Origin: Nitrospirales bacterium
GTDB taxonomy: Bacteria; Nitrospirota; Nitrospiria; Nitrospirales; UBA8639
Assembly: GCA_963555755.3 (NCBI GenBank)
Contig: OY820905.2
Coordinates: 2,880,001-2,944,000 of the forward strand
Reading direction: 5' to 3'
DNA: 64,000 bases
The notes beneath the pieces were generated by a model that did no database searches, had not been told where the DNA came from, and was given only the letters and a program-made list of their open reading frames with translations. The translations under genes were made by a program, and so were the position numbers. This document shows, piece after piece, positions 1 through 64,000 of this stretch (its first letter is position 1; the number at the start of each line of letters is the position of its first letter).

Positions 1-204
1 AAAGGCTTTCGAGAGTCGGATAGCCATATCCCAAGATAAATTAGTTTTTTGATTGATGAGATTGCTGAGGGCCTGTCGGGTCACGCCCAAGATTTTTGCA
101 CCTTCCGTGACGGAAAGCCCAAAGGGTTCCAGACAATCCACTTTCACCCCAAATCCAGGATGCGGAGGGTTTTTCATTCGTTTAACAGTTCGTTTCAGAC
201 TCAT
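1..204 (-). CDS. higA: HigA-family addiction module antitoxin (HTH), runs off window start
   Basis: Not in ORF track; manual translation from ATG at 204: MSLKRTVKRMKNPPHPGFGVKVDCLEPFGLSVTEGAKILGVTRQALSNLINQKTNLSWDMAIRLSKAF (PHPG...MAIRL signature); directly downstream of higB. Confidence 0.9.
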   Translation of the reverse strand, partial: MSLKRTVKRMKNPPHPGFGVKVDCLEPFGLSVTEGAKILGVTRQALSNLINQKTNLSWDMAIRLSKAF

Positions 205-218
205 GGTCTTTTCCTTTT

Positions 219-497
219 CTAATGGTAGTCTTCAAAATTCACATCAAAGGCATCACCGTCTTCGAATTGAAAGGTAATCCGCCAGTTGGCCCGGACTGTC
301 ACGCTCCATATACCTTTTCGGTCTCCTTTGAATTCATGCAGGTGATAGGAATGCACATTCATCACTTCAATCGTCTTGGCCGTATCCAAACGCGCCAAAA
401 TAAGGCTGATCCGTTGCAGCATATCGTGGGGTATTCGCCGAGAATCGCCTTCTTCAAAAAATCGTTTCAGGCCGCGATGCTTAAAACTATGGATCAT
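219..497 (-). CDS. higB: HigB-family (RelE/ParE superfamily) toxin
   Basis: MIHSFKHRGLKRFF...LHEFKGDRKGIWSVTVRANWRITFQF...DYH; toxin-first order with HigA. Confidence 0.92.
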   Translation of the reverse strand: MIHSFKHRGLKRFFEEGDSRRIPHDMLQRISLILARLDTAKTIEVMNVHSYHLHEFKGDRKGIWSVTVRANWRITFQFEDGDAFDVNFEDYH

Positions 498-748
498 TCA
501 TTATCGTAAAGTGGCAATTGACAGGTGTCAATATGAAAGACCCGCGTGAGGGAACAAATTTTGAAGTTTAAACTCTGAAGGGATAGCAAAATGGAGATTA
601 TTGTTCGGATGAAGGAGGTGGATATTGGACCGAGAATGAATGTGGCTTTTTTTAAAAATGTTGAAACCACGAAGAGAAAGGCATCACCGAACAAGTCCAA
701 ATTTCCAAAACCGCCTTCGCGCAAATTCAAACATTTGAAAAGGGATTA

Positions 749-934
749 TTGAAACAAGCCAAAGAAGCCGTCCGCATAGCTCGAACAAGTTTTAAGTTCG
801 GAGAAGCCAGCTTGCTGGATGTACTAGATGCCCAACGGGTGCTATGGCACACCTTTCAAGGGTATGCGCAAGCACGATTTGAGTTGTCCGTGGCACTCAC
901 GGAGTTAGAACGGTTGGTGGGGAAGGAATTGTAG
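749..934 (+). pseudogene. C-terminal remnant of TolC/CzcC-family outer-membrane efflux protein (copy 1)
   Basis: A..IARTSFKFGEASLLDVLDAQR...QARFELSVALTELERLVG is the OEP C-terminal motif; no upstream gene body. Confidence 0.75.
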
Positions 935-1063
935 ATGGTTTGGGAAATTCGTAGGACCTATGGGTTTTTAAATTGATGAATGAACTTTCTCGGCGTATGG
1001 GTAAAAAACTCATCCAGGCTTGCGGTATCTAAAAAACACAGGTTTTTCAATCGAATAGACCTA

Positions 1064-2650
1064 CCCAAGATCCGCGATGGGTTTGGTCAACAGAGGTCCT
1101 TTGGCAAAACCCACGTGTTCGCGCCGTTGCTTAGTCAATGGTCTGGCTGGATTTGAGCCACCTCCCAGAGTTGCCTGTCCTGACATGGGATCGACCAGCC
1201 TTTTGGGCAGACCACTCCCTTCCTGCTTCCTTCTTCTCTTGTGCTGTCCCCTGCCCCGGCTTAATAAGGCTGGGCAGCTTCTGCACAGCGCGTCCGAATC
1301 TCCTCACACAAGCCCCACAGCTGTTGTTGCACTTTGAGGATCACGGCACCAGCATGCCGGACCACTTTGCCCGCCACCTGATACAGCCGCCAACGCACCG
1401 TGCGCACTTGGCACTGGCTCCAGGCATAGGGCAACGCCAACAACTTGAACAACACAAACAGGTTGTAGGCTAACACGCCAATGCGAAAGAAGACGGCATT
1501 GGCCGCGAAGGTCCCACACGGAAGCCGTTCCATGCCAAAGCCACTCTTCAGTTCTTTGATGCGATTCTCGCTGGTCTCGCCCCGCTGGTTGTACCATCGT
1601 ACAATCTCCTCAGGGGTTCCATCTCGGTTCGTCGCAATCAGCGTGTAGCGCAGGCTGGGGGCCTCGGGGGCAAACAGATCCTGTTGCACGGGCCGTCGCA
1701 ATACGATGAGGCGAAAGGCTTGCTTGGTCTTCGCCATACAATGTACCGTTTCAGCGAGATGGCCATCTCGGTAGGGTTGCCACTGGCTCTCAGGGATGGC
1801 GGCAATGACGGCCTGCACGGCCGTATCCTGCACGCCCCCAATCGCAAACGTCACGTTGTGCTCCTCGCACCAATTGAACAACTCCGCTTGGTACGCCGCA
1901 CTATCCGCCCGCACATGAGCAATCCGTTTGCCTTTGGGCATCTGCGCCGCACACGCCTGGGTGAATTCAAGATTGCGGGACGCCGGAGCCTCATTCCCTT
2001 CACGAAACTCCTCCCCAAGCACCAGCCCATTTTCCGCCAGGTGCCCCAGCATCGGCAGATAGCCTCGCTCCCCCTTGTACGTCCATTTGGCTGCCTGCTT
2101 CTCCGCGACAATCTGCGTGGCATCAAGATCGAGGGTATAGTCCGTGCGCGGTTCCCGCTTCAACGCCCGCCGGATCTGCTGCTGATTGACGACGGCTAAA
2201 CTTGCTAAACCATCCTTCTCCCCCATGCGTCGCAGCCAATCGCCCGTGGCATCGGCACTGGGAACCACGGGGAGTCGCAGCACGGCCCGCAAGCCCGCAT
2301 CCTCGCGAATCTGGCGCAGATCCTCCAGCGTCCGGCCCCCGCCATGCAACATCAGCAGCAGGGGCTCGACAAATTGGGCGGGGTGATAGCCGATGCGGCT
2401 CCCGGGCGCGGGCAAGGCCGCATTGAGTTGCCGGGGCACATTCATGGCTTGGAGAAACTCCCCGAACAGCGCCAGCCCGCCATGAGCGGTGAGCTGTTCG
2501 TCGGTGGGCTCAAGCTTGAACGGAAGAACGGTTTGTGGCATCATTCGTTTCACCTCGTTGGTGAGGAGTGGCTAAGTGGGTGGGCACCCGTATCTTAGCA
2601 AATCAACGAGGTTTTTTTATGCCCAAAATAAATCCATCGCGGATCTTGGG
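1064..2650 (-). mobile_element. IS1380-family insertion sequence
   Basis: TIRs cccaagatccgcgatgg (1064-1080) / ccatcgcggatcttggg (2634-2650); 5-bp target duplication accta (1059-1063, 2651-2655); GC-rich. Confidence 0.9.
1261..2553 (-). CDS. IS1380-family DDE transposase
   Basis: 430 aa; LTAHGGLAL, LDLDAT, RADSA, YNQRGETSENRIKELK motifs. Confidence 0.9.
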   Translation of the reverse strand: MKRMMPQTVLPFKLEPTDEQLTAHGGLALFGEFLQAMNVPRQLNAALPAPGSRIGYHPAQFVEPLLLMLHGGGRTLEDLRQIREDAGLRAVLRLPVVPSADATGDWLRRMGEKDGLASLAVVNQQQIRRALKREPRTDYTLDLDATQIVAEKQAAKWTYKGERGYLPMLGHLAENGLVLGEEFREGNEAPASRNLEFTQACAAQMPKGKRIAHVRADSAAYQAELFNWCEEHNVTFAIGGVQDTAVQAVIAAIPESQWQPYRDGHLAETVHCMAKTKQAFRLIVLRRPVQQDLFAPEAPSLRYTLIATNRDGTPEEIVRWYNQRGETSENRIKELKSGFGMERLPCGTFAANAVFFRIGVLAYNLFVLFKLLALPYAWSQCQVRTVRWRLYQVAGKVVRHAGAVILKVQQQLWGLCEEIRTRCAEAAQPY

Positions 2651-2923
2651 ACCTAAAAAGGGACAGGGAAGATTCCATCTGTCCGCGACTCTGTAAATTT
2701 TTTTGTTGCCTTAAACAATTGGTTCATGTACAAGGAAGACTCGTGTCCAGAGGGCCTGTTGGTGAACAACTCACCATACAAGTAGGGCCCATTAAGGTTT
2801 CCCAAGAAATATAGTCGGAAGTTTTTTAAGCCGCTTAGCTGTTCGCATCATCGGCCTCCCTTCCAGTCGTTTCTTTCTCGGGTTTTAAACCAAATTACAA
2901 TTTAATATGTAAGGAGAGCTCCT

Positions 2924-3241
2924 ATGAGTTCAAAGATTTACGTGGGTGGTTTGCCCTATTCCACCGATGAGCAGCAGTTAGAAGACCTTTTTGCCAACCA
3001 TGGTACGGTTCAGTCCGCGCGGGTGATCACAGACAAATACACCGGTCAGTCGCGGGGCTTTGGCTTTGTGGAAATGTCCACGAGCAACGAGTCGAGTGAT
3101 GCGATTTCGGGGTTGCACGGCACGGAACTGGGTGGACGGACATTGACCGTCAATGAAGCAAAACCCCAGGCGCCTCGCTCCGGAAGAAGCAGCTTTGGCG
3201 ATGACCCTGGTGTAAGGGAAGCAAACAGAGGACGTTGGTAA
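2924..3241 (+). CDS. RRM (RNP-1) RNA-binding protein
   Basis: RNP2 IYVGGL and RNP1 RGFGFVEM; RBS aggaga upstream. Confidence 0.93.
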   Translation: MSSKIYVGGLPYSTDEQQLEDLFANHGTVQSARVITDKYTGQSRGFGFVEMSTSNESSDAISGLHGTELGGRTLTVNEAKPQAPRSGRSSFGDDPGVREANRGRW

Positions 3242-3388
3242 CCCAATAGAACTCGCCCGAAGGAGAAAGGTAGGGACAGCCAACCTCCTTTCTTACTGCG
3301 GGTGGGGATGACTCACTAAGGAAGTCGCACTCGGTACACCACTAAATGGAATATGATTGTCGATAACTAAAAAAATTGTAATGGATGG

Positions 3389-3850
3389 ATGGGGATGGGT
3401 ATGAAAACCAAAAAAACTGGCAGTGAAAAAGGGGCGGGGGCCTCGCCTACTTCAAAAAAGCCAAAGACGGTCACGACGAAAAAACAGGAACGGACTCCCT
3501 CCAGCAAGACTGCCACACGAACGGGTGGTCCCAAAAAAGGGAAGACCATCGCAAAGCCTCAGCCTCCGGCGTCTGAAGTGGTATATGCGAAAAATACCAA
3601 TACAACAAAAACGAAGGAACGGACTTCTGCAACCAAAACTGCCACACGAACGGGTAGTTCCAAAAAAATGAAGACCATCGCAAAACCTCAGCCTCCGACT
3701 CCAGAAGAGTTATATGGGAAAATTTCCAAACTTGCGTATGAATTGTATGAGCGACGGGGCTGGTACCAAGGACAGGATCTGAGTGACTGGCTGGATGCTG
3801 AACGTCAAGTCTTTGCTCAGAAACCACTCGTCACGACCCTCGATCGTTGA
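3389..3850 (+). CDS. Lys/Thr-rich protein with internal duplication and C-terminal DUF2934-like domain
   Basis: C-terminal ISKLAYELYERRG...DLSDWLDAERQV; two ~30-aa basic repeats. Confidence 0.75.
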   Translation: MGMGMKTKKTGSEKGAGASPTSKKPKTVTTKKQERTPSSKTATRTGGPKKGKTIAKPQPPASEVVYAKNTNTTKTKERTSATKTATRTGSSKKMKTIAKPQPPTPEELYGKISKLAYELYERRGWYQGQDLSDWLDAERQVFAQKPLVTTLDR

Positions 3851-3918
3851 CCCTGTATGGTGCGGTGATCGTTTTGGGTCACTGGGCCATTCAGACACAA
3901 GAAGGAGATTTTGGACTT

Positions 3919-4515
3919 ATGAAAAAAAGTCGAACATTCATCAGCAAACCATACACAACAGCCTGTATGACTATGATGGCTGCTATCATCTCAATCCCAC
4001 TGACCCCGAGTATAAGCGGGGTATTTCAAGGCTCCGTGAAAACAATGGCGGAAGTCGTTGGAAGCGCTTCCTCTCTGGAACAGAGCGGTGCGCTTCAGAA
4101 ACTGCGACATTTTCACCCCAGTGAGGCACTTGCGGCACTTACCGTATACTTTGAAGCAGCTGGTGAGAGCTTTGCAGGTAAACTCGCAATGGCCGCCGTG
4201 ATAAGAAATAGGATGAAGCTGAAGTATCAAAGCGATGGAACAGTCAAGGGAACCGTTTTGAAAGCCAGGCAATTTCAGCCCTGGAGTACAAGAAACCCCT
4301 ACCACATCCCTTTGGACCTTAAAAAGAAAAGTATGAGGGACAGCTTATTGGCATGGAGGCTGGTCCAAGACGGAAGAAATGTCGTCGACGGTGCCGTTCT
4401 TTTTTATAACCCGAAACTCGTTCGAACCCCGTATTGGGCTACAGTCAGTCAAAGGGTGTCCACCATTGGTGGCCATGAATTTTACACTCCGCCAAGCCGA
4501 AGCCGACGGACCTAA
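3919..4515 (+). CDS. SleB/CwlJ-like cell wall hydrolase (Hydrolase_2)
   Basis: LALTVYFEAAGE..GKLAMAAVIRNR, QFQPW, GAVLFYNP, IGGHEFY; ATG 3919 after ggag RBS preferred over TTG 3847. Confidence 0.85.
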   Translation: MKKSRTFISKPYTTACMTMMAAIISIPLTPSISGVFQGSVKTMAEVVGSASSLEQSGALQKLRHFHPSEALAALTVYFEAAGESFAGKLAMAAVIRNRMKLKYQSDGTVKGTVLKARQFQPWSTRNPYHIPLDLKKKSMRDSLLAWRLVQDGRNVVDGAVLFYNPKLVRTPYWATVSQRVSTIGGHEFYTPPSRSRRT

Positions 4516-4580
4516 GGGAGCGCTGAAGGCCCATCTCCACACATTTGGGATAAAAAAGATTTCACGCAGTTTCCCACGAA

Positions 4581-4639
4581 GTAGAAGCTGACCTCTCCTA
4601 ATCAGCGGGTCACAGTTTCGATCCCCGTACGACCCACCA
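4581..4639 (+). pseudogene. Degenerate 3' half of a tRNA (Lys-like), probable att-site relic
   Basis: gctgacctctcctaatcagcgggtcacagtttcgatccccgtacgacccacca: anticodon stem GCTGA/TCAGC, TTCGA T-loop, CCA end; no 5' acceptor strand. Confidence 0.6.
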
Positions 4640-4830
4640 CTTAAACCGGATTATTTTTAAACAATTCGTGTCTGAAGAAGCCGTCCGCATAGCTCGCACG
4701 AGTTTTAAATTCGGAGAAGCCAGCTTGCTTGATGTGCCAGGAGCCTGTCCGACATGAGTGATCGTCGCGAGATTGTGCTGGTTTGATGCAGATTTTTCGA
4801 TTGTTTGAGGCGAATAGTGGTGACTATTTA

Positions 4831-6533
4831 GGGCTTGCTGATAAAAGCTCACCCCATTGATTTGAGTAGCCTTCTGCATGTAAGAACAGGGGGAGACGTG
4901 CACAGAAAGTTCCCCCCTCTTCCCAAAAAGCTTGCACCAGGAGAACCCATGTATCGGACACCTCATGTGAATCAACTGGCCTTTGAAGAGTTCGTCTTGC
5001 CCTTTGGCGGCAAACTCCGCAGTGACAACCGGTGGGTGATTCTCGCGAAACACATCCCCTGGGCGGAAGTCGAAACGGCCTACGCGAAGCAGTTTTCCCA
5101 AGACGACATCGGGGCGCCCGCCAAGTCCTCGCGGCTCGCGTTGGGGGCCCTCATCTTACAAGAACGCCTGGGAGTCACGGATCGTGAACTCGTGGCCCAG
5201 ATTGCCGAAAACCCCTATCTGCAATATTTTTTGGGTCTGCTGACGTATCAAGAGGAGGCGCCGTTTCATCATTCCCTGCTGACCACGTTCCGCAAACGGT
5301 TTCCCGACGAGAGCCTTGAGCAGATCAACGAAGCCATCGCCCGGCTCATTGCTGACGCCCAGGCAACGGGAGAGGAACCTGGCAAGGCGAAAGGAGAAGG
5401 CGAGCCCGCTCCCCCGAAAGGGCAGCTGCTCGTCGATGCCACCTGTGTGCCGGCCGATATCAAATATCCCACCGACCGCTACCTGCTGCATGACGCCCGC
5501 GAGAAAACCGAAGAGCTCATTGACCTCATGCATGCCGTGCGCACCACGGCCCAGAAGAAGCCTCGCACCTATCGGCAGAAGGCCCGACAGGATTATTTGC
5601 GCATTGCGAAGAGCCAAAAACCACGGAGCCAGAAACTCCGACGAGGGATTGGCAAACAGCTGAGGTATCTCCGACGCAATCTCGGATCCATTGCCGGCCT
5701 GGCCCAAGAGGGGCGGTTGGGCACCTTACCCAAGCCACGCTACCGCCAGCTCCTCGTGATTCAGGAACTGTATCGGCAACAGCTCTGGATGTCTACGCGC
5801 CGCTGTCATCGGATCGCCGATCGGTTGGTCAGCCTCAGCCAACCTCACGTCCGTCCCATCGTGCGCGGCAAAGCCGGATGCCCGGTTGCATTTGGTGCCA
5901 AAATCTCGGTGAGTCTGGTGGAGGGAATCAGCTTTGTCGATCGCATCAGTTGGGATGCCTACAACGAATGCCTGGATTTAGTCGGACAGATCGAAGCGTA
6001 TCGTCGGCGGTTCGACCATTATCCGGCCTCGGTTCACGTGGACCCAATCTACCGCACCCGTGCCAATCGGCAGTTCTGCCACAGCAAAGGAATCCGCCTC
6101 TCGGGGCCGCCCTTGGGTCGCCCACGGGTGCTCACCGAGGCCACCGCTGAGCAGATAAAGCAAGACCAGCACCAAGGCCGTGAGGATGCCACGGCTCGGA
6201 TGGCCATTGAAGGCAAGTTGGGGCAAGGGAAGCGACGGTTGGGGCTAGGCCGGATGATGGCCAAACTTGCCATCACCTCCGAAACGATGATTCAGCTCTC
6301 GTTTCTGGTAATGAACTTGGAGCACCTGCTCCTCCGGGTTTCTTTGTTGTTGTGTGCGTGGTGCCTCAATTGGCGAAGGACTGGGACACGCCTTCTACGG
6401 GCCAGCTGGCTGAAGAAGCAGACAAATTGTCCGGCTTCTCGTGCTGGTAGGGTGGAAGCCCAATGGGGCTGGAGTCCAAAATGGATCGCTGGTTGGTGAG
6501 GGAATTTTCGAAAATGCTTTTTTCAGCAAGCCC
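4831..6533 (+). mobile_element. IS5-family insertion sequence
   Basis: TIRs gggcttgctgataaaagc / gcttttttcagcaagccc; 6-bp target duplication tattta (4825-4830, 6534-6539). Confidence 0.88.
4949..6499 (+). CDS. IS5-family transposase
   Basis: FVLPFGGKLRSDNRWV, IAENPYLQYFLG, LLVDATCVPADI, RPIVRGKA, IEGKLGQGKRR; ATG 4949 after aggag. Confidence 0.88.
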   Translation: MYRTPHVNQLAFEEFVLPFGGKLRSDNRWVILAKHIPWAEVETAYAKQFSQDDIGAPAKSSRLALGALILQERLGVTDRELVAQIAENPYLQYFLGLLTYQEEAPFHHSLLTTFRKRFPDESLEQINEAIARLIADAQATGEEPGKAKGEGEPAPPKGQLLVDATCVPADIKYPTDRYLLHDAREKTEELIDLMHAVRTTAQKKPRTYRQKARQDYLRIAKSQKPRSQKLRRGIGKQLRYLRRNLGSIAGLAQEGRLGTLPKPRYRQLLVIQELYRQQLWMSTRRCHRIADRLVSLSQPHVRPIVRGKAGCPVAFGAKISVSLVEGISFVDRISWDAYNECLDLVGQIEAYRRRFDHYPASVHVDPIYRTRANRQFCHSKGIRLSGPPLGRPRVLTEATAEQIKQDQHQGREDATARMAIEGKLGQGKRRLGLGRMMAKLAITSETMIQLSFLVMNLEHLLLRVSLLLCAWCLNWRRTGTRLLRASWLKKQTNCPASRAGRVEAQWGWSPKWIAGW

Positions 6534-6943
6534 TATTTAACGATAACGATCGGAGAAGCTGGTCAAGTCCAGCGCAGTCGCAGTAGATCCGCTAATCTCG
6601 GACAGGCTCCTAAATGCCCAACGCGTGCTCTGGCAAACCTTTAAGGCCTATGCCCAAGCCCGGTTTGAGTTATCTGTATCCCTCACAGAGTTAGAACGGT
6701 TGGTGGGGACGGAGTTGTAAAGGCCTTCTGGTCATTCCTAGATCCTTTTTTTTAAATTGATGGGCGGCTTACTCTTAACTCAAAGCAATACTCATTTCTT
6801 TATCCATTCACTTTATAATTCTTTATCCAACAGATACCCTGCTGTTTGCGTCAAGATTGCTTTTGTTCATACACTTTCGATAGCCCTTTTGTACTTTCAA
6901 ATTAGTTTTAACGGGTACAATGTTTGACAATTTTAATGCCTGA

Positions 6944-9100
6944 GTGAAAAAAAATATGTTGTTCAATCCTGACAGCCCATTGACTGGTATCACGGATGAT
7001 GAAGATTTGCTTGGGCGTGATAAATTTTGCTCACAACTGGCAAACCAAATCTGTCTAACATCGAACTCCCCCGGACTGGTTCTGTCTTTAGAGGGACCAT
7101 GGGGATCGGGGAAAACTTCAACAATTAATCGAATCTCCCACCATCTCAGAAAAATACCCGATGACGAACGTCCCATAATTGCACACTTTAACCCTTGGAT
7201 GGTTGGATCACTTAACGCTCTCGTACAAGAATTTTTCATCCAAATTACGTCATCCATTGGATTATCACCACACGCAAGCCAAGCAAAGAAGATCTCTGAA
7301 GCGCTAATTTCTTATTCTCGTCTTTTTTCTTTCGCTAAATGGATTCCTGGGGCAGAACCATATGCAACAGCGTTAGAGTCTTTGTTCAAAGGTGCTAGTG
7401 ATGCCACAAAGGCTGCTGGGGATCTCACAACTTTAAACGTTGCAGAACAAAAGAAGCGGATCTCTGATTCAATAGTGGAATTAGCAAAACCGTTTGTAAT
7501 TTTCATTGATGATCTTGATCGCTTACCCCCAGAGGAAGTTTTTGCCATGATACGCCTCGTTAAGGCTGTATCTGACTTTCCCCAAATGGCCTATGTCCTT
7601 GCATTTGATCCTGCTTACATTGAAAAGGCTTTTGAGAAATTTGGTATAGAAAGCGGCCGAGAGTATTTGGATAAGATCGTACAGGTACGAACTACTCTTC
7701 CAAGAATCGGGATGGCTCAAATTGGGAAAATAGTTGATCGAGAAATCGACTCGATAAAAATTGATGATTCTCTAAGCACTTTCTTTGAAGAACAAAAACG
7801 TCTTTCTGACTTGTACCACAACAGTATCAAGTTCTTACTTCGTACTCCCAGAGACGTTTATAGAGTATTCAATCGACTGCGGCTCCTTTATCCACTGACA
7901 AAGACTGAGGTAGGAATAGCAGACCTGTTCGCAATCGAGTCAATTGCGATTACCGCACCAAAACTATATGACCATATCTATTCAAATCCTCAGGCCTATG
8001 TAGGTCCACTTGAAGTTGAAACGGCACTCTTTAAAAAGCCTGAGGAAGTTGTCGAACAATTGAAACCGCAACGGGAGACTGTTTTAAGTGAATGCACAGT
8101 TGTCCTCCAGGCCACCCTTTTAGAACTTCTTGGTCGGATCTTTCCATTAACCGAAAAAGGGTTGCCGATTGATGAAAAACAGCCTCCTCGAACCTCAGGC
8201 CGTATTGCCTGCCCAGAGAATCTAGTAATCGCCTTGTCGGGTGGTTTACCAACATCCGAGGTATCTCTTTCCCAAGTTTGGTCTTTTTTAAGGCATCCAG
8301 AAAAGAGGATGACCGTTGTCAATGAGGTTGGAAACCTGGAACAACTTGGCGACTTCCTCGGCCTTGTAACCCACGTCATTGAAGAAAATGATGTTCCCGA
8401 TTTGGAAGGTTTCATTGATATTTTATCTCACATTAGTAAACTGGAGGTAACAAGAGAAATAAAACGTCGAAGTATAGGCGACCTTCTCAAACGCCCAATA
8501 AGCCTCCAAATATTCTGGATTATCCGTAAAATTCTAAAAAAAAGTGGCAAAGCAGATGCAAAGAAACTTATTCATAAAATTATTGGCTCTCCGGAGACCC
8601 TTTCCTTATCAGTCGACCTTCTACATTTCCTTTGCCAACAGCAAGGAATGTTTACAGAGGATCGAAAGGAATCTCAGGAGGATTGGCTGGTTTCGGCAAC
8701 GGAGCTGAAAGAACTAATTAAAATTTGGAATAAAAATACCCTTCAGTCTTTTCTTTCCGGTACAGCTTTTAATTCAACCGAGGCTAGCCAGACCTTTTAT
8801 CTTTTAGATCGCCTTAATCACCAACATGTGCGGAAGATCGTTCAAAAGAATCTTCATAGTCATGTTTCAGCTGATCATCTCGTAAAAACGCTTTGGGGGG
8901 TGAGTTGGGATTCAGGAAAGGGTTGCTACGCTAAATTTACAGAGTCCGATTTGAACGAACTGGGGGACACCAAAGCATTTCAAGATGTCGCAAAACAGCG
9001 TCTTAAAGATGATGATTTGCCATCGGACCTTAAAGCGATATATTCGAGTATTCTATCTGGCGAAAAGAAATATTTCTCGGATTTCGAAACAACAACCTAA
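6944..9100 (+). CDS. KAP-family P-loop NTPase
   Basis: DLLGR, Walker A GPWGSGKTS, FNPW, Walker B IFIDDLDRL, YLDKIVQ, TPRDVYR; AT-richer than neighbours. Confidence 0.9.
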   Translation: MKKNMLFNPDSPLTGITDDEDLLGRDKFCSQLANQICLTSNSPGLVLSLEGPWGSGKTSTINRISHHLRKIPDDERPIIAHFNPWMVGSLNALVQEFFIQITSSIGLSPHASQAKKISEALISYSRLFSFAKWIPGAEPYATALESLFKGASDATKAAGDLTTLNVAEQKKRISDSIVELAKPFVIFIDDLDRLPPEEVFAMIRLVKAVSDFPQMAYVLAFDPAYIEKAFEKFGIESGREYLDKIVQVRTTLPRIGMAQIGKIVDREIDSIKIDDSLSTFFEEQKRLSDLYHNSIKFLLRTPRDVYRVFNRLRLLYPLTKTEVGIADLFAIESIAITAPKLYDHIYSNPQAYVGPLEVETALFKKPEEVVEQLKPQRETVLSECTVVLQATLLELLGRIFPLTEKGLPIDEKQPPRTSGRIACPENLVIALSGGLPTSEVSLSQVWSFLRHPEKRMTVVNEVGNLEQLGDFLGLVTHVIEENDVPDLEGFIDILSHISKLEVTREIKRRSIGDLLKRPISLQIFWIIRKILKKSGKADAKKLIHKIIGSPETLSLSVDLLHFLCQQQGMFTEDRKESQEDWLVSATELKELIKIWNKNTLQSFLSGTAFNSTEASQTFYLLDRLNHQHVRKIVQKNLHSHVSADHLVKTLWGVSWDSGKGCYAKFTESDLNELGDTKAFQDVAKQRLKDDDLPSDLKAIYSSILSGEKKYFSDFETTT

Positions 9101-9118
9101 CCACATAGAATCAGGGAA

Positions 9119-9196
9119 CGGGTCAAATCTTTGGTTGACTAATTAACATCTCTCACTTTCCTCATTGCACACCGAAGAGGCAAGCCTCCGCCGAGC
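9119..9196 (+). repeat. ~80-bp direct repeat, copy A (copy B at 10347-10427)
   Basis: Core gcacaccgaagagg(c/a)aagcctccgccgagc matches 29/30 between copies; upstream parts also align. Confidence 0.75.
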
Positions 9197-9224
9197 GGAT
9201 TGGGCATTCGCGAAAGGGAGTTCC

Positions 9225-10262
9225 TTACGTCCCGATCTTTTCCAGCGCCATGCGGTTCGCTACAATGAGGGGAGGGAGCCGATCTCGTAAGGATTGCGTC
9301 AAGATCTGCTGAACCGTTCGTTGGATATTTCCTATCCACGGAGCCACTCGTCGCTGGTGTAACACTTCTCGGACCACGAGCTGGATCAGCCCCCCGGCAT
9401 TCAAGACGTAATCCGGCACGTGCATAATGTTTCTTCTCATTAAGAGATAGGGATCGCGCTCTTCATCCAGAAATTGGTTATTGGCTCCTCCGGCCACAAT
9501 TCTGGCTCGTATTTGAGGGATGGTCTTGGCATTTAAAATCCCTCCCAAGGCACAAGGAGCAAAGATGTCCGCCGGCACGCGATGAATCTTCGATAAGGGC
9601 ACCACGGTGGCATTCCAGGATCGTTGCGCTCGGGCTGCTCGTTCCGGCTGCAGGTCCGCTACGATCAGTTTCGCGCCGTGTTTCACAAGGAGATCTCCTA
9701 AATACCATCCCACATGGCCGACCCCCTGGATCGCCACCACGCGGTTTTTCAGGTTTTGCGACCCAAAGACGACTTGGCAGGCGGCTTGCATTCCTCCAAG
9801 CACTCCCTTGGCTGTCGACAGGGACGGATCCCCGCTTCCCCCATTTTTTCCTGTGGTTCCGGTGACATGGCGGGTCTTCTCCGCTACGACATCTAAATCT
9901 TCCGGTACAATCCCTGAGTCCTTGGCGGCTATATATTTTCCCTTTAGGGAATCAATGAGCATTCCCATTAAGAGCAGCACGGATCGGGTTTTCTCTGTTC
10001 CTGGATTTCCAATGATGACAGCCTTCCCTCCTCCAATCTGTAAATCGGAAATGGCCGCTTTTTTGCTCATCGCTTGAGCTAAGCGAAGCACATCTCGTAA
10101 GGCTTCCTTCTCATTCTTATACGGCCACATGCGGATACCGCCGAGGGACGGTCCCAGCCGGGTGGAATGCACCGCTATGATTGCATGGAAATGGGCAGAG
10201 GGATCTGTTCCGACTACAACTGTTTCAAATCCCTTAATCTTGAGGTGTTTGGTCGTGAGCAT
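9225..10262 (-). CDS. ldh: Leu/Phe/Val dehydrogenase
   Basis: IAVHSTRLGPSLGGIRM, GGGKAVI, GDPS, VAIQGVGHVG, APCALGG, GGANNQ, PDYVLNAGG. Confidence 0.9.
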   Translation of the reverse strand: MLTTKHLKIKGFETVVVGTDPSAHFHAIIAVHSTRLGPSLGGIRMWPYKNEKEALRDVLRLAQAMSKKAAISDLQIGGGKAVIIGNPGTEKTRSVLLLMGMLIDSLKGKYIAAKDSGIVPEDLDVVAEKTRHVTGTTGKNGGSGDPSLSTAKGVLGGMQAACQVVFGSQNLKNRVVAIQGVGHVGWYLGDLLVKHGAKLIVADLQPERAARAQRSWNATVVPLSKIHRVPADIFAPCALGGILNAKTIPQIRARIVAGGANNQFLDEERDPYLLMRRNIMHVPDYVLNAGGLIQLVVREVLHQRRVAPWIGNIQRTVQQILTQSLRDRLPPLIVANRMALEKIGT

Positions 10263-10346
10263 TTTTTTATTTTAGGATTCAAGATTATTTTAAGCTGGAT
10301 TGGGTCTTAACACAAAGGGTGCCCTTTTCTGTGAGCAGGTCAGTAA

Positions 10347-10427
10347 GGGGGCAATTCTTTTGTCGACTCATTTACATCTTTCCCTCCTTTCCGCATAGCA
10401 CACCGAAGAGGAAAGCCTCCGCCGAGC
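10347..10427 (+). repeat. ~80-bp direct repeat, copy B
   Basis: Aligns with 9119-9196. Confidence 0.75.
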
Positions 10428-10517
10428 AGAAGGTAGGGAAGGAGGAAAAGTCTCGACTTAATACCTTAACTTTCTTCTGGTCCATCCTATCGTGTGTTAA
10501 CTATTGGATGAATACAA

Positions 10518-10555
10518 CCCCTCACCCCAACCCTCTCCCCACAGGGGCGAGGGAG
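10518..10555. repeat. REP-like palindrome (CCCTCACCC-AACCC-TCTCCCC...GGGGCGAGGG type), uninterrupted copy
   Basis: Same motif occurs interrupted at 12584 and 28606. Confidence 0.7.
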
Positions 10556-10674
10556 ACTGAGATGTCTTAGTTGAAAGTTAAAATACTATATGATGTGGAA
10601 TCAATCGGCCTGGTGAAATGTTGAGCCAGACTCAGGAAAGCCAGCCATGGCTCGCTCAAGCGAAAAATATATTA

Positions 10675-10817
10675 AGGGCACCTCAAAAAACCGTCCTTTT
10701 CCGTGATGGCGGCGTCAGCCGCGTGCTCAAATCCTCATGTATTCGCCCCTACACTCCGGTTTTCCGCGCGCGGCTTCCTTGCCCTCACAAAAAATACCTG
10801 ATTTTTTGAGGTGCCCT
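10675..10817. mobile_element. 143-bp MITE
   Basis: TIR agggcacctcaaaaaa / ttttttgaggtgccct; near-identical inverted copy at 25983-26125. Confidence 0.9.
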
Positions 10818-10883
10818 TAGGTCAAAACCTGACTCTATGACTTTTCAATAGATTATTTATTAGGATTTCGTAGGGTTCAGAGT

Positions 10884-11990
10884 TTAACCCACCATTGGCA
10901 AAAGATAGCGGGTATATTTTCGCTCACCAGTCTTCATCAGTGCGCCTTTTTCAACAAGATCCTTCAAATCTCTTGTCGCGGTCGCCCGTGAAGTATCCAC
11001 AATTTTTATATAGTTTTTAGCGCTTAAGCCACCTTTGAAACCTTCAAGACCTTCGCGAAACATACGGGCAAGAATTTTCTCCTGCCGCTCATTAAGTTTG
11101 CCACGCAAGCGATCATAGAGTTTGGCCTTTTCAATCAGGAAGTCTACGGACCGTTGAGTGTATTCCTGCGCATCCAATATCGTTTGGGCAAAATAGACCA
11201 GCCAATCCGAAATGCCTAAGTCCTTATTATTCTCTTCGAGTGTTTGGTAGTACGCCTTTCTGGCAGAATTGATTGTCTGGGACAGGGCAATCAGTGTCGG
11301 TTGCCCAAGACATTGCGACAGTGCTTTTTCCGCAATCGCCCGCCCAATTCGCCCATTTCCATCTTCAAAGGGATGGATACACACAAAGTACAAATGGGCA
11401 ATACCAGCACGTGTCAATGGCGGGAGAGCTTGATTGGCCTTCGGGGCGGTCACATTAAACCATTTGATAAATCCATTTATTTCCTTTTTGATCTTTTTCG
11501 AAGGCGGCGCTTCAAAGTGAACTCTTGGGCTATGGACTGGACCTGACACGACTTGCATTGGTTCTTTATGAGTTCGATACCCCCCTCGGACTGTCAAATC
11601 GCGACGGCCGCTTGTGAGCATATCGTGCCAGGCAAACAGCTGTTCATGTGATAACGGAGCTTGGTAATTTCGATACAAATCGACCATCATATCCGCGATG
11701 CCCTGTTCCCCTTTTGAAACTTTTCGTTTCGGAGTGGCAAGACCAAAGTGGCGTCGAATGGAAGATTGCAGAGAATCTCGGCTAAGAAATTCTCCTTCAA
11801 TCTCAGAGGTTTTTAGCGCTTCATCACTGATGAGACTTACCGTAAATTGGGTTTTCTCATTCTCATCAAAATACTTTAAGGCACCCGACAATACTCCAGA
11901 CCGATGCAACAGTTGTTTTTCGTATTCAGCCAGGGACGTCGCATCATACGAAAAATCCGGCCATTTGGGTTCTTGCCAATTCCACGTCAT
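10884..11990 (-). CDS. Fic-family protein (DUF4172 N-terminus, C-terminal HTH)
   Basis: HPFEDGNGRIGR Fic motif; WNWQ.P.WP.F start; TSRATATRDL. Confidence 0.92.
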   Translation of the reverse strand: MTWNWQEPKWPDFSYDATSLAEYEKQLLHRSGVLSGALKYFDENEKTQFTVSLISDEALKTSEIEGEFLSRDSLQSSIRRHFGLATPKRKVSKGEQGIADMMVDLYRNYQAPLSHEQLFAWHDMLTSGRRDLTVRGGYRTHKEPMQVVSGPVHSPRVHFEAPPSKKIKKEINGFIKWFNVTAPKANQALPPLTRAGIAHLYFVCIHPFEDGNGRIGRAIAEKALSQCLGQPTLIALSQTINSARKAYYQTLEENNKDLGISDWLVYFAQTILDAQEYTQRSVDFLIEKAKLYDRLRGKLNERQEKILARMFREGLEGFKGGLSAKNYIKIVDTSRATATRDLKDLVEKGALMKTGERKYTRYLLPMVG

Positions 11991-12147
11991 GAGTTATAGC
12001 CTCAATCTCTATAACTCATAATATAGCTTAATTTTGAGCTATAGAAAAGAGGTATTCGACTCAGAGTGTTTTGGAATTACGGGCAGGTTTTGCATTGCCA
12101 TACTCAGAATGACAAAGAAAGACTGCACCCTATTCCGACGTGGGAAA

Positions 12148-12444
12148 CTACATTTCCTTCATTTCCACGACTTCAACTTGACCGATTGCAAGGTGCGGGC
12201 ATGCCTTCGTCATTTCAACAGCCGCCTCCAGGCTTTCGGCTTCCAGAATGGAAAACCCTGTCAGTTTCGCCCCACCCTCGTCTGATACACCATCGGCGCT
12301 CACGATCTTAGCCTGTCCCAAGGGCATGCCGGGCATGACCACGGCTTTGCCAAGCCCACCGACCCACTCCATAAACTTCCCCATGTGTTCCTCAAGGTTT
12401 TCAGGGATTTCCCCACCGTGATAGGCAATGAAGTACTCAGGCAT
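12148..12444 (-). CDS. YCII-related protein
   Basis: LTGFSILEAESLEAAVEMTKACPHL...VEVVE; RBS ggggag. Confidence 0.75.
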   Translation of the reverse strand: MPEYFIAYHGGEIPENLEEHMGKFMEWVGGLGKAVVMPGMPLGQAKIVSADGVSDEGGAKLTGFSILEAESLEAAVEMTKACPHLAIGQVEVVEMKEM

Positions 12445-12583
12445 TACATTTTCTCCCCTTTCTTAATTTCCGTTGGTAAGTCCCTCCCACTGATGCGAGC
12501 AGGCTTACCTGGAGAATCTATGGGTCATGGACCTGAAATATTCAACAGACTCATAATAGTATTTTTACTTCTGGAGAAGAAAA

Positions 12584-12687
12584 CCCTCACCCAAACCCCA
12601 AGCCTTCGCCGAGCCTCCTTTGTCGGAGTGGCTACGGAGGCTGAAAGCGGCTTCGCGCAGGCAGGTTTCCCCAGAGGGGCAAGGGAG
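12584..12687. repeat. Nested REP-like palindromes
   Basis: Outer ccctcacccaaaccc|tttccccagaggggcaagggag with a GC-rich insert. Confidence 0.7.
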
Positions 12688-12922
12688 AATAGGGATATTC
12701 CATTGAAAATGAAAAATATATACCCCGTATGGAGTTTCCATACAAATTCACACAATGGAATCCATTTTTCAGGTGTCAGGAAAAATAAGGTTTGAATGGG
12801 ATGGAAAATCGTACAGGGGCTACCCATTGAAGGATGAACTTTGCTATCCTCATAAAACACCACTGCGGAGAATTGATGGCTACACGGTAGGCTTCTCGAC
12901 TCCCCATTTTTCACTTAACCCT

Positions 12923-13882
12923 ATGAAAGAGTTTTTTACGATGAGTAACTGCAAGAAAATTTTTGGGCTCTTTTTCAGTGTGTTTTTACTTGGGAGTCCA
13001 ACAAGTTGGGCCTATACCGAAATCCCCGTAACCGATGGTGGATCTGTCACGGGACAGGTCAGGATGAATGGGACTGAACCCGACCCCCTAGCGTATAACC
13101 TGGCCCTCTTTCCCGACCCTGCATTCTGTGGGCGAATTTCCACGGGGACAGGCTGGCGATTGTATGACCAGTTCCAAATTTCATCGGAAGGCGCTCTTCA
13201 AAATGCCATCGTGATATTGGAGGGCATTGATCAGGGTAAACCGTTTGAACTCCCTCCTGCTACCGTGGAAGCTAAAGACTGCATTTTTTCACCAAGTGTG
13301 CTCGTCGTGCGTGATCATCAGGAAATTCGTTTTATTAACATGGATCCAGTCGTGCATGATGTGCAAATGTACGAAACGGCTCCCAGTGGGTCTTCCATTA
13401 TCTTTCATCGCCCGCTTCGTATGAATCCCTACCATTCTCTCAAAGAACCCCCAAACCATGATCATCGTTCGGGTGAACCAGTAATTGACACCTTTCATTT
13501 CACCAAGGGGCGGCGCATCTTTTTGGCTGAATGCGGGCAGCATCCCTATATGCAGACTTGGGGGCTTTCCATCACCAATCCCTACTACGCCATCACCGAC
13601 GCCGAGGGGCGCTTCACCATTTCCGACATCCCGGAAGGTGTGTACTCCTTGGTCGCTTGGCATCCGTGGATTGGCGGAATTCTCCAAATGGAAGTCGTCG
13701 TGTTAGCCAATGATACCCTGAAAACTCAAATTATCTTTGACGCTCCACCTGAAAAAAATTCCTCCCATACAACCATGGTGAAAAACCCTCATTTTACCTT
13801 TGAGGCTATCGGGAGAGACGGCAAACCAGTTCCAGTCGTTATCCCTGATCACGAGGTCCAGGATTCACATCATCAACATTGA
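12923..13882 (+). CDS. Exported protein with carboxypeptidase-regulatory-like and cupredoxin-like domains
   Basis: Signal peptide ending SWA-YTE; NMDPVVHDV and CGQHPYM motifs; TDAEGRFTISDIPEGVYSLVAWHP; start 12923 or 12941. Confidence 0.75.
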   Translation: MKEFFTMSNCKKIFGLFFSVFLLGSPTSWAYTEIPVTDGGSVTGQVRMNGTEPDPLAYNLALFPDPAFCGRISTGTGWRLYDQFQISSEGALQNAIVILEGIDQGKPFELPPATVEAKDCIFSPSVLVVRDHQEIRFINMDPVVHDVQMYETAPSGSSIIFHRPLRMNPYHSLKEPPNHDHRSGEPVIDTFHFTKGRRIFLAECGQHPYMQTWGLSITNPYYAITDAEGRFTISDIPEGVYSLVAWHPWIGGILQMEVVVLANDTLKTQIIFDAPPEKNSSHTTMVKNPHFTFEAIGRDGKPVPVVIPDHEVQDSHHQH

Positions 13883-14061
13883 AGCGGATGAGAACACAGA
13901 TCGGAAGCAGACCGACTCGGGCAGGATTGACAATCCGTGTGAGGAAATATCCTCTGAACTTTCATGGACCTAACACGCTCTGCAACGCTCAAACGTGATC
14001 TACCAATCAACAAAAACCGACATTGGCAGACGATTCCGTCTTCTCACACGCCCGCGTAGTT

Positions 14062-14676
14062 TTAATCACCAGGTAAGGGAAAAGAAATAATTATCCCACC
14101 CATCACATCCCCAAGCTTGTAATCTCGCTTGAAACTCAGGATATGACCATTGTGGCAGTTGACGCAGGAAGTTGAGACAGCCTTATCCGGATAGATGGCT
14201 TTGAAAAATTTTCGATCTCCTCTTTCAATAATTCCGGTATAGGGCTGAGAAGGATCTTTAGCCACAGCTGTCAATCCGGTACGCTCAAAATCTGTTGTGG
14301 GCCCATTTTTTTCATAAATAGGTCTGAGGCTTGCCAGGCGATATTGCAGGCCTAATCCCATTTCTTTGACCTTCAGTCCAGACAACAGAAGCATTTGTGC
14401 TGGAAGAGGCAGAGCTTTTCGCTGCCTCCAGGATTCTGCAGCAATCACGATTTTGTGTTCCACCATCCGTTCGACCACATGAGTGGCATACAGAGTTCGG
14501 TCGGCTTCAATCACCGCATGAATAAAATCAGCCACTGTCGAGGGGGGAACCCCCTTTGCCTTGGAAGATGGTTCTGCTCCACAAACTGAGGATCCAATAA
14601 CACAAATGGCCAGAACCCCAACCAAAGCCCTCCACATCACTCGTTGTGTCATCATGGTTAATCCTCCTTTTTTCAC
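14062..14676 (-). CDS. DUF3365-type monoheme c protein
   Basis: Signal peptide, LPLPAQM, CVNCH heme motif, GDVMGGIII. Confidence 0.82.
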   Translation of the reverse strand: MKKGGLTMMTQRVMWRALVGVLAICVIGSSVCGAEPSSKAKGVPPSTVADFIHAVIEADRTLYATHVVERMVEHKIVIAAESWRQRKALPLPAQMLLLSGLKVKEMGLGLQYRLASLRPIYEKNGPTTDFERTGLTAVAKDPSQPYTGIIERGDRKFFKAIYPDKAVSTSCVNCHNGHILSFKRDYKLGDVMGGIIISFPLPGD

Positions 14677-14765
14677 CCAATGGATACCCAGACTGAATAG
14701 GTCATCCTAAAGAATGTGTACATTCAGGCCACGAGAAGACTTCATGGCAATTTAACGACAACCAC

Positions 14766-15683
14766 TTAACGTTTTTGATGCTCAACGATAGGAACAATTT
14801 TGGAACCGCCTAATAATTCCATGCCAAAACGAGTTCCATCCAACGCTTCATTGGCATAGAGGCGTCCTTTGGGAGCATCGATCTCAATGTTTAATTCACT
14901 TGTTTGATTTTCTTCAATCGTCACTTCGAATTCTTTCGTGATCATGGGATGCCACGCCTTCACCTTATACGTGCCTGGTGGAATCTCCGAAATCGTATAT
15001 CTTCCATCAGTTCCGCTCAGGGCATAATAGGGGTTTTTCACGGCTAACCCCCAACTCTCCATGTAGGCGTGGAATCCACATTGCATCACAAAGATATCCC
15101 GACCTTTTCTCATCTTGACTTTTTGGGTCAATATTCTACCTTCTCGATTTTTGACGTGTTTCCCGGCCATCAGATCCTTTTTACGTCTTTGCATTCGATC
15201 GCTGACTGGTAACGGCAGATTAAAGAGGACTCGAGCACCAAGATGTGAGGTTTCATAGGCTTGAATGTCATGCATCACAGGGTCCATGTTGACAATCTCA
15301 ACATTATGTTTTTCACGAACGATCGTAATGTACGGAAGAAATTTGCAGTCGACGGCCTCAATACGTTGAGGCGTATATTGAAACGGCTTTCCTTTTTTTA
15401 TCTCTTTAATCAACACCACAACATCTTTAAAACCATTTTCCGACCCAACATTAAACGGTTGCAATAATCTCCATCCAAAGCCATCGGAAATTCGCCCACA
15501 ATACACGGCGTCAGGAAAGGTGACCAGGTTATACCCTTTGGGCCTAGGAACGTCCCCGTTCAATGTCACCACTCCTGTGAGCGTGCCACCTTTTTCCACA
15601 CGTATTTCTTCATAGGCCCTACTCTCTGAAACCAAGAGAGACAGTCCAAAAATTAGCATGACAAAAACTACTAGGCGTTTCAT
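14766..15683 (-). CDS. Exported paralog of 12923-13882 (carboxypeptidase-regulatory-like/cupredoxin-like)
   Basis: FPDAVYCGRIS.G.GWRL shared with paralog; NMDPVMHDI, CGFHAYM. Confidence 0.8.
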   Translation of the reverse strand: MKRLVVFVMLIFGLSLLVSESRAYEEIRVEKGGTLTGVVTLNGDVPRPKGYNLVTFPDAVYCGRISDGFGWRLLQPFNVGSENGFKDVVVLIKEIKKGKPFQYTPQRIEAVDCKFLPYITIVREKHNVEIVNMDPVMHDIQAYETSHLGARVLFNLPLPVSDRMQRRKKDLMAGKHVKNREGRILTQKVKMRKGRDIFVMQCGFHAYMESWGLAVKNPYYALSGTDGRYTISEIPPGTYKVKAWHPMITKEFEVTIEENQTSELNIEIDAPKGRLYANEALDGTRFGMELLGGSKIVPIVEHQKR

Positions 15684-16118
15684 AAATACCTCCGCAATGA
15701 GTCATAAACTGGTTCAGCCCCCTATTGTACCAAATCCCCCTCTCAAAAAAACGGGGGAGCCGGACTAGGTCCCCAGGATGCGCTTAAATAGGGGAAGTCA
15801 TCGGTATTGGCTGTCAGTCCACCGCCCCTTTATTCATGAAGATAATGGCCCACGGCTTTCGTGAAACGGAAGACGGGGTTGGATAAAGAGGGGTCCCCTG
15901 CCGTCTCCCATATCACGATTTTCTCAACAGTTGGTTCCTTGTGCATTCCTTTGGTACATTCATGGGAACTCAGGTATTTAGGTTGAAGACTGAAGGCTAT
16001 CACTCATCACGTCACGCTCGGAGGAAGCCAGTTAAGACCTTCTCGGTTTCGGCTAAAAGGCTTCCTCCTTCAGTCTAACCACCTAAGTCACCATTCATGA
16101 AACTTTCTGACGTCTGAA

Positions 16119-17246
16119 TTGCCAAAAATGAAACAAGGTCCCGCCATTTTTCGAGCAGTCGGTTTGACTTCTTTGCTGTGCGTCACCTTCTTGAGCGGGT
16201 GCGCCTCGCCGGTGGCCCTCCATCGAGCCGTGTTGGAATATGATTGGACCGTGAATCGGATTGAGACAGAACTTTTACTTCTCAATATTGCTCGAACGCG
16301 GTACCACGAACCCATTCATTTCACTGTCGTCTCGAGCATTGCCGCCACGTTTGATTTCCGCGTCAATACCGGTATCATCGGAGTGTTGACCCAAAGCCCT
16401 GGCATGGATTCTCTCTCACTCAATTTAGGGGCTTCCGTAGCGGAAAATCCAACGATCAGCATCATCCCCATTCAAGGCAAAGAATTCGCCAAGCGGCTCT
16501 TAACGCCGATTTCCGAAAATACCATCAAATTTTTGTCGCACCAGGGAATCGACCCGGCCCTCCTCCTTCGCCTGATGGCGCGTGGGATGCTTCTGAAAGA
16601 CGACGAGGGCCAACGACGCTTCTTATTGAACCAGCCCCACCGGAAAAAAGAATACCGGGAATTCCGACAGCGGGTGATGCATTTGTCATGGTTACAGTCC
16701 GAACGAAAATTGTTTGTGGGCCCACTCCAATTGAACGAAGGGTCGGAGCGGAAGACCGGACGTAGTGTGATCACGAACTATGATCCCGACAAGCTTTCGC
16801 ATCAGGAACGACAGGATTTAAATAATCAAGCGGAGCGATTTTCTCTCGATCATATTTTGGTCGATATTCGGAAAGGGCATCCAGGCGGGGATTTCCCCAT
16901 GTTTGGCGAAATCCAATTACGCAGCTTTAGATCCATTTTAGGATTTATTGGGCGAGGGATTGCCCAAGATCAAGAATTTCACGTAGCCCCAGACTCGAGA
17001 ACGAAATCCGTCTCTGTCAATCCAGCAAAGACGCTGACCATCCTAGAGTCAAACACTCAACCTGATGAAGCCATCGTATCGGTCCAGAAACGAGGACTGT
17101 GGTATTACATTGAGCAAAAATCCCCATCGGGAGAATTGGAAGATCGGTGGAACCACGAAGCCTTCGATGTCTTATACCAACTGTACCATCTCACCGTGAC
17201 CGATATCTCTCAAACCCCCACGGTGCCCATTACCATTGCCAAATAA
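16119..17246 (+). CDS. Hypothetical lipoprotein
   Basis: Lipobox LSGC; 375 aa; LLLNIARTRY.EP.HF. Confidence 0.7.
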   Translation: MPKMKQGPAIFRAVGLTSLLCVTFLSGCASPVALHRAVLEYDWTVNRIETELLLLNIARTRYHEPIHFTVVSSIAATFDFRVNTGIIGVLTQSPGMDSLSLNLGASVAENPTISIIPIQGKEFAKRLLTPISENTIKFLSHQGIDPALLLRLMARGMLLKDDEGQRRFLLNQPHRKKEYREFRQRVMHLSWLQSERKLFVGPLQLNEGSERKTGRSVITNYDPDKLSHQERQDLNNQAERFSLDHILVDIRKGHPGGDFPMFGEIQLRSFRSILGFIGRGIAQDQEFHVAPDSRTKSVSVNPAKTLTILESNTQPDEAIVSVQKRGLWYYIEQKSPSGELEDRWNHEAFDVLYQLYHLTVTDISQTPTVPITIAK

Positions 17247-17304
17247 ACTCAGCTCCGCAACGGGCGTTCGAAATCGATCGGAACCCCTATCATCCACAAC
17301 GCCT

Positions 17305-17673
17305 TTATTGCAGCGAACGGAACACGGCCAGCAGATCACTGATTGCCAACGTTTTAATTCGCAACATTTCTCGATCTTTCGCGAGTTGATCGTTCATTCT
17401 GTTATCACTAGCCCGTTCAACGCAATTCGCTCCCAATTGTAAAATTCTTTCAGATTCAGCTTCCACTTTATCCTTAACGACTCGATTACTGGCGAGCAAT
17501 TCAGTAGCCTTCGCCCGGGTCGCCTTTAAATGTTCTTGAAATTCCGATTCTGGAAAGGCTTCCTTCGCAGCTTGATCATGGCACCGATCCAAGTATTGAT
17601 TCAGTAAGACGTATAATCGGAGCACGGTCTCGGTGATTTGAATAAATTGGGCATTTTCATCTTGAGAAGACAT
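17305..17673 (-). CDS. Hypothetical helical protein
   Basis: MSSQDEN... start after aaggag RBS inside the 17305-17751 ORF. Confidence 0.6.
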   Translation of the reverse strand: MSSQDENAQFIQITETVLRLYVLLNQYLDRCHDQAAKEAFPESEFQEHLKATRAKATELLASNRVVKDKVEAESERILQLGANCVERASDNRMNDQLAKDREMLRIKTLAISDLLAVFRSLQ

Positions 17674-18036
17674 AAATTCTCCTTTCATTTGGCCAGCCGT
17701 TGGTATGATCAAGAATTGGGATCGAGCCCGTTTCTCCTTTGAGGGATACAACTCACCATTAAGGTTATCCCAATTTGAACTCCTAGGAAAGAGAAGACGT
17801 GAAGAAAATACTCTAGACTGTCATATAATACGGTTCTGAATCCTCAAAAATTATGAGAATATCTACAAAGTTTTTGATAGCTCTGTAGCGGGATGCACCA
17901 TACCCCGTCATACCATAGAAGATCTTGATGCTCATTTGCTGTCAGGAAACCTCCCCTATATAGTAGATTTGCAAACCAAGGAAAATGGGCGGTGCGGCGA
18001 ATCGATCACAGTCTCAATATCCCCCTGAATTACTTA

Positions 18037-18198
18037 GGAGCCTGTCCGAGATTAGCGATCGTCACGAGGATGTGCGGGTTTGAGTCAGATGTTTCGATCG
18101 TTTGAGGCGAATAGTTGGACTATTCACCGAAAAGGATCGGAAGATCTGGCCAAATCCAGCGCATCCGCAGTAGATTCGTCTAATCTGGGACAGGCTCC
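18037..18198. mobile_element. 162-bp MITE with IS1182-type ends
   Basis: ggagcctgtcc / ggacaggctcc in ttag/ctag context; same ends as IS at 40463-42126. Confidence 0.88.
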
Positions 18199-18419
18199 TA
18201 GACAAACGGCTTCAGGAATTTCCAACCGATCGAAATATTGTGGTGCATTGTTCCAGTGGATACCGGTCTTCCATCGCGGTAAGCCTGCGACACCATACGG
18301 GTTTCCCCCATATCAAAGTTTTAATTTGCGGATTTGTGGCCGGGGACCACAAGGCCATGAATCCTTTTTAAGAGCCTGCTGATATCTCCAGATAGGCAGG
18401 AGGACGATACCGACACATC

Positions 18420-19679
18420 ATGCGTACGAACTTAAAAAAAATTGGGATCCTAGTAGGCGGCGGACCGGCTCCCGGCATTAACAGTGTCATCGAAGCCGCT
18501 ATGCTTCGTGGCCTTTCCGAAGGCCTAGAAGTCATTGGAATTGTGGATGGCTTTCACTGGCTCATGCAGGGGGACACGGCTCATGTGATACGGCTCACGG
18601 CAGACACAGTACACCGCATTCATTTCCGCGGTGGATCGTTCCTGAGAACTTCACGAGCCAATCCCACGAAGGATCCGAAAGATCTTGAAACGACGTTGGC
18701 CTCCCTACAAAAGCTCAACATTTCAGGATTGATCACCATCGGCGGGGATGATACCGCCTCCTCTGCCATGCAACTGGAACGCTTAGCCGAAGGTTCCCTT
18801 CAAGTTGTCCATGTGCCCAAGACAATCGACAACGATTTGTGTCTCCCGCATGGCATTTCGACCTTTGGGTTTCAGACCGCACGGCACCTCGGGGTGGAAA
18901 TCGTGAAGAACCTCATGGTCGACGCCCATACCACTTCCCGCTGGTATTTCGCCGTAGCCATGGGCCGTAAAGCCGGTCACCTCGCCCTGGGAATTGGGAA
19001 AGCCGCGGGGAATCCCATCACGATCATTCCCGAAGAATTTCACCATCGCACGATCAGACTTGCTGACTTGTCCAACGTTCTTCTTGGCTCAATTATCAAA
19101 CGCCTGAGCCAAGGACGATCAGATGGGGTTGCGGTGTTAGGAGAAGGCCTGCCGGAACTCTTGAGCCCCGAAGATTTAGTGGAAGTTGGGAATGTCGAGC
19201 GTGACGAACATGGGAACATTCGATTTGCCGAACTCGATATTGGACAGGTCTTGAAACAGACCGTTCAACGAGAACTCAAACAGTACGGAATTAATTTAAC
19301 CATTGTGACCAAAAACATCGGTTATGAATTACGATGCGCGGACCCCATTCCTTTCGACATAGAGTACACTCGCGATTTAGGCTACTGTGCCGCACAATTT
19401 CTCCTCGATGGTGGGAATGCCGCGATGGTCGCCATCGATACCGGAAAGTTTACGCCTCTTCCCTTCAAGAATATGTTAGACCCAAAAACCGGAAAGGCGA
19501 AAATCCGGCTTGTGGATATTGAGTCCGAATACTACCTAATCGCCAGACAATACATGGTACGGTTGGAACGTGAGGATTTTGAGTCAACGGAAGCAGCGGC
19601 AAAGTATGCGCATCTTTTAAAGATGTCACCTGAAGATTTTACCAAAAAATTTTGCACCTCATTCGAAAGGGAAAACTGA
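18420..19679 (+). CDS. pfp: Phosphofructokinase, probably PPi-dependent
   Basis: GGGPAPGIN, GGDD, PKTIDND, MGRKAG, GYELRC. Confidence 0.88.
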   Translation: MRTNLKKIGILVGGGPAPGINSVIEAAMLRGLSEGLEVIGIVDGFHWLMQGDTAHVIRLTADTVHRIHFRGGSFLRTSRANPTKDPKDLETTLASLQKLNISGLITIGGDDTASSAMQLERLAEGSLQVVHVPKTIDNDLCLPHGISTFGFQTARHLGVEIVKNLMVDAHTTSRWYFAVAMGRKAGHLALGIGKAAGNPITIIPEEFHHRTIRLADLSNVLLGSIIKRLSQGRSDGVAVLGEGLPELLSPEDLVEVGNVERDEHGNIRFAELDIGQVLKQTVQRELKQYGINLTIVTKNIGYELRCADPIPFDIEYTRDLGYCAAQFLLDGGNAAMVAIDTGKFTPLPFKNMLDPKTGKAKIRLVDIESEYYLIARQYMVRLEREDFESTEAAAKYAHLLKMSPEDFTKKFCTSFEREN

Positions 19680-19777
19680 AATGCGTAAAGCCTAATAATC
19701 GCTAATACAATAATTAAGTAGTATGAGGCGACAGAGCAGAATCTGTTTTACTAGAAAACCTTAAGAAGACGAAAAAG

Positions 19778-20077
19778 TTAACTAACCTGTTTGCAACAAG
19801 GCTTTTCCTTCCCGCCTTCCATTAATAAGCGGAGGTCGTCGCCGGTCGCGGTTTCTTTGTCTAGGAGTTTTTGGGCGGCTTCTAAAAGAATGGGTTTGAG
19901 TTTGGTGAGGAGTTCACTTACCTTTTTGGTTTGGTTGTCGATGAAGTTACGGTCTTCTTGATCGATTTCACGGGCGGTTTCTTCGGAGTATTGCGTTCCA
20001 TAGCTGGGCTCTTTGGTTTGGAGGAACGACGCTTGGCGGTCATTTTCCAACGTGACAGTTCCTAATACGTCACTCAT
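19778..20077 (-). pseudogene. FtsH C-terminal (peptidase M41) remnant, copy 1
   Basis: MSDVLGTVTL...YSEETAREIDQE...AQKLLDKET.TGDDL. Confidence 0.75.
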
Positions 20078-20145
20078 GCCATAATCCCGGAAACTATTCC
20101 ATGTACCCGGTAAGATTCTATCCGGCTAGGCCAATATTTTCTTCC

Positions 20146-20353
20146 AGGGAATGTTGAAAAAAGCCACCAGCCTTCGCTAAAGCTACGGCTGGCATGCCAG
20201 TGGTTCCATGCCTGCCGAAGCGGCTTCGCGTAAGCAGGTCGCCCTTTTGCCGTGCTCACGTACTGAGAGTACGCTCCGCGCGTCAAAAGGGCTGCGGCCT
20301 TGCTGGACGGACCCTTCGGAAAGACTCAGGGCATGCTTTTTTGAACATTCCCT
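20146..20353. mobile_element. MITE carrying inserted REP-like hairpins
   Basis: TIR agggaatgttgaaaaagc / gcttttttgaacattccct; internal cgtactgagagtacg palindrome. Confidence 0.8.
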
Positions 20354-20431
20354 CTCACTGATGTTGGTCATCTGCCCTGGCGAATTTATGGGGTCTTGGC
20401 ATGAAATATTCAACAAGCCCTTCCAGGTTTT

Positions 20432-21580
20432 TCACGCGAATAGCGGGTGACCCTGCCCTAGCTCTTCAAGGGGAACCGCTTCCACCTTTTTAGATAACGA
20501 GAATCGTTTATTGCCGGGATAAATTATTGCGACACGTTCCAGGCCCAAGTCTTCCAAGGCAATGCGGATCGAAGGTGTCATGCCCGGCGCATCGGTCCGT
20601 TTGCATTCTACCCCAAGGAGCCGGTCGCCCCGGCGAATAATCAAATCGATCTCCGCTCCTTGATGCGTGGCCCAGAAATAGGCCTCGTCGTGTGGCTCCG
20701 TCATCATGAGCTGCTCGATCACGAAACCCTCCCATGAGGCGCCGAGTTTCGGGTGACTCATCAGGGCTTTGGCGGTCTCGATGCCAAGAAGGTGGTGCAA
20801 GAGGCCGCTATCTCGCACGTATACCTTTGGCGCTTTGACTTGGCGTTTTCTCAGGTTGGCATGCCAAGGTTGTAACTGCCGGATCATGAGTGCGTCGGTG
20901 AATAGGTCCAGGTACCGTCGAGTCGTGGACTCGCCGACGCCCAAGGCTCGCGCAGGTTCAGCTGCGTTCCAGGTTTGGCCGTGATAATGGGCCAGCATGG
21001 TCCAAAATCTTTGTAAGGCCACTGCGGGGACACGCACTCCCCATTGGGGAAGGTCACGTTCCAGCATTGTGCGGATGAAGCTTTTCCTCCAGGCGAAACT
21101 ATCCGTTTCCGTTTTAGCTAGATACGAGAGGGGAAAGCCTCCTCTTCCCCACAGCATGGACTCTGCGAGCGCACCCAGTTCTGATAACGAAAACCCTCCG
21201 ATGGTCACATACTCTAGGCGTCCCGCCAGGCTCTCCGAACTTTGTTGCAACAAATTACCCGAGGCGCTGCCCAAGATTAAAAAACGTGCAGGGGCCGCTT
21301 TGCGATCGGCCAGAACACGCAGCATGGGAAATATCTCGGGTCGCCGCTGCACTTCGTCGATCACCACCAGCCCTTTCAATGGGCGCAGGGCAGTCATCGG
21401 CTCATCAAGCCGGGCAAGGCTTGCCGGATCTTCCAAGTCAAAATAATTGACTGAATCCTCGCTGAGGAGTTCACGGGCCAAGGTAGTCTTGCCGCACTGG
21501 CGTGGGCCAGACAGCACGACCACTTTGCTACGCTTGATGGCGGTTTTGAGGGTGGAGAGGATGCCTAGGCGCTCGATCAT
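20432..21580 (-). CDS. AAA_14-family ATPase with DUF4143 C-terminal domain
   Basis: GPRQCGKTT, IDEVQ, LGSAS, ESLAGR, GGFP, KAPKVYVRDSG, EIDL..ECK. Confidence 0.9.
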   Translation of the reverse strand: MIERLGILSTLKTAIKRSKVVVLSGPRQCGKTTLARELLSEDSVNYFDLEDPASLARLDEPMTALRPLKGLVVIDEVQRRPEIFPMLRVLADRKAAPARFLILGSASGNLLQQSSESLAGRLEYVTIGGFSLSELGALAESMLWGRGGFPLSYLAKTETDSFAWRKSFIRTMLERDLPQWGVRVPAVALQRFWTMLAHYHGQTWNAAEPARALGVGESTTRRYLDLFTDALMIRQLQPWHANLRKRQVKAPKVYVRDSGLLHHLLGIETAKALMSHPKLGASWEGFVIEQLMMTEPHDEAYFWATHQGAEIDLIIRRGDRLLGVECKRTDAPGMTPSIRIALEDLGLERVAIIYPGNKRFSLSKKVEAVPLEELGQGHPLFA

Positions 21581-21869
21581 TAATAGGAATTATACCATGA
21601 AAATCCACCATATCATAGAGGAATTTCCTGATATCAATACATATTCAGATGCTTCAAATCCCTGCGCATCTAACAAGGAGCATGGTTCTGGCGAGTCCCT
21701 TTATGTCCTGAAATGGTACCCTCCTCCGAGCTCTGGGAGTTGCAATGGATCGAAAAAAAGTCCTGGCACACGGAGGACCATTCACAATCGTCGCCTCCAA
21801 GAAAAATGTCGGGAGTCGAGCGTAGCGTATATAAAATCTGGCTTTACCATGGAAAAGTTTTTTTGCGCC

Positions 21870-22050
21870 GTTTGGAGGCCGGCTTTTTTCTTGCCGCCTT
21901 CTATTAATTGGCGGAGGTCGTCACCGGTCATGACTTCTTCGTCCATGAGTTTTTGGGCGGCTTCTTCGGAGTATTGCGTTCCAAAGCTGCTCTCTTCGGC
22001 TTCCCGAAACGTTGTCCGTTCATCTTTTTCCAACATGCCGATTCCTACCA
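21870..22050 (-). pseudogene. FtsH C-terminal remnant, copy 2 (internally deleted)
   Basis: GTQYSEE|AAQKLMDEEVMTGDDLRQLIEGGKKK aligns with copy 1. Confidence 0.7.
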
Positions 22051-22263
22051 AGGGTTTCATGTTGAACATTGCACTATTCGCTTGGCAAGGTGGTGCCATA
22101 GAACACCTAGACATGGTCATGACATGCAGGGATTCTTGAAACTTTTGAAAGGTCTGCGGTCGATAGGTACGATCATCTGGGCTTAAGATCTCCACAATCA
22201 TCAGAAACAATTTGTTTCCACAATGATTTTGAATTTGAGCGGTCTCCTAGAAAGTGCCAAAGC

Positions 22264-24654
22264 ATGAATGACTGGTCTTTAATTTACGAAGGATTTGATC
22301 CTGAGAAAGAGGGGTTACGGGAAACCTTGTGCACATTGGGCAATGGATACTTTGCGACGCGAGGTGCCGCTCATGAAGCTAATGCCGACGCCACGCATTA
22401 CCCGGGCACGTATCTTGCTGGCGGATATAACCGCTTACAGACCGAGATTGGTGGCCGAACGATTGAAAATGAAGACCTCGTCAACTTACCAAATTGGTTG
22501 TCCCTCATCTTTCGTCACCCTGATAGCCATTGGTTCAACCTCCAAGTGATGGAGGTTCTTTCGTATCGCCAGGAGCTTGATCTAAAGGCCGGAGTTCTTC
22601 ATCGATCCGTTCATTTCCAAGACGGCAAAGGCCGTAAGACCACCCTGACGAGCCGCCGGTTTGTGCATCTTGGGTTTCAACACCTGGCCGGCTTGGAAGT
22701 CGTGATTACCCCCGAAAATTGGTCCGGGCCTTTGGAGATTCGGACAGCTCTTGACGGTCGAGTGCTGAACGCGGGCGTGGCTCGCTATCAAACCTTGAAT
22801 AATAAACATCTGATAGGTCTAGAGTCTTCGGCTGTTGGAGAGGATGGGCTTTTTCTGTGTATGGAAACGAGTCAATCGAAACTCCGCATCGCAGAAGCCG
22901 CCAGCACTCAATTCACTCTTGATGATTCTTTGTTGAGGCCATCCCGGCACCTGGTTCAAGGATCTGAATACATCGGTCACGAATGTACGATTGGGATGAA
23001 ACAAGGTCATCCGCTGACCATTGAAAAAATCCTGACGCTGTATACCTCACGAGACCATGGCGTTTCGGAATGTGGATTGGACGCCCGACATACCCTCAAC
23101 AACACCAGTGGGTTTGAGGACTTGCTTCGTTCGCATACTCAGCATTGGAATCGGTTGTGGCAGCGTTGCGATATCGGCATTCAAGATAGTGAGGATTCTC
23201 AGCTTATTCTTCGGTTGCACATCTTTCACCTCCTTCAAACGGTTTCGCCTAATACGATCGATTTGGATGTCGGAGTCCCAGCGCGCGGCCTGCATGGTGA
23301 AGCCTACCGAGGGCAGGTCTTTTGGGACGAACTCTTTATTTTCCCGCTTCTTAATTTTCGAATTTCTGCCATCACGAAATCGCTCTTACTCTATCGTCAT
23401 CGGCGACTCGATCAGGCCCGCTGGAATGCGCAACACGCTGGGTTTAGTGGCGCGCTCTACCCCTGGCAAAGCGGAAGCAATGGACGAGAGGAAAGTCAGA
23501 CGTTGCACCTGAACCCCCAATTCGGTCGATGGACTCCTGACAATAGTGCGCTCCAACGGCATGTGAATGCGGCCATTGCTTACAATGTATGGCAGTACTT
23601 TCAAGTGACCGACGATTGGGAGTTTCTCTCTTTTTATGGCGCGGAAATGATTTTGGAGATTGCCCGGTTTTGGGCCAGCGCTGTTTCCTACAGTCCAGAC
23701 AAAGACCATTACGAAATTTTGAATGTCATGGGTCCCGATGAATACCACGATCAGTATCCTCATTCAACAGAACCCGGTCTGAACAACAATGCCTATACCA
23801 ATCTCATGGTGGTGTGGATCTTTTGTCGGGCTTTGGAAATCCTCGACATGCTATCTGGAGATAGCCGAACCGAGCTGCGGGAAATTATGCACATTAGTAC
23901 TACCGAGGTTGAACTGTGGGACGACATCAGCCGGAAAATGTTTATTCCCTTTCATGACCATGGGATAATTAGCCAATTCGAAGGGTATGAGGATTTAGAG
24001 GAATTTGATTGGGATCGGTATCGCCAACAATACGGCGATGTTCAGCGACTGGATCGTATTCTCGAAGCCGAAGGAAATTCCACGAATCGGTACAAATTAT
24101 CTAAACAAGCCGATGTGTTGATGCTCTTTTACTTGTTCTCGTCAGACGAATTGCGACTCTTGTTTACACGGCTGGGCTATCCATTTACATATTCAACCAT
24201 CCCTCAGAACATTGCGTATTACTTGAGTCGCACGGCCCACGGATCATCCCTCAGCCGTGTGGTGCACTCCTGGGTCATGGCACGCTCCGATCGCGAACAG
24301 GGCTGGGGTTTATGGAAAGATGCTTTAAGAGTGGATGTCTCGGATATTCAATCGGGAACCACTGCGGAGGGCATTCATCTGGGTGCCATGGCGGGGACAG
24401 TGGATCTCATTCAACGCGGGTATACGGGTTTGGAAACACGAGGAGGAACGCTGTATTTTAACCCCTGCCTCCCCAAAGGATTAAAGGCCCTCAATCTCCG
24501 ACTGTTTTATCGGGGTCATTCTTTGGATGTGTCCGTTACGCAAGACACGTTTCAAATAGGGTCACGCCCAGGGCGAGCCGCCCCAATTCAGGTGTCCATC
24601 AAAGGCAAATCCCAAAAACTCAAGCCTGGACAAATTGTTAGCACTCCAATTTAA
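22264..24654 (+). CDS. Glycoside hydrolase family 65 (trehalose/kojibiose phosphorylase-like)
   Basis: LGNGYFATRG, ARGLHGEAYRG..FWDE, GPDEYH, KQAD, HGSSLS, GIHLGAMAG. Confidence 0.92.
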   Translation: MNDWSLIYEGFDPEKEGLRETLCTLGNGYFATRGAAHEANADATHYPGTYLAGGYNRLQTEIGGRTIENEDLVNLPNWLSLIFRHPDSHWFNLQVMEVLSYRQELDLKAGVLHRSVHFQDGKGRKTTLTSRRFVHLGFQHLAGLEVVITPENWSGPLEIRTALDGRVLNAGVARYQTLNNKHLIGLESSAVGEDGLFLCMETSQSKLRIAEAASTQFTLDDSLLRPSRHLVQGSEYIGHECTIGMKQGHPLTIEKILTLYTSRDHGVSECGLDARHTLNNTSGFEDLLRSHTQHWNRLWQRCDIGIQDSEDSQLILRLHIFHLLQTVSPNTIDLDVGVPARGLHGEAYRGQVFWDELFIFPLLNFRISAITKSLLLYRHRRLDQARWNAQHAGFSGALYPWQSGSNGREESQTLHLNPQFGRWTPDNSALQRHVNAAIAYNVWQYFQVTDDWEFLSFYGAEMILEIARFWASAVSYSPDKDHYEILNVMGPDEYHDQYPHSTEPGLNNNAYTNLMVVWIFCRALEILDMLSGDSRTELREIMHISTTEVELWDDISRKMFIPFHDHGIISQFEGYEDLEEFDWDRYRQQYGDVQRLDRILEAEGNSTNRYKLSKQADVLMLFYLFSSDELRLLFTRLGYPFTYSTIPQNIAYYLSRTAHGSSLSRVVHSWVMARSDREQGWGLWKDALRVDVSDIQSGTTAEGIHLGAMAGTVDLIQRGYTGLETRGGTLYFNPCLPKGLKALNLRLFYRGHSLDVSVTQDTFQIGSRPGRAAPIQVSIKGKSQKLKPGQIVSTPI

Positions 24655-24768
24655 AGTTTTGATCTTTTCCTGTTTTCCATCTTGAACTTGCTATTCCCTG
24701 TTGCATGTAACGAGTAACCTTTTATTTTTCCCCTTTGAAAAAATGGGCAAGAGGGAAAGTCTTAAAAT

Positions 24769-25248
24769 TTATTCTCGCTGACGAGTTTTCATAGCTCGGT
24801 CCATTTCCCGACCAGCTTCCCGTTTTTTGACGGTCTCGCGTTTGTCATAATGCTTTTTCCCACGAGCCAGACCCAACTCAACTTTGGCAATTCCGCGGGA
24901 ATTGAAGTAAATACGTAGGGGAACAAGCGTCAGCCCTTTTAATTTGACCTTTTCGGCAAGCTTCTCAATTTGCTTTTTATGCAACAACATGGGGCGAGGA
25001 CGTAATGGCTCATGGTTCATAATGTTGCCATGGCTATATTCTCCAATATGACAGTTATGAAGAACGGCCTTGCCCTTGACCACTGTGGCATAGCCCTCAC
25101 GCAAATTGACCCGGCCTTCCCTTAGCGACTTCACTTCCGTCCCTTTCAGGATCAAGCCTGCCTCTATTTTTTCCTCAATCGAATAGTCGTGAAACGCTTT
25201 CCGATTGGAGCCGACGACTTTAGTTGTGGAATCCTGCTTTGCAGCCAT
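24769..25248 (-). CDS. smpB: SsrA-binding protein
   Basis: NRKAFHDY, EAGLILKGTEVKSLR, LLHKKQI, GKKHYDKRE. Confidence 0.97.
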   Translation of the reverse strand: MAAKQDSTTKVVGSNRKAFHDYSIEEKIEAGLILKGTEVKSLREGRVNLREGYATVVKGKAVLHNCHIGEYSHGNIMNHEPLRPRPMLLHKKQIEKLAEKVKLKGLTLVPLRIYFNSRGIAKVELGLARGKKHYDKRETVKKREAGREMDRAMKTRQRE

Positions 25249-25281
25249 AAATAAACCCTAAAGGATCATTGAAAGCATTTT

Positions 25282-25349
25282 CTCCTCCCCCTTTGTAAGG
25301 AGGCCTGCGCGCCGAAGCCGCACCGGCGAAGGAGAGGGCTGGGGGAGGT
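25282..25349. repeat. REP-like palindrome with nested insert
   Basis: ctcctccccctttgtaaggag...gagggctgggggagg with gcctgcgcgccgaagccgc insert. Confidence 0.55.
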
Positions 25350-25497
25350 AGAGACATTCAACTGTTAAAAAGCGTGAAATATAGGAACACGAGTCTCATT
25401 CTCCTATAGATTCCCTCAGGGTAGATGAAGAAAATAGGGAGCCCAATACCATGACCTGGCTTGATCCCTTCCGCGCTCAAGCCTTACAATCTAGCCA

Positions 25498-25967
25498 TGC
25501 ATTCCTTTACCTCCTTTCATTCCATTTTACAAGGCCTCGCCCGAAGCCAGGGTTTTGACGTTCGGCTTTGGGAGTATCGGCTGCAAACCCAATGGAGAGA
25601 TATCGTCGGAGAGGTGCTAGCCGCTCATACCTGGCCAACCAGAATTCGCTTTCGGAAACTCTTTATCGCCGTGGACAATTCGGTGTGGCTGCATCAACTG
25701 ACGTATCTGAAGTCTACCCTCATGGAAAAAATACAATCCGAAGCACCCGATCTCTATTTTCGAGACATTGTCTTCCGAATCGGGGAAATCCCAGTACAAA
25801 AATGGGAAGATCAAGAACCCAAGAATACTCTTCCTCACGTTTCCGCAGAATCCCTTATGACCGCAACTGAATATACCCGAGAAGTCACCAATGAAGAATT
25901 ACGCTACTCCTTGACCCGTATCATCTCCAAAGCGCTTTCTTCTTCAGGTGATATTCGTAATTTTTAA
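25498..25967 (+). CDS. dciA: DUF721/DciA-family protein
   Basis: WRDIVGEVLAAHTWP...LFIAVDNSVWLHQL..LK...IVFRIG. Confidence 0.8.
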
Positions 25968-25982
25968 TGATTTCAAAACTCA

Positions 25983-26125
25983 AGGGCACCTCTAAAAACC
26001 AGGCATTTTTTGTGAGGGCAAGGAAGCCGCGCGCGGAAAACCGGAGTGTATGGGCGAATACATGAGGATTTGAGCACGCGGCTGACGCCGCCATCACGGA
26101 AAAGGACGGTTTTTAGAGGTGCCCT
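25983..26125. mobile_element. 143-bp MITE, inverted copy of 10675-10817
   Basis: TIR agggcacctctaaaaacc / ggtttttagaggtgccct. Confidence 0.9.
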
Positions 26126-26324
26126 CAAATATCTTGGCTTAACCCCCCAAACCACTACCTAGGGGGGGTTAAACAACAGCTATAAAACAACCATTGCTCT
26201 TCGCTTTGTACTCCCTATTCTGTTAGACCCTTAAAACAGGCATTCCCTCTGATTATTATTCCTTCTCAATATATGCCATTTTTTATTAAACTATTCTTCA
26301 TTTGATACTTGGGAGCAATGTTCG

Positions 26325-27103
26325 ATGAATTCGGCCAAGTTGTTCGAACAAATTCATGAACGTATGGGAGAAAAATCCACGGGAGAACTATTAACGATTT
26401 GGAAAGAAAATGATCATGGGCTTTGGTCAGACGAGGCTTTTAAGGCAATAGAAGAAATTCTCTCAAGTCATAAGGTACAGCTTCCTGCCCAAGGGCAGAT
26501 CAAAAAAACGGTTCCACAATTGCAACCGCTAGAGGAAAGTTGGGAAAAACCTTTCATATCCTGGGCATTTTATATTCTTTTTCTTTTATGGATCGCGGTT
26601 TTCCATCCCTTCTTTTTTGTCGCAGGATTTTTACCTTCATTATCGAAAGCCCTCTCCACCCTGACCTTAGACAATCCCTTACAAGTATAGGACAAATTCA
26701 GGACATACATGCTTATGTCTTTTTATTGAAAGTATTTTCTTTATTAGAGTTGAGTCTTATATGTTTGGGGTATTATGCAGGGTACTTACTAGTAGAGAAA
26801 AAGTTCAACGCCCTAACTTGGACCAAACGTTACATATCTCTGTTATTTTCTTGGTTAATTTGCTCTTTCTTCATCTATAAATTTTACCCATTTGCGGAAG
26901 CTATAATTCAGGCTAAGGCTTCCGTCATAGACTTACCTCTGAATTGGGAAATCTTGTTTAAAGAAAAAGTCTCCAATCGTGCTTCGGAGTATGCTTGGAT
27001 TAGTTCAAAAATTTACATGCCCCCAATATTTTGTACTATCGTTTGGTTTATCTATTTCGCAAAGTCAAAGTGGATTGCCGAACGAATACCAACAAAACCA
27101 TAG
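26325..27103 (+). pseudogene. Membrane protein apparently split by a frameshift (ORFs 26325-26690 and 26540-27103)
   Basis: Overlapping AT-rich ORFs; hydrophobic segments continue across frames near 26680. Confidence 0.5.
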
Positions 27104-27235
27104 TTTCCCAGAGAAAAATAATCACCTTTTCCTGCCATCTTAAGACCTTTCCATCGATTCATGTTCGAACAGAACGTGGATATTTTGATCTCCCGTTTTG
27201 ATTTATTTTTTTAATGGACCGAGCCAGCCTTTTGT

Positions 27236-27667
27236 TTATTTCAGTTTGGGAAGTTCCTCAACCCATAAAACTCTTTGGCCATACTGACCTGAAGCCAAGG
27301 AAGAGTAAAATTTGCGGTCTGCTGTTACGACATGTCCATTAATGGTTTCAGCCAGGGCCAGGTACAGGCAATCGTATAAACTTTGTTTGGTTTGTAAGGC
27401 TAAGGCAAACGCAGATTTTAACAATCGTTCATCCGAATGTTTTTGCAAGGGAATATTGTTTAGTTCTTTGAGAATGGCTTCCCCTTCTTTAGGTGTGAGC
27501 TCATCTCGGCGGATTCTTTTGGAGAGGACACTACCCAGCTCTAAATTGAAAAAAGCTGGTACATGGAGCGAACCTTTCAAGAATTGCAATCTGCTGGCAG
27601 CTTCAGAGTGGATTTCAGGAAGGAACCACTTAATTCCAACGCTGGCATCCACAACATAACGGATCAC
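27236..27667 (-). CDS. vapC: VapC PIN-domain toxin
   Basis: YVVDASV.IKW, YDCLYLALAE, VTADRK. Confidence 0.92.
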   Translation of the reverse strand: MIRYVVDASVGIKWFLPEIHSEAASRLQFLKGSLHVPAFFNLELGSVLSKRIRRDELTPKEGEAILKELNNIPLQKHSDERLLKSAFALALQTKQSLYDCLYLALAETINGHVVTADRKFYSSLASGQYGQRVLWVEELPKLK

Positions 27668-27897
27668 CGATCACGATCCTCTCGAATGAGGGTAGCACTA
27701 TCATTAAATTTCCTCCTGGATTTTTCGAGGGTTTTTCGGAACTTCGCAATCCGTTTCCACGCTCCCTCATAATCAGGGACCGCTTCTTCCAAAATTATCT
27801 TCACTTCTGATTGGAGTGAACGACCATGTTCCTTGGCTCGCTTCTTCAACCGTTCCACTACCTTGTCATTGAGTTGTCGAACCAGAACTTGTGCCAT
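27664..27897 (-). CDS. FitA/Arc-type RHH antitoxin
   Basis: MAQVLVRQL...LKKRAKEHGRSLQSEVKIIL...IREDRDR; overlaps vapC start. Confidence 0.88.
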   Translation of the reverse strand: MAQVLVRQLNDKVVERLKKRAKEHGRSLQSEVKIILEEAVPDYEGAWKRIAKFRKTLEKSRRKFNDSATLIREDRDR

Positions 27898-27927
27898 GTT
27901 TCTCCCCCAGATGTATATTGACGTTTC

Positions 27928-28578
27928 CTATGATAGCAAAATGATAGCACTGCAATAGTTCACGGTCAATGCTCTCTTTTTAACTGCTACAACCCATGAT
28001 TCCTTCTTTTTTTGGGATAGTGAATCGTCATCAAACAACATCTGAATGTTTTGCTTCTTCCCGGGTTTTGCTTTATCAGGAATTGGGCCAATCCAGCCTT
28101 TGGTTTTGCCATAGAGATAGATAAAGCCCCCTCGCGCTGCTTTTTGAAATTCCTGTCGAAAAGTGTCCTCTTCCGGTCCTTCTTTATCCCCAAGATACCG
28201 ATGAAGGGTATCCGGTTCGGTCCATTTGGGATCGGAAAAAATATAGAGAATCATCTCCTGATATAACATTTTTGGATCTTCCGGTGTTGTGGGCCGCACT
28301 TTCATGGATCGAAAATCGTGGGCGGACAGGCCTAGATCTCGGAATCGATGGATCAGGGTTTTGATTTCCGGATCGCTTGTCCAGGCGGGGACATGGACGG
28401 CCACGACCGTACCTTCCTGCCAGCCAATGCTATAGGGCGGAATGGTTCGATCCGGTCTGGACAGAAACATCCCACTGGCGATGAGTAGGAACCCACCAAT
28501 GAACACGGTGAGTCCGATCTTGACAATAGGGTCCAACCGTTTTTTGGCTGGTTTATTTTTCGAATCCACTTTGGCCAA
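27928..28578 (-). CDS. Hypothetical single-TM protein
   Basis: 216-aa ORF with N-terminal TM helix. Confidence 0.6.
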   Translation of the reverse strand: MAKVDSKNKPAKKRLDPIVKIGLTVFIGGFLLIASGMFLSRPDRTIPPYSIGWQEGTVVAVHVPAWTSDPEIKTLIHRFRDLGLSAHDFRSMKVRPTTPEDPKMLYQEMILYIFSDPKWTEPDTLHRYLGDKEGPEEDTFRQEFQKAARGGFIYLYGKTKGWIGPIPDKAKPGKKQNIQMLFDDDSLSQKKKESWVVAVKKRALTVNYCSAIILLS

Positions 28579-28605
28579 TTGCGGTTTTAGGTGTTTCTAA
28601 ATTTA

Positions 28606-28713
28606 CCCCCTCACCCTAACCCCACGCCTCCGCCAGAGCGCTCCCGGCCTTCGTAGCCACTTCGGCGGAGTAGGCTCGGCGCGCCGGCAGGTCTCCCCCA
28701 AGGGGGCGAGGGG
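28606..28713. repeat. Nested REP-like palindromes
   Basis: Outer ccccctcaccctaaccc|tctcccccaagggggcgagggg with GC-rich insert. Confidence 0.7.
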
Positions 28714-28841
28714 AAAAACTGGAAATCCCTGCTTCGAGCCCCGTGGGGTGTGAAGGGAAACGGTCAGAAAGGCTCTACACTAAAAGTAAGGAAGAATAAA
28801 CAAATTTAGGAAGGATTTAGCAACAGCAGGTATGGAATGAG

Positions 28842-31337
28842 CTAGGAAGAACCATTCTCTTCGGCAGAATTTCCTGTACTATTGGTTTCGTTATCTTCTT
28901 CAGGGTCGGCGCTTTCGGCAAGCTTGGCTACGCCTACGACTCGGTCGGTGTCTTCCATAACAATCAGGCGAACACCTTGGGAATTTCGGCCGATGTCTCG
29001 GAGGTAATCCATTTTGGTGCGTAAGATTTTTCCTTCAGCGGTCATGAGCATAATTTCATCGGTATCGTTCACTTGATGAAAAGATACCGCTTGACCATTT
29101 TTGTCTGTCATCTTGACACTGATGACGCCTCGGCCCCCTCGGCCTTGTGGTCGGTAACCAGTGGCTAACGTTCGCTTCCCGAATCCTCCCTCGGTCACTG
29201 TCAAAATTGACGCTTCCGCCCCAGGTGTGATCGTCGTCATGCCAATGACTTGATTGGTTTCGTCGAGACTGATGCCGCGCACGCCCCGGCCCGTCCGGCC
29301 TATGGGGCGCACATCTTTTTCGCGAAACCGGATCACAATCCCTTCCTTGGAACCCAAGAGAATGTCGCTGTTTCCATCGGTGATTTCAACGCCAATGAGT
29401 TTATCGCCTTCTTCCAATGTCAAGGCAATAATTCCCCCTTGGCGCGGATTACCATACGCCGACAGCTCGGTCTTTTTTATGATCCCCCGGCGAGTGGCCA
29501 TGACTACGTAAAGATCGTCCGGAAATTCTCTAACCGGCAGCGTCGCCGTGACTTTTTCACCCGAGGCGAGGGCTAATAAATTCACCATGGCTTTGCCCTT
29601 GCTCGCACGTCCGGCTTCAGGGATTTCATGCACTTTGAGCCAATAGACTTTTCCCGCATCAGTGAAGAACAGAATGAAATCATGGGTTGAGGCCGTAAAG
29701 AGTTTTTCGACGAAATCCTCGTCCTTCACCCCCATGCCAATTTTTCCCTTACCACCCCGGCGTTGTGCACGGTATTCGGACACTGGATGACGTTTGATAT
29801 ATCCCGCATGGGATATGGTGACCGCCATTTCTTCATCCGCGATTAAATCTTCGATATTGATTTCCGCTTCTTGGGGAATGATCTGGGTACGCCGGTCGTC
29901 TTGATAGGCTTCTTTAATTTCGATCAATTCATCTTTGATGACTTTTCGGACAAGGTCTTCTGAGCCAAGGACTGCTTTTAACGAAGCAATCTTGGCCTTC
30001 AAGTCTTCGAGTTCTTGGATCAATTTGTTACGCTCGAGTTGCGTCAATCGTTGGAGCCGCATGTCGAGAATTGCGGCCGCTTGAATGTCTGACAAAGGAA
30101 ATTGTTCCACGAGTTGGGTTTTGGCCACGTCAGGGGAAGCTGATCCACGAATGAGCGTAATAATGGCGTCTAGATGTTCCAGCGCGATTTGGAGGCCTTC
30201 GAGAATATGCGCGCGTGCTTCTGCCTTCCGCATTTCAAAGGCGGTCCGGCGAATGATGACTTCTCGCCGATGTTCCAAAAACGCCACAAGGATTTGTTTA
30301 AGAGTGAGCACCTGGGGCCGGTTGTTGACCAAGGCCAGCATGATCACCCCAAAGGTGTTTTGCAGCTGCGTGTGCTTATACAACTGATTGAGTATGACCA
30401 AAGGAATTGTGCCCTTTTTCAATTCAATGACTACGCGCATGCCGTCGCGATCCGATTCGTCTCGAATATCGGATATGCCGTCGATTCGCTTTTCGTGAAT
30501 CAGTTCGGCAATCTTTTCCAACAGTTTGGCTTTATTCACCTGATAGGGGATTTCGGTCACGATGAGGCTATCACGATCACGCCGTTCATCGGTTTCGATA
30601 TGGGTCTTCGCTCGAACGGTCAACAATCCCCGACCGGTGTGATAGGCATTTTTGATCCCTTGCGTACCATAAATGAATCCCGCCGTGGGAAAATCCGGGC
30701 CGGGAATAATTTCCATCAAGTCCGCGATCGTGACCTCTGGTTCATCGAGAACTTTGATCAGCGCCGTCACCACTTCCCCGATGTTGTGTGAGGGAATGTT
30801 CGTGGCATACCCGACCGCGATACCCCCTGCGCCATTGATAAGGAGGTTCGGCACCTTAGCTGGCAGAACCAACGGCTCGACATCGGATTCATCATACGTG
30901 GGGCCAAAGTCCACGGTTTCTTTTTCGATGTCCGCCAGCATCTCCCCAGCCAACTTCGTCAGCCGGGCTTCGGTGTATCGCATGGCTGCTGGCGGATCGC
31001 CATCAACTGATCCATAGTTCCCTTGGCCATCCATGAGCGTGTAGCGCATGTTGAAGTCTTGAGCCATCCGCACCTGCGTGTCATAAATTGCCGAATCACC
31101 ATGCGGGTGATAGTTACCCATAATTTCGCCGACGATTTTGGCCGACTTCCGATAGGTGCGGTTGTGGGCCAGGCCCATTTGATGCATGCCGTACAAGATT
31201 CGCCGATGCACCGGCTTGAACCCATCTCGTACGTCGGGCAAGGCTCGACCGACGATGACACTCATCGCGTAATCGAGATACGACATTCGCATCTCATCTT
31301 CGATCGCTATTTGGGTCAGGCGTTCTTCAGGTGGCAT
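28842..31337 (-). CDS. gyrA: DNA gyrase subunit A
   Basis: YHPHGDSAIYD, AAMRYTE, GyrA-box QRRGGKG. Confidence 0.98.
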   Translation of the reverse strand: MPPEERLTQIAIEDEMRMSYLDYAMSVIVGRALPDVRDGFKPVHRRILYGMHQMGLAHNRTYRKSAKIVGEIMGNYHPHGDSAIYDTQVRMAQDFNMRYTLMDGQGNYGSVDGDPPAAMRYTEARLTKLAGEMLADIEKETVDFGPTYDESDVEPLVLPAKVPNLLINGAGGIAVGYATNIPSHNIGEVVTALIKVLDEPEVTIADLMEIIPGPDFPTAGFIYGTQGIKNAYHTGRGLLTVRAKTHIETDERRDRDSLIVTEIPYQVNKAKLLEKIAELIHEKRIDGISDIRDESDRDGMRVVIELKKGTIPLVILNQLYKHTQLQNTFGVIMLALVNNRPQVLTLKQILVAFLEHRREVIIRRTAFEMRKAEARAHILEGLQIALEHLDAIITLIRGSASPDVAKTQLVEQFPLSDIQAAAILDMRLQRLTQLERNKLIQELEDLKAKIASLKAVLGSEDLVRKVIKDELIEIKEAYQDDRRTQIIPQEAEINIEDLIADEEMAVTISHAGYIKRHPVSEYRAQRRGGKGKIGMGVKDEDFVEKLFTASTHDFILFFTDAGKVYWLKVHEIPEAGRASKGKAMVNLLALASGEKVTATLPVREFPDDLYVVMATRRGIIKKTELSAYGNPRQGGIIALTLEEGDKLIGVEITDGNSDILLGSKEGIVIRFREKDVRPIGRTGRGVRGISLDETNQVIGMTTITPGAEASILTVTEGGFGKRTLATGYRPQGRGGRGVISVKMTDKNGQAVSFHQVNDTDEIMLMTAEGKILRTKMDYLRDIGRNSQGVRLIVMEDTDRVVGVAKLAESADPEEDNETNSTGNSAEENGSS

Positions 31338-31384
31338 AGGTTTTTATTTGACGTTTCTTATGAGAACAAATTTTAAATATCTAA

Positions 31385-31507
31385 TAAAATCTGCTCACAA
31401 TGATCATCCAGCAAGGCCGCAGGCGGCGAAAATTCCGAGGCGTACTAGTAAGTACGTTGAGGAATTTGAGCAACGAGAACGCAGCTGGGGATCATTGTGA
31501 GCAGATT

Positions 31508-31510
<3 letters not shown>
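31385..31510. mobile_element. 126-bp MITE overlapping the gyrB stop codon
   Basis: Perfect TIR taaaatctgctcacaatgatc / gatcattgtgagcagatttta. Confidence 0.85.
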
Positions 31511-35187
<3,677 letters not shown>

Positions 35188-35266
35188 AACAGAGCTCCCT
35201 TCTGATAACAGGCGGTTAAACTAAATAACCACCCGCTTTTTTTCTAAGTTCGTGCTGATACCCGGT

Positions 35267-35447
35267 AGGACCTGAGAGAAAATAACTTGGACTATATCGC
35301 GCCAAGATTTGGGTCGGAATTGGACGGAACGATTGAGAAACACCCGAGGCATAGCACAGCTATGTTGAGGGTTTTTCGATTGAGGCCCGTTCAAAGATGG
35401 CCCGAAGATTGGATGCGAGGGGTCCAAGATATTTTCTCTCAGGTCCT
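35267..35447. mobile_element. 181-bp MITE abutting the dnaA stop codon
   Basis: TIR aggacctgagagaaaataacttggac / gtccaagatattttctctcaggtcct (25/26 match). Confidence 0.85.
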
Positions 35448-36793
35448 TAAGCTTTACTGATCTCATCTTTTAGGCTTTCGAGTGTTGTCCGCAACGCGGT
35501 GTCGTTGTCGAGGGCTTTCTCAATTTGCCGACACGCGTGGATGATCGTTGTATGATCCTTTCCTCCAAACTCACGGCCTATTTCGGGAAATGATGATGCT
35601 GTAAGTTCACGGGAGAGAAACATGGCGATCTGTCTGGGATGTACGAGGGTTTTGGTGCGCCTCTTGGATTTTAAATCTGAAATTTTTACATTAAACCGAT
35701 TGGCCACCACTTCTTGTACATCCTCCAGGGTAATAAACTTTCTTTTATGGCCCAATAGATCTCGTAAAATAGTCTTGGCCATTTCGGTCGTGATAATTTT
35801 CCCAGTAAGGGTAGCATACGCCCCCAACCGAATTAGGGCTCCTTCTAACTCACGAATATTACTTTTGAGATTTTCAGCCACTAGTTGGATTACTTCGTCC
35901 CCAATGGCGATGCCTTCGTCTTCTGACTTCTTTCTGAGAATGGCGATGCGTGTTTCCAGATCTGGCGGTTGAAGGTCGGCAATGAGACCCCACTCAAATC
36001 GCGAACGAAGGCGTTCTTCCATAGAGGGCATTTCTTTGGGAAACCGATCACTCGATAGCACAATCTGTTTTCTGTCTTCATACAGCGTATTAAACGTGTG
36101 AAAGAATTCTTCTTGGGTTCGCTCCTTACCCGCTAAAAATTGGATATCGTCGATCAACAGCATATCGACATTTCGGTATCGCCGTCTCAGGTCAATCATT
36201 TTATCGTATCGAATGGAGTTAATGACTTCGTTTGTGAATTGTTCCGTGGTGACATAGGCAATACGGAGGTTAGTCTTCTCCATCACAAAATTACCTATTG
36301 AGTTGAGGAGATGCGTTTTCCCCAAGCCAACCCCACCATAAATGAAGAAAGGGTTATACGCCCTTGCCGGCGCTTCCGCGACCGCCAGACTCGCAGCATG
36401 GGCAAATTGATTACTGGCGCCCACAACAAAGCTGTCAAATGTATACTTTGGATTGGGAAGTTGCCGTCTGGGTGGCCTCCCTTGGACTGGAGGTTGAGAG
36501 ACTAAAGCTGGAGGTTGAATATCGCTGGGATTGTTCTCATCACCTACGACAAACAGGATTTTGACTTGTCCCTCCCCCTCTTTTCCTTGGGCGGAGTGAA
36601 TAGCTTCCCCAATCAGAGTCCGGTAGTTTCTTCCTAACCACTCTCCAAAAAACTTATTGGGAACAATAATGGTTGCATTTGATCCATTAATTTCACCCAA
36701 ACAAGTTTGGCGAAACCAGGTTTCGATAACATCCTTCCCCATCCGTGACTCAATAAAACCTAAGGCACGGTCCCAAATTTTAGACCCTTTCAC
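35447..36793 (-). CDS. dnaA: Chromosomal replication initiator
   Basis: YNPFFIYGGVGLGKTHL, IDDIQF, RSRFEWG, FGGKDHTTIIHA. Confidence 0.98.
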   Translation of the reverse strand: MKGSKIWDRALGFIESRMGKDVIETWFRQTCLGEINGSNATIIVPNKFFGEWLGRNYRTLIGEAIHSAQGKEGEGQVKILFVVGDENNPSDIQPPALVSQPPVQGRPPRRQLPNPKYTFDSFVVGASNQFAHAASLAVAEAPARAYNPFFIYGGVGLGKTHLLNSIGNFVMEKTNLRIAYVTTEQFTNEVINSIRYDKMIDLRRRYRNVDMLLIDDIQFLAGKERTQEEFFHTFNTLYEDRKQIVLSSDRFPKEMPSMEERLRSRFEWGLIADLQPPDLETRIAILRKKSEDEGIAIGDEVIQLVAENLKSNIRELEGALIRLGAYATLTGKIITTEMAKTILRDLLGHKRKFITLEDVQEVVANRFNVKISDLKSKRRTKTLVHPRQIAMFLSRELTASSFPEIGREFGGKDHTTIIHACRQIEKALDNDTALRTTLESLKDEISKA

Positions 36794-36809
36794 TACAAAT
36801 CTTCTCCTT

Positions 36810-37090
36810 AGCTATTATTCACAGGTTTATGCACAGATGTGGATAAGTTATACACGTATAGACTTTTCCCAATAATTATTCCAGCCATTTATTTTTTAGA
36901 CCCAAGGTCCCCACTTATCTATCAACATCTATTCTTCAGTCTATACCCGGCCTTATACCCATGATCATGAACGGGAATACCCAATATTCGTATGGAAAAA
37001 TGCGTTTTTCCCATTATCCACATGCCCTATTACTATTCCTATGACTACTATTCTTCTTTTAAAAATGAAAATTAGATATAGGAGTTTTAA
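36810..37090. promoter_or_regulatory. oriC: Replication origin oriC
   Basis: DnaA boxes ttattcaca 36815, ttatgcaca 36827, tgtggataa 36838, ttatacacg 36848, ttatccaca 37014, then GCCC, DnaA-trio-like run and AT-rich tract. Confidence 0.85.
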
Positions 37091-37094
37091 TAAT

Positions 37095-37355
37095 TTATAT
37101 GGATATCACCGTATCAGCATTTAAAATCATTTCCAACATATCAGAATATTGGATTTTAGAATATGAAACCGTCATATTTTGATCGGGCACATCATTTTCT
37201 AAAGCAAAACACGAAAATGGTACGTGGAGGTGAGCCCCCATTCCTTGTTGAATTAATATAGCTGAAACAGCAGTGTCGGGAGTGATGGGAAAGGATAAAA
37301 GCTGCTCAAAATCATTATCCGGTTGTTTGGAAATAAGATAGAGAATATTTTTCAT
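37095..37355 (-). CDS. DsrH/TusB-like small protein
   Basis: 86 aa; ILIQQG...FALEND...IQYSDMLEMILNADTVISI. Confidence 0.6.
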   Translation of the reverse strand: MKNILYLISKQPDNDFEQLLSFPITPDTAVSAILIQQGMGAHLHVPFSCFALENDVPDQNMTVSYSKIQYSDMLEMILNADTVISI

Positions 37356-37366
37356 GCTGATCTACG

Positions 37367-37723
37367 TTATCCTAAAACCAGAACACGATGGGCCTCGAAC
37401 ACGTGTGAATGTATTTCCTGGAGCGATTCCTCCTGGACGGAAAATTCCGTATCTATAGAATATTCTTTCGAGCTACCTTTAGGGATAACCAAAGGAATTT
37501 TTAGCTCTTGAATTGCAGGAATGTATTTTTCCAGAATTTCGGCGTCTTCTACCTCCAAGGCATCATCCGTTAAAAGTATTCTGGCTTTTCCAAGCAGGAC
37601 AATGGTTAGTGGATTTGGTCCTGTTGAGAGACCTAAGGCAATTCTAAAGCCCTCAACTGGTCTACCAGTGATCATGGGATCTTCGCGGAGTAACACGACT
37701 ATTTTTTCAGACATGGTCGACAC
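37367..37723 (-). CDS. DsrE/DsrF-like protein
   Basis: DP..TGRPVEGFRIALGL; adjacent to DsrH-like gene. Confidence 0.65.
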   Translation of the reverse strand: MSTMSEKIVVLLREDPMITGRPVEGFRIALGLSTGPNPLTIVLLGKARILLTDDALEVEDAEILEKYIPAIQELKIPLVIPKGSSKEYSIDTEFSVQEESLQEIHSHVFEAHRVLVLG

Positions 37724-37977
37724 TAGGCGAAGGGGAAAATATTTAATAATTACCCAGGGTACAATAAATAGAAAACGTCATTATTTAGCACAAATATCTC
37801 TTGGTATGGCAGTGAAAATAATTACACCAAAACCGAGAATAGGGAGATTGTAAGAATAGGAAAGGCCTAATACCGTTAAAACCAAGAGCCTTTATGAAAT
37901 GTGTTTATGACGACATTACTTATTGAAAAACAAGAAGAAAATCATATTCCTAGAAGAAGAAAAAGTCAATAAAATGA

Positions 37978-39306
37978 TTAGGGATCTGATGGGTCTAAAA
38001 GACGTTTTTCTAAGCAAGAAGAGACTGTGGATAATGGAATAGTCTCTTGTTGTTTTGTCATCATATTTCTAAGAATCACCTGGTTTTGTGAGGCCTCATC
38101 GTCGCCAAGAATCACCACGTACGGAGCCGATAGTCTGTCAGCTGAACGGAGATGGGATTTAAGCGATGAGGCATTATGGTCCGTGTCAGCTGTGATGCCA
38201 AGTGAACGGAGAGAGTCAAGAAGTGATAAGCTAGCCTGGGACCCTAAAGGGCCAAAACCCGCAACAAAAACCCATGGTTTAGGATTTGGAATAATTGATT
38301 CTGGTAGAGTAAGTAAGACCCGTTCTAGGCCAACAGCAAATCCCACCGCAGGGGTGGGTTTTCCGCCAAGTGCTTCAAATAGGCCATCATAACGTCCGCC
38401 TGCGCCAATGGCATTTTGGGCCCCTAAAGAGGAGCAAGAGACTTCAAAAGTGGTCATGGAGTAATAATCTAACCCTCGGACAAGTCGAGGATTGAGGCTG
38501 TAGGGAATGGAAAGAGTATTAAGGCCAGCGAGTACCCGGTCAAAATGATCTTTCGAAGTTGGGCCTAGAAAGTCTATGAGTTTTGGAGCCTCCTCCGTTG
38601 CGGTTCGACATTGAGGAACTTTACAGTCAAGGACCCGGAGGGGATTTGTGTCAATCCGACGACGGCAATTACCGCAGAATTCCTCTAATTTAGTCTTTAA
38701 AAATAACACAAGGTTTTCTTTGTACCCCTGACGGTCGGTTGGTTCTCCTAGTGAATTCATTTCCAGTGTGAGCCCAGGTAACTGCAAGGAAGAAAAAAAC
38801 CGCCACAAAAGAGAGATCACTTCAATATCTGCATGTGGGCTTGTAGTCCCAATCATCTCAACGCCAAACTGGTGAAATTGACGAAAACGACCGGCCTGTG
38901 GGCGTTCGTGGCGGAACATAGGCCCGATGTAATAAAGTTTTTTACACGTCGGATCGTTGGTAAAATTATGTTCAATAAAGGCCCGAACTACCCCGGCTGT
39001 CCCCTCAGGTCTCAGGGTGAGCAAGCTTCCATCACGGTCAGGAAAGGTATACATTTCCTTTTCCACAATGTCCGTGGCTCCCCCGATGCTCCGGACATAC
39101 AGTTCAGTCTGCTCAAATATGGGTATGCGGATTTCCTTAAATCCGTACGATTGAGCTAAACGATGTGCCACGCCTTCCACCACAGACCATTTCGGAATGT
39201 GACTAGGCGGAATATCCTTAACGCCTTTAATGCCGCGAATCATGGTCATTGTCCTACAATCGGGCTGAATGAGGTTTTTTGGGAAGAAGAAAGACCAAAC
39301 ACTCAA
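37978..39306 (-). CDS. hisS: Histidyl-tRNA synthetase (true start probably ~39240-39250)
   Basis: DIVEKEMY, LRPEGTA, FRHERPQAGRFRQFHQ, LVRGLDYY, AGGRYDGL. Confidence 0.97.
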   Translation of the reverse strand: MSVWSFFFPKNLIQPDCRTMTMIRGIKGVKDIPPSHIPKWSVVEGVAHRLAQSYGFKEIRIPIFEQTELYVRSIGGATDIVEKEMYTFPDRDGSLLTLRPEGTAGVVRAFIEHNFTNDPTCKKLYYIGPMFRHERPQAGRFRQFHQFGVEMIGTTSPHADIEVISLLWRFFSSLQLPGLTLEMNSLGEPTDRQGYKENLVLFLKTKLEEFCGNCRRRIDTNPLRVLDCKVPQCRTATEEAPKLIDFLGPTSKDHFDRVLAGLNTLSIPYSLNPRLVRGLDYYSMTTFEVSCSSLGAQNAIGAGGRYDGLFEALGGKPTPAVGFAVGLERVLLTLPESIIPNPKPWVFVAGFGPLGSQASLSLLDSLRSLGITADTDHNASSLKSHLRSADRLSAPYVVILGDDEASQNQVILRNMMTKQQETIPLSTVSSCLEKRLLDPSDP

Positions 39307-39439
39307 CTATAAAAGGGGGAAGTGGGGTGAGTCAACGAAAGAGAAAAGGACAAAGATAATCCACTCCCCTTCAAAGACGCTTAAAAATAAGGACTCTCGA
39401 GTTCAACTGATCGATACGACACCCTCAGCGAGGATGTCG

Positions 39440-39756
39440 TGGGTTTGGTCAATCCCCCGGCGGGGTCATGGTCAACGAGCGTTATGCCAGCGGCAGAGTC
39501 GGTGAGACGTGTTCGATTGCTGACCAAATCATACAAAATAGTAAGCGTAACGGTGGGTTGTACCTCAAGGTCCGCAGTGATGGGGGTCAACACGCGATTG
39601 ATTTAATAAAAAGGTTCCTGACACCTTATTCTTTTCACACGGATCTTCGCTAAGGAACCTCCCAGTCTTGGAATCATAGTACCCCGCTCGGTAATAGTAG
39701 AGGCCGCTTTCGGTATTCAATCCCCACCCTGTATAGGTAACGGCTCGGCCCGACAT
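39440..39756 (-). pseudogene. Highly degraded Rhs core remnant
   Basis: YTG...ESGLYYYRAGYYDSKTGRFLSEDP and YDLVSNRTRLTD fragments. Confidence 0.75.
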
Positions 39757-39926
39757 ACCGGCATCGTATACTAAACAATTTCCCCTATATCTTCCCCCAC
39801 CTAACGGCGACTTGCCCTTGTGGTCACCTCCTTGTTGAAACGTTTTCGCCCGGGTGCGAGTTTGAGGTTAACATCTTGGAAAAATTCGACCCGACTAATC
39901 CTCACATTCTCACTGTAATCCCCTTT

Positions 39927-40445
39927 TTATTCTTTCTGCCGAATATATCCAATTTGCCGTTTGGACGATTTGGGCGGCGCCAAGAGCTTTTGGAGAGAGT
40001 CATACAGCACCGCAATCTCTTTATCGTGTTTCTCCACTTTTCGAGCTAAGTCTTTATGAGTGGCCAGCATTTCCCGCATGCGCACAAAGGTTTTAATGAT
40101 GCTGATATTAATCTGGATCGCTCGCTTACTCCTCAGCACACTCGAAAGCATGGCGACGCCATGTTCGGTAAAGACCCATGGCAACTTGCGCCTTCCGCCT
40201 CGGCCACTCTTTGATATCACAATTTGTGATATCAAATGGAACTCCTCTTGAGACAGTTGAAACGCAAATTCTGGAGGGAACCGGTGGATATTACGGGTGA
40301 CACTCTGGTTCAATATTCGAGTTTCCACCCCATATAAATCTGCCAGATCGGAATCCAGCATCACCTTTTCCCTGTGAATCAAGTAAATACAGCTTGCGAT
40401 CCGCTCAATAGGAATCACCGCTTTGGCTTGGGATTTAGAGGGCAT
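39927..40445 (-). CDS. ORF6N-domain DNA-binding protein (copy B)
   Basis: KVMLDSDLADLYGV...RFP.EFAFQL...FTEHGVAMLSSVLRS. Confidence 0.9.
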   Translation of the reverse strand: MPSKSQAKAVIPIERIASCIYLIHREKVMLDSDLADLYGVETRILNQSVTRNIHRFPPEFAFQLSQEEFHLISQIVISKSGRGGRRKLPWVFTEHGVAMLSSVLRSKRAIQINISIIKTFVRMREMLATHKDLARKVEKHDKEIAVLYDSLQKLLAPPKSSKRQIGYIRQKE

Positions 40446-40462
40446 TGGCTCAATTTGCCTAG

Positions 40463-42126
40463 GAGCCTGTCTTGCATTGCGAGCAACTGGACCTGTTCCA
40501 GGCTTTTTTCGTCATATGACTCGCTGGTTACCTCATTTCATGCCTGGTTCTGTCGACCTTTGCTGGAATCTTGCTTCCTCGCGCTCCCTGTGAGAGTGGA
40601 TTTCCCTCTGCGTTATCCTGTGGCCCATGCTTTTCCGAATGCCGCCAGGCTGCGGTCAGACTTCACCAGGGCTGCCCAGAGTTTTCGGACGTTGTGGGTC
40701 GTGCAGATCAACGCCCATTCACCTTGGACCTTCTGCAGGCCCCGCAGGAGAAACTGGCGAAACCCACGCCCTTGTTTGATCTGGCCAAAGACCGGCTCCA
40801 CGATGACTTTCCGTTTCGCGTAGCGTGCGCGGCCCCGTTTCGTCCGCAACGTCCGCCGCATCCGGTCGGCCACGGACAGGCCCTTCGGGATCCGCCCCCG
40901 GGCAGCGGGCGGCTGGGCCTGCCTTCGATGCGTCTGGCGATCCGGGGGGATCAAGGTCTCTGTTCCCAACTCTTTGAGGGCCTGCACGTTGTCCTCACTG
41001 AAATACCCGGCATCCAGACTCACCGTCTTCGGCACCTGCGTGGTATTGGCGATCACCTGCTCCAGCAGCGGCCGCGCTTGCCGTTTGTCGTTGGTCTGTT
41101 GGGTGACATCGGCGGCGACAATAATCTGGGCCGTGGCATCGACCGCCGCCTGACAATTGTAGCCTTGCACAAAGCTCCCCTTGTCACTGGACGAGGGCAT
41201 GATCCGACTCTCGGGATCGGTAAAATTCTTCTGCGCCTTCGGCCCCGGCCCCGCGGCAGGGGCTGCAGGGGACGACTTCGTGGGGGGCCCTTCTCGCTCC
41301 TCCGCTTTGGCGGCCGCCGCGTCCCGGGCCTCCTGTTCCAACGCCACTTTGGCCGCTCGGATTTTCTCCAGGCGACTGGTGCGGAACGCCAATTCCTGCG
41401 GCAGTTCGTCGCCCCGGCACTCCGCGCCATAGGTCGCATCCTCTCGGGCATCCGCCGCCGCCGCGCCGGCGAGCAACGCCTCCACCTCGGCCTGTAAGCG
41501 CGTCTCTTCCTCCTGCATCCGCTCGTAGCTCATCGCCTTATGTTTGGACGCATTGGCTTTGACCTTGGTGCCATCCACCGCCACATGGCCCAATTTCACC
41601 AACCCGGCCTGATGACACAGCCGAAGCCCCTGGACAAAAATCCCGGTGAGCGCCGTCAGATGCCGCTTGCGAAACTCGGCAATCGTGCGGAAGTCGGGGG
41701 TGTTGTTTGCCGCCAGCACGCGAAAGCCGATGTCCTCTTCCAGCTTGCGGGCGATCTGCCGGGAGGAGGGGGTCCCGATACAATAGGCGTACAGCAGCAC
41801 CTTGACCAGCATCTGAGGATGGTAGGGCACCGTCCCGCGGGTGGGCTTGTCGTACCACGACAAAATGGCCGTCAGCTCAAGGGACTCCACCAGATCCGAG
41901 ATAAAATAGACCAAGTGCTTCGCGGGCAGCCACTCTTGCAAGGTCGGGGGCAACAGGAAGGGTTGCTCCGGGTCATAGGGACGAAACGTGCGGTCACACA
42001 TTCAGGCACCTCCAAGGGAGAAAATTGGTGCGAGCAGTGTACCAACTCCTGGAGTCGATGTCAAGTACTTATAGCTAGTGATATATACTGGTCATAGAAA
42101 TTGCAGGGCTTATCTCGGACAGGCTC
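40463..42126 (-). mobile_element. IS1182-family insertion sequence
   Basis: Ends gagcctgtc / gacaggctc; CTAG duplicated at 40459-40462 and 42127-42130. Confidence 0.9.
40613..42001 (-). CDS. IS1182-family transposase
   Basis: YHPQMLVK, PDFRTIAEFR, VDGTKVKANAS, TDPESRIM, DAGY, VEPVFGQIK. Confidence 0.93.
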   Translation of the reverse strand: MCDRTFRPYDPEQPFLLPPTLQEWLPAKHLVYFISDLVESLELTAILSWYDKPTRGTVPYHPQMLVKVLLYAYCIGTPSSRQIARKLEEDIGFRVLAANNTPDFRTIAEFRKRHLTALTGIFVQGLRLCHQAGLVKLGHVAVDGTKVKANASKHKAMSYERMQEEETRLQAEVEALLAGAAAADAREDATYGAECRGDELPQELAFRTSRLEKIRAAKVALEQEARDAAAAKAEEREGPPTKSSPAAPAAGPGPKAQKNFTDPESRIMPSSSDKGSFVQGYNCQAAVDATAQIIVAADVTQQTNDKRQARPLLEQVIANTTQVPKTVSLDAGYFSEDNVQALKELGTETLIPPDRQTHRRQAQPPAARGRIPKGLSVADRMRRTLRTKRGRARYAKRKVIVEPVFGQIKQGRGFRQFLLRGLQKVQGEWALICTTHNVRKLWAALVKSDRSLAAFGKAWATG

Positions 42127-42467
42127 CTAGAAGGACCAAGAGTGTCAAGAGAACAGATACCCGGCGGCAGGGATTGGGCGAGAAGGTTTCTTTTTTTAGT
42201 CGCTCTGGGGACGGCCGCCGAGGGCGGAGCGGAAGACAGCTTTCGAGAGAGATCATCGTAGCCACGATCGATGAGCTGGTTACTTCGAACCAACGCCTCC
42301 GCGCCACAAATACCGTCAATTTCTTCTATGCTTTTCACCATTTAGCTGCGGAATGCGCGTTTGAGCGTAACATCAATCGCGCAATTGTGCGAGATTGCAT
42401 GGATGGCGAATATTGACGATAATCGACGTATTGTCCATAATCGTCTAAACGAACAGGAGGAAGGCCT

Positions 42468-42725
42468 ATGGGTAGCAGTCTCAACCTGACTTTAACCGAT
42501 GAGCTTCGCGCCTTTATTGATCGAAACTGCGGAGACGGAACCCTCTTCGCCACACCGACCGAATTTATGCGGGATGTTTTGCGGGAAAAAAAACAGCGCC
42601 TTGAAGCCGCGGAATTACGCGCTGGTCTACTAGAAGGGTATCAAGACGCCATTGCAGGTCGAACAACCACGTTCTCAGGAAATTTAAAGGCCGATATGGC
42701 ACGGTTCAAAAAACGCGGTCACTAA
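42468..42725 (+). CDS. CopG/ParD-like RHH antitoxin, no toxin partner visible
   Basis: LNLTLTDELRAFID...FATPTEFMRDVLR...LRAGLLEG. Confidence 0.75.
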   Translation: MGSSLNLTLTDELRAFIDRNCGDGTLFATPTEFMRDVLREKKQRLEAAELRAGLLEGYQDAIAGRTTTFSGNLKADMARFKKRGH

Positions 42726-42733
42726 CTGTAATG

Positions 42734-43728
42734 GGGTCAGGCCTGCGTTAATGCCTTGATATATTCACGAAGCTGAGGGGTAAGCCCATCCTGCCCTCAA
42801 ACGCTTGCATCTATCTTTCCAATTTGACGACTCAGGGTGGAGGCATCACGATTCCAAGAGGTCGCCACATCCTTAATGGCTGCCGTACCAAAATGTCGCG
42901 CTAACCAACCAATCATCCCACGCGCGTGGGAGTGCACTCGCCTTCGGGCTGGGCCACGCAGATCCTCTTCCCGAACATCATACTCCGCACCAATTAAGCG
43001 GATGATGGCCCCTAGCGGCACTGCAGGCTGCGGCCTGTTCTCCCGGGCTCCTACCTGTTCTAGAAAGCGATCATCGGCCAGCACACGTCCATCCGCACCC
43101 CCCTTATGAAACTCCTCCCGATACCCTTCGTCCTTGCCTGCTTGCACAAAGGCGGCATACCGTTGGCGGCTGGGTGATAAACGTTTGGCAAAATAGCTTA
43201 AGACCCACTCCGTACAAAGCCACGGCAGCTCCTCCTGCCCCAGGTACGCTCGATGACTGCTCCACAGATAGTTCGTGGGATCTGACACGAAGCCTGCCCG
43301 GACCGGATTAAGATGAATATACCGCACCAACGCCAACAAATACCGGTCGGCCTCCACGAGAATGACTTTATAGCGCCCTTGAAACAAGTGGCCACAACGC
43401 CGGTGTTTGTGGTTGATCCACCGTGTATAGCGGAAGGACAGATTTTGCATGATCGGGCTCAACGGGTTGTCCTGCACCTGAATGGCAAAATGAAGGTGGT
43501 TGGTCATGCAACAGAAACCATGGATCCGATGGCGATAGCGCTCGACTCCCTGTTGGAGCAACCCATACACGTGCTGCCGGTCTTCGTCATCGAAGAATAA
43601 ATCCTGCCCCCCGTTCCCCCGAAGAATCACATGATAGACCCCTCCCGGCACATGAAGTCTTGGTTTTCTGGCCATGATCCAATCATAATTGAATGGACTC
43701 CATTATTGCATTAACGCAGGCCTGACCC
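42734..43728 (-). mobile_element. Y1-transposase element bounded by 21-bp perfect inverted repeats
   Basis: gggtcaggcctgcgttaatgc (42734-42754) / gcattaacgcaggcctgaccc (43708-43728). Confidence 0.75.
42797..43675 (-). CDS. RAYT/IS200-like HUH (Y1) transposase with C-terminal DnaA-C-like HTH
   Basis: MARKPR...YHVILRGN, MTNHLH, GHLFQGRY, YIHLNPVRAG, WSSH. Confidence 0.88.
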   Translation of the reverse strand: MARKPRLHVPGGVYHVILRGNGGQDLFFDDEDRQHVYGLLQQGVERYRHRIHGFCCMTNHLHFAIQVQDNPLSPIMQNLSFRYTRWINHKHRRCGHLFQGRYKVILVEADRYLLALVRYIHLNPVRAGFVSDPTNYLWSSHRAYLGQEELPWLCTEWVLSYFAKRLSPSRQRYAAFVQAGKDEGYREEFHKGGADGRVLADDRFLEQVGARENRPQPAVPLGAIIRLIGAEYDVREEDLRGPARRRVHSHARGMIGWLARHFGTAAIKDVATSWNRDASTLSRQIGKIDASV

Positions 43729-43730
43729 TA

Positions 43731-43919
43731 TCACAAACAGTGCCAGAGATTCTTCGGCGGACTGATCACCAAACTGGGCGTCTTATCGTCATGGAAGGGA
43801 CAGTGGCCAATGAGATCTTGGCCGTGGGGTTTCAACACGATGCTTTGGGCTTCGACGAGACGCTGAATGGAGATTTCTTGTTTTAACCGCTCGACTTCGT
43901 GATCAGGAATACGTGCCAT
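43731..43919 (-). pseudogene. Truncated primase (CHC2 zinc finger only), copy B
   Basis: Near-identical to the N-terminus of 48960-52112; ends at the Y1 element border. Confidence 0.88.
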
Positions 43920-44102
43920 GATGGACTCCTCAAAAGTGTGGATGTCGCAACCCTTGTCAACCCCTATATACACCAAATTTCCACTTTACTTATCCGCCAG
44001 AATTATACACACTATATGTATATGACGTCAAGCACTTTCCAGAGGGTTCCGCAATTGTGGGGGTATAATGCCGGGCATCGACACAAAGGAGGCCCGTCAC
44101 CG

Positions 44103-44468
44103 ATGCCCAAACAACAGATTGAATCGCTCACCGCGTTCGGCCACCGACTGATGACGTTGCGCAAAGCTGCGGGGTATACCCAAGTGGAGTTGGCTAAGGA
44201 ATTAGGTGTGAGTCAGCGGATGATCTCGTACTACGAGGGCCATTCCGAGTATCCACCGGCGGCAGCGTTGCCGAAGCTGGCTCGCCTGCTCGGCGTATCA
44301 GCTGATGAATTGTTGGGGATTCAGCGGTTGAAGAAGAACAAACAACCTGATACTCGCCTGCAGCGGCGGTGCCAGCAGATCGAGAAGCTGCCAGCCAAAG
44401 ACAAGCGGCAACTGCTGCAGCTCATTGATACCTTTGTGAAGGCGGCCCAACTCAAGGTCTCCGCGTAA
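44103..44468 (+). CDS. XRE-family HTH regulator (copy B)
   Basis: LRKAAGYTQVELAKELGVSQRMISYYE; aaggagg RBS before ATG 44103. Confidence 0.9.
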   Translation: MPKQQIESLTAFGHRLMTLRKAAGYTQVELAKELGVSQRMISYYEGHSEYPPAAALPKLARLLGVSADELLGIQRLKKNKQPDTRLQRRCQQIEKLPAKDKRQLLQLIDTFVKAAQLKVSA

Positions 44469-44520
44469 GGCGAGGGAGAAGGTCAGCTGCTAAACAGGGA
44501 GAGGTGAAAACTAGTTAGCT

Positions 44521-44775
44521 CTAACTCAAATTTTTGAGCCAAAAGGCAAACCCCATCAAAACTACAAGGCCAACCCAAAAGCTTGGATAACCTACTGGCC
44601 AAAAGTATACTTTCCCAGGATCTCCTGAAATTTTAAATCTGGGCTTATGATGACCAACGGTGAAGACCCATAACACAGCCTCACCCACCCATATGGCAAG
44701 TGGGGACATACAGGAAAATACAAAAGCTAAGGTATAGACAACAATATCCACCAAGATATTATCCATATCCTTCAT
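44521..44775 (-). CDS. Putative membrane immunity protein for the orphan Rhs-CT
   Basis: 84 aa, hydrophobic segments, AT-rich, directly downstream of the Rhs-CT. Confidence 0.6.
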   Translation of the reverse strand: MKDMDNILVDIVVYTLAFVFSCMSPLAIWVGEAVLWVFTVGHHKPRFKISGDPGKVYFWPVGYPSFWVGLVVLMGFAFWLKNLS

Positions 44776-44874
44776 CCCAACAGGGTTTTCTCGCTATTTT
44801 TTTTCACAATTAATCGCACAACAATTCAAATTTAATGAAATATTTCTATTGTATTTGCTCCGGTTAGTTAAAAA

Positions 44875-46122
44875 CTACGAACAGCTCTGATCATTAGAGT
44901 TATCATTGTTCGAGTTGTCATCATTGGGGTTAAAGTTGTTTTCCTCACAAATCCCCCCACGACAACCTAATTCATCCCCCTGATCCAATTCAGGATTCTT
45001 GTCTCCCAAAATATCCTTAACAAATTTCCTTCCATCCTGACGCCCCGTATCAAAACTTTGGAGTAGGAAGTAGTCTGTACTTGGGGCTTCAAATCCATAA
45101 GATTGTTCAAGAAACCCAAAGGCGAAACCAAGTCCATATCCAGCAATGGGATTTGGGAACCACCTATCTCCTGAGGGATCAACGAAATTAGCAGGGTTAT
45201 TCAATGCAAACCGATAGAAATTTTGATCGCCTCCGGCAAACCCAATGGGATCTTCACTCAGAAACCGTCCGGTCTGTGGATCATAATAGCGGGCACGGTA
45301 GAAGTACAGCCCACTCTCCGCATCGAATTCTCGTCCGGTGTAGGTGAACGGTTGAAGAATGGTTTCTGAGAGCGTCAGCATGCGGCCGTAGGCATCGTAG
45401 AGATAGCTGTTGGCAATGAGACCGTTACTGTCGGTGAGATTGACGATCGAACCTTGATGATCGACATGATAGTAGAAGAACCCGACACCTGCGCGTTGGA
45501 CGGCTAAAGGTTGATCTGTTCCCGGACCGTGGCTATAGCGTGACACGAAGGTATTGGTCCCGTCGTACTCAAGGGCAATGTCTTCACCATCGTAGACGTA
45601 GCGCGTGCTACTGCCATTCACATTCTTTTCAATACGCCGTCCTACCCCATCGTATTTGTATGTCGTGGTCGTGCTATCAGGGAAGTCGATCTGGACCAAT
45701 TGATCTTGCGCATCCCACGTGTAGGTGATGACGCCAGTTGTCGTCTTGTCCGTTTTCGTTTCTAAATTCCCATTGGCATCATAGGCGTACGTGAACTGGT
45801 CGTCCTCCGTGAGGCGGTTGGCAGCATCGTGGCTGTGCGCTGTGGAGAGGAACGAGGTTGTCCGGTTCCCTGTGAGATCATAGTCGTAGGTTTCAGGCGT
45901 GCCCGTCGTGCCACCAGTCTTCAACCGTTGCAGAGCATCATAGGTATTCGTGCGGGTTTGGGCCGCAATGAGATTATCAATGATCGAGAGAATATTCCCG
46001 ACGGGATTGTAGGTGTAGCCGAAGTCCGTGAAGTTGGGATTGGCACCCAGGGTGTGAGTGAGCGCGTTGAGTCTTCCTTGGCTGTCATAGCCGTAATCCG
46101 AGATGACACCGTTGGGGAACAC
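44875..46122 (-). CDS. Orphan Rhs core + variable C-terminal domain; decayed 5' extension to ~46455
   Basis: Closely similar to the 3' core of 54539-62743 up to FVDPSG, then an unrelated CT. Confidence 0.88.
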   Translation of the reverse strand: MFPNGVISDYGYDSQGRLNALTHTLGANPNFTDFGYTYNPVGNILSIIDNLIAAQTRTNTYDALQRLKTGGTTGTPETYDYDLTGNRTTSFLSTAHSHDAANRLTEDDQFTYAYDANGNLETKTDKTTTGVITYTWDAQDQLVQIDFPDSTTTTYKYDGVGRRIEKNVNGSSTRYVYDGEDIALEYDGTNTFVSRYSHGPGTDQPLAVQRAGVGFFYYHVDHQGSIVNLTDSNGLIANSYLYDAYGRMLTLSETILQPFTYTGREFDAESGLYFYRARYYDPQTGRFLSEDPIGFAGGDQNFYRFALNNPANFVDPSGDRWFPNPIAGYGLGFAFGFLEQSYGFEAPSTDYFLLQSFDTGRQDGRKFVKDILGDKNPELDQGDELGCRGGICEENNFNPNDDNSNNDNSNDQSCS

Positions 46123-46619
46123 AGTGGAGAGCAGACGCCCGGTGAGATCATACCCCAGGGTAATCTCTTGGGACGCCGGGGTGGTGAGCTTGGTCAGGCG
46201 TCCCGCTAAATCATATTCATAGAGCGTCGTCCCGGGGGCGGTGTCGTCTAACTGTGTACGATTGCCGACCGCGATCCACCGTGCTGGTGGTCACGATTCG
46301 GTTGAGGCCATCATACGTACCATTCACTTCACTATCGTTGTCTGTCACGCTGGCTGGCTTCCCTACTGCGTCGTAGGCAATCGTGATCGTATTGTCTGGC
46401 GTGGTGATCGTAGTCAGACGAGACAAATCATCATAGGTTCTTGAGATGAGCTGGTTAAATTGAACCAACGACTCCTCATCGTAACGACAGGGATTTTCTT
46501 GAAGTGTTTTCACCATTTAGCAGCTAAGGAGGAGGATGGAATAGTGGTGCTGAAATGTTTTTGGCCCGGATGCGGGTTTGCGCTTAACATCTTCTCCCCC
46601 GCTCACGGCGCTCCCCTTT

Positions 46620-47141
46620 TTATCCTTTCTGCCGGATATATCCAATTTGTCGTTTGGACGATTTGGGCGGCGCTAAGAGCTTTTGAAGATAGTCATATAG
46701 CACCGCAATCTCTTTATCGTGTTTCTCTACTTTTCGAGCTAAGTCTTTATGAGTGGCCAGCATTTCCCGCATGCGCACAAACGTCCGCATAATGGCGATA
46801 TTTATCTCAGCGGCACGATCACTGTGCAAGACGCTTGAGAGCATGGCCACTCCTTCTTGGGTGAAGGCCCGTGGTGGAAAGCGAGGGTCTCTGTGCTTTT
46901 GGGAACCGGTCACAATTTGTGACTGGTTCATGGCCTTCGTTTCATCGCTGGAAAGACGGAACATAAAATCATCTGGGAATCGTTGCATATTACGTGTCAC
47001 CGCTTGATTGAGAGCTTTCGTCGGCACACCATAGAGTTCTGCCAGATCGTAGTCCAGCATCACCTTTTCGCCGCGAATCAGGTAGATGGCACTGGCAATC
47101 CGTTCAATGGGTATAATGGACTGGGGTGTCTTCTTCGCCAT
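46620..47141 (-). CDS. ORF6N-domain DNA-binding protein (copy A)
   Basis: MAKKTPQSIIPIERI...VMLDYDLAELYGV...FTQEGVAMLSSVL. Confidence 0.9.
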   Translation of the reverse strand: MAKKTPQSIIPIERIASAIYLIRGEKVMLDYDLAELYGVPTKALNQAVTRNMQRFPDDFMFRLSSDETKAMNQSQIVTGSQKHRDPRFPPRAFTQEGVAMLSSVLHSDRAAEINIAIMRTFVRMREMLATHKDLARKVEKHDKEIAVLYDYLQKLLAPPKSSKRQIGYIRQKG

Positions 47142-47396
47142 GAGCCGCTGTGTGGGGTTACCGTGATCGTGTTGTGCAAAGATTTCGTCTTGACGCGGGA
47201 TGGAGCTTAGCATCAATCGATCTATTGTGCGAGACCATTTCGTTTTATTGTTTAATCGCTCCGGGGCCGGCCGCCGAGGACGGAGCGGAAGACGCGAAGC
47301 GGCTGTAGCCGCCCGGAGGCGGACGTGTGGGTGGGTGGGGATGTGATGCTGTTTCTTCCTTCGTGCGCTGCGCACACCTTACCGCGTCTGCGCGGC

Positions 47397-47511
47397 GCGG
47401 CTAGTTCGCATAACGCTCGTTATCCGGCGCAGCGAACCGGAGGGTCGGCCCCGCCTGCTGTTTGTGGGGCCGGGCCTCTGGCGGATAACTCGCGTTATGT
47501 GAACTAGCCGC
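47397..47511. other. Inverted pair of dif-like sites forming a 115-nt hairpin (candidate recombination site)
   Basis: gcggctagttcgcataa-cgctcg-ttatccg vs reverse complement of cggataa-ctcgcg-ttatgtgaactagccgc: 27/30. Confidence 0.7.
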
Positions 47512-47871
47512 TGTGAGGTCCCCTTGGGGGGCGCTGGGGGGTGTAGCCGCGACCACTCTCGCTTCTGAGTGTGAGAGGACGAGGCGAACTCTTCACCGTG
47601 CTCTGAGCGTCTGCGCTCTGATCGCCACCTTTATACGTGGCCTGGGTTTTGTTGAAAAACCGGTGCGCGTATTTGCCCTGTGAGCGACGAACGATGGGCG
47701 ACCCATATCAACCCCTACCCGTTTTCAAGATGCCACCTCGCGTCAGCGCCCGGCGCGGCGGGTGCCGGCCTGCAAGAGGCGTGACGATGCCACGGATGGC
47801 TGGCGCGACTGTTGCGAGGCAGACTGCACGCGCCGTGACGGGCGTCAATGGCCTGTCAGTCTTCATGGCAT

Positions 47872-48960
47872 TCAATCAGTGACGGCACCAGTGTCCACTT
47901 CCTCATTTGCTTCAGCCGCTAAGGTGGTGAGGAGCGATTCTGTTTCGTATTCAATGTGATGATGACCGTTGTGTACTCGTGGCCGATCCGCGGGATGCGT
48001 CAGGGCATGAATCTCTTTGAGTTTGCGAATCGAGACTTGAGTGTAGAGCTGAGTCGTGGTGAGTGTGGCATGTCCAAGAATGGCTTGAATGTATCGAATG
48101 TCCGCGCCATTCTCCAGCATCAACGTCGCCATGGTGTGACGGAAGAGATGACACGCGCCGGGTTTCTCAATCCCCGCATGGGCAATGTATTTCTTCACCA
48201 GATCAGTCAAGCGATTCTTTTCAAACGGCTCACCCCAGTCATGCAAGAACAGCCAGCCCGCATCCGGCTCGACCACCAACGACGGCCGCACCTCCTCCAC
48301 GTATCGCGTGATCCAGTGACACGCCCGTGCCCCCAACGGCACCATTCGATCTTTTTTCCCCTTGCCTTCTCGCACCATCAAGGTTCCATGCCGCGTCTCC
48401 ACATCATAGAGCTTCACATGCCGCAATTCATTGCGGCGGATGCCCGTCGAATACAGCGTTTCAATAATCGCACGATCCCGAATCCCACGCTCCCCATGAA
48501 GCATCGTCTGCGCCACAATCCGCTCCACATCGTCATGGGTCAGCAAATGATGCGGTAAGCGTCGATGCAGTCGCGGCAAATCTAATTCACTGGCGGGATT
48601 GGCCAGAAGATAGTTTTCCTTCGCCAACCATTTGAAGAAGGATTTCAGCGGGCTCAGGCGGTTGTATTGAGTGATGAAGCTTAAGGGTTCGTGGTTGGCT
48701 TTGCGCGAGTGATAGACAAACCGGCGGTAACGTTCAAGAATGGGTCGCGTGATATCTTGCGGCTTTTCCAATCCACGCTCGGCGCACCACGCGACAAACC
48801 GGCGAAGCATCTGGACCCGGAGTTCCACCGTCGCCGCACTGTAGCCCATGGCGGCGGACCAGTCGAGAAACTGTCGGACGTACGGCATCATGCCGTGCTG
48901 ATCAAGCGGAGAGACTGCGGGAGCCTTCGACGCGCTACGTCGTTTCTTGCGGACGATCAT
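47872..48960 (-). CDS. XerC/D-like tyrosine recombinase
   Basis: Catalytic set GIRRNE, KGKKDR, HLFRH, LGH, TQLYT; ATG overlaps primase TGA. Confidence 0.93.
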   Translation of the reverse strand: MIVRKKRRSASKAPAVSPLDQHGMMPYVRQFLDWSAAMGYSAATVELRVQMLRRFVAWCAERGLEKPQDITRPILERYRRFVYHSRKANHEPLSFITQYNRLSPLKSFFKWLAKENYLLANPASELDLPRLHRRLPHHLLTHDDVERIVAQTMLHGERGIRDRAIIETLYSTGIRRNELRHVKLYDVETRHGTLMVREGKGKKDRMVPLGARACHWITRYVEEVRPSLVVEPDAGWLFLHDWGEPFEKNRLTDLVKKYIAHAGIEKPGACHLFRHTMATLMLENGADIRYIQAILGHATLTTTQLYTQVSIRKLKEIHALTHPADRPRVHNGHHHIEYETESLLTTLAAEANEEVDTGAVTD

Positions 48961-51900
48961 CAGTCCGCCTTCGCTGCCAGAGCCACAGAGGTGTGGGTAC
49001 GATACGATGCGGGCTGCTCTTCCTCCCGTATCAGTGCGTTTTCAGTTAATTCGGCTTCAGAAATGCTGAATACCTTGTCACTATTGACGATTGTGGCTAT
49101 TTCCTCATCCCGACCACCCCCCGACTTGGCCCCGACTTGGGGCCGACTTGACCCCGACCGGTTCACGATTTGCCCCGACTTCTTTTCGTCGTAGTCATAG
49201 GATGTTCGCAACGCGGCCACATCAATCAGCCCACTGAGGTGCGGGTGATCCTGTTGCGCATCACCGTCATAGAGCAGTTCATACACGAAACTCTGGCCCC
49301 GCCCACCCCGATGTACCACCAGATATTCCAACTCCTCCAATCGGTGGAGATGATACTTCAATTGCGTATTCCCCCACCGCGTGGACTCCCGCACCTCTCG
49401 GCGACTAAACCGATAATCCGATCGACTCATCTCCAAGGTCTTGGCTCGTTCCGCGACAAACTCGACAATCAGGCGAAGGAGAGTTCTGGTTTGTGGCGGC
49501 AACTCATCCAACGTTCTCCCAAGGACTTCATGAGCCAGCGCATTAGCGGTGGCGATATCGTCTAACGTCACTTCGACATATCGGATTACGTGCTCCTGTC
49601 CGCCTTCGCCAAGGCTTCGGCGGACGGGATGGTGCATCGTCTGAATCGGCCGTTGGTACTGATGGAGCAATGCGAGACTGTCAATCAACGTAAGATACTT
49701 TTCATGGTCGCGCCGCGTGCGGGTGCGATCATCCACGAACGTGAGATGCTTCGCGTAGGGATTCACCACCGCCAGCGGTTGTAACAAACGCTGCGCATTC
49801 TGATGAAGCGTGCGGAGGGCCTGCCGATCGGTTTTCGCGATCAATCCCGACAACGTCCGTTGATCACGTTGTCGCGCATGGATCGCTTGGGTTTGGGTGC
49901 GGCCTTCATCGATACTGAGCACGAGGCAGCGATTAAGCAATTCTTCATCCAAGTCAATTGCGGTGGTGGTCAGCATGATCATCACCGGGCCTTCTACATG
50001 GTACTCCCTGGTTTCCAGTTTCCCGGTGACGGGGTCCTTGCCCGTACTCGCGATCGTCAATTCACCTTCCGATTGCAACAGCTTCAACGCATACGCCGCC
50101 TGACTGGCGCCTTCTTCTTCCACAATGGCCAGCACTTTGTGTGTGAGCTCCGTCTGGCCCATGTAGAATAACGACTGGCCCGTCATCGCGGAGTATTTGA
50201 TCCGCTCTTCTTCCGGCAAGAAGGCCAACACCGCATCCATGAGTGCGGATTTTCCTGCCGCGCTGCTTGATTGAATGGTCACGGCCAAGGGCGCATCCAA
50301 CTTCCGTGAGAGCGCGGCTAAATAGACAATCAGTTTGTTGGTCTCTTCGCCCACAAGTCCGCATCGAGTGAAGTCCTGCCCAATGCGGGCGAGGAGATCA
50401 GGAGATTTCAACAACTCCAGCGCCGCCGTGGTCTCGTCATCTGACAGCGTCACGGTTGAGGTCTTGGGTTCTTGTAACGCCTGAATCCGTTTCTCTTGCA
50501 TCGCTTCTAACTGAAGTACGAGTTTTCCGAGATCGGCTTTGACCACGTCATCCTTCACACCAAGTTCGACGGCAGCTTGTGTGATGAAGCTGTGGCGAGG
50601 CCGCGATTGATACAGATCCAACGTATCCACATGCACCGCGTCGCCCACGCCATGAAACGCTGGCTGCGATACCAACACATTGACTTTCAGCACGTCATAG
50701 GAGAGGTTCTTCTCCAACCCACGAATGCGATACCGCCGATCGCCAAAGGTGAACACGAGTTCCTCAGTTTCTCCAAGGGACTTCGTCTGGGCTTCAACAA
50801 GTGGTGTGGGTTCAGGCGGGATGACTGTGGCAGGTACTGGCGCGATGGAGGGAGCAGCTAGAAGTGATGGCGTCGTCTCTACTTCATCCGGCATGGGAAG
50901 GGAAGCGCTCGATTCAGGAATTGATGGTGAAGTGGGGGAAGGATGTTCAGTGATCGTTGTGTTCGCCGTCGGCACCGCAACTGTGGTCACCGGCTTCGCC
51001 TGGCCTTTACCCATCCACTGCGCGGCCCGAATGACGGTGCCTAAACTCTTCCACGCAGGTTGCACCTGCCGTGCATACTCATTCGCATCCATCCCTTTCG
51101 GAAACTGAATGCGATAACAATCGAAGCCGTCCGCCAGAAGTTTTGTGGCCAGCTTCTCTGCCGCCGCGTCACCGGCCGCATCGCGATCATAGGCAATGAG
51201 TACCCGCTCAGTACCCGCGGCTTTAAAGGCCGCCAGATGATCGGATGTGAACCCTTCGATGCCATAACTCGCTGTCACATTCCGATACCCGGCACACCAG
51301 AACGTTAGCGCATCGATAAGTGATTCACACAAGATAATTTCTTTAGTCGCCTGTACAGCCTCTAGATTCCACACGCCTTGGTGCGGCCCCGGAAGATACA
51401 GATGCAACGGCGTCCCTGCTCGCAAGCGTTCGGTAATCTTACGGCCGTACAGCTCGAGTACTTGGCCCTGCGCATCCAGAATGGGAATCACCACCGACCC
51501 ATTGAAGTGTTCATGGCCCGATGGCCGCATCAGCCCGAGGCGCTGCAATTGCCCACGTAACGCCGCGCCCTCCTTGCGTGTCTTAGCAGGCAACCGATAG
51601 TTCAACGTGCGATTCGCAAAACCCAGTTGAAACCGATCGATCATTTCCGGATCCGTGAGTCCTCGGTGCGTCAGATACGCCAGCGCTTCGGGACTTTCTT
51701 TGAGTGTCTGGTGGTAATACTCCACGACCTGTTTCAACACCTGAACATTCTCCGTGCGCGAGACCAGCGCTACAGGCAGCTTCGGCACCGTCGAGTGCTT
51801 CACCGACCCATTCGCGGCTAAAGAGGGGTGATAGTCGGCTTGTAACAATTCCGCCGCATGGCGAAAACTAATCCCTTCGACCTTCATCACCCAATCAATC

Positions 51901-52112
51901 ACACTCCCGCCCGCCTGACATGCCCCTAAACAGTGCCACAGATTCTTCGGTGGGCTGAGTACCAAACTGGGAGTCTTATCTTCATGGAAGGGACAACGGC
52001 CAATGAGATCTTGACCATGAGGTTTCAACACAATGCCTTGTGCATCGACAAGACGTTGAATGGAGATTTCTTGTTTTAACCGCTCAACTTCGTGCTCAGG
52101 AATACGGGCCAT
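48960..52112 (-). CDS. DnaG-like primase fused to a P-loop ATPase/helicase-like domain
   Basis: CPFH...HCLGAC zinc finger; Toprim CESLID, YDRD; P-loop SSAAGKS; ATG 52112 after gaggag. Confidence 0.88.
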   Translation of the reverse strand: MARIPEHEVERLKQEISIQRLVDAQGIVLKPHGQDLIGRCPFHEDKTPSLVLSPPKNLWHCLGACQAGGSVIDWVMKVEGISFRHAAELLQADYHPSLAANGSVKHSTVPKLPVALVSRTENVQVLKQVVEYYHQTLKESPEALAYLTHRGLTDPEMIDRFQLGFANRTLNYRLPAKTRKEGAALRGQLQRLGLMRPSGHEHFNGSVVIPILDAQGQVLELYGRKITERLRAGTPLHLYLPGPHQGVWNLEAVQATKEIILCESLIDALTFWCAGYRNVTASYGIEGFTSDHLAAFKAAGTERVLIAYDRDAAGDAAAEKLATKLLADGFDCYRIQFPKGMDANEYARQVQPAWKSLGTVIRAAQWMGKGQAKPVTTVAVPTANTTITEHPSPTSPSIPESSASLPMPDEVETTPSLLAAPSIAPVPATVIPPEPTPLVEAQTKSLGETEELVFTFGDRRYRIRGLEKNLSYDVLKVNVLVSQPAFHGVGDAVHVDTLDLYQSRPRHSFITQAAVELGVKDDVVKADLGKLVLQLEAMQEKRIQALQEPKTSTVTLSDDETTAALELLKSPDLLARIGQDFTRCGLVGEETNKLIVYLAALSRKLDAPLAVTIQSSSAAGKSALMDAVLAFLPEEERIKYSAMTGQSLFYMGQTELTHKVLAIVEEEGASQAAYALKLLQSEGELTIASTGKDPVTGKLETREYHVEGPVMIMLTTTAIDLDEELLNRCLVLSIDEGRTQTQAIHARQRDQRTLSGLIAKTDRQALRTLHQNAQRLLQPLAVVNPYAKHLTFVDDRTRTRRDHEKYLTLIDSLALLHQYQRPIQTMHHPVRRSLGEGGQEHVIRYVEVTLDDIATANALAHEVLGRTLDELPPQTRTLLRLIVEFVAERAKTLEMSRSDYRFSRREVRESTRWGNTQLKYHLHRLEELEYLVVHRGGRGQSFVYELLYDGDAQQDHPHLSGLIDVAALRTSYDYDEKKSGQIVNRSGSSRPQVGAKSGGGRDEEIATIVNSDKVFSISEAELTENALIREEEQPASYRTHTSVALAAKAD

Positions 52113-52295
52113 GATGGACTCCTCAAAAGTGTGGATGCCGCAACCCTTGTCAACCCCTATATACACCAAATTTCCACTTTACTTATCCGCCAGAATTATA
52201 TACACTATATGTATATGACGTCAAGCACTTTCCAGAGAGTTCCGAAATTGTGGGGGTATAATGCCGGGCATCGACACAAAGGAGGTCCGTCACCG

Positions 52296-52661
52296 ATGCC
52301 CAAACAACAGATTGAATCGCTCACCGCCTTCGGTCACCGGCTGATGACATTGCGCAAAGCCGCGGGATATACCCAAGTGGAGTTGGCTAAGGAACTAGGC
52401 GTGACTCAGCGGATGATCTCGTACTATGAAGGCCATTCCGAGTATCCGCCGCCGGCAGCGTTGCCGAAGCTGGCTCGCCTGCTCGGCGTATCAGCTGATG
52501 AATTGTTGGGGATTCAGCGGTTGAAGAAGAATAAACAGCCTGATACGCGGCTGCAGCGGCGGTGCCAACAGATTGAGAAGCTGCCGGCCAAAGACAAGCG
52601 GCAACTGCTGCAGTTGATTGATACCTTTGTGAAGGCGGCCCAACTCAAGATCTCCGCGTAA
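52296..52661 (+). CDS. XRE-family HTH regulator (copy A), divergent from primase
   Basis: Three substitutions relative to copy B; aaggagg RBS. Confidence 0.9.
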   Translation: MPKQQIESLTAFGHRLMTLRKAAGYTQVELAKELGVTQRMISYYEGHSEYPPPAALPKLARLLGVSADELLGIQRLKKNKQPDTRLQRRCQQIEKLPAKDKRQLLQLIDTFVKAAQLKISA

Positions 52662-52784
52662 GGCAGGGGAGAAGGTCAGCGGCTAAATGGGAAGAGGTGA
52701 GAACGAGCGGGATGTATATAGAGAAGGACAGGCAATCCTTAAGAGGCAATTATAAGGTTCCTGATACCGTTTCCTTCTTTATTC

Positions 52785-53114
52785 TTAAATCGTAGCATCC
52801 CCTTTTCGTTTTTGTTGTCGATCAATGACCAAGAGTATTCTATTTTTGCCAGAATCAAAATCTAATTCCACATCTTTCAGAAGTACTGTGTAATTTTTCC
52901 CATCCCAAGGAGGGACAACATTTATTTGAAAAGCGGCCGGTATGGCCAATGGAACTTTCAGATCAAGAGTAATTGAGGTACGAGAGCAATTTCGTAATAT
53001 TCCAGTACCTTCCCATGGATGAGTTTGGGACTTGGGAATTATCGCATGATCTATTATCCGCAGTGAAACTTTTTTTCCTATCCATTTCTGGATTTCCTCA
53101 AACTTTTCATTCAT
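52785..53114 (-). CDS. Hypothetical protein (cassette-like, AT-rich)
   Basis: 109-aa ORF bracketed by repeats of the post-HTH junction sequence. Confidence 0.6.
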   Translation of the reverse strand: MNEKFEEIQKWIGKKVSLRIIDHAIIPKSQTHPWEGTGILRNCSRTSITLDLKVPLAIPAAFQINVVPPWDGKNYTVLLKDVELDFDSGKNRILLVIDRQQKRKGDATI

Positions 53115-53352
53115 TTTATTGGAACTCCGTTAGCGGATTTGTATCCAATACCGGGCATATAAGATAGTTTTTGCTTGATGTCCATTTATCGTGGACCAAG
53201 CCCACGAAGCAGGCTCAAAGTTTGTTATAAATTAAGGTGGCCAGCGTAAGGCTGGGAGACGCTCAGCCACTAAATTGAGCGAGGTGAGAACGAGCGCGAT
53301 GCGGGGAAGTAGGCCCGGAACCAATTTAACCAGGAGTCTCTGAGATGAGCTG

Positions 53353-53688
53353 CTATAGCCAAAATAAGGCTGTCATTAATATTAAAGCTAAGGCTTCGGT
53401 ATTATTAATAGCCCTTACCTTAAAAACATCCATAAGAAACAAATTCCAGAATTTCTTGAATAGCGTGGCCCCCCAATAAATCAACAGGAGCAAAATACTC
53501 AGAAATCCAATCACGTAGAATGCAAGAGTTCCTCCTTGGGGTCCTTCTCCTTGAAAAACCATTTTTACAATATCTGAGGACTCACTAAACCCACTAAATA
53601 TAGAAACTACAATGATATAAAGAACCAAGGTGAGATTGAAAGTTGTTGTTATATTGTTTTCCACACTCATTTGGGCCGGGAACTTCAC
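53353..53688 (-). CDS. Small membrane protein (possible immunity)
   Basis: 111 aa with about 3 hydrophobic helices; overlaps TPR gene stop. Confidence 0.55.
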   Translation of the reverse strand: MKFPAQMSVENNITTTFNLTLVLYIIVVSIFSGFSESSDIVKMVFQGEGPQGGTLAFYVIGFLSILLLLIYWGATLFKKFWNLFLMDVFKVRAINNTEALALILMTALFWL

Positions 53689-54440
53689 TTTTTGATTTTT
53701 CCATTGCCCTTCTGAACAAGTTGTTTGGTTTGTTTGAGAAGGGATTTAAGATACTGGCGGCCCCAGCCCCTGGCTCGAGGTAGGTTAGTTTCTAAAAGTC
53801 GAACGGCCCGTTTATTATAGCCTAAGGCATTGAACGCCTCAGCTAATGAAGAAATAGTGAGTTCAATTTCAAACTCACTAGGGGTTTTCTCATGTTTGAC
53901 CAACCGAAAGGCCTTCTCTAAATATGGCAAAGCATTTTGGGGTTCCTCCATTGCAAAAAGAGCATCCCCTAGAGAGCTATTTGCCATTCGATCTTTGGGA
54001 TTGAGTTTTAGTGCCTTTTTAAAACAATCTAAGGCCTCTCGGTCCTTATCCAAAGCGAATAACACATTCCCTTTTAGGCATAAGGCTCGAACTTTCACCC
54101 ATCGATCACGCCCAGCGTATAACAAGGCCTTTTCCACGTCCCGAAGCGCTACGTTGTAATCTTGTTTGATGGCATACCACACTCTGCCTCGTTCTAAAAG
54201 GGCCTCGCTGCATCGTGGATTCACCGCGATGGCTTGTTCATAACACTGCATGGCCTCTCGAACACGGTCGCGAGCAAAGAGAATCCGCCCTTTGATGATA
54301 AGGGCCTCTGTATTGTCTGGTTCGAGCCGTAAGGCTCGATTAATCTTTTGGAGCGCTCTGCCAAGTTTCCCTTCACATGCGTAGAGATGATCTGCATCAT
54401 CAATCAGAAGAGCCACGTCATGTTTGACTTTCTCACTCAT
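53685..54440 (-). CDS. TPR protein, putative cognate immunity
   Basis: Repeated TPR motifs (ALRLEPDNTEAL, AIAVNPRCSEAL, ALKLNPKD); first gene after the giant Rhs. Confidence 0.75.
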   Translation of the reverse strand: MSEKVKHDVALLIDDADHLYACEGKLGRALQKINRALRLEPDNTEALIIKGRILFARDRVREAMQCYEQAIAVNPRCSEALLERGRVWYAIKQDYNVALRDVEKALLYAGRDRWVKVRALCLKGNVLFALDKDREALDCFKKALKLNPKDRMANSSLGDALFAMEEPQNALPYLEKAFRLVKHEKTPSEFEIELTISSLAEAFNALGYNKRAVRLLETNLPRARGWGRQYLKSLLKQTKQLVQKGNGKIKK

Positions 54441-54538
54441 GAGAAATTCTCACACAAACCAATACCCGTTCAATAAACTGCACCGTTTGCAGAAGGCAAT
54501 TTGTGAACCCTTAATGCGCAACTTCCTGCTGAGGCAAA

Positions 54539-57500
54539 CTAATTTTTGCATTGGTTATCTGAATCCTTTTTCTTTTTCCCCTTTTTCTTCTGGTTATCCG
54601 TATCACTATTATGTGCTTTTTTGGATTTACCTCTTTGGAGTTCATCTAGCCTGCTTTTTGCCTTAGATTTCTGTTTTTGTGTGGCATTAGGATCTTTACG
54701 CAAATTTTTTAATTCCTGTATGGCTTTTTGTCTAGCTGCCTCATTTCCAAAAGCAGGGTCATCTCCCCCAAGCGTTGAAGATTGCAGGGCTTCGTTTAAA
54801 ACGAAAGTAGCTGCTGTAGCTACTGTGCCTACAATCGCGGTCGTAATAGCTAGGGCCGTACTGGTTGAGATAGTTACTGCAGTCCCACCTGCAAAAATAG
54901 GGAAGAGCGCGATAATGACAATTTCCCCATCAGGATCAACAAAATTTACTGGATCATTGAACACATAGCGATAAAGATTTTGATCGCCAGCAGCAAACCC
55001 AATCTGATCTTCACTCAAAAATCGTCCACTTAGAGGATCATAGTACCGGGTACGGTAAAAATAGAGCCCACTTTCTTGATCGAACTCCCGTCCGGTATAG
55101 GCGAACGGTTGCGGAATCGTTTCAGACAGTGTGAGCATGCGGCCATAGCTGTCATACAAGTACGAATTCGCCACCAGCCCGCTGCTATCGGTCAGGTTGA
55201 CGATCGACCCTCCATGATCTTCGTGGTAGTAGAAGAAGCCAACTCCCGCGTGTTGGACCACTAAGGGCTGATCAGTTCGGTCGCCGTGGCTGTAGCGCGA
55301 CACGAAGGTGTTGGTGCCGTCGTATTCGAGGGCGATGTCTTCGCCATCGTAGACGTAGCGTGTGATGGTCCCATTGACGTTCTTTTCAATCCTTCGTCCC
55401 AATCCATCATATTTGTAACTCGCCGTTGTGCTATCGGGAAAATCGATTTGGATCAATTGGTCCTGGGCATCCCAGGTGTAGGTGGTGACGTCAGTTGTAG
55501 TCTTGTCCGTTTTCGTCACAAGGTTTCCATTGGCATCATAAGTGTACGTGAAATCATCATCTTCCATGAGGCGGTTGGCATCATCATGCGTATGGGTGGC
55601 TGACAAAAACGACGTCGTGCGATTGCCGGTGAGATCGTAGTCGTAGGTTTCAGGGGTGCCTGTCGTTCCCCCGGTTTTCAAACGCTGGAGGGCGTCGTAG
55701 GCATAGGTTCGCGTCTGAGCGGCATTCAGGTTGTCGATGATCGACTGAATATTGCCAACTGGATTGTAGGTGTAGCCGAAATCCGTGAAGCTGGGGTTGG
55801 TGCCCAGCGTATGAGTGAGGGTGTCTAATCGGCCTTGAGCATCATAGCCGTAGTCCGACACCACACCATTCGGGAAGAGTATCGTATCCAATCGGCCAGC
55901 GGGATCATAGGCCAAACTAATAGCAGTCGCTGGTTGATTGAATGGCGTAATCAGACTGGTCAGTCGCCCGGCCAGGTCATAGCCGTATGACGTGACACTC
56001 GAAAGAATATCCGTCAGACTGCTGCGATTCCCGACCGCATTATAGGCACTCGTTAAGGTTGCCGCCGGTTGGGCACCTAAATCTGTCGTCCCTTCCGTTA
56101 GCACGCGATTCAACCCATCATAGGAGAACGTCACGAGGCTATCTGTATCTCCAATGGTCAGCGGATTACTCGCGGCATCATAGGTCACCGTAATCGTATT
56201 ATCCGGTGTGGTAATGGTGGTGAGTCTGGAGCGGTCATCATAGGTTCGGGAGATGAGCTGACTCTTGGGATCGGTGGTAGTTTCGAGATTGTTGCGGGTG
56301 TCGTAGGTAAAGAGAGTTTCTTGGGTGAGCGGATTGATCCGCTTGGTTTGGCGATTCAAGAGGTCGTATTCAAAGGTTGTGATTTTGTTGCGTGCATCCG
56401 TGAACGTCTCGACATTGCGAGAGACATCATACGTAAACGTCTGTTCGCCTGTGAGGGCGTCCGTGATCTTCGTGAGTTGATTTGCGGCATCGTATTCAAA
56501 TGTCGTCGGATCAGTGAGGGCATTGATGGAGGAGAGAAGATTCCCATTCCCGTCATAGCTGAACTGTGTGAGCCCACGAATGGGATCATTGATCGTGGCG
56601 ACTCGTTCTCGGGTGTCATACGTCCGTTGTTCAACTTCGCTGGTGGGCAGTTCGGTCTCTTCGAGATTGCCTTGGACGTCATAGCGGAACAGGGTCGGGG
56701 GATTCGCGGTGCCATCCGTGGCACTGGTGAGGCGGTTTAGCGCGTCATAGGTGAAGATGCGGGTGCGCACTTCTGGTGTGCTGACTCCTTCGGTGATGGT
56801 CAGCACATTCCCTACTGTATCGCGCGTGAATTGGGTCACGTTCCCTTCCGGATCAGTGATCGTGTCCACATTGCCATTGGCGTCATAGGTCAACGTGGTG
56901 GTTTTGCCATTTTCATCTGTGTCCGTCAAGACCAACCCGCGACTATCAAACGTGCGCGTGCGTTCGCCTAGAAGGGGATTAATCACTTTCTCCGGATTGC
57001 CATTGACATCTCGTTGAATGGTGGTTTCCTTGCCGACTGGATCAATGATTTTGGTGAGGAGCTGATAGGTCGGGCCATATTCAAACGTGGTCGTGCGTTC
57101 TTCTGGTTGCCCTTCGGCTTCGACGAAGTTGAGCACATTGCCTTGATTATCATAAGTCCGCCTGGTGAGAGCTCCATTTGGTGCGGTCGTGATGACAGCG
57201 CGGCCATCGTTATTGCGCGCAATGCGCGTCTCGCGGCCTAACGGATCGAGGCGGACCGTACCCTGGCCATAGGCATCCAGCTTAAACGTGCTGCTTTGGC
57301 CATTGCCATTGGTGAAGATGGATTGGACATCACTTGGGCGGACAACCGGGGCCGGGTTGGTGTCCGTGCCGAGCCCACTAGCTGGGTCAATGAGGCCCAC
57401 CACTTCGGCCGACTGTAACGCCATGGTGGACCCATCGGACCGCGTGACGGTCGCAATACGGCCGGCAAAGTTGTACGCATACTGTGTCGTAAACCCACGT

Positions 57501-60500
57501 TTGGAGGTCTTTTGCGTCATGCGATGGCGGGCATCGTAGGTGAACTGCCGTGTACTACTATCCGGATCGGTAATGGTGGTGAGATTGCCGTCGGCGTCAT
57601 GATTCATGGTCGTCACCCGCCCGGTGGGATCAGTGATCATCTCGAGTTTGGTATCCGGGCCGTAGGTCAAGGTGGTGACGAGGCCTACGGGGTCAGTGAT
57701 GGTAGAGACTCGCTCACTGGTTCCTTCGTAGGTGTAGGTCGTGGTGTTGCCATTGCGATCCACCACTGTTGTCTGCCGGCCTTGGGCATCATAGTGGACT
57801 TCCTTGCCGGTTTTGAACCGACGCGTCAAGGTGCTGTCCGGGTTTTCGGTGAGGGTGGAGAAATCTCCTGCCGGACTACGGAGTTGGCCTTCCTCAAATA
57901 TTGGGCTATTGAGCAACCGGCTTGCTTGATTCCCGGGCGCACCTCCCACCATGGCGACGTCGATGGTGCCGCTCAGGTCAAAGTCCGCCAGCGCCAAGCG
58001 CGGCCCAGCAAAGAGAGTAGACGTGATCCCGGCCGAGAATGTGGTGGGTGGGCCAAATCCCCCCGTGCCCTTGCCCAATAGGACAGAGAGGGTATTCGTG
58101 GCGCCGATGGGTTCTTCGTTGATAATCAACAGATCCAACAGCCCATCCAGATTGACGTCGGCGGTCACAATATCTTCTGTCTGCAAATTGACATTGGTTT
58201 CAAGAAGCAGAGTGGTCGGGGGAAAGAAGCCGCCAATGGTGTTGTTGATGAGCACCAAGGCCTGGCGGTCCCCCAAGAGTCCCGCAGTGGTTACGAGGTC
58301 GAGGTAGCCATCCTGATTGAAGTCGCCGGCGGTCAACCGCAACGAGAGCTTGAGGCCATCGAGGAGAACTTTGTTGGCAAAAGTGCCAGTGCCATCGCCC
58401 AGGAGTAAAAAGGCTTTGGTATTGGCCGTCACTGCCAAGTCTAGCAAACCATCGTTATTAAAGTCCTTGGCGATCAGGTCAGATGGGCCTCCCTCACTTA
58501 AACTGATGGAGAAAAGCGGCGGGTTCGGAAAATTCCCTGTGCCATCCCCAAGAAACACCGTCACTTCTTTGGATAAATTATTCGCGGTGGCAAAGTCGAG
58601 GAAGGTATCCCCATTAAAGTCGCCGATGGTGACCCCCCGCGGTCCCGAAAAGTTTCCCGTACTGAAGGGAACATTCAGCACCAGGCGGTTGACATCGTCA
58701 AAACCCCCGACCCCATCCCCCAGCACAATGGAGGCCTTATCAAAGACGTTGGCCACCGCCACCATATCCAGGAGCCCATCTCCGTTAAAGTCCCCTAGCT
58801 CGACATCTGAAGTCCTCACCCCCAAGATTAGGTCCTGCGGCCCAGGCGTAAAGGCCCCGGTCCCGTCGCCGAGGTGAATATCCATCCCGCCAAAGGGATC
58901 CAGAATCGCGACGTCTGGGAACGTGTCGTTATTAAAATCAGCCACCGCCAGATTCTGAGGCCAGGTCCCTGGTGGAATGGCACGGGGCGTGTCAAACCCG
59001 CCGGGCTTTGGTGGTTGGAAGAGCATGGTCCCGCCGTTCCCCTTTGTGAGGACAACATCGCCATCTGATTGGACAACCAAGCGAGAAAGGCCTTTCAACG
59101 ACCACCCTGCTCCAAAGGAGCTGGCTTGGTCGTTGCGTATCAACAGCGTGTCCCGAACCACACTGGAGACAGAGCTCCGAGCAAGATGATTCGTCAGAGT
59201 GAGCGCATAAGGATAACTGCCGGTGACAAAGGAACTGGCATCGAATTGCACGGTTTGTCGAAGGGATTCATTGACGAGTTCACGCAAGGTGCTGGTGTCC
59301 GTAAAGATTTCAGCCCCTTGCTCCACACCCGCTACTTGCAGCCGAGCGGACATCTGGTTGGGGACGGCCGTAATCGAAGGAATGGTCGGGTAGTTGAACA
59401 CAATCGGTTGCGGATCCGCACCCACACTCCGGTAGATGAGCCGACGGGTGCGATCGACCCCTAACGATTGGTAAGAGACAAGCGAGTGCGCTACCACTAA
59501 ATTCCCTGAACAGACTTCGAGACTAGAGGCACCATTACAATCATCAGAATCATTCTCATCCCCATCGTCGTCGCCATCCCCGTCGTCCCCATCGCCAGCT
59601 CCATCCCCATCTCCTCCTGATTGGTTGGAATTGTTACCTGGGTTTGGATCGTCTGGGTCGTTGGGATCATTGGGGTCACCACCTTTGGGAGGGCCACCTC
59701 CAGATCCAGGATCTGTGGCAGGTGGGGAAGCCATATGCCAATCCGCAGCGCGTACGCCGCCGCTGATGGTATTGATTTCCGTTCCATCCGCAATGACTTC
59801 GCCGGTTCCCACCACCACAAATTGGCCGGAGGCCGGTTCTAACGACCAAATGTCTACTTCATTACCTGGGGCGAGGTTGTCGATATTCGGAAACGTGATG
59901 GCCACGGGCGGGTCAAAGATCACACCCACCGGTTGGATGGTAATCAACAGCCCGGGTTGGAGTTCGTCCGGCAAGGCCGCCGGTGCTAGGGCATCCGGCA
60001 CTTCGGAAATGGTAAGTGCCCCGGTGAAATCCGTCCCATCTGAATTCTTCGCCGTGTGTGGGGGCACGATGATGCTCACACCAATACTTGGGTTGTCGAC
60101 CTTGGTTGTGTTGTTGGGATCGATTCCTGACACAGGTGTCCCATTCACGAGCATTTGGCTGGCAGGGTCAAGTTGGGGGAGAAAAAATGGGCGGTTCACG
60201 ACATTGGTGACATCCGCGATCAACTCGAATCGTTCGCGGAACCCCGCATAGGCAGGGGACACTGGCTCTGCCGTGGAGGGATCAATGTCAAAGACCTGTA
60301 TACCAGCTTCGGGTAAGTTGGTGAGCGTGAAATATCCTTGCTGGTCAGTAGTCGTGGTCACCCCACTCCCCAGAATGGTCACCGTCGCCATAAACACTGG
60401 GGTTTCCGTGCCGGTTGCTACGAAATCATTGGTATCCAAAATACGACCAGTCATTTCAGTGACGCCACCTGGCTGGGGGCCGTTAACCGTGATGGTGATG

Positions 60501-62743
60501 GTTTCGGCATCCGTCAGCACTCCATCGCTCATTATTATGGTGAGAATATGATCGCCGACTTGTGTGGCATCCGGCGTGAAGGTCAGCACGCCACTGACGC
60601 CATTGAGCGTCATATTGGCTGGCAACGGCAGCGGGGTGGCGGTGAAGGAAATTGGATCGCCGTTGGGGTCTGATCCGCTGAGGGTGAATGTGAGCGATTG
60701 CCCAAGTTGGACGGTCTGATTCCCAACGGGATTGAGTGCCGGGGGGTCATTCACCGCGGTGATCGTGACTGTATCGGGACCACTATTCACGATGCCATCG
60801 TTGACAATGAGGTGCAGGACATAGGCGCCTTCAAGATCTGCAACAAAGATAGGCTTGACGACCGCTGGATTCGATAAAGACGCAGTACTCCCTATCGGCT
60901 GGCTCAGAAAACTCCATTGAAAGCCTAACGCATCGCCATTGAGATCGGATGAGCCACTGCCATCCAGGTGCACCGTGGCATTCGGGGAGACGGCCTGATC
61001 TGGACCAGCATCGGCTACAGGGGGAGTATTCTCAGCGGTGATGATCACCGAATCCGGGGCGCTGTCATCCGTTCCATCGTTGACCACAAGTTCCACGGTA
61101 TAGTTGCCAATGACATCCGGCACGAACGTCGGACCCACACTTGTTGGGTTGGTGAGCGTGGCGGCACTGCCAGCTGGCTGGCTAGTGAAAGTCCACTGGA
61201 AGGTGAGCGGATCGCTATCAGGATCACTCGATCCACTTCCATCCATGGTGACAAGGGTGTTCACCTGCACCGTTTGATTGGCACCGGCCTCTGCTATTGG
61301 TGCTTTATTTGCGGTGACCACCACAGAGGTTGGAAGACTATCTTCGGTCCCATCATTGACAATAAGTTGAACGACATACATGCCGGTTACATCAGCGACA
61401 AACGTGGGAGAAGTGGCTGCTGGATCTGACACCGTGGCGGTACTGTCTGGTGGACGCGTGGTGAAGGACCATTGAAAGGTGAGCGGGTCTCCATCCACAT
61501 CACTGGATAGCGAGCCATCCAGCTGCGCCGTCGCCCCGGTCAAGACCGATTGATCTTCACCGGCATCGGCTACCGGCCGTGAATTTTGTGTATTGATCAC
61601 GACCGTATCTGGCACACTGTCGACGGTTCCGTCGTTCACAATCAGTTGCACAACATACGTTCCAGACACATCCACCGTGAAGTCAGGTGTCGGGGAGGCA
61701 GGATCGGAAAGGGACACCGTGCTGCCCGTTGGGACCGAGGCAAAGGACCATTGAAACGTGAGTGGATCCCCATCCACATCACTGGATGCCGTGCCATCCA
61801 GGAGAACCGGTTGCGTCACAAATACCGTTTGACCCGGACCAGCATCGGCTATCGGCTCGGAATTGACCGTCGTAATCGTCACGAGTTCGACGTCGCTGTC
61901 TGCCGTACCATCATTGACGGTCAGAAGAACCACATACGTTCCTAGCTGATCGACCACAAATGTCGGATTGACCAATGTTGGATCGGACAAGGTTGCCGTG
62001 CTGCCCGCAGGCGTTGCCCCAAACGACCAGCTGAAAGTCAGCGCATCGCCATCCACATCGCTTGAGGCGCTCCCGTCAAGTTGGACGGTGTCCGTGACTT
62101 GGGCGGATTGATCAGGCCCAGCGTCCGCGACAGGTGGGGAGTTGGCGGTGGTAATCGTGACAATGTCCGGGGCACTATCCACGGTGCCATCATTGACGAT
62201 GAGTTGCACCACATAAGTTCCGACAACATCCACGATAAAGGTAGGAGCCACTGAGGTAGGATCGGAGAGGACCGCCACACTGCCATTAGGCAACGAGGTC
62301 AAGGTCCATTGAAAGGATAAGGGATCTCCATCGTCATCCGTAGAACCACTTCCATCAAGATGGGTGGTTTCCCCAACCGGAACGGTTTGATCCGGGCCTG
62401 CTTCTGCAATGGGCGCCACATTGTCGCCAGTCGGAAAGCCGGTTTCTCCCAAATGATCGACCACAAACTGCAAATCGGTGTGATCGACATCTCCATCTCC
62501 ATCTGTGTCTGCCAGATTGAATTCACAATTGGGTTTATTGTGGGGATTGTTGCCCAAGCAACGAGCCACAATTGAGACATCTTTGCCGGTTACAGTGCCA
62601 TCATTGTTGAGATCAGGATCGGGTGCTTGAGCCCATGGAACCGTGAGGAGCCCCGCTAGCAACATCAGGGTCACCATGGTCAAAACGCCAGCCGGTCCCG
62701 TGAGTAGGCTCTTAAAGAATCCCGTAGTTTGAAGCCGCAGCAT
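54539..62743 (-). CDS. Giant secreted Rhs/YD-repeat protein: signal peptide, dockerin/EF-like, 6 PKD-like, Ig, FG-GAP propeller, YD shell, variable CT
   Basis: P.A.AG..Q repeats x6; (G/A)DFN.DG..D repeats x7; YD repeats; YYDP..GRFLSED, FVDPDG. Confidence 0.92.
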   Translation of the reverse strand: MLRLQTTGFFKSLLTGPAGVLTMVTLMLLAGLLTVPWAQAPDPDLNNDGTVTGKDVSIVARCLGNNPHNKPNCEFNLADTDGDGDVDHTDLQFVVDHLGETGFPTGDNVAPIAEAGPDQTVPVGETTHLDGSGSTDDDGDPLSFQWTLTSLPNGSVAVLSDPTSVAPTFIVDVVGTYVVQLIVNDGTVDSAPDIVTITTANSPPVADAGPDQSAQVTDTVQLDGSASSDVDGDALTFSWSFGATPAGSTATLSDPTLVNPTFVVDQLGTYVVLLTVNDGTADSDVELVTITTVNSEPIADAGPGQTVFVTQPVLLDGTASSDVDGDPLTFQWSFASVPTGSTVSLSDPASPTPDFTVDVSGTYVVQLIVNDGTVDSVPDTVVINTQNSRPVADAGEDQSVLTGATAQLDGSLSSDVDGDPLTFQWSFTTRPPDSTATVSDPAATSPTFVADVTGMYVVQLIVNDGTEDSLPTSVVVTANKAPIAEAGANQTVQVNTLVTMDGSGSSDPDSDPLTFQWTFTSQPAGSAATLTNPTSVGPTFVPDVIGNYTVELVVNDGTDDSAPDSVIITAENTPPVADAGPDQAVSPNATVHLDGSGSSDLNGDALGFQWSFLSQPIGSTASLSNPAVVKPIFVADLEGAYVLHLIVNDGIVNSGPDTVTITAVNDPPALNPVGNQTVQLGQSLTFTLSGSDPNGDPISFTATPLPLPANMTLNGVSGVLTFTPDATQVGDHILTIIMSDGVLTDAETITITVNGPQPGGVTEMTGRILDTNDFVATGTETPVFMATVTILGSGVTTTTDQQGYFTLTNLPEAGIQVFDIDPSTAEPVSPAYAGFRERFELIADVTNVVNRPFFLPQLDPASQMLVNGTPVSGIDPNNTTKVDNPSIGVSIIVPPHTAKNSDGTDFTGALTISEVPDALAPAALPDELQPGLLITIQPVGVIFDPPVAITFPNIDNLAPGNEVDIWSLEPASGQFVVVGTGEVIADGTEINTISGGVRAADWHMASPPATDPGSGGGPPKGGDPNDPNDPDDPNPGNNSNQSGGDGDGAGDGDDGDGDDDGDENDSDDCNGASSLEVCSGNLVVAHSLVSYQSLGVDRTRRLIYRSVGADPQPIVFNYPTIPSITAVPNQMSARLQVAGVEQGAEIFTDTSTLRELVNESLRQTVQFDASSFVTGSYPYALTLTNHLARSSVSSVVRDTLLIRNDQASSFGAGWSLKGLSRLVVQSDGDVVLTKGNGGTMLFQPPKPGGFDTPRAIPPGTWPQNLAVADFNNDTFPDVAILDPFGGMDIHLGDGTGAFTPGPQDLILGVRTSDVELGDFNGDGLLDMVAVANVFDKASIVLGDGVGGFDDVNRLVLNVPFSTGNFSGPRGVTIGDFNGDTFLDFATANNLSKEVTVFLGDGTGNFPNPPLFSISLSEGGPSDLIAKDFNNDGLLDLAVTANTKAFLLLGDGTGTFANKVLLDGLKLSLRLTAGDFNQDGYLDLVTTAGLLGDRQALVLINNTIGGFFPPTTLLLETNVNLQTEDIVTADVNLDGLLDLLIINEEPIGATNTLSVLLGKGTGGFGPPTTFSAGITSTLFAGPRLALADFDLSGTIDVAMVGGAPGNQASRLLNSPIFEEGQLRSPAGDFSTLTENPDSTLTRRFKTGKEVHYDAQGRQTTVVDRNGNTTTYTYEGTSERVSTITDPVGLVTTLTYGPDTKLEMITDPTGRVTTMNHDADGNLTTITDPDSSTRQFTYDARHRMTQKTSKRGFTTQYAYNFAGRIATVTRSDGSTMALQSAEVVGLIDPASGLGTDTNPAPVVRPSDVQSIFTNGNGQSSTFKLDAYGQGTVRLDPLGRETRIARNNDGRAVITTAPNGALTRRTYDNQGNVLNFVEAEGQPEERTTTFEYGPTYQLLTKIIDPVGKETTIQRDVNGNPEKVINPLLGERTRTFDSRGLVLTDTDENGKTTTLTYDANGNVDTITDPEGNVTQFTRDTVGNVLTITEGVSTPEVRTRIFTYDALNRLTSATDGTANPPTLFRYDVQGNLEETELPTSEVEQRTYDTRERVATINDPIRGLTQFSYDGNGNLLSSINALTDPTTFEYDAANQLTKITDALTGEQTFTYDVSRNVETFTDARNKITTFEYDLLNRQTKRINPLTQETLFTYDTRNNLETTTDPKSQLISRTYDDRSRLTTITTPDNTITVTYDAASNPLTIGDTDSLVTFSYDGLNRVLTEGTTDLGAQPAATLTSAYNAVGNRSSLTDILSSVTSYGYDLAGRLTSLITPFNQPATAISLAYDPAGRLDTILFPNGVVSDYGYDAQGRLDTLTHTLGTNPSFTDFGYTYNPVGNIQSIIDNLNAAQTRTYAYDALQRLKTGGTTGTPETYDYDLTGNRTTSFLSATHTHDDANRLMEDDDFTYTYDANGNLVTKTDKTTTDVTTYTWDAQDQLIQIDFPDSTTASYKYDGLGRRIEKNVNGTITRYVYDGEDIALEYDGTNTFVSRYSHGDRTDQPLVVQHAGVGFFYYHEDHGGSIVNLTDSSGLVANSYLYDSYGRMLTLSETIPQPFAYTGREFDQESGLYFYRTRYYDPLSGRFLSEDQIGFAAGDQNLYRYVFNDPVNFVDPDGEIVIIALFPIFAGGTAVTISTSTALAITTAIVGTVATAATFVLNEALQSSTLGGDDPAFGNEAARQKAIQELKNLRKDPNATQKQKSKAKSRLDELQRGKSKKAHNSDTDNQKKKGKKKKDSDNQCKN

Positions 62744-63243
62744 TGGAGATCTCCTCTATATTAGATACATATGTACAGATTTTAATATATTTAATTTTTA
62801 CATACAAATAACCCTATAATATTTATGCCAACTAATTGAGTAGGACCATATCAATCTATATGACACAAAATTTCCTTACATTTTAATACGTTATAAGTTG
62901 ACCGTAGTAAATGGATGAAGGGAAAAAGTTGAACTTACCGAGACAATTGTTACTGAATGGTTACACCGTGCATCCAAAAAGTAACAGTTTTGAAAAAGAG
63001 TCGATTTCTTGTTTCCAATAATGTGTGGGAAAAGAAGTAATAAATCGGAAAGGGTGAGGTGCCACGGAATTGACTGACACCTGAAAAATGGGACAGGATT
63101 CCAGAAGAATGTTTACTCCTGTGATCGGCACAGGCCGTGACAACGGGGAGAAAGAAGACTACAAATCGCTTGCTCCGGTAATATTTTCCAAAGGGACCGA
63201 TCTTTCAGGTTCTTGCCCGCCCGACTTAGACAACGTGGCCTAA

Positions 63244-63400
63244 GGGCTCGCGCAAGAATAATTTCCCATTTTGGGGTGACGAGACACCTGTCTGGCAAGG
63301 TGCGAGGACTGCGCATACTCTTGGTATGTAAGGGACGAGCAACGCCGCCAGACAGGATGGATCGACGCTCAAAGATGGGAAGTTATTCTTGCGCGAGCCC
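63244..63400. mobile_element. 157-bp MITE
   Basis: TIR gggctcgcgcaagaataatttcccat / atgggaagttattcttgcgcgagccc, flanked by taa on both sides. Confidence 0.82.
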
Positions 63401-63571
63401 TAAGGATTGAATCAACACCCTCGAAAGACTTTGGCCTTTCAGTCTCCAGCGGGTAAACCTCGAGAAAGTGTTGCAACGAGTGGTTGATCTCAAGATTCGT
63501 TATTTGACACTTTGGAGATAAGGAATCTACAATTAATCCCTTAGTGTTTTTCAATCAAGAGGGGTACTACT

Positions 63572-63718
63572 ATGTCGATGACTTACAGACAACCGTCGAA
63601 TCTTAAGAGGAAGCGCGACCATGGATTCCGGAAACGGATGAGTACGAAAAATGGCAGGAAGGTGTTGGCCCGTCGCCGCCGTAAAGGCCGAACCCGTCTC
63701 ACAGTCTCTGATGAGTGA
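63572..63718 (+). CDS. rpmH: 50S ribosomal protein L34
   Basis: Manual translation [48 protein letters not shown]. Confidence 0.96.
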
Positions 63719-64000
63719 AATACACACACTTTCTTTCGACCTATTTCTCAAGAAAAAACAAGATTATGACCGTGTGAAGCGAGAGGGGAGGAGATGCCAA
63801 ACCTCTTTATTCAATGTCATGTTTTGTTCAGCACTGACCCGTGATACTCGAGTCGGCATTATTGTAGGGAAACGATTTGGGAAGGCTGTGGTCAGGAATC
63901 GCGGGAAGCGAATTTTTCGAGAATTGGTACGTAAAACACACATTCTACTGGTACAAGGCTACGATATCATCGTATTTCCTAAACGGCCCATCCTCACGTC
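63711..64000 (+). CDS. rnpA: Ribonuclease P protein component (runs off window end)
   Basis: [25 protein letters not shown] (RNR motif); follows rpmH. Confidence 0.93.

Follow-up and report, generated by a model that had tools for sequence, protein, structure and literature searches.

A Giant Teneurin-Like YD Protein of a Nitrospirales Bacterium With an FG-GAP Propeller in an Exchangeable Slot

Introduction

Teneurin-like proteins (TLPs) are described as having an invariant superfold of FN-plug, NHL propeller and YD shell, and the search by which they were collected demanded HMM matches to FN-plug, NHL and YD (accessible text of PMC13018210). How TLP toxins find their targets is called an open question in the same text (PMC13018210, 2026), and the NHL propeller is known to set the binding specificity of teneurins (accessible part of PMC6425310). 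Here we ask what a giant YD protein of a Nitrospirales bacterium, in which FG-GAP repeats are found at the NHL position, reveals about this part of the superfold. The gene lies in a window of 64,000 nucleotides, the whole stretch of DNA that was analyzed. We consider it fairly probable that the gene encodes a polymorphic toxin on a teneurin-like frame, likely exported and likely antibacterial, in which an exchangeable slot probably chooses what the protein sticks to.

Domain Architecture of the Giant Protein

The gene is located at 54539..62743 and encodes an intact protein of 2734 aa (open reading frame list, Pfam, NCBIfam). Its reading frame is uninterrupted with a GAGGAG ribosome site 5' of it, and was found whole and with 0 differences on single contigs of 10,650 nt from runs of two studies, one of which is possibly the source. 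This gene and all its parts are on the (-) strand. The N-terminus (aa 1–40; 62624..62743) is by hydropathy a predicted signal peptide or membrane anchor, with a hydrophobic core at aa 17–35 (mean 2.0) and an AxA site. Since a Pro follows directly after the AxA site, signal cleavage is doubtful. A hydrophobic N-terminus was present in 92 of 121 family members (the query and the best 120 of 212 matches).

The next domain is a Dockerin-type I/EF-hand pair (aa 44–98; 62450..62614; Pfam), which is the sole dockerin of the genome. No cohesin was found in the same genome as a partner for it, and anchoring of the protein through a cohesin was dropped for that reason. It is followed by a stalk of six PKD domains (aa 108–663; 60755..62422; Pfam, E 9e-62), a He_PIG/Big_9 Ig domain (aa 665–754; 60482..60751; Pfam, He_PIG at 667–754) and a transthyretin-like (TTR, CarboxypepD_reg) domain (aa 760–858; 60170..60466; weak Pfam match and model). 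The preliminary description, made from the DNA sequence, had listed all of these, and the list was borne out by Pfam, where the CarboxypepD_reg match (aa 775–813) is below cut-off and the domain is modeled with a transthyretin-like fold (5aq0, Z 12.0, rmsd 1.7, 81 aligned; VIA). What that list missed is a domain of 150 aa between the carboxypeptidase-like domain and the linker (aa 859–1008; 59720..60169; Pfam and model), at the position of the TIP domain of TLPs. It has a Pfam ZU5 score of 22.3 bits against a cut-off of 21, and its model resembles the ZU5 domain of ankyrin (3ud2, Z 10.1, rmsd 3.0, 127 aligned; VIA). The structurally unsolved TIP domain would thereby gain a fold, ZU5.

A Pro/Asp/Gly linker (aa 1009–1067; 59543..59719), predicted to be disordered from its sequence and a pLDDT under 50, leads to the FN-plug (aa 1068–1244; 59012..59542; model and alignment). 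The linker had been reported to end in two Cys; C1069 does end it, but C1078 sits at the start of the plug. The plug further contains the conserved S1073, the predicted cut site, and a GAGWSL motif at aa 1211, and has a weak DUF6531 match at its flank. The exchangeable slot (aa 1245–1619; 57887..59011; Pfam and model) is here occupied by a seven-bladed FG-GAP propeller (FG-GAP_3, Pfam E 1e-32), with FG-GAP Asp motifs at aa 1269, 1318, 1375, 1427, 1474, 1529, and 1587, the last being degenerate. The YD shell and Rhs core (aa 1620–2606; 54926..57886; Pfam, NCBIfam and model) comprise 13 RHS stretches in Pfam, the Rhs core TIGR03696 at aa 2530–2606 in NCBIfam, and the residues R2566, D2579 and D2603. 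Seven FG-GAP repeats and then a YD shell had also been described before, and the order holds. The protein ends in a 128-aa tip (54539..54925), made up of two hydrophobic segments and a basic GGDDP...R..E..SK..H domain with one Cys (C2732).

Relation to Teneurin-Like Proteins and Other YD Proteins

An AlphaFold2 model of aa 1060–2259 was obtained with 37 sequences (pLDDT 87, pTM 0.74), the Rhs core being outside the modeled stretch, and a second model covered aa 760–1244 (pLDDT 86). The best Foldseek match of the first model was a Bacillus TLP (9ifo, E 1.8e-45), ahead of teneurins, T6SS Rhs proteins and Tc proteins; over the whole model this match has a TM of 0.50 and an rmsd of 15 Å across 1380 columns. 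The teneurin-like FN-plug/YD-shell superfold that had been proposed is thus also predicted from structure. For the second model, five teneurin entries lead the Foldseek rows (7bam, E 1.6e-6). With the plug by itself, the rows for 6vhh, 9g2f, and 9ifo had prob 1.00 and rmsd 4.4–5.6 over 171–176 columns, and 6vhh was matched with Z 8.0 (rmsd 4.3, 171 aligned; VIA). The slot (model residues 186–560) matches seven-bladed propellers, with aldos-2-ulose dehydratase at Z 33.0 and integrin alpha chains at Z about 31–32 (3v4v, Z 31.9, rmsd 3.1, 338 aligned). The earlier proposal that the FG-GAP repeats form an integrin-type propeller at the NHL position agrees with this model.

The link is far weaker at the level of sequence. 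The Pfam model FN-plug_TEN1-4 does not match the giant protein, nor do NHL and TEN_NHL, the latter matching the canonical TLP P0153 with E 2e-47; the Pfam teneurin models for TTR, plug, and NHL all match P0153 and none matches the giant protein. Conversely, the HMMs of the present family missed the TTR, TIP, and plug domains of P0153, and a single-sequence PDB search with aa 760–1260 gave nothing significant. In hhalign comparisons to P0153, the TTR (E 0.0066), TIP (E 0.0056), and plug (E 0.015) domains were each the best of ten comparisons. As this similarity lies in the twilight zone, we regard the family as a distant sister family of the canonical TLPs. The giant protein is predicted to share the teneurin-like frame of TTR, ZU5/TIP, FN-plug, and YD shell, and is outside the TLPs by the published definition, which demands NHL.

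In the Bacillus protein BiTLP (9ifo/9pt5; accessible text of PMC13018210) as in the giant protein, an Ig stalk is followed by the TTR and TIP domains and the FN-plug, then by the inserted module, and finally by the YD shell with its Rhs core. Both have a variable tip of ~15 kDa and a downstream immunity gene (a candidate in our case); BiTLP has an N-terminal signal, for which the giant protein has a putative counterpart. They differ in the inserted module, which is a six-bladed NHL propeller in BiTLP and FG-GAP here, from a slot that varies across the family, and in the TIP domain, which is shorter here and ends in RAADWH, whereas BiTLP has THFS. Metazoan teneurins (6fb3, 7bam, 8fia) resemble the modeled giant protein in TTR, FN-plug, propeller position, and YD shell, but they contain NHL and EGF repeats, do not cleave themselves, and carry their Tox-GHH tip on the outside. 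The terms FG-GAP, ZU5 and Nitrospir- are absent from the accessible text of PMC13018210 and its searchable supplements. ZU5 and integrin-like propellers together with SpvB have already been listed in Rhs toxins, some of which share ZU5 with the giant protein and have it near the N-terminus (accessible part of PMC3482391).

Toxins of the TcB-TcC and TcdB-TcaC type also have an integrin-like FG-GAP propeller in a YD shell protein (accessible parts of PMC3482391 and PMC6425310), and the giant protein could by analogy dock with its propeller on a separate translocation partner and deliver a cargo to eukaryotes. We find this very improbable. Tc-type toxins contain SpvB, lack an FN-plug and have a larger shell, and their BC part docks on TcA, whereas the seven blades of the giant protein come after an FN-plug, at the NHL position; SpvB gave no match at E 0.01 for the whole protein or at E 5 for aa 760–1244, where the FN-plug stands. 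Foldseek places the TLP, teneurins and Rhs proteins ahead of any Tc entry, no partner gene is found nearby, unrelated folds can replace the propeller (see below), and the immunity-like gene implies bacterial targets. A search for the TcA family PF18276 gave no match, but its control gave none either, and the search carries no weight.

Diversity of the Slot

A family search with aa 760–1260 gave 212 proteins among 7992 scored candidates, and the best 120 of the 212 were used together with the query. Flank HMMs delimited the slot in 119 of these 121 proteins; P0023 and P0043 lacked the right anchor and were dropped. To name the classes, between one and three members of each cluster were scanned with Pfam, and matches inside the slot were used. 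Among the 119 proteins (best 120 of 212 matches plus query) the NHL position holds 15 sequence classes or is empty. The largest classes are FG-GAP with 38 proteins, TSP_C with 19 and LamG with 14, followed by Kelch (5), laminin-B (4), PA14 (4), NHL/Vgb-like (3), and VWA (3), and by the rare legume lectin (1), a weak PPC (1), and an insert of 1770 aa (3). Four unnamed classes comprise 6, 5, 5, and 2 proteins, and the slot is empty (3–12 residues) in six; in the same set one FG-GAP slot is doubled to 709 aa. For one of the unnamed classes there is a resemblance to NHL propellers that is no more than a lead (0.84). FG-GAP for NHL is therefore one state of a hypervariable slot, and the earlier view that FG-GAP replaces NHL is correct for the giant protein and incomplete for its family.

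The history of the slot was followed on trees of the frame from TTR to plug, made with FastTree and as an IQ-TREE LG+G4 quick tree (best 120 of 212 matches plus query). The slot label changes 46 times on the FastTree and 45 times on the IQ-TREE tree, where 15 is the lowest possible number and shuffled labels gave about 75.5 on average, and a tree of the shell after the slot gave 48 changes. If the frame trees are reduced to their strongly supported branches, FG-GAP still requires 5 changes, TSP_C 6, and LamG 9; since the trees are unrooted, these are changes in which slot gain and loss are indistinguishable. Single pairs illustrate the replacement. P0029 (LamG) and P0052 (TSP_C) have unrelated modules between frames that are 83% identical before the slot and 84% after it, and P0008 (LamG) and P0010 (NHL-like) are 74% and 66% identical, respectively. 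The nearest neighbor has the same slot class in 26 of 27 proteins above 80% identity, in 11 of 24 at 65–80%, and in 34 of 68 below (best 120 of 212 plus query). The clustering of labels on the tree indicates that swaps are episodic and slower than changes of the tip. At a single locus (L001) a gene with a LamG slot is followed by an orphan frame that begins at the left anchor, carries an FG-GAP slot and is 71% identical to the main shell after the slot.

The family is found in several phyla. Within the phylum of the present genome, 401 genomes were searched and 13, our own included, gave a match to the frame. On the frame tree, the clade of the giant protein also contains P0071, which its source names Nitrospirales, in keeping with a probable Nitrospirales host. 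The source names of the homologues (best 120 of 212) include Omnitrophota, Chloroflexota, Poribacteria, Acidobacteria, Desulfobacterota, Pseudomonadota, and others. A scan of GTDB contigs with a degenerate pattern gave 2 loci only.

With 15 classes or none at the NHL position, the supposedly fixed part of the superfold is an exchangeable slot that probably chooses the target. The named classes are known ligand-binding folds, many of them glycan-binding (Pfam), and the presence of 15 natural module classes, mostly recognizable lectin or adhesion folds, at this one position points to a targeting determinant. A comparable arrangement is that of CdiA, which swaps its central receptor-binding domains and its tips independently and shares with the family a stalk, a central exchangeable binding region, orphan cassettes, and a tip that is likewise exchangeable and has an immunity gene (accessible part of PMC5371414). 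CdiA has an unrelated scaffold and export and swaps homologous binding regions, whereas the present slot takes unrelated folds of 160–1770 aa. A variable NHL slot was not found described in a literature search that reached few subscription papers.

The same data could be read differently, in that the protein is a toxin of the same design whose slot has no part in selecting victims and serves for general adhesion to particles, matrix, or kin cells. An empty slot in 6 of the 119 proteins (best 120 of 212 matches plus query) means that the design can do without a slot module. The many glycan-binding folds would suit an adhesin, as would the occurrence of the same module types elsewhere, in further loops of the shell or N-terminally, such as Kelch at shell +265 in P0008, LamG at +225 in P0050, and LamG late in the shell at three further loci (L032, L034, L035). 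We nevertheless hold a general adhesin to be unlikely. Modules have been replaced repeatedly at a single site among closely related frames, which, like the orphan spare slot, looks like selection for new specificities, and the homologous NHL propeller sets specificity in teneurins (accessible part of PMC6425310).

Returning to a slot that chooses the target, we tentatively suggest that the superfold is a two-part chassis of FN-plug and YD shell with a port for receptor-binding modules. The widespread and mostly uncultured family might then reload target choice (spare slot cassettes) and payload (spare tip cassettes) independently, and animal teneurins might descend from a lineage that froze NHL, which would recast their NHL propeller as one captured cassette. 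Slot modules are small domains, and their ligands can be assayed in isolation.

Protease Site, Tip and Candidate Immunity Gene

The preliminary description had noted a DPxG cleavage motif. In the bipartite protease site, the motif that comes first reads DQIG and not DPxG. The spacing of R2566, D2579, and D2603 (13 and 24) is identical to that of R2103, D2116, and D2140 in BiTLP, and of the 76 members whose core is readable, 71 keep the catalytic R/D/D spacing (best 120 of 212 matches plus query). BiTLP is cut before S724 in the plug, and a disulfide joins its C719 and the tip (accessible text of PMC13018210). In both proteins DDCN precedes the cut Ser, predicted to be S1073 in the giant protein. 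Among 80 aligned members (best 120 of 212 matches plus query) the conserved Ser was found in 76, as was a Cys within 12 residues before it. Judged by alignment, the plug Cys/Ser site of the giant protein equals that of the TLPs, and we infer cleavage there.

The HFS motif is tied to self-cleavage of ZU5 domains. The CxH motif is likewise tied to it (accessible part of PMC3482391). Self-cleavage of the ZU5 domain is unlikely for the giant protein, which has neither CxH nor HFS; the family has ADWH.

The tips of the 76 members with a readable core end fall into 62 clusters with a median of 131 aa, and 75 of the 76 contain Cys, which makes up 2.2% of tips compared to 0.15% of shells (best 120 of 212 matches plus query). 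Pfam gave no family match for the tip of the giant protein. It defines an unannotated tip family of 21 matching representatives, mostly located directly after an Rhs core, in which GGDDP, R, E, SK, and H are conserved. The tip family is also found on unrelated Rhs proteins, including the canonical NHL-type TLP P0153. One match, P0159, looks like an unrelated helical repeat. Atlas gave leads to Ntox28/Ntox16 (0.80–0.82), and assignment to these families was rejected because they are under 0.9. That the tip is an RNase is a guess from its basic helical make-up and these sub-threshold leads.

Directly downstream a TPR protein is encoded (53685..54440, (-); Pfam, homologue loci). It has six close homologues, and three of their loci were fetched: in L043 the homologue is placed directly after the same tip family, in L044 a tip remnant is located upstream, and L045 contains a 30% match. 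Since the TPR gene follows the tip family in two further contigs, it is likely the cognate immunity gene. The TPR protein starts without a signal, which would place the target of the toxin in the cytoplasm. Two small reading frames (52785..53688, (-); open reading frame list), encoding 111 aa of hydrophobic character and 109 aa, are possible accessory immunity genes.

From these features the tip is a candidate toxin, likely antibacterial. A non-toxic protein, an adhesin or kin-recognition tag with the tip as a peptide signal, much as teneurins became receptors, seems quite improbable to us. It would explain that the tip matches no known toxin family, and only 3 of 9 TLP tips inhibited E. coli (accessible text of PMC13018210). 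It would not readily explain why the protease site is intact, why the tips of 76 proteins form 62 clusters (best 120 of 212 plus query), why unrelated Rhs proteins have this tip in common, or why there are orphan tip-immunity arrays and, at three places, a dedicated TPR gene downstream.

Secretion and Proposed Mode of Action

T6SS Rhs effectors (RhsA, 7q97; RhsP, 8h8a) resemble the giant protein in YD shell, Rhs core, and tip-immunity pairs and differ from it by a PAAR/VgrG region. No PAAR match was found on the giant protein in Pfam, and neither VipB nor VgrG was matched in its genome, which is 99.4% complete, with a positive control in E. coli. This agrees with the T6SS independence first proposed. 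A type II-secretion-like cluster is present at C1:3.657–3.669 Mb, with secretin, GspE-like and pilin-like genes all under curated cut-offs, and was therefore left unassigned.

For a toxin with a target-choosing slot, we envisage the following. The N-terminal signal would take the protein through Sec, and an outer-membrane step would follow, in a genome that has the type II-secretion-like cluster. Dockerin and PKD/Ig stalk would keep the head at a distance from the cell. The shell would cut itself after a DPDG motif and, in the plug, before S1073, and the freed 128-aa tip would remain inside the shell, probably tethered by a disulfide between C2732 and C1069, in the manner of the Bacillus TLP. 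The FG-GAP propeller would bind a surface glycan or protein of a neighbor, upon which the hydrophobic part of the tip may enter the membrane and the basic helical domain act in the cytoplasm, most likely on RNA. In kin, the cytoplasmic TPR protein would neutralize the tip. Slots are likely renewed by recombination between their conserved flanks, whereas the likely source of new tips is recombination with orphan shell-tip-immunity cassettes that travel with an XRE/primase/XerC element.

Neighboring Element and Orphan Cassettes

This element is located beyond the immunity candidates and comprises a XRE-family repressor (52092..52661, (+); Pfam, NCBIfam) and a CHC2/Toprim primase-like protein with a XerC-type tyrosine recombinase (PRK01287; 47872..52169, (-); Pfam, NCBIfam). 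An ORF6N-domain gene follows (46620..47375, (-); Pfam), and then an orphan copy of the shell 3'-end with a different tip of 97 aa (44875..46456, (-)), which has 79% aa identity to aa 2236–2607 of the giant protein and a broken upstream piece at 46262–46456. An 84-aa membrane protein (44521..44775, (-)) is by its position likely encoded by the immunity gene of the orphan tip. Next to it is a second copy of the XRE gene and the primase 5' end (43735..44514; 93% nt identity), beyond which transposases, a second ORF6N gene and further Rhs scraps are found. This repeat unit is what would be left by a circle of core, tip, immunity gene and element integrating into the conserved core.

Neither excision of the element nor joints of tip exchange were seen in the two runs carrying the full gene, and the XRE/primase/XerC element was not found described in a literature search that reached few subscription papers. 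Contigs from marine sediment match the stalk with about 95% identity but extend over little of the tip and TPR region, where missing cover is not informative. One RNA library contained pieces of the locus of 150–260 nt only, which do not count as transcription evidence. Among 40 relatives, one has the XerC-type recombinase. Four other loci (L030, L032, L033, and L035) also have orphan tip arrays behind a family member.

Tips and Domains of Related Proteins

P0153 (2728 aa) is a canonical teneurin-like protein (TLP) of the NHL type, which carries a PKD stalk and a variable C-terminal tip of the same family as that of the teneurin-like protein in the window. Since the two proteins have this tip family in common, tips move between two sister families. 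An orphan tip at window position 44875–45168, which matched no family, likewise has a Cys at its end (C-terminal CS) as well as an internal CxxxxC; these Cys residues would fit a general disulfide tether.

In three marine metagenome runs, the contig of a close relative was found to have 261 other nucleotides in place of the TTR-coding stretch (window 60163–60422), with both flanks matching. The TTR domain may therefore be exchanged, too. In the family members at L032, L034, and L035 (related genomes G391, G347, and G240), the late part of the shell contains a LamG domain, which is present in the orphan cassettes of these loci as well. The homologs P0013, P0024, and P0042 combine an insert of 1770 aa, mostly without annotation, in the slot between FN-plug and YD shell with a HINT domain in the tip.

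We take HFS/HFT to be the ZU5 self-cleavage motif. It was found at the end of the TIP domain in P0153, at about aa 1150. The TIP domain of canonical TLPs also terminates in HFS/HFT in the Bacillus protein BiTLP (aa 684–686; PMC13018210 supplement), and the searched text of PMC13018210 makes no mention of ZU5. It is possible that the motif represents a third cut site in canonical TLPs, absent from the family of the window's protein.

Genomic Setting

The toxin island (window 37978–64000) is flanked by hisS and rnpA. The genes dnaA-dnaN-gyrB-gyrA are located close to it, at 28842–36793, which places the island near the likely replication origin.

The same genome (G000) has three further Rhs loci, at C1:234700–238700, C1:688800–706400, and C1:1413900–1419200, all without the TTR-TIP-plug frame. 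FG-GAP repeats were found in one of the three. Another consists of three shell ends in an array, their C-termini almost identical, and the third is adjoined by XRE, primase, and ORF6N scraps resembling the element downstream of the window's toxin gene.

Upstream of that gene is an imperfect palindrome (window 63239–63405), which attracted varied contigs at very high depth in every sequencing run compared. It is probably a small repeated element, like those at 18035–18200 and 25983–26125.

The orphan FG-GAP slot ORF at L001:16162–19017 opens with ~25 residues resembling the beginning of a response-regulator receiver domain; it terminates at a transposase-like gene.
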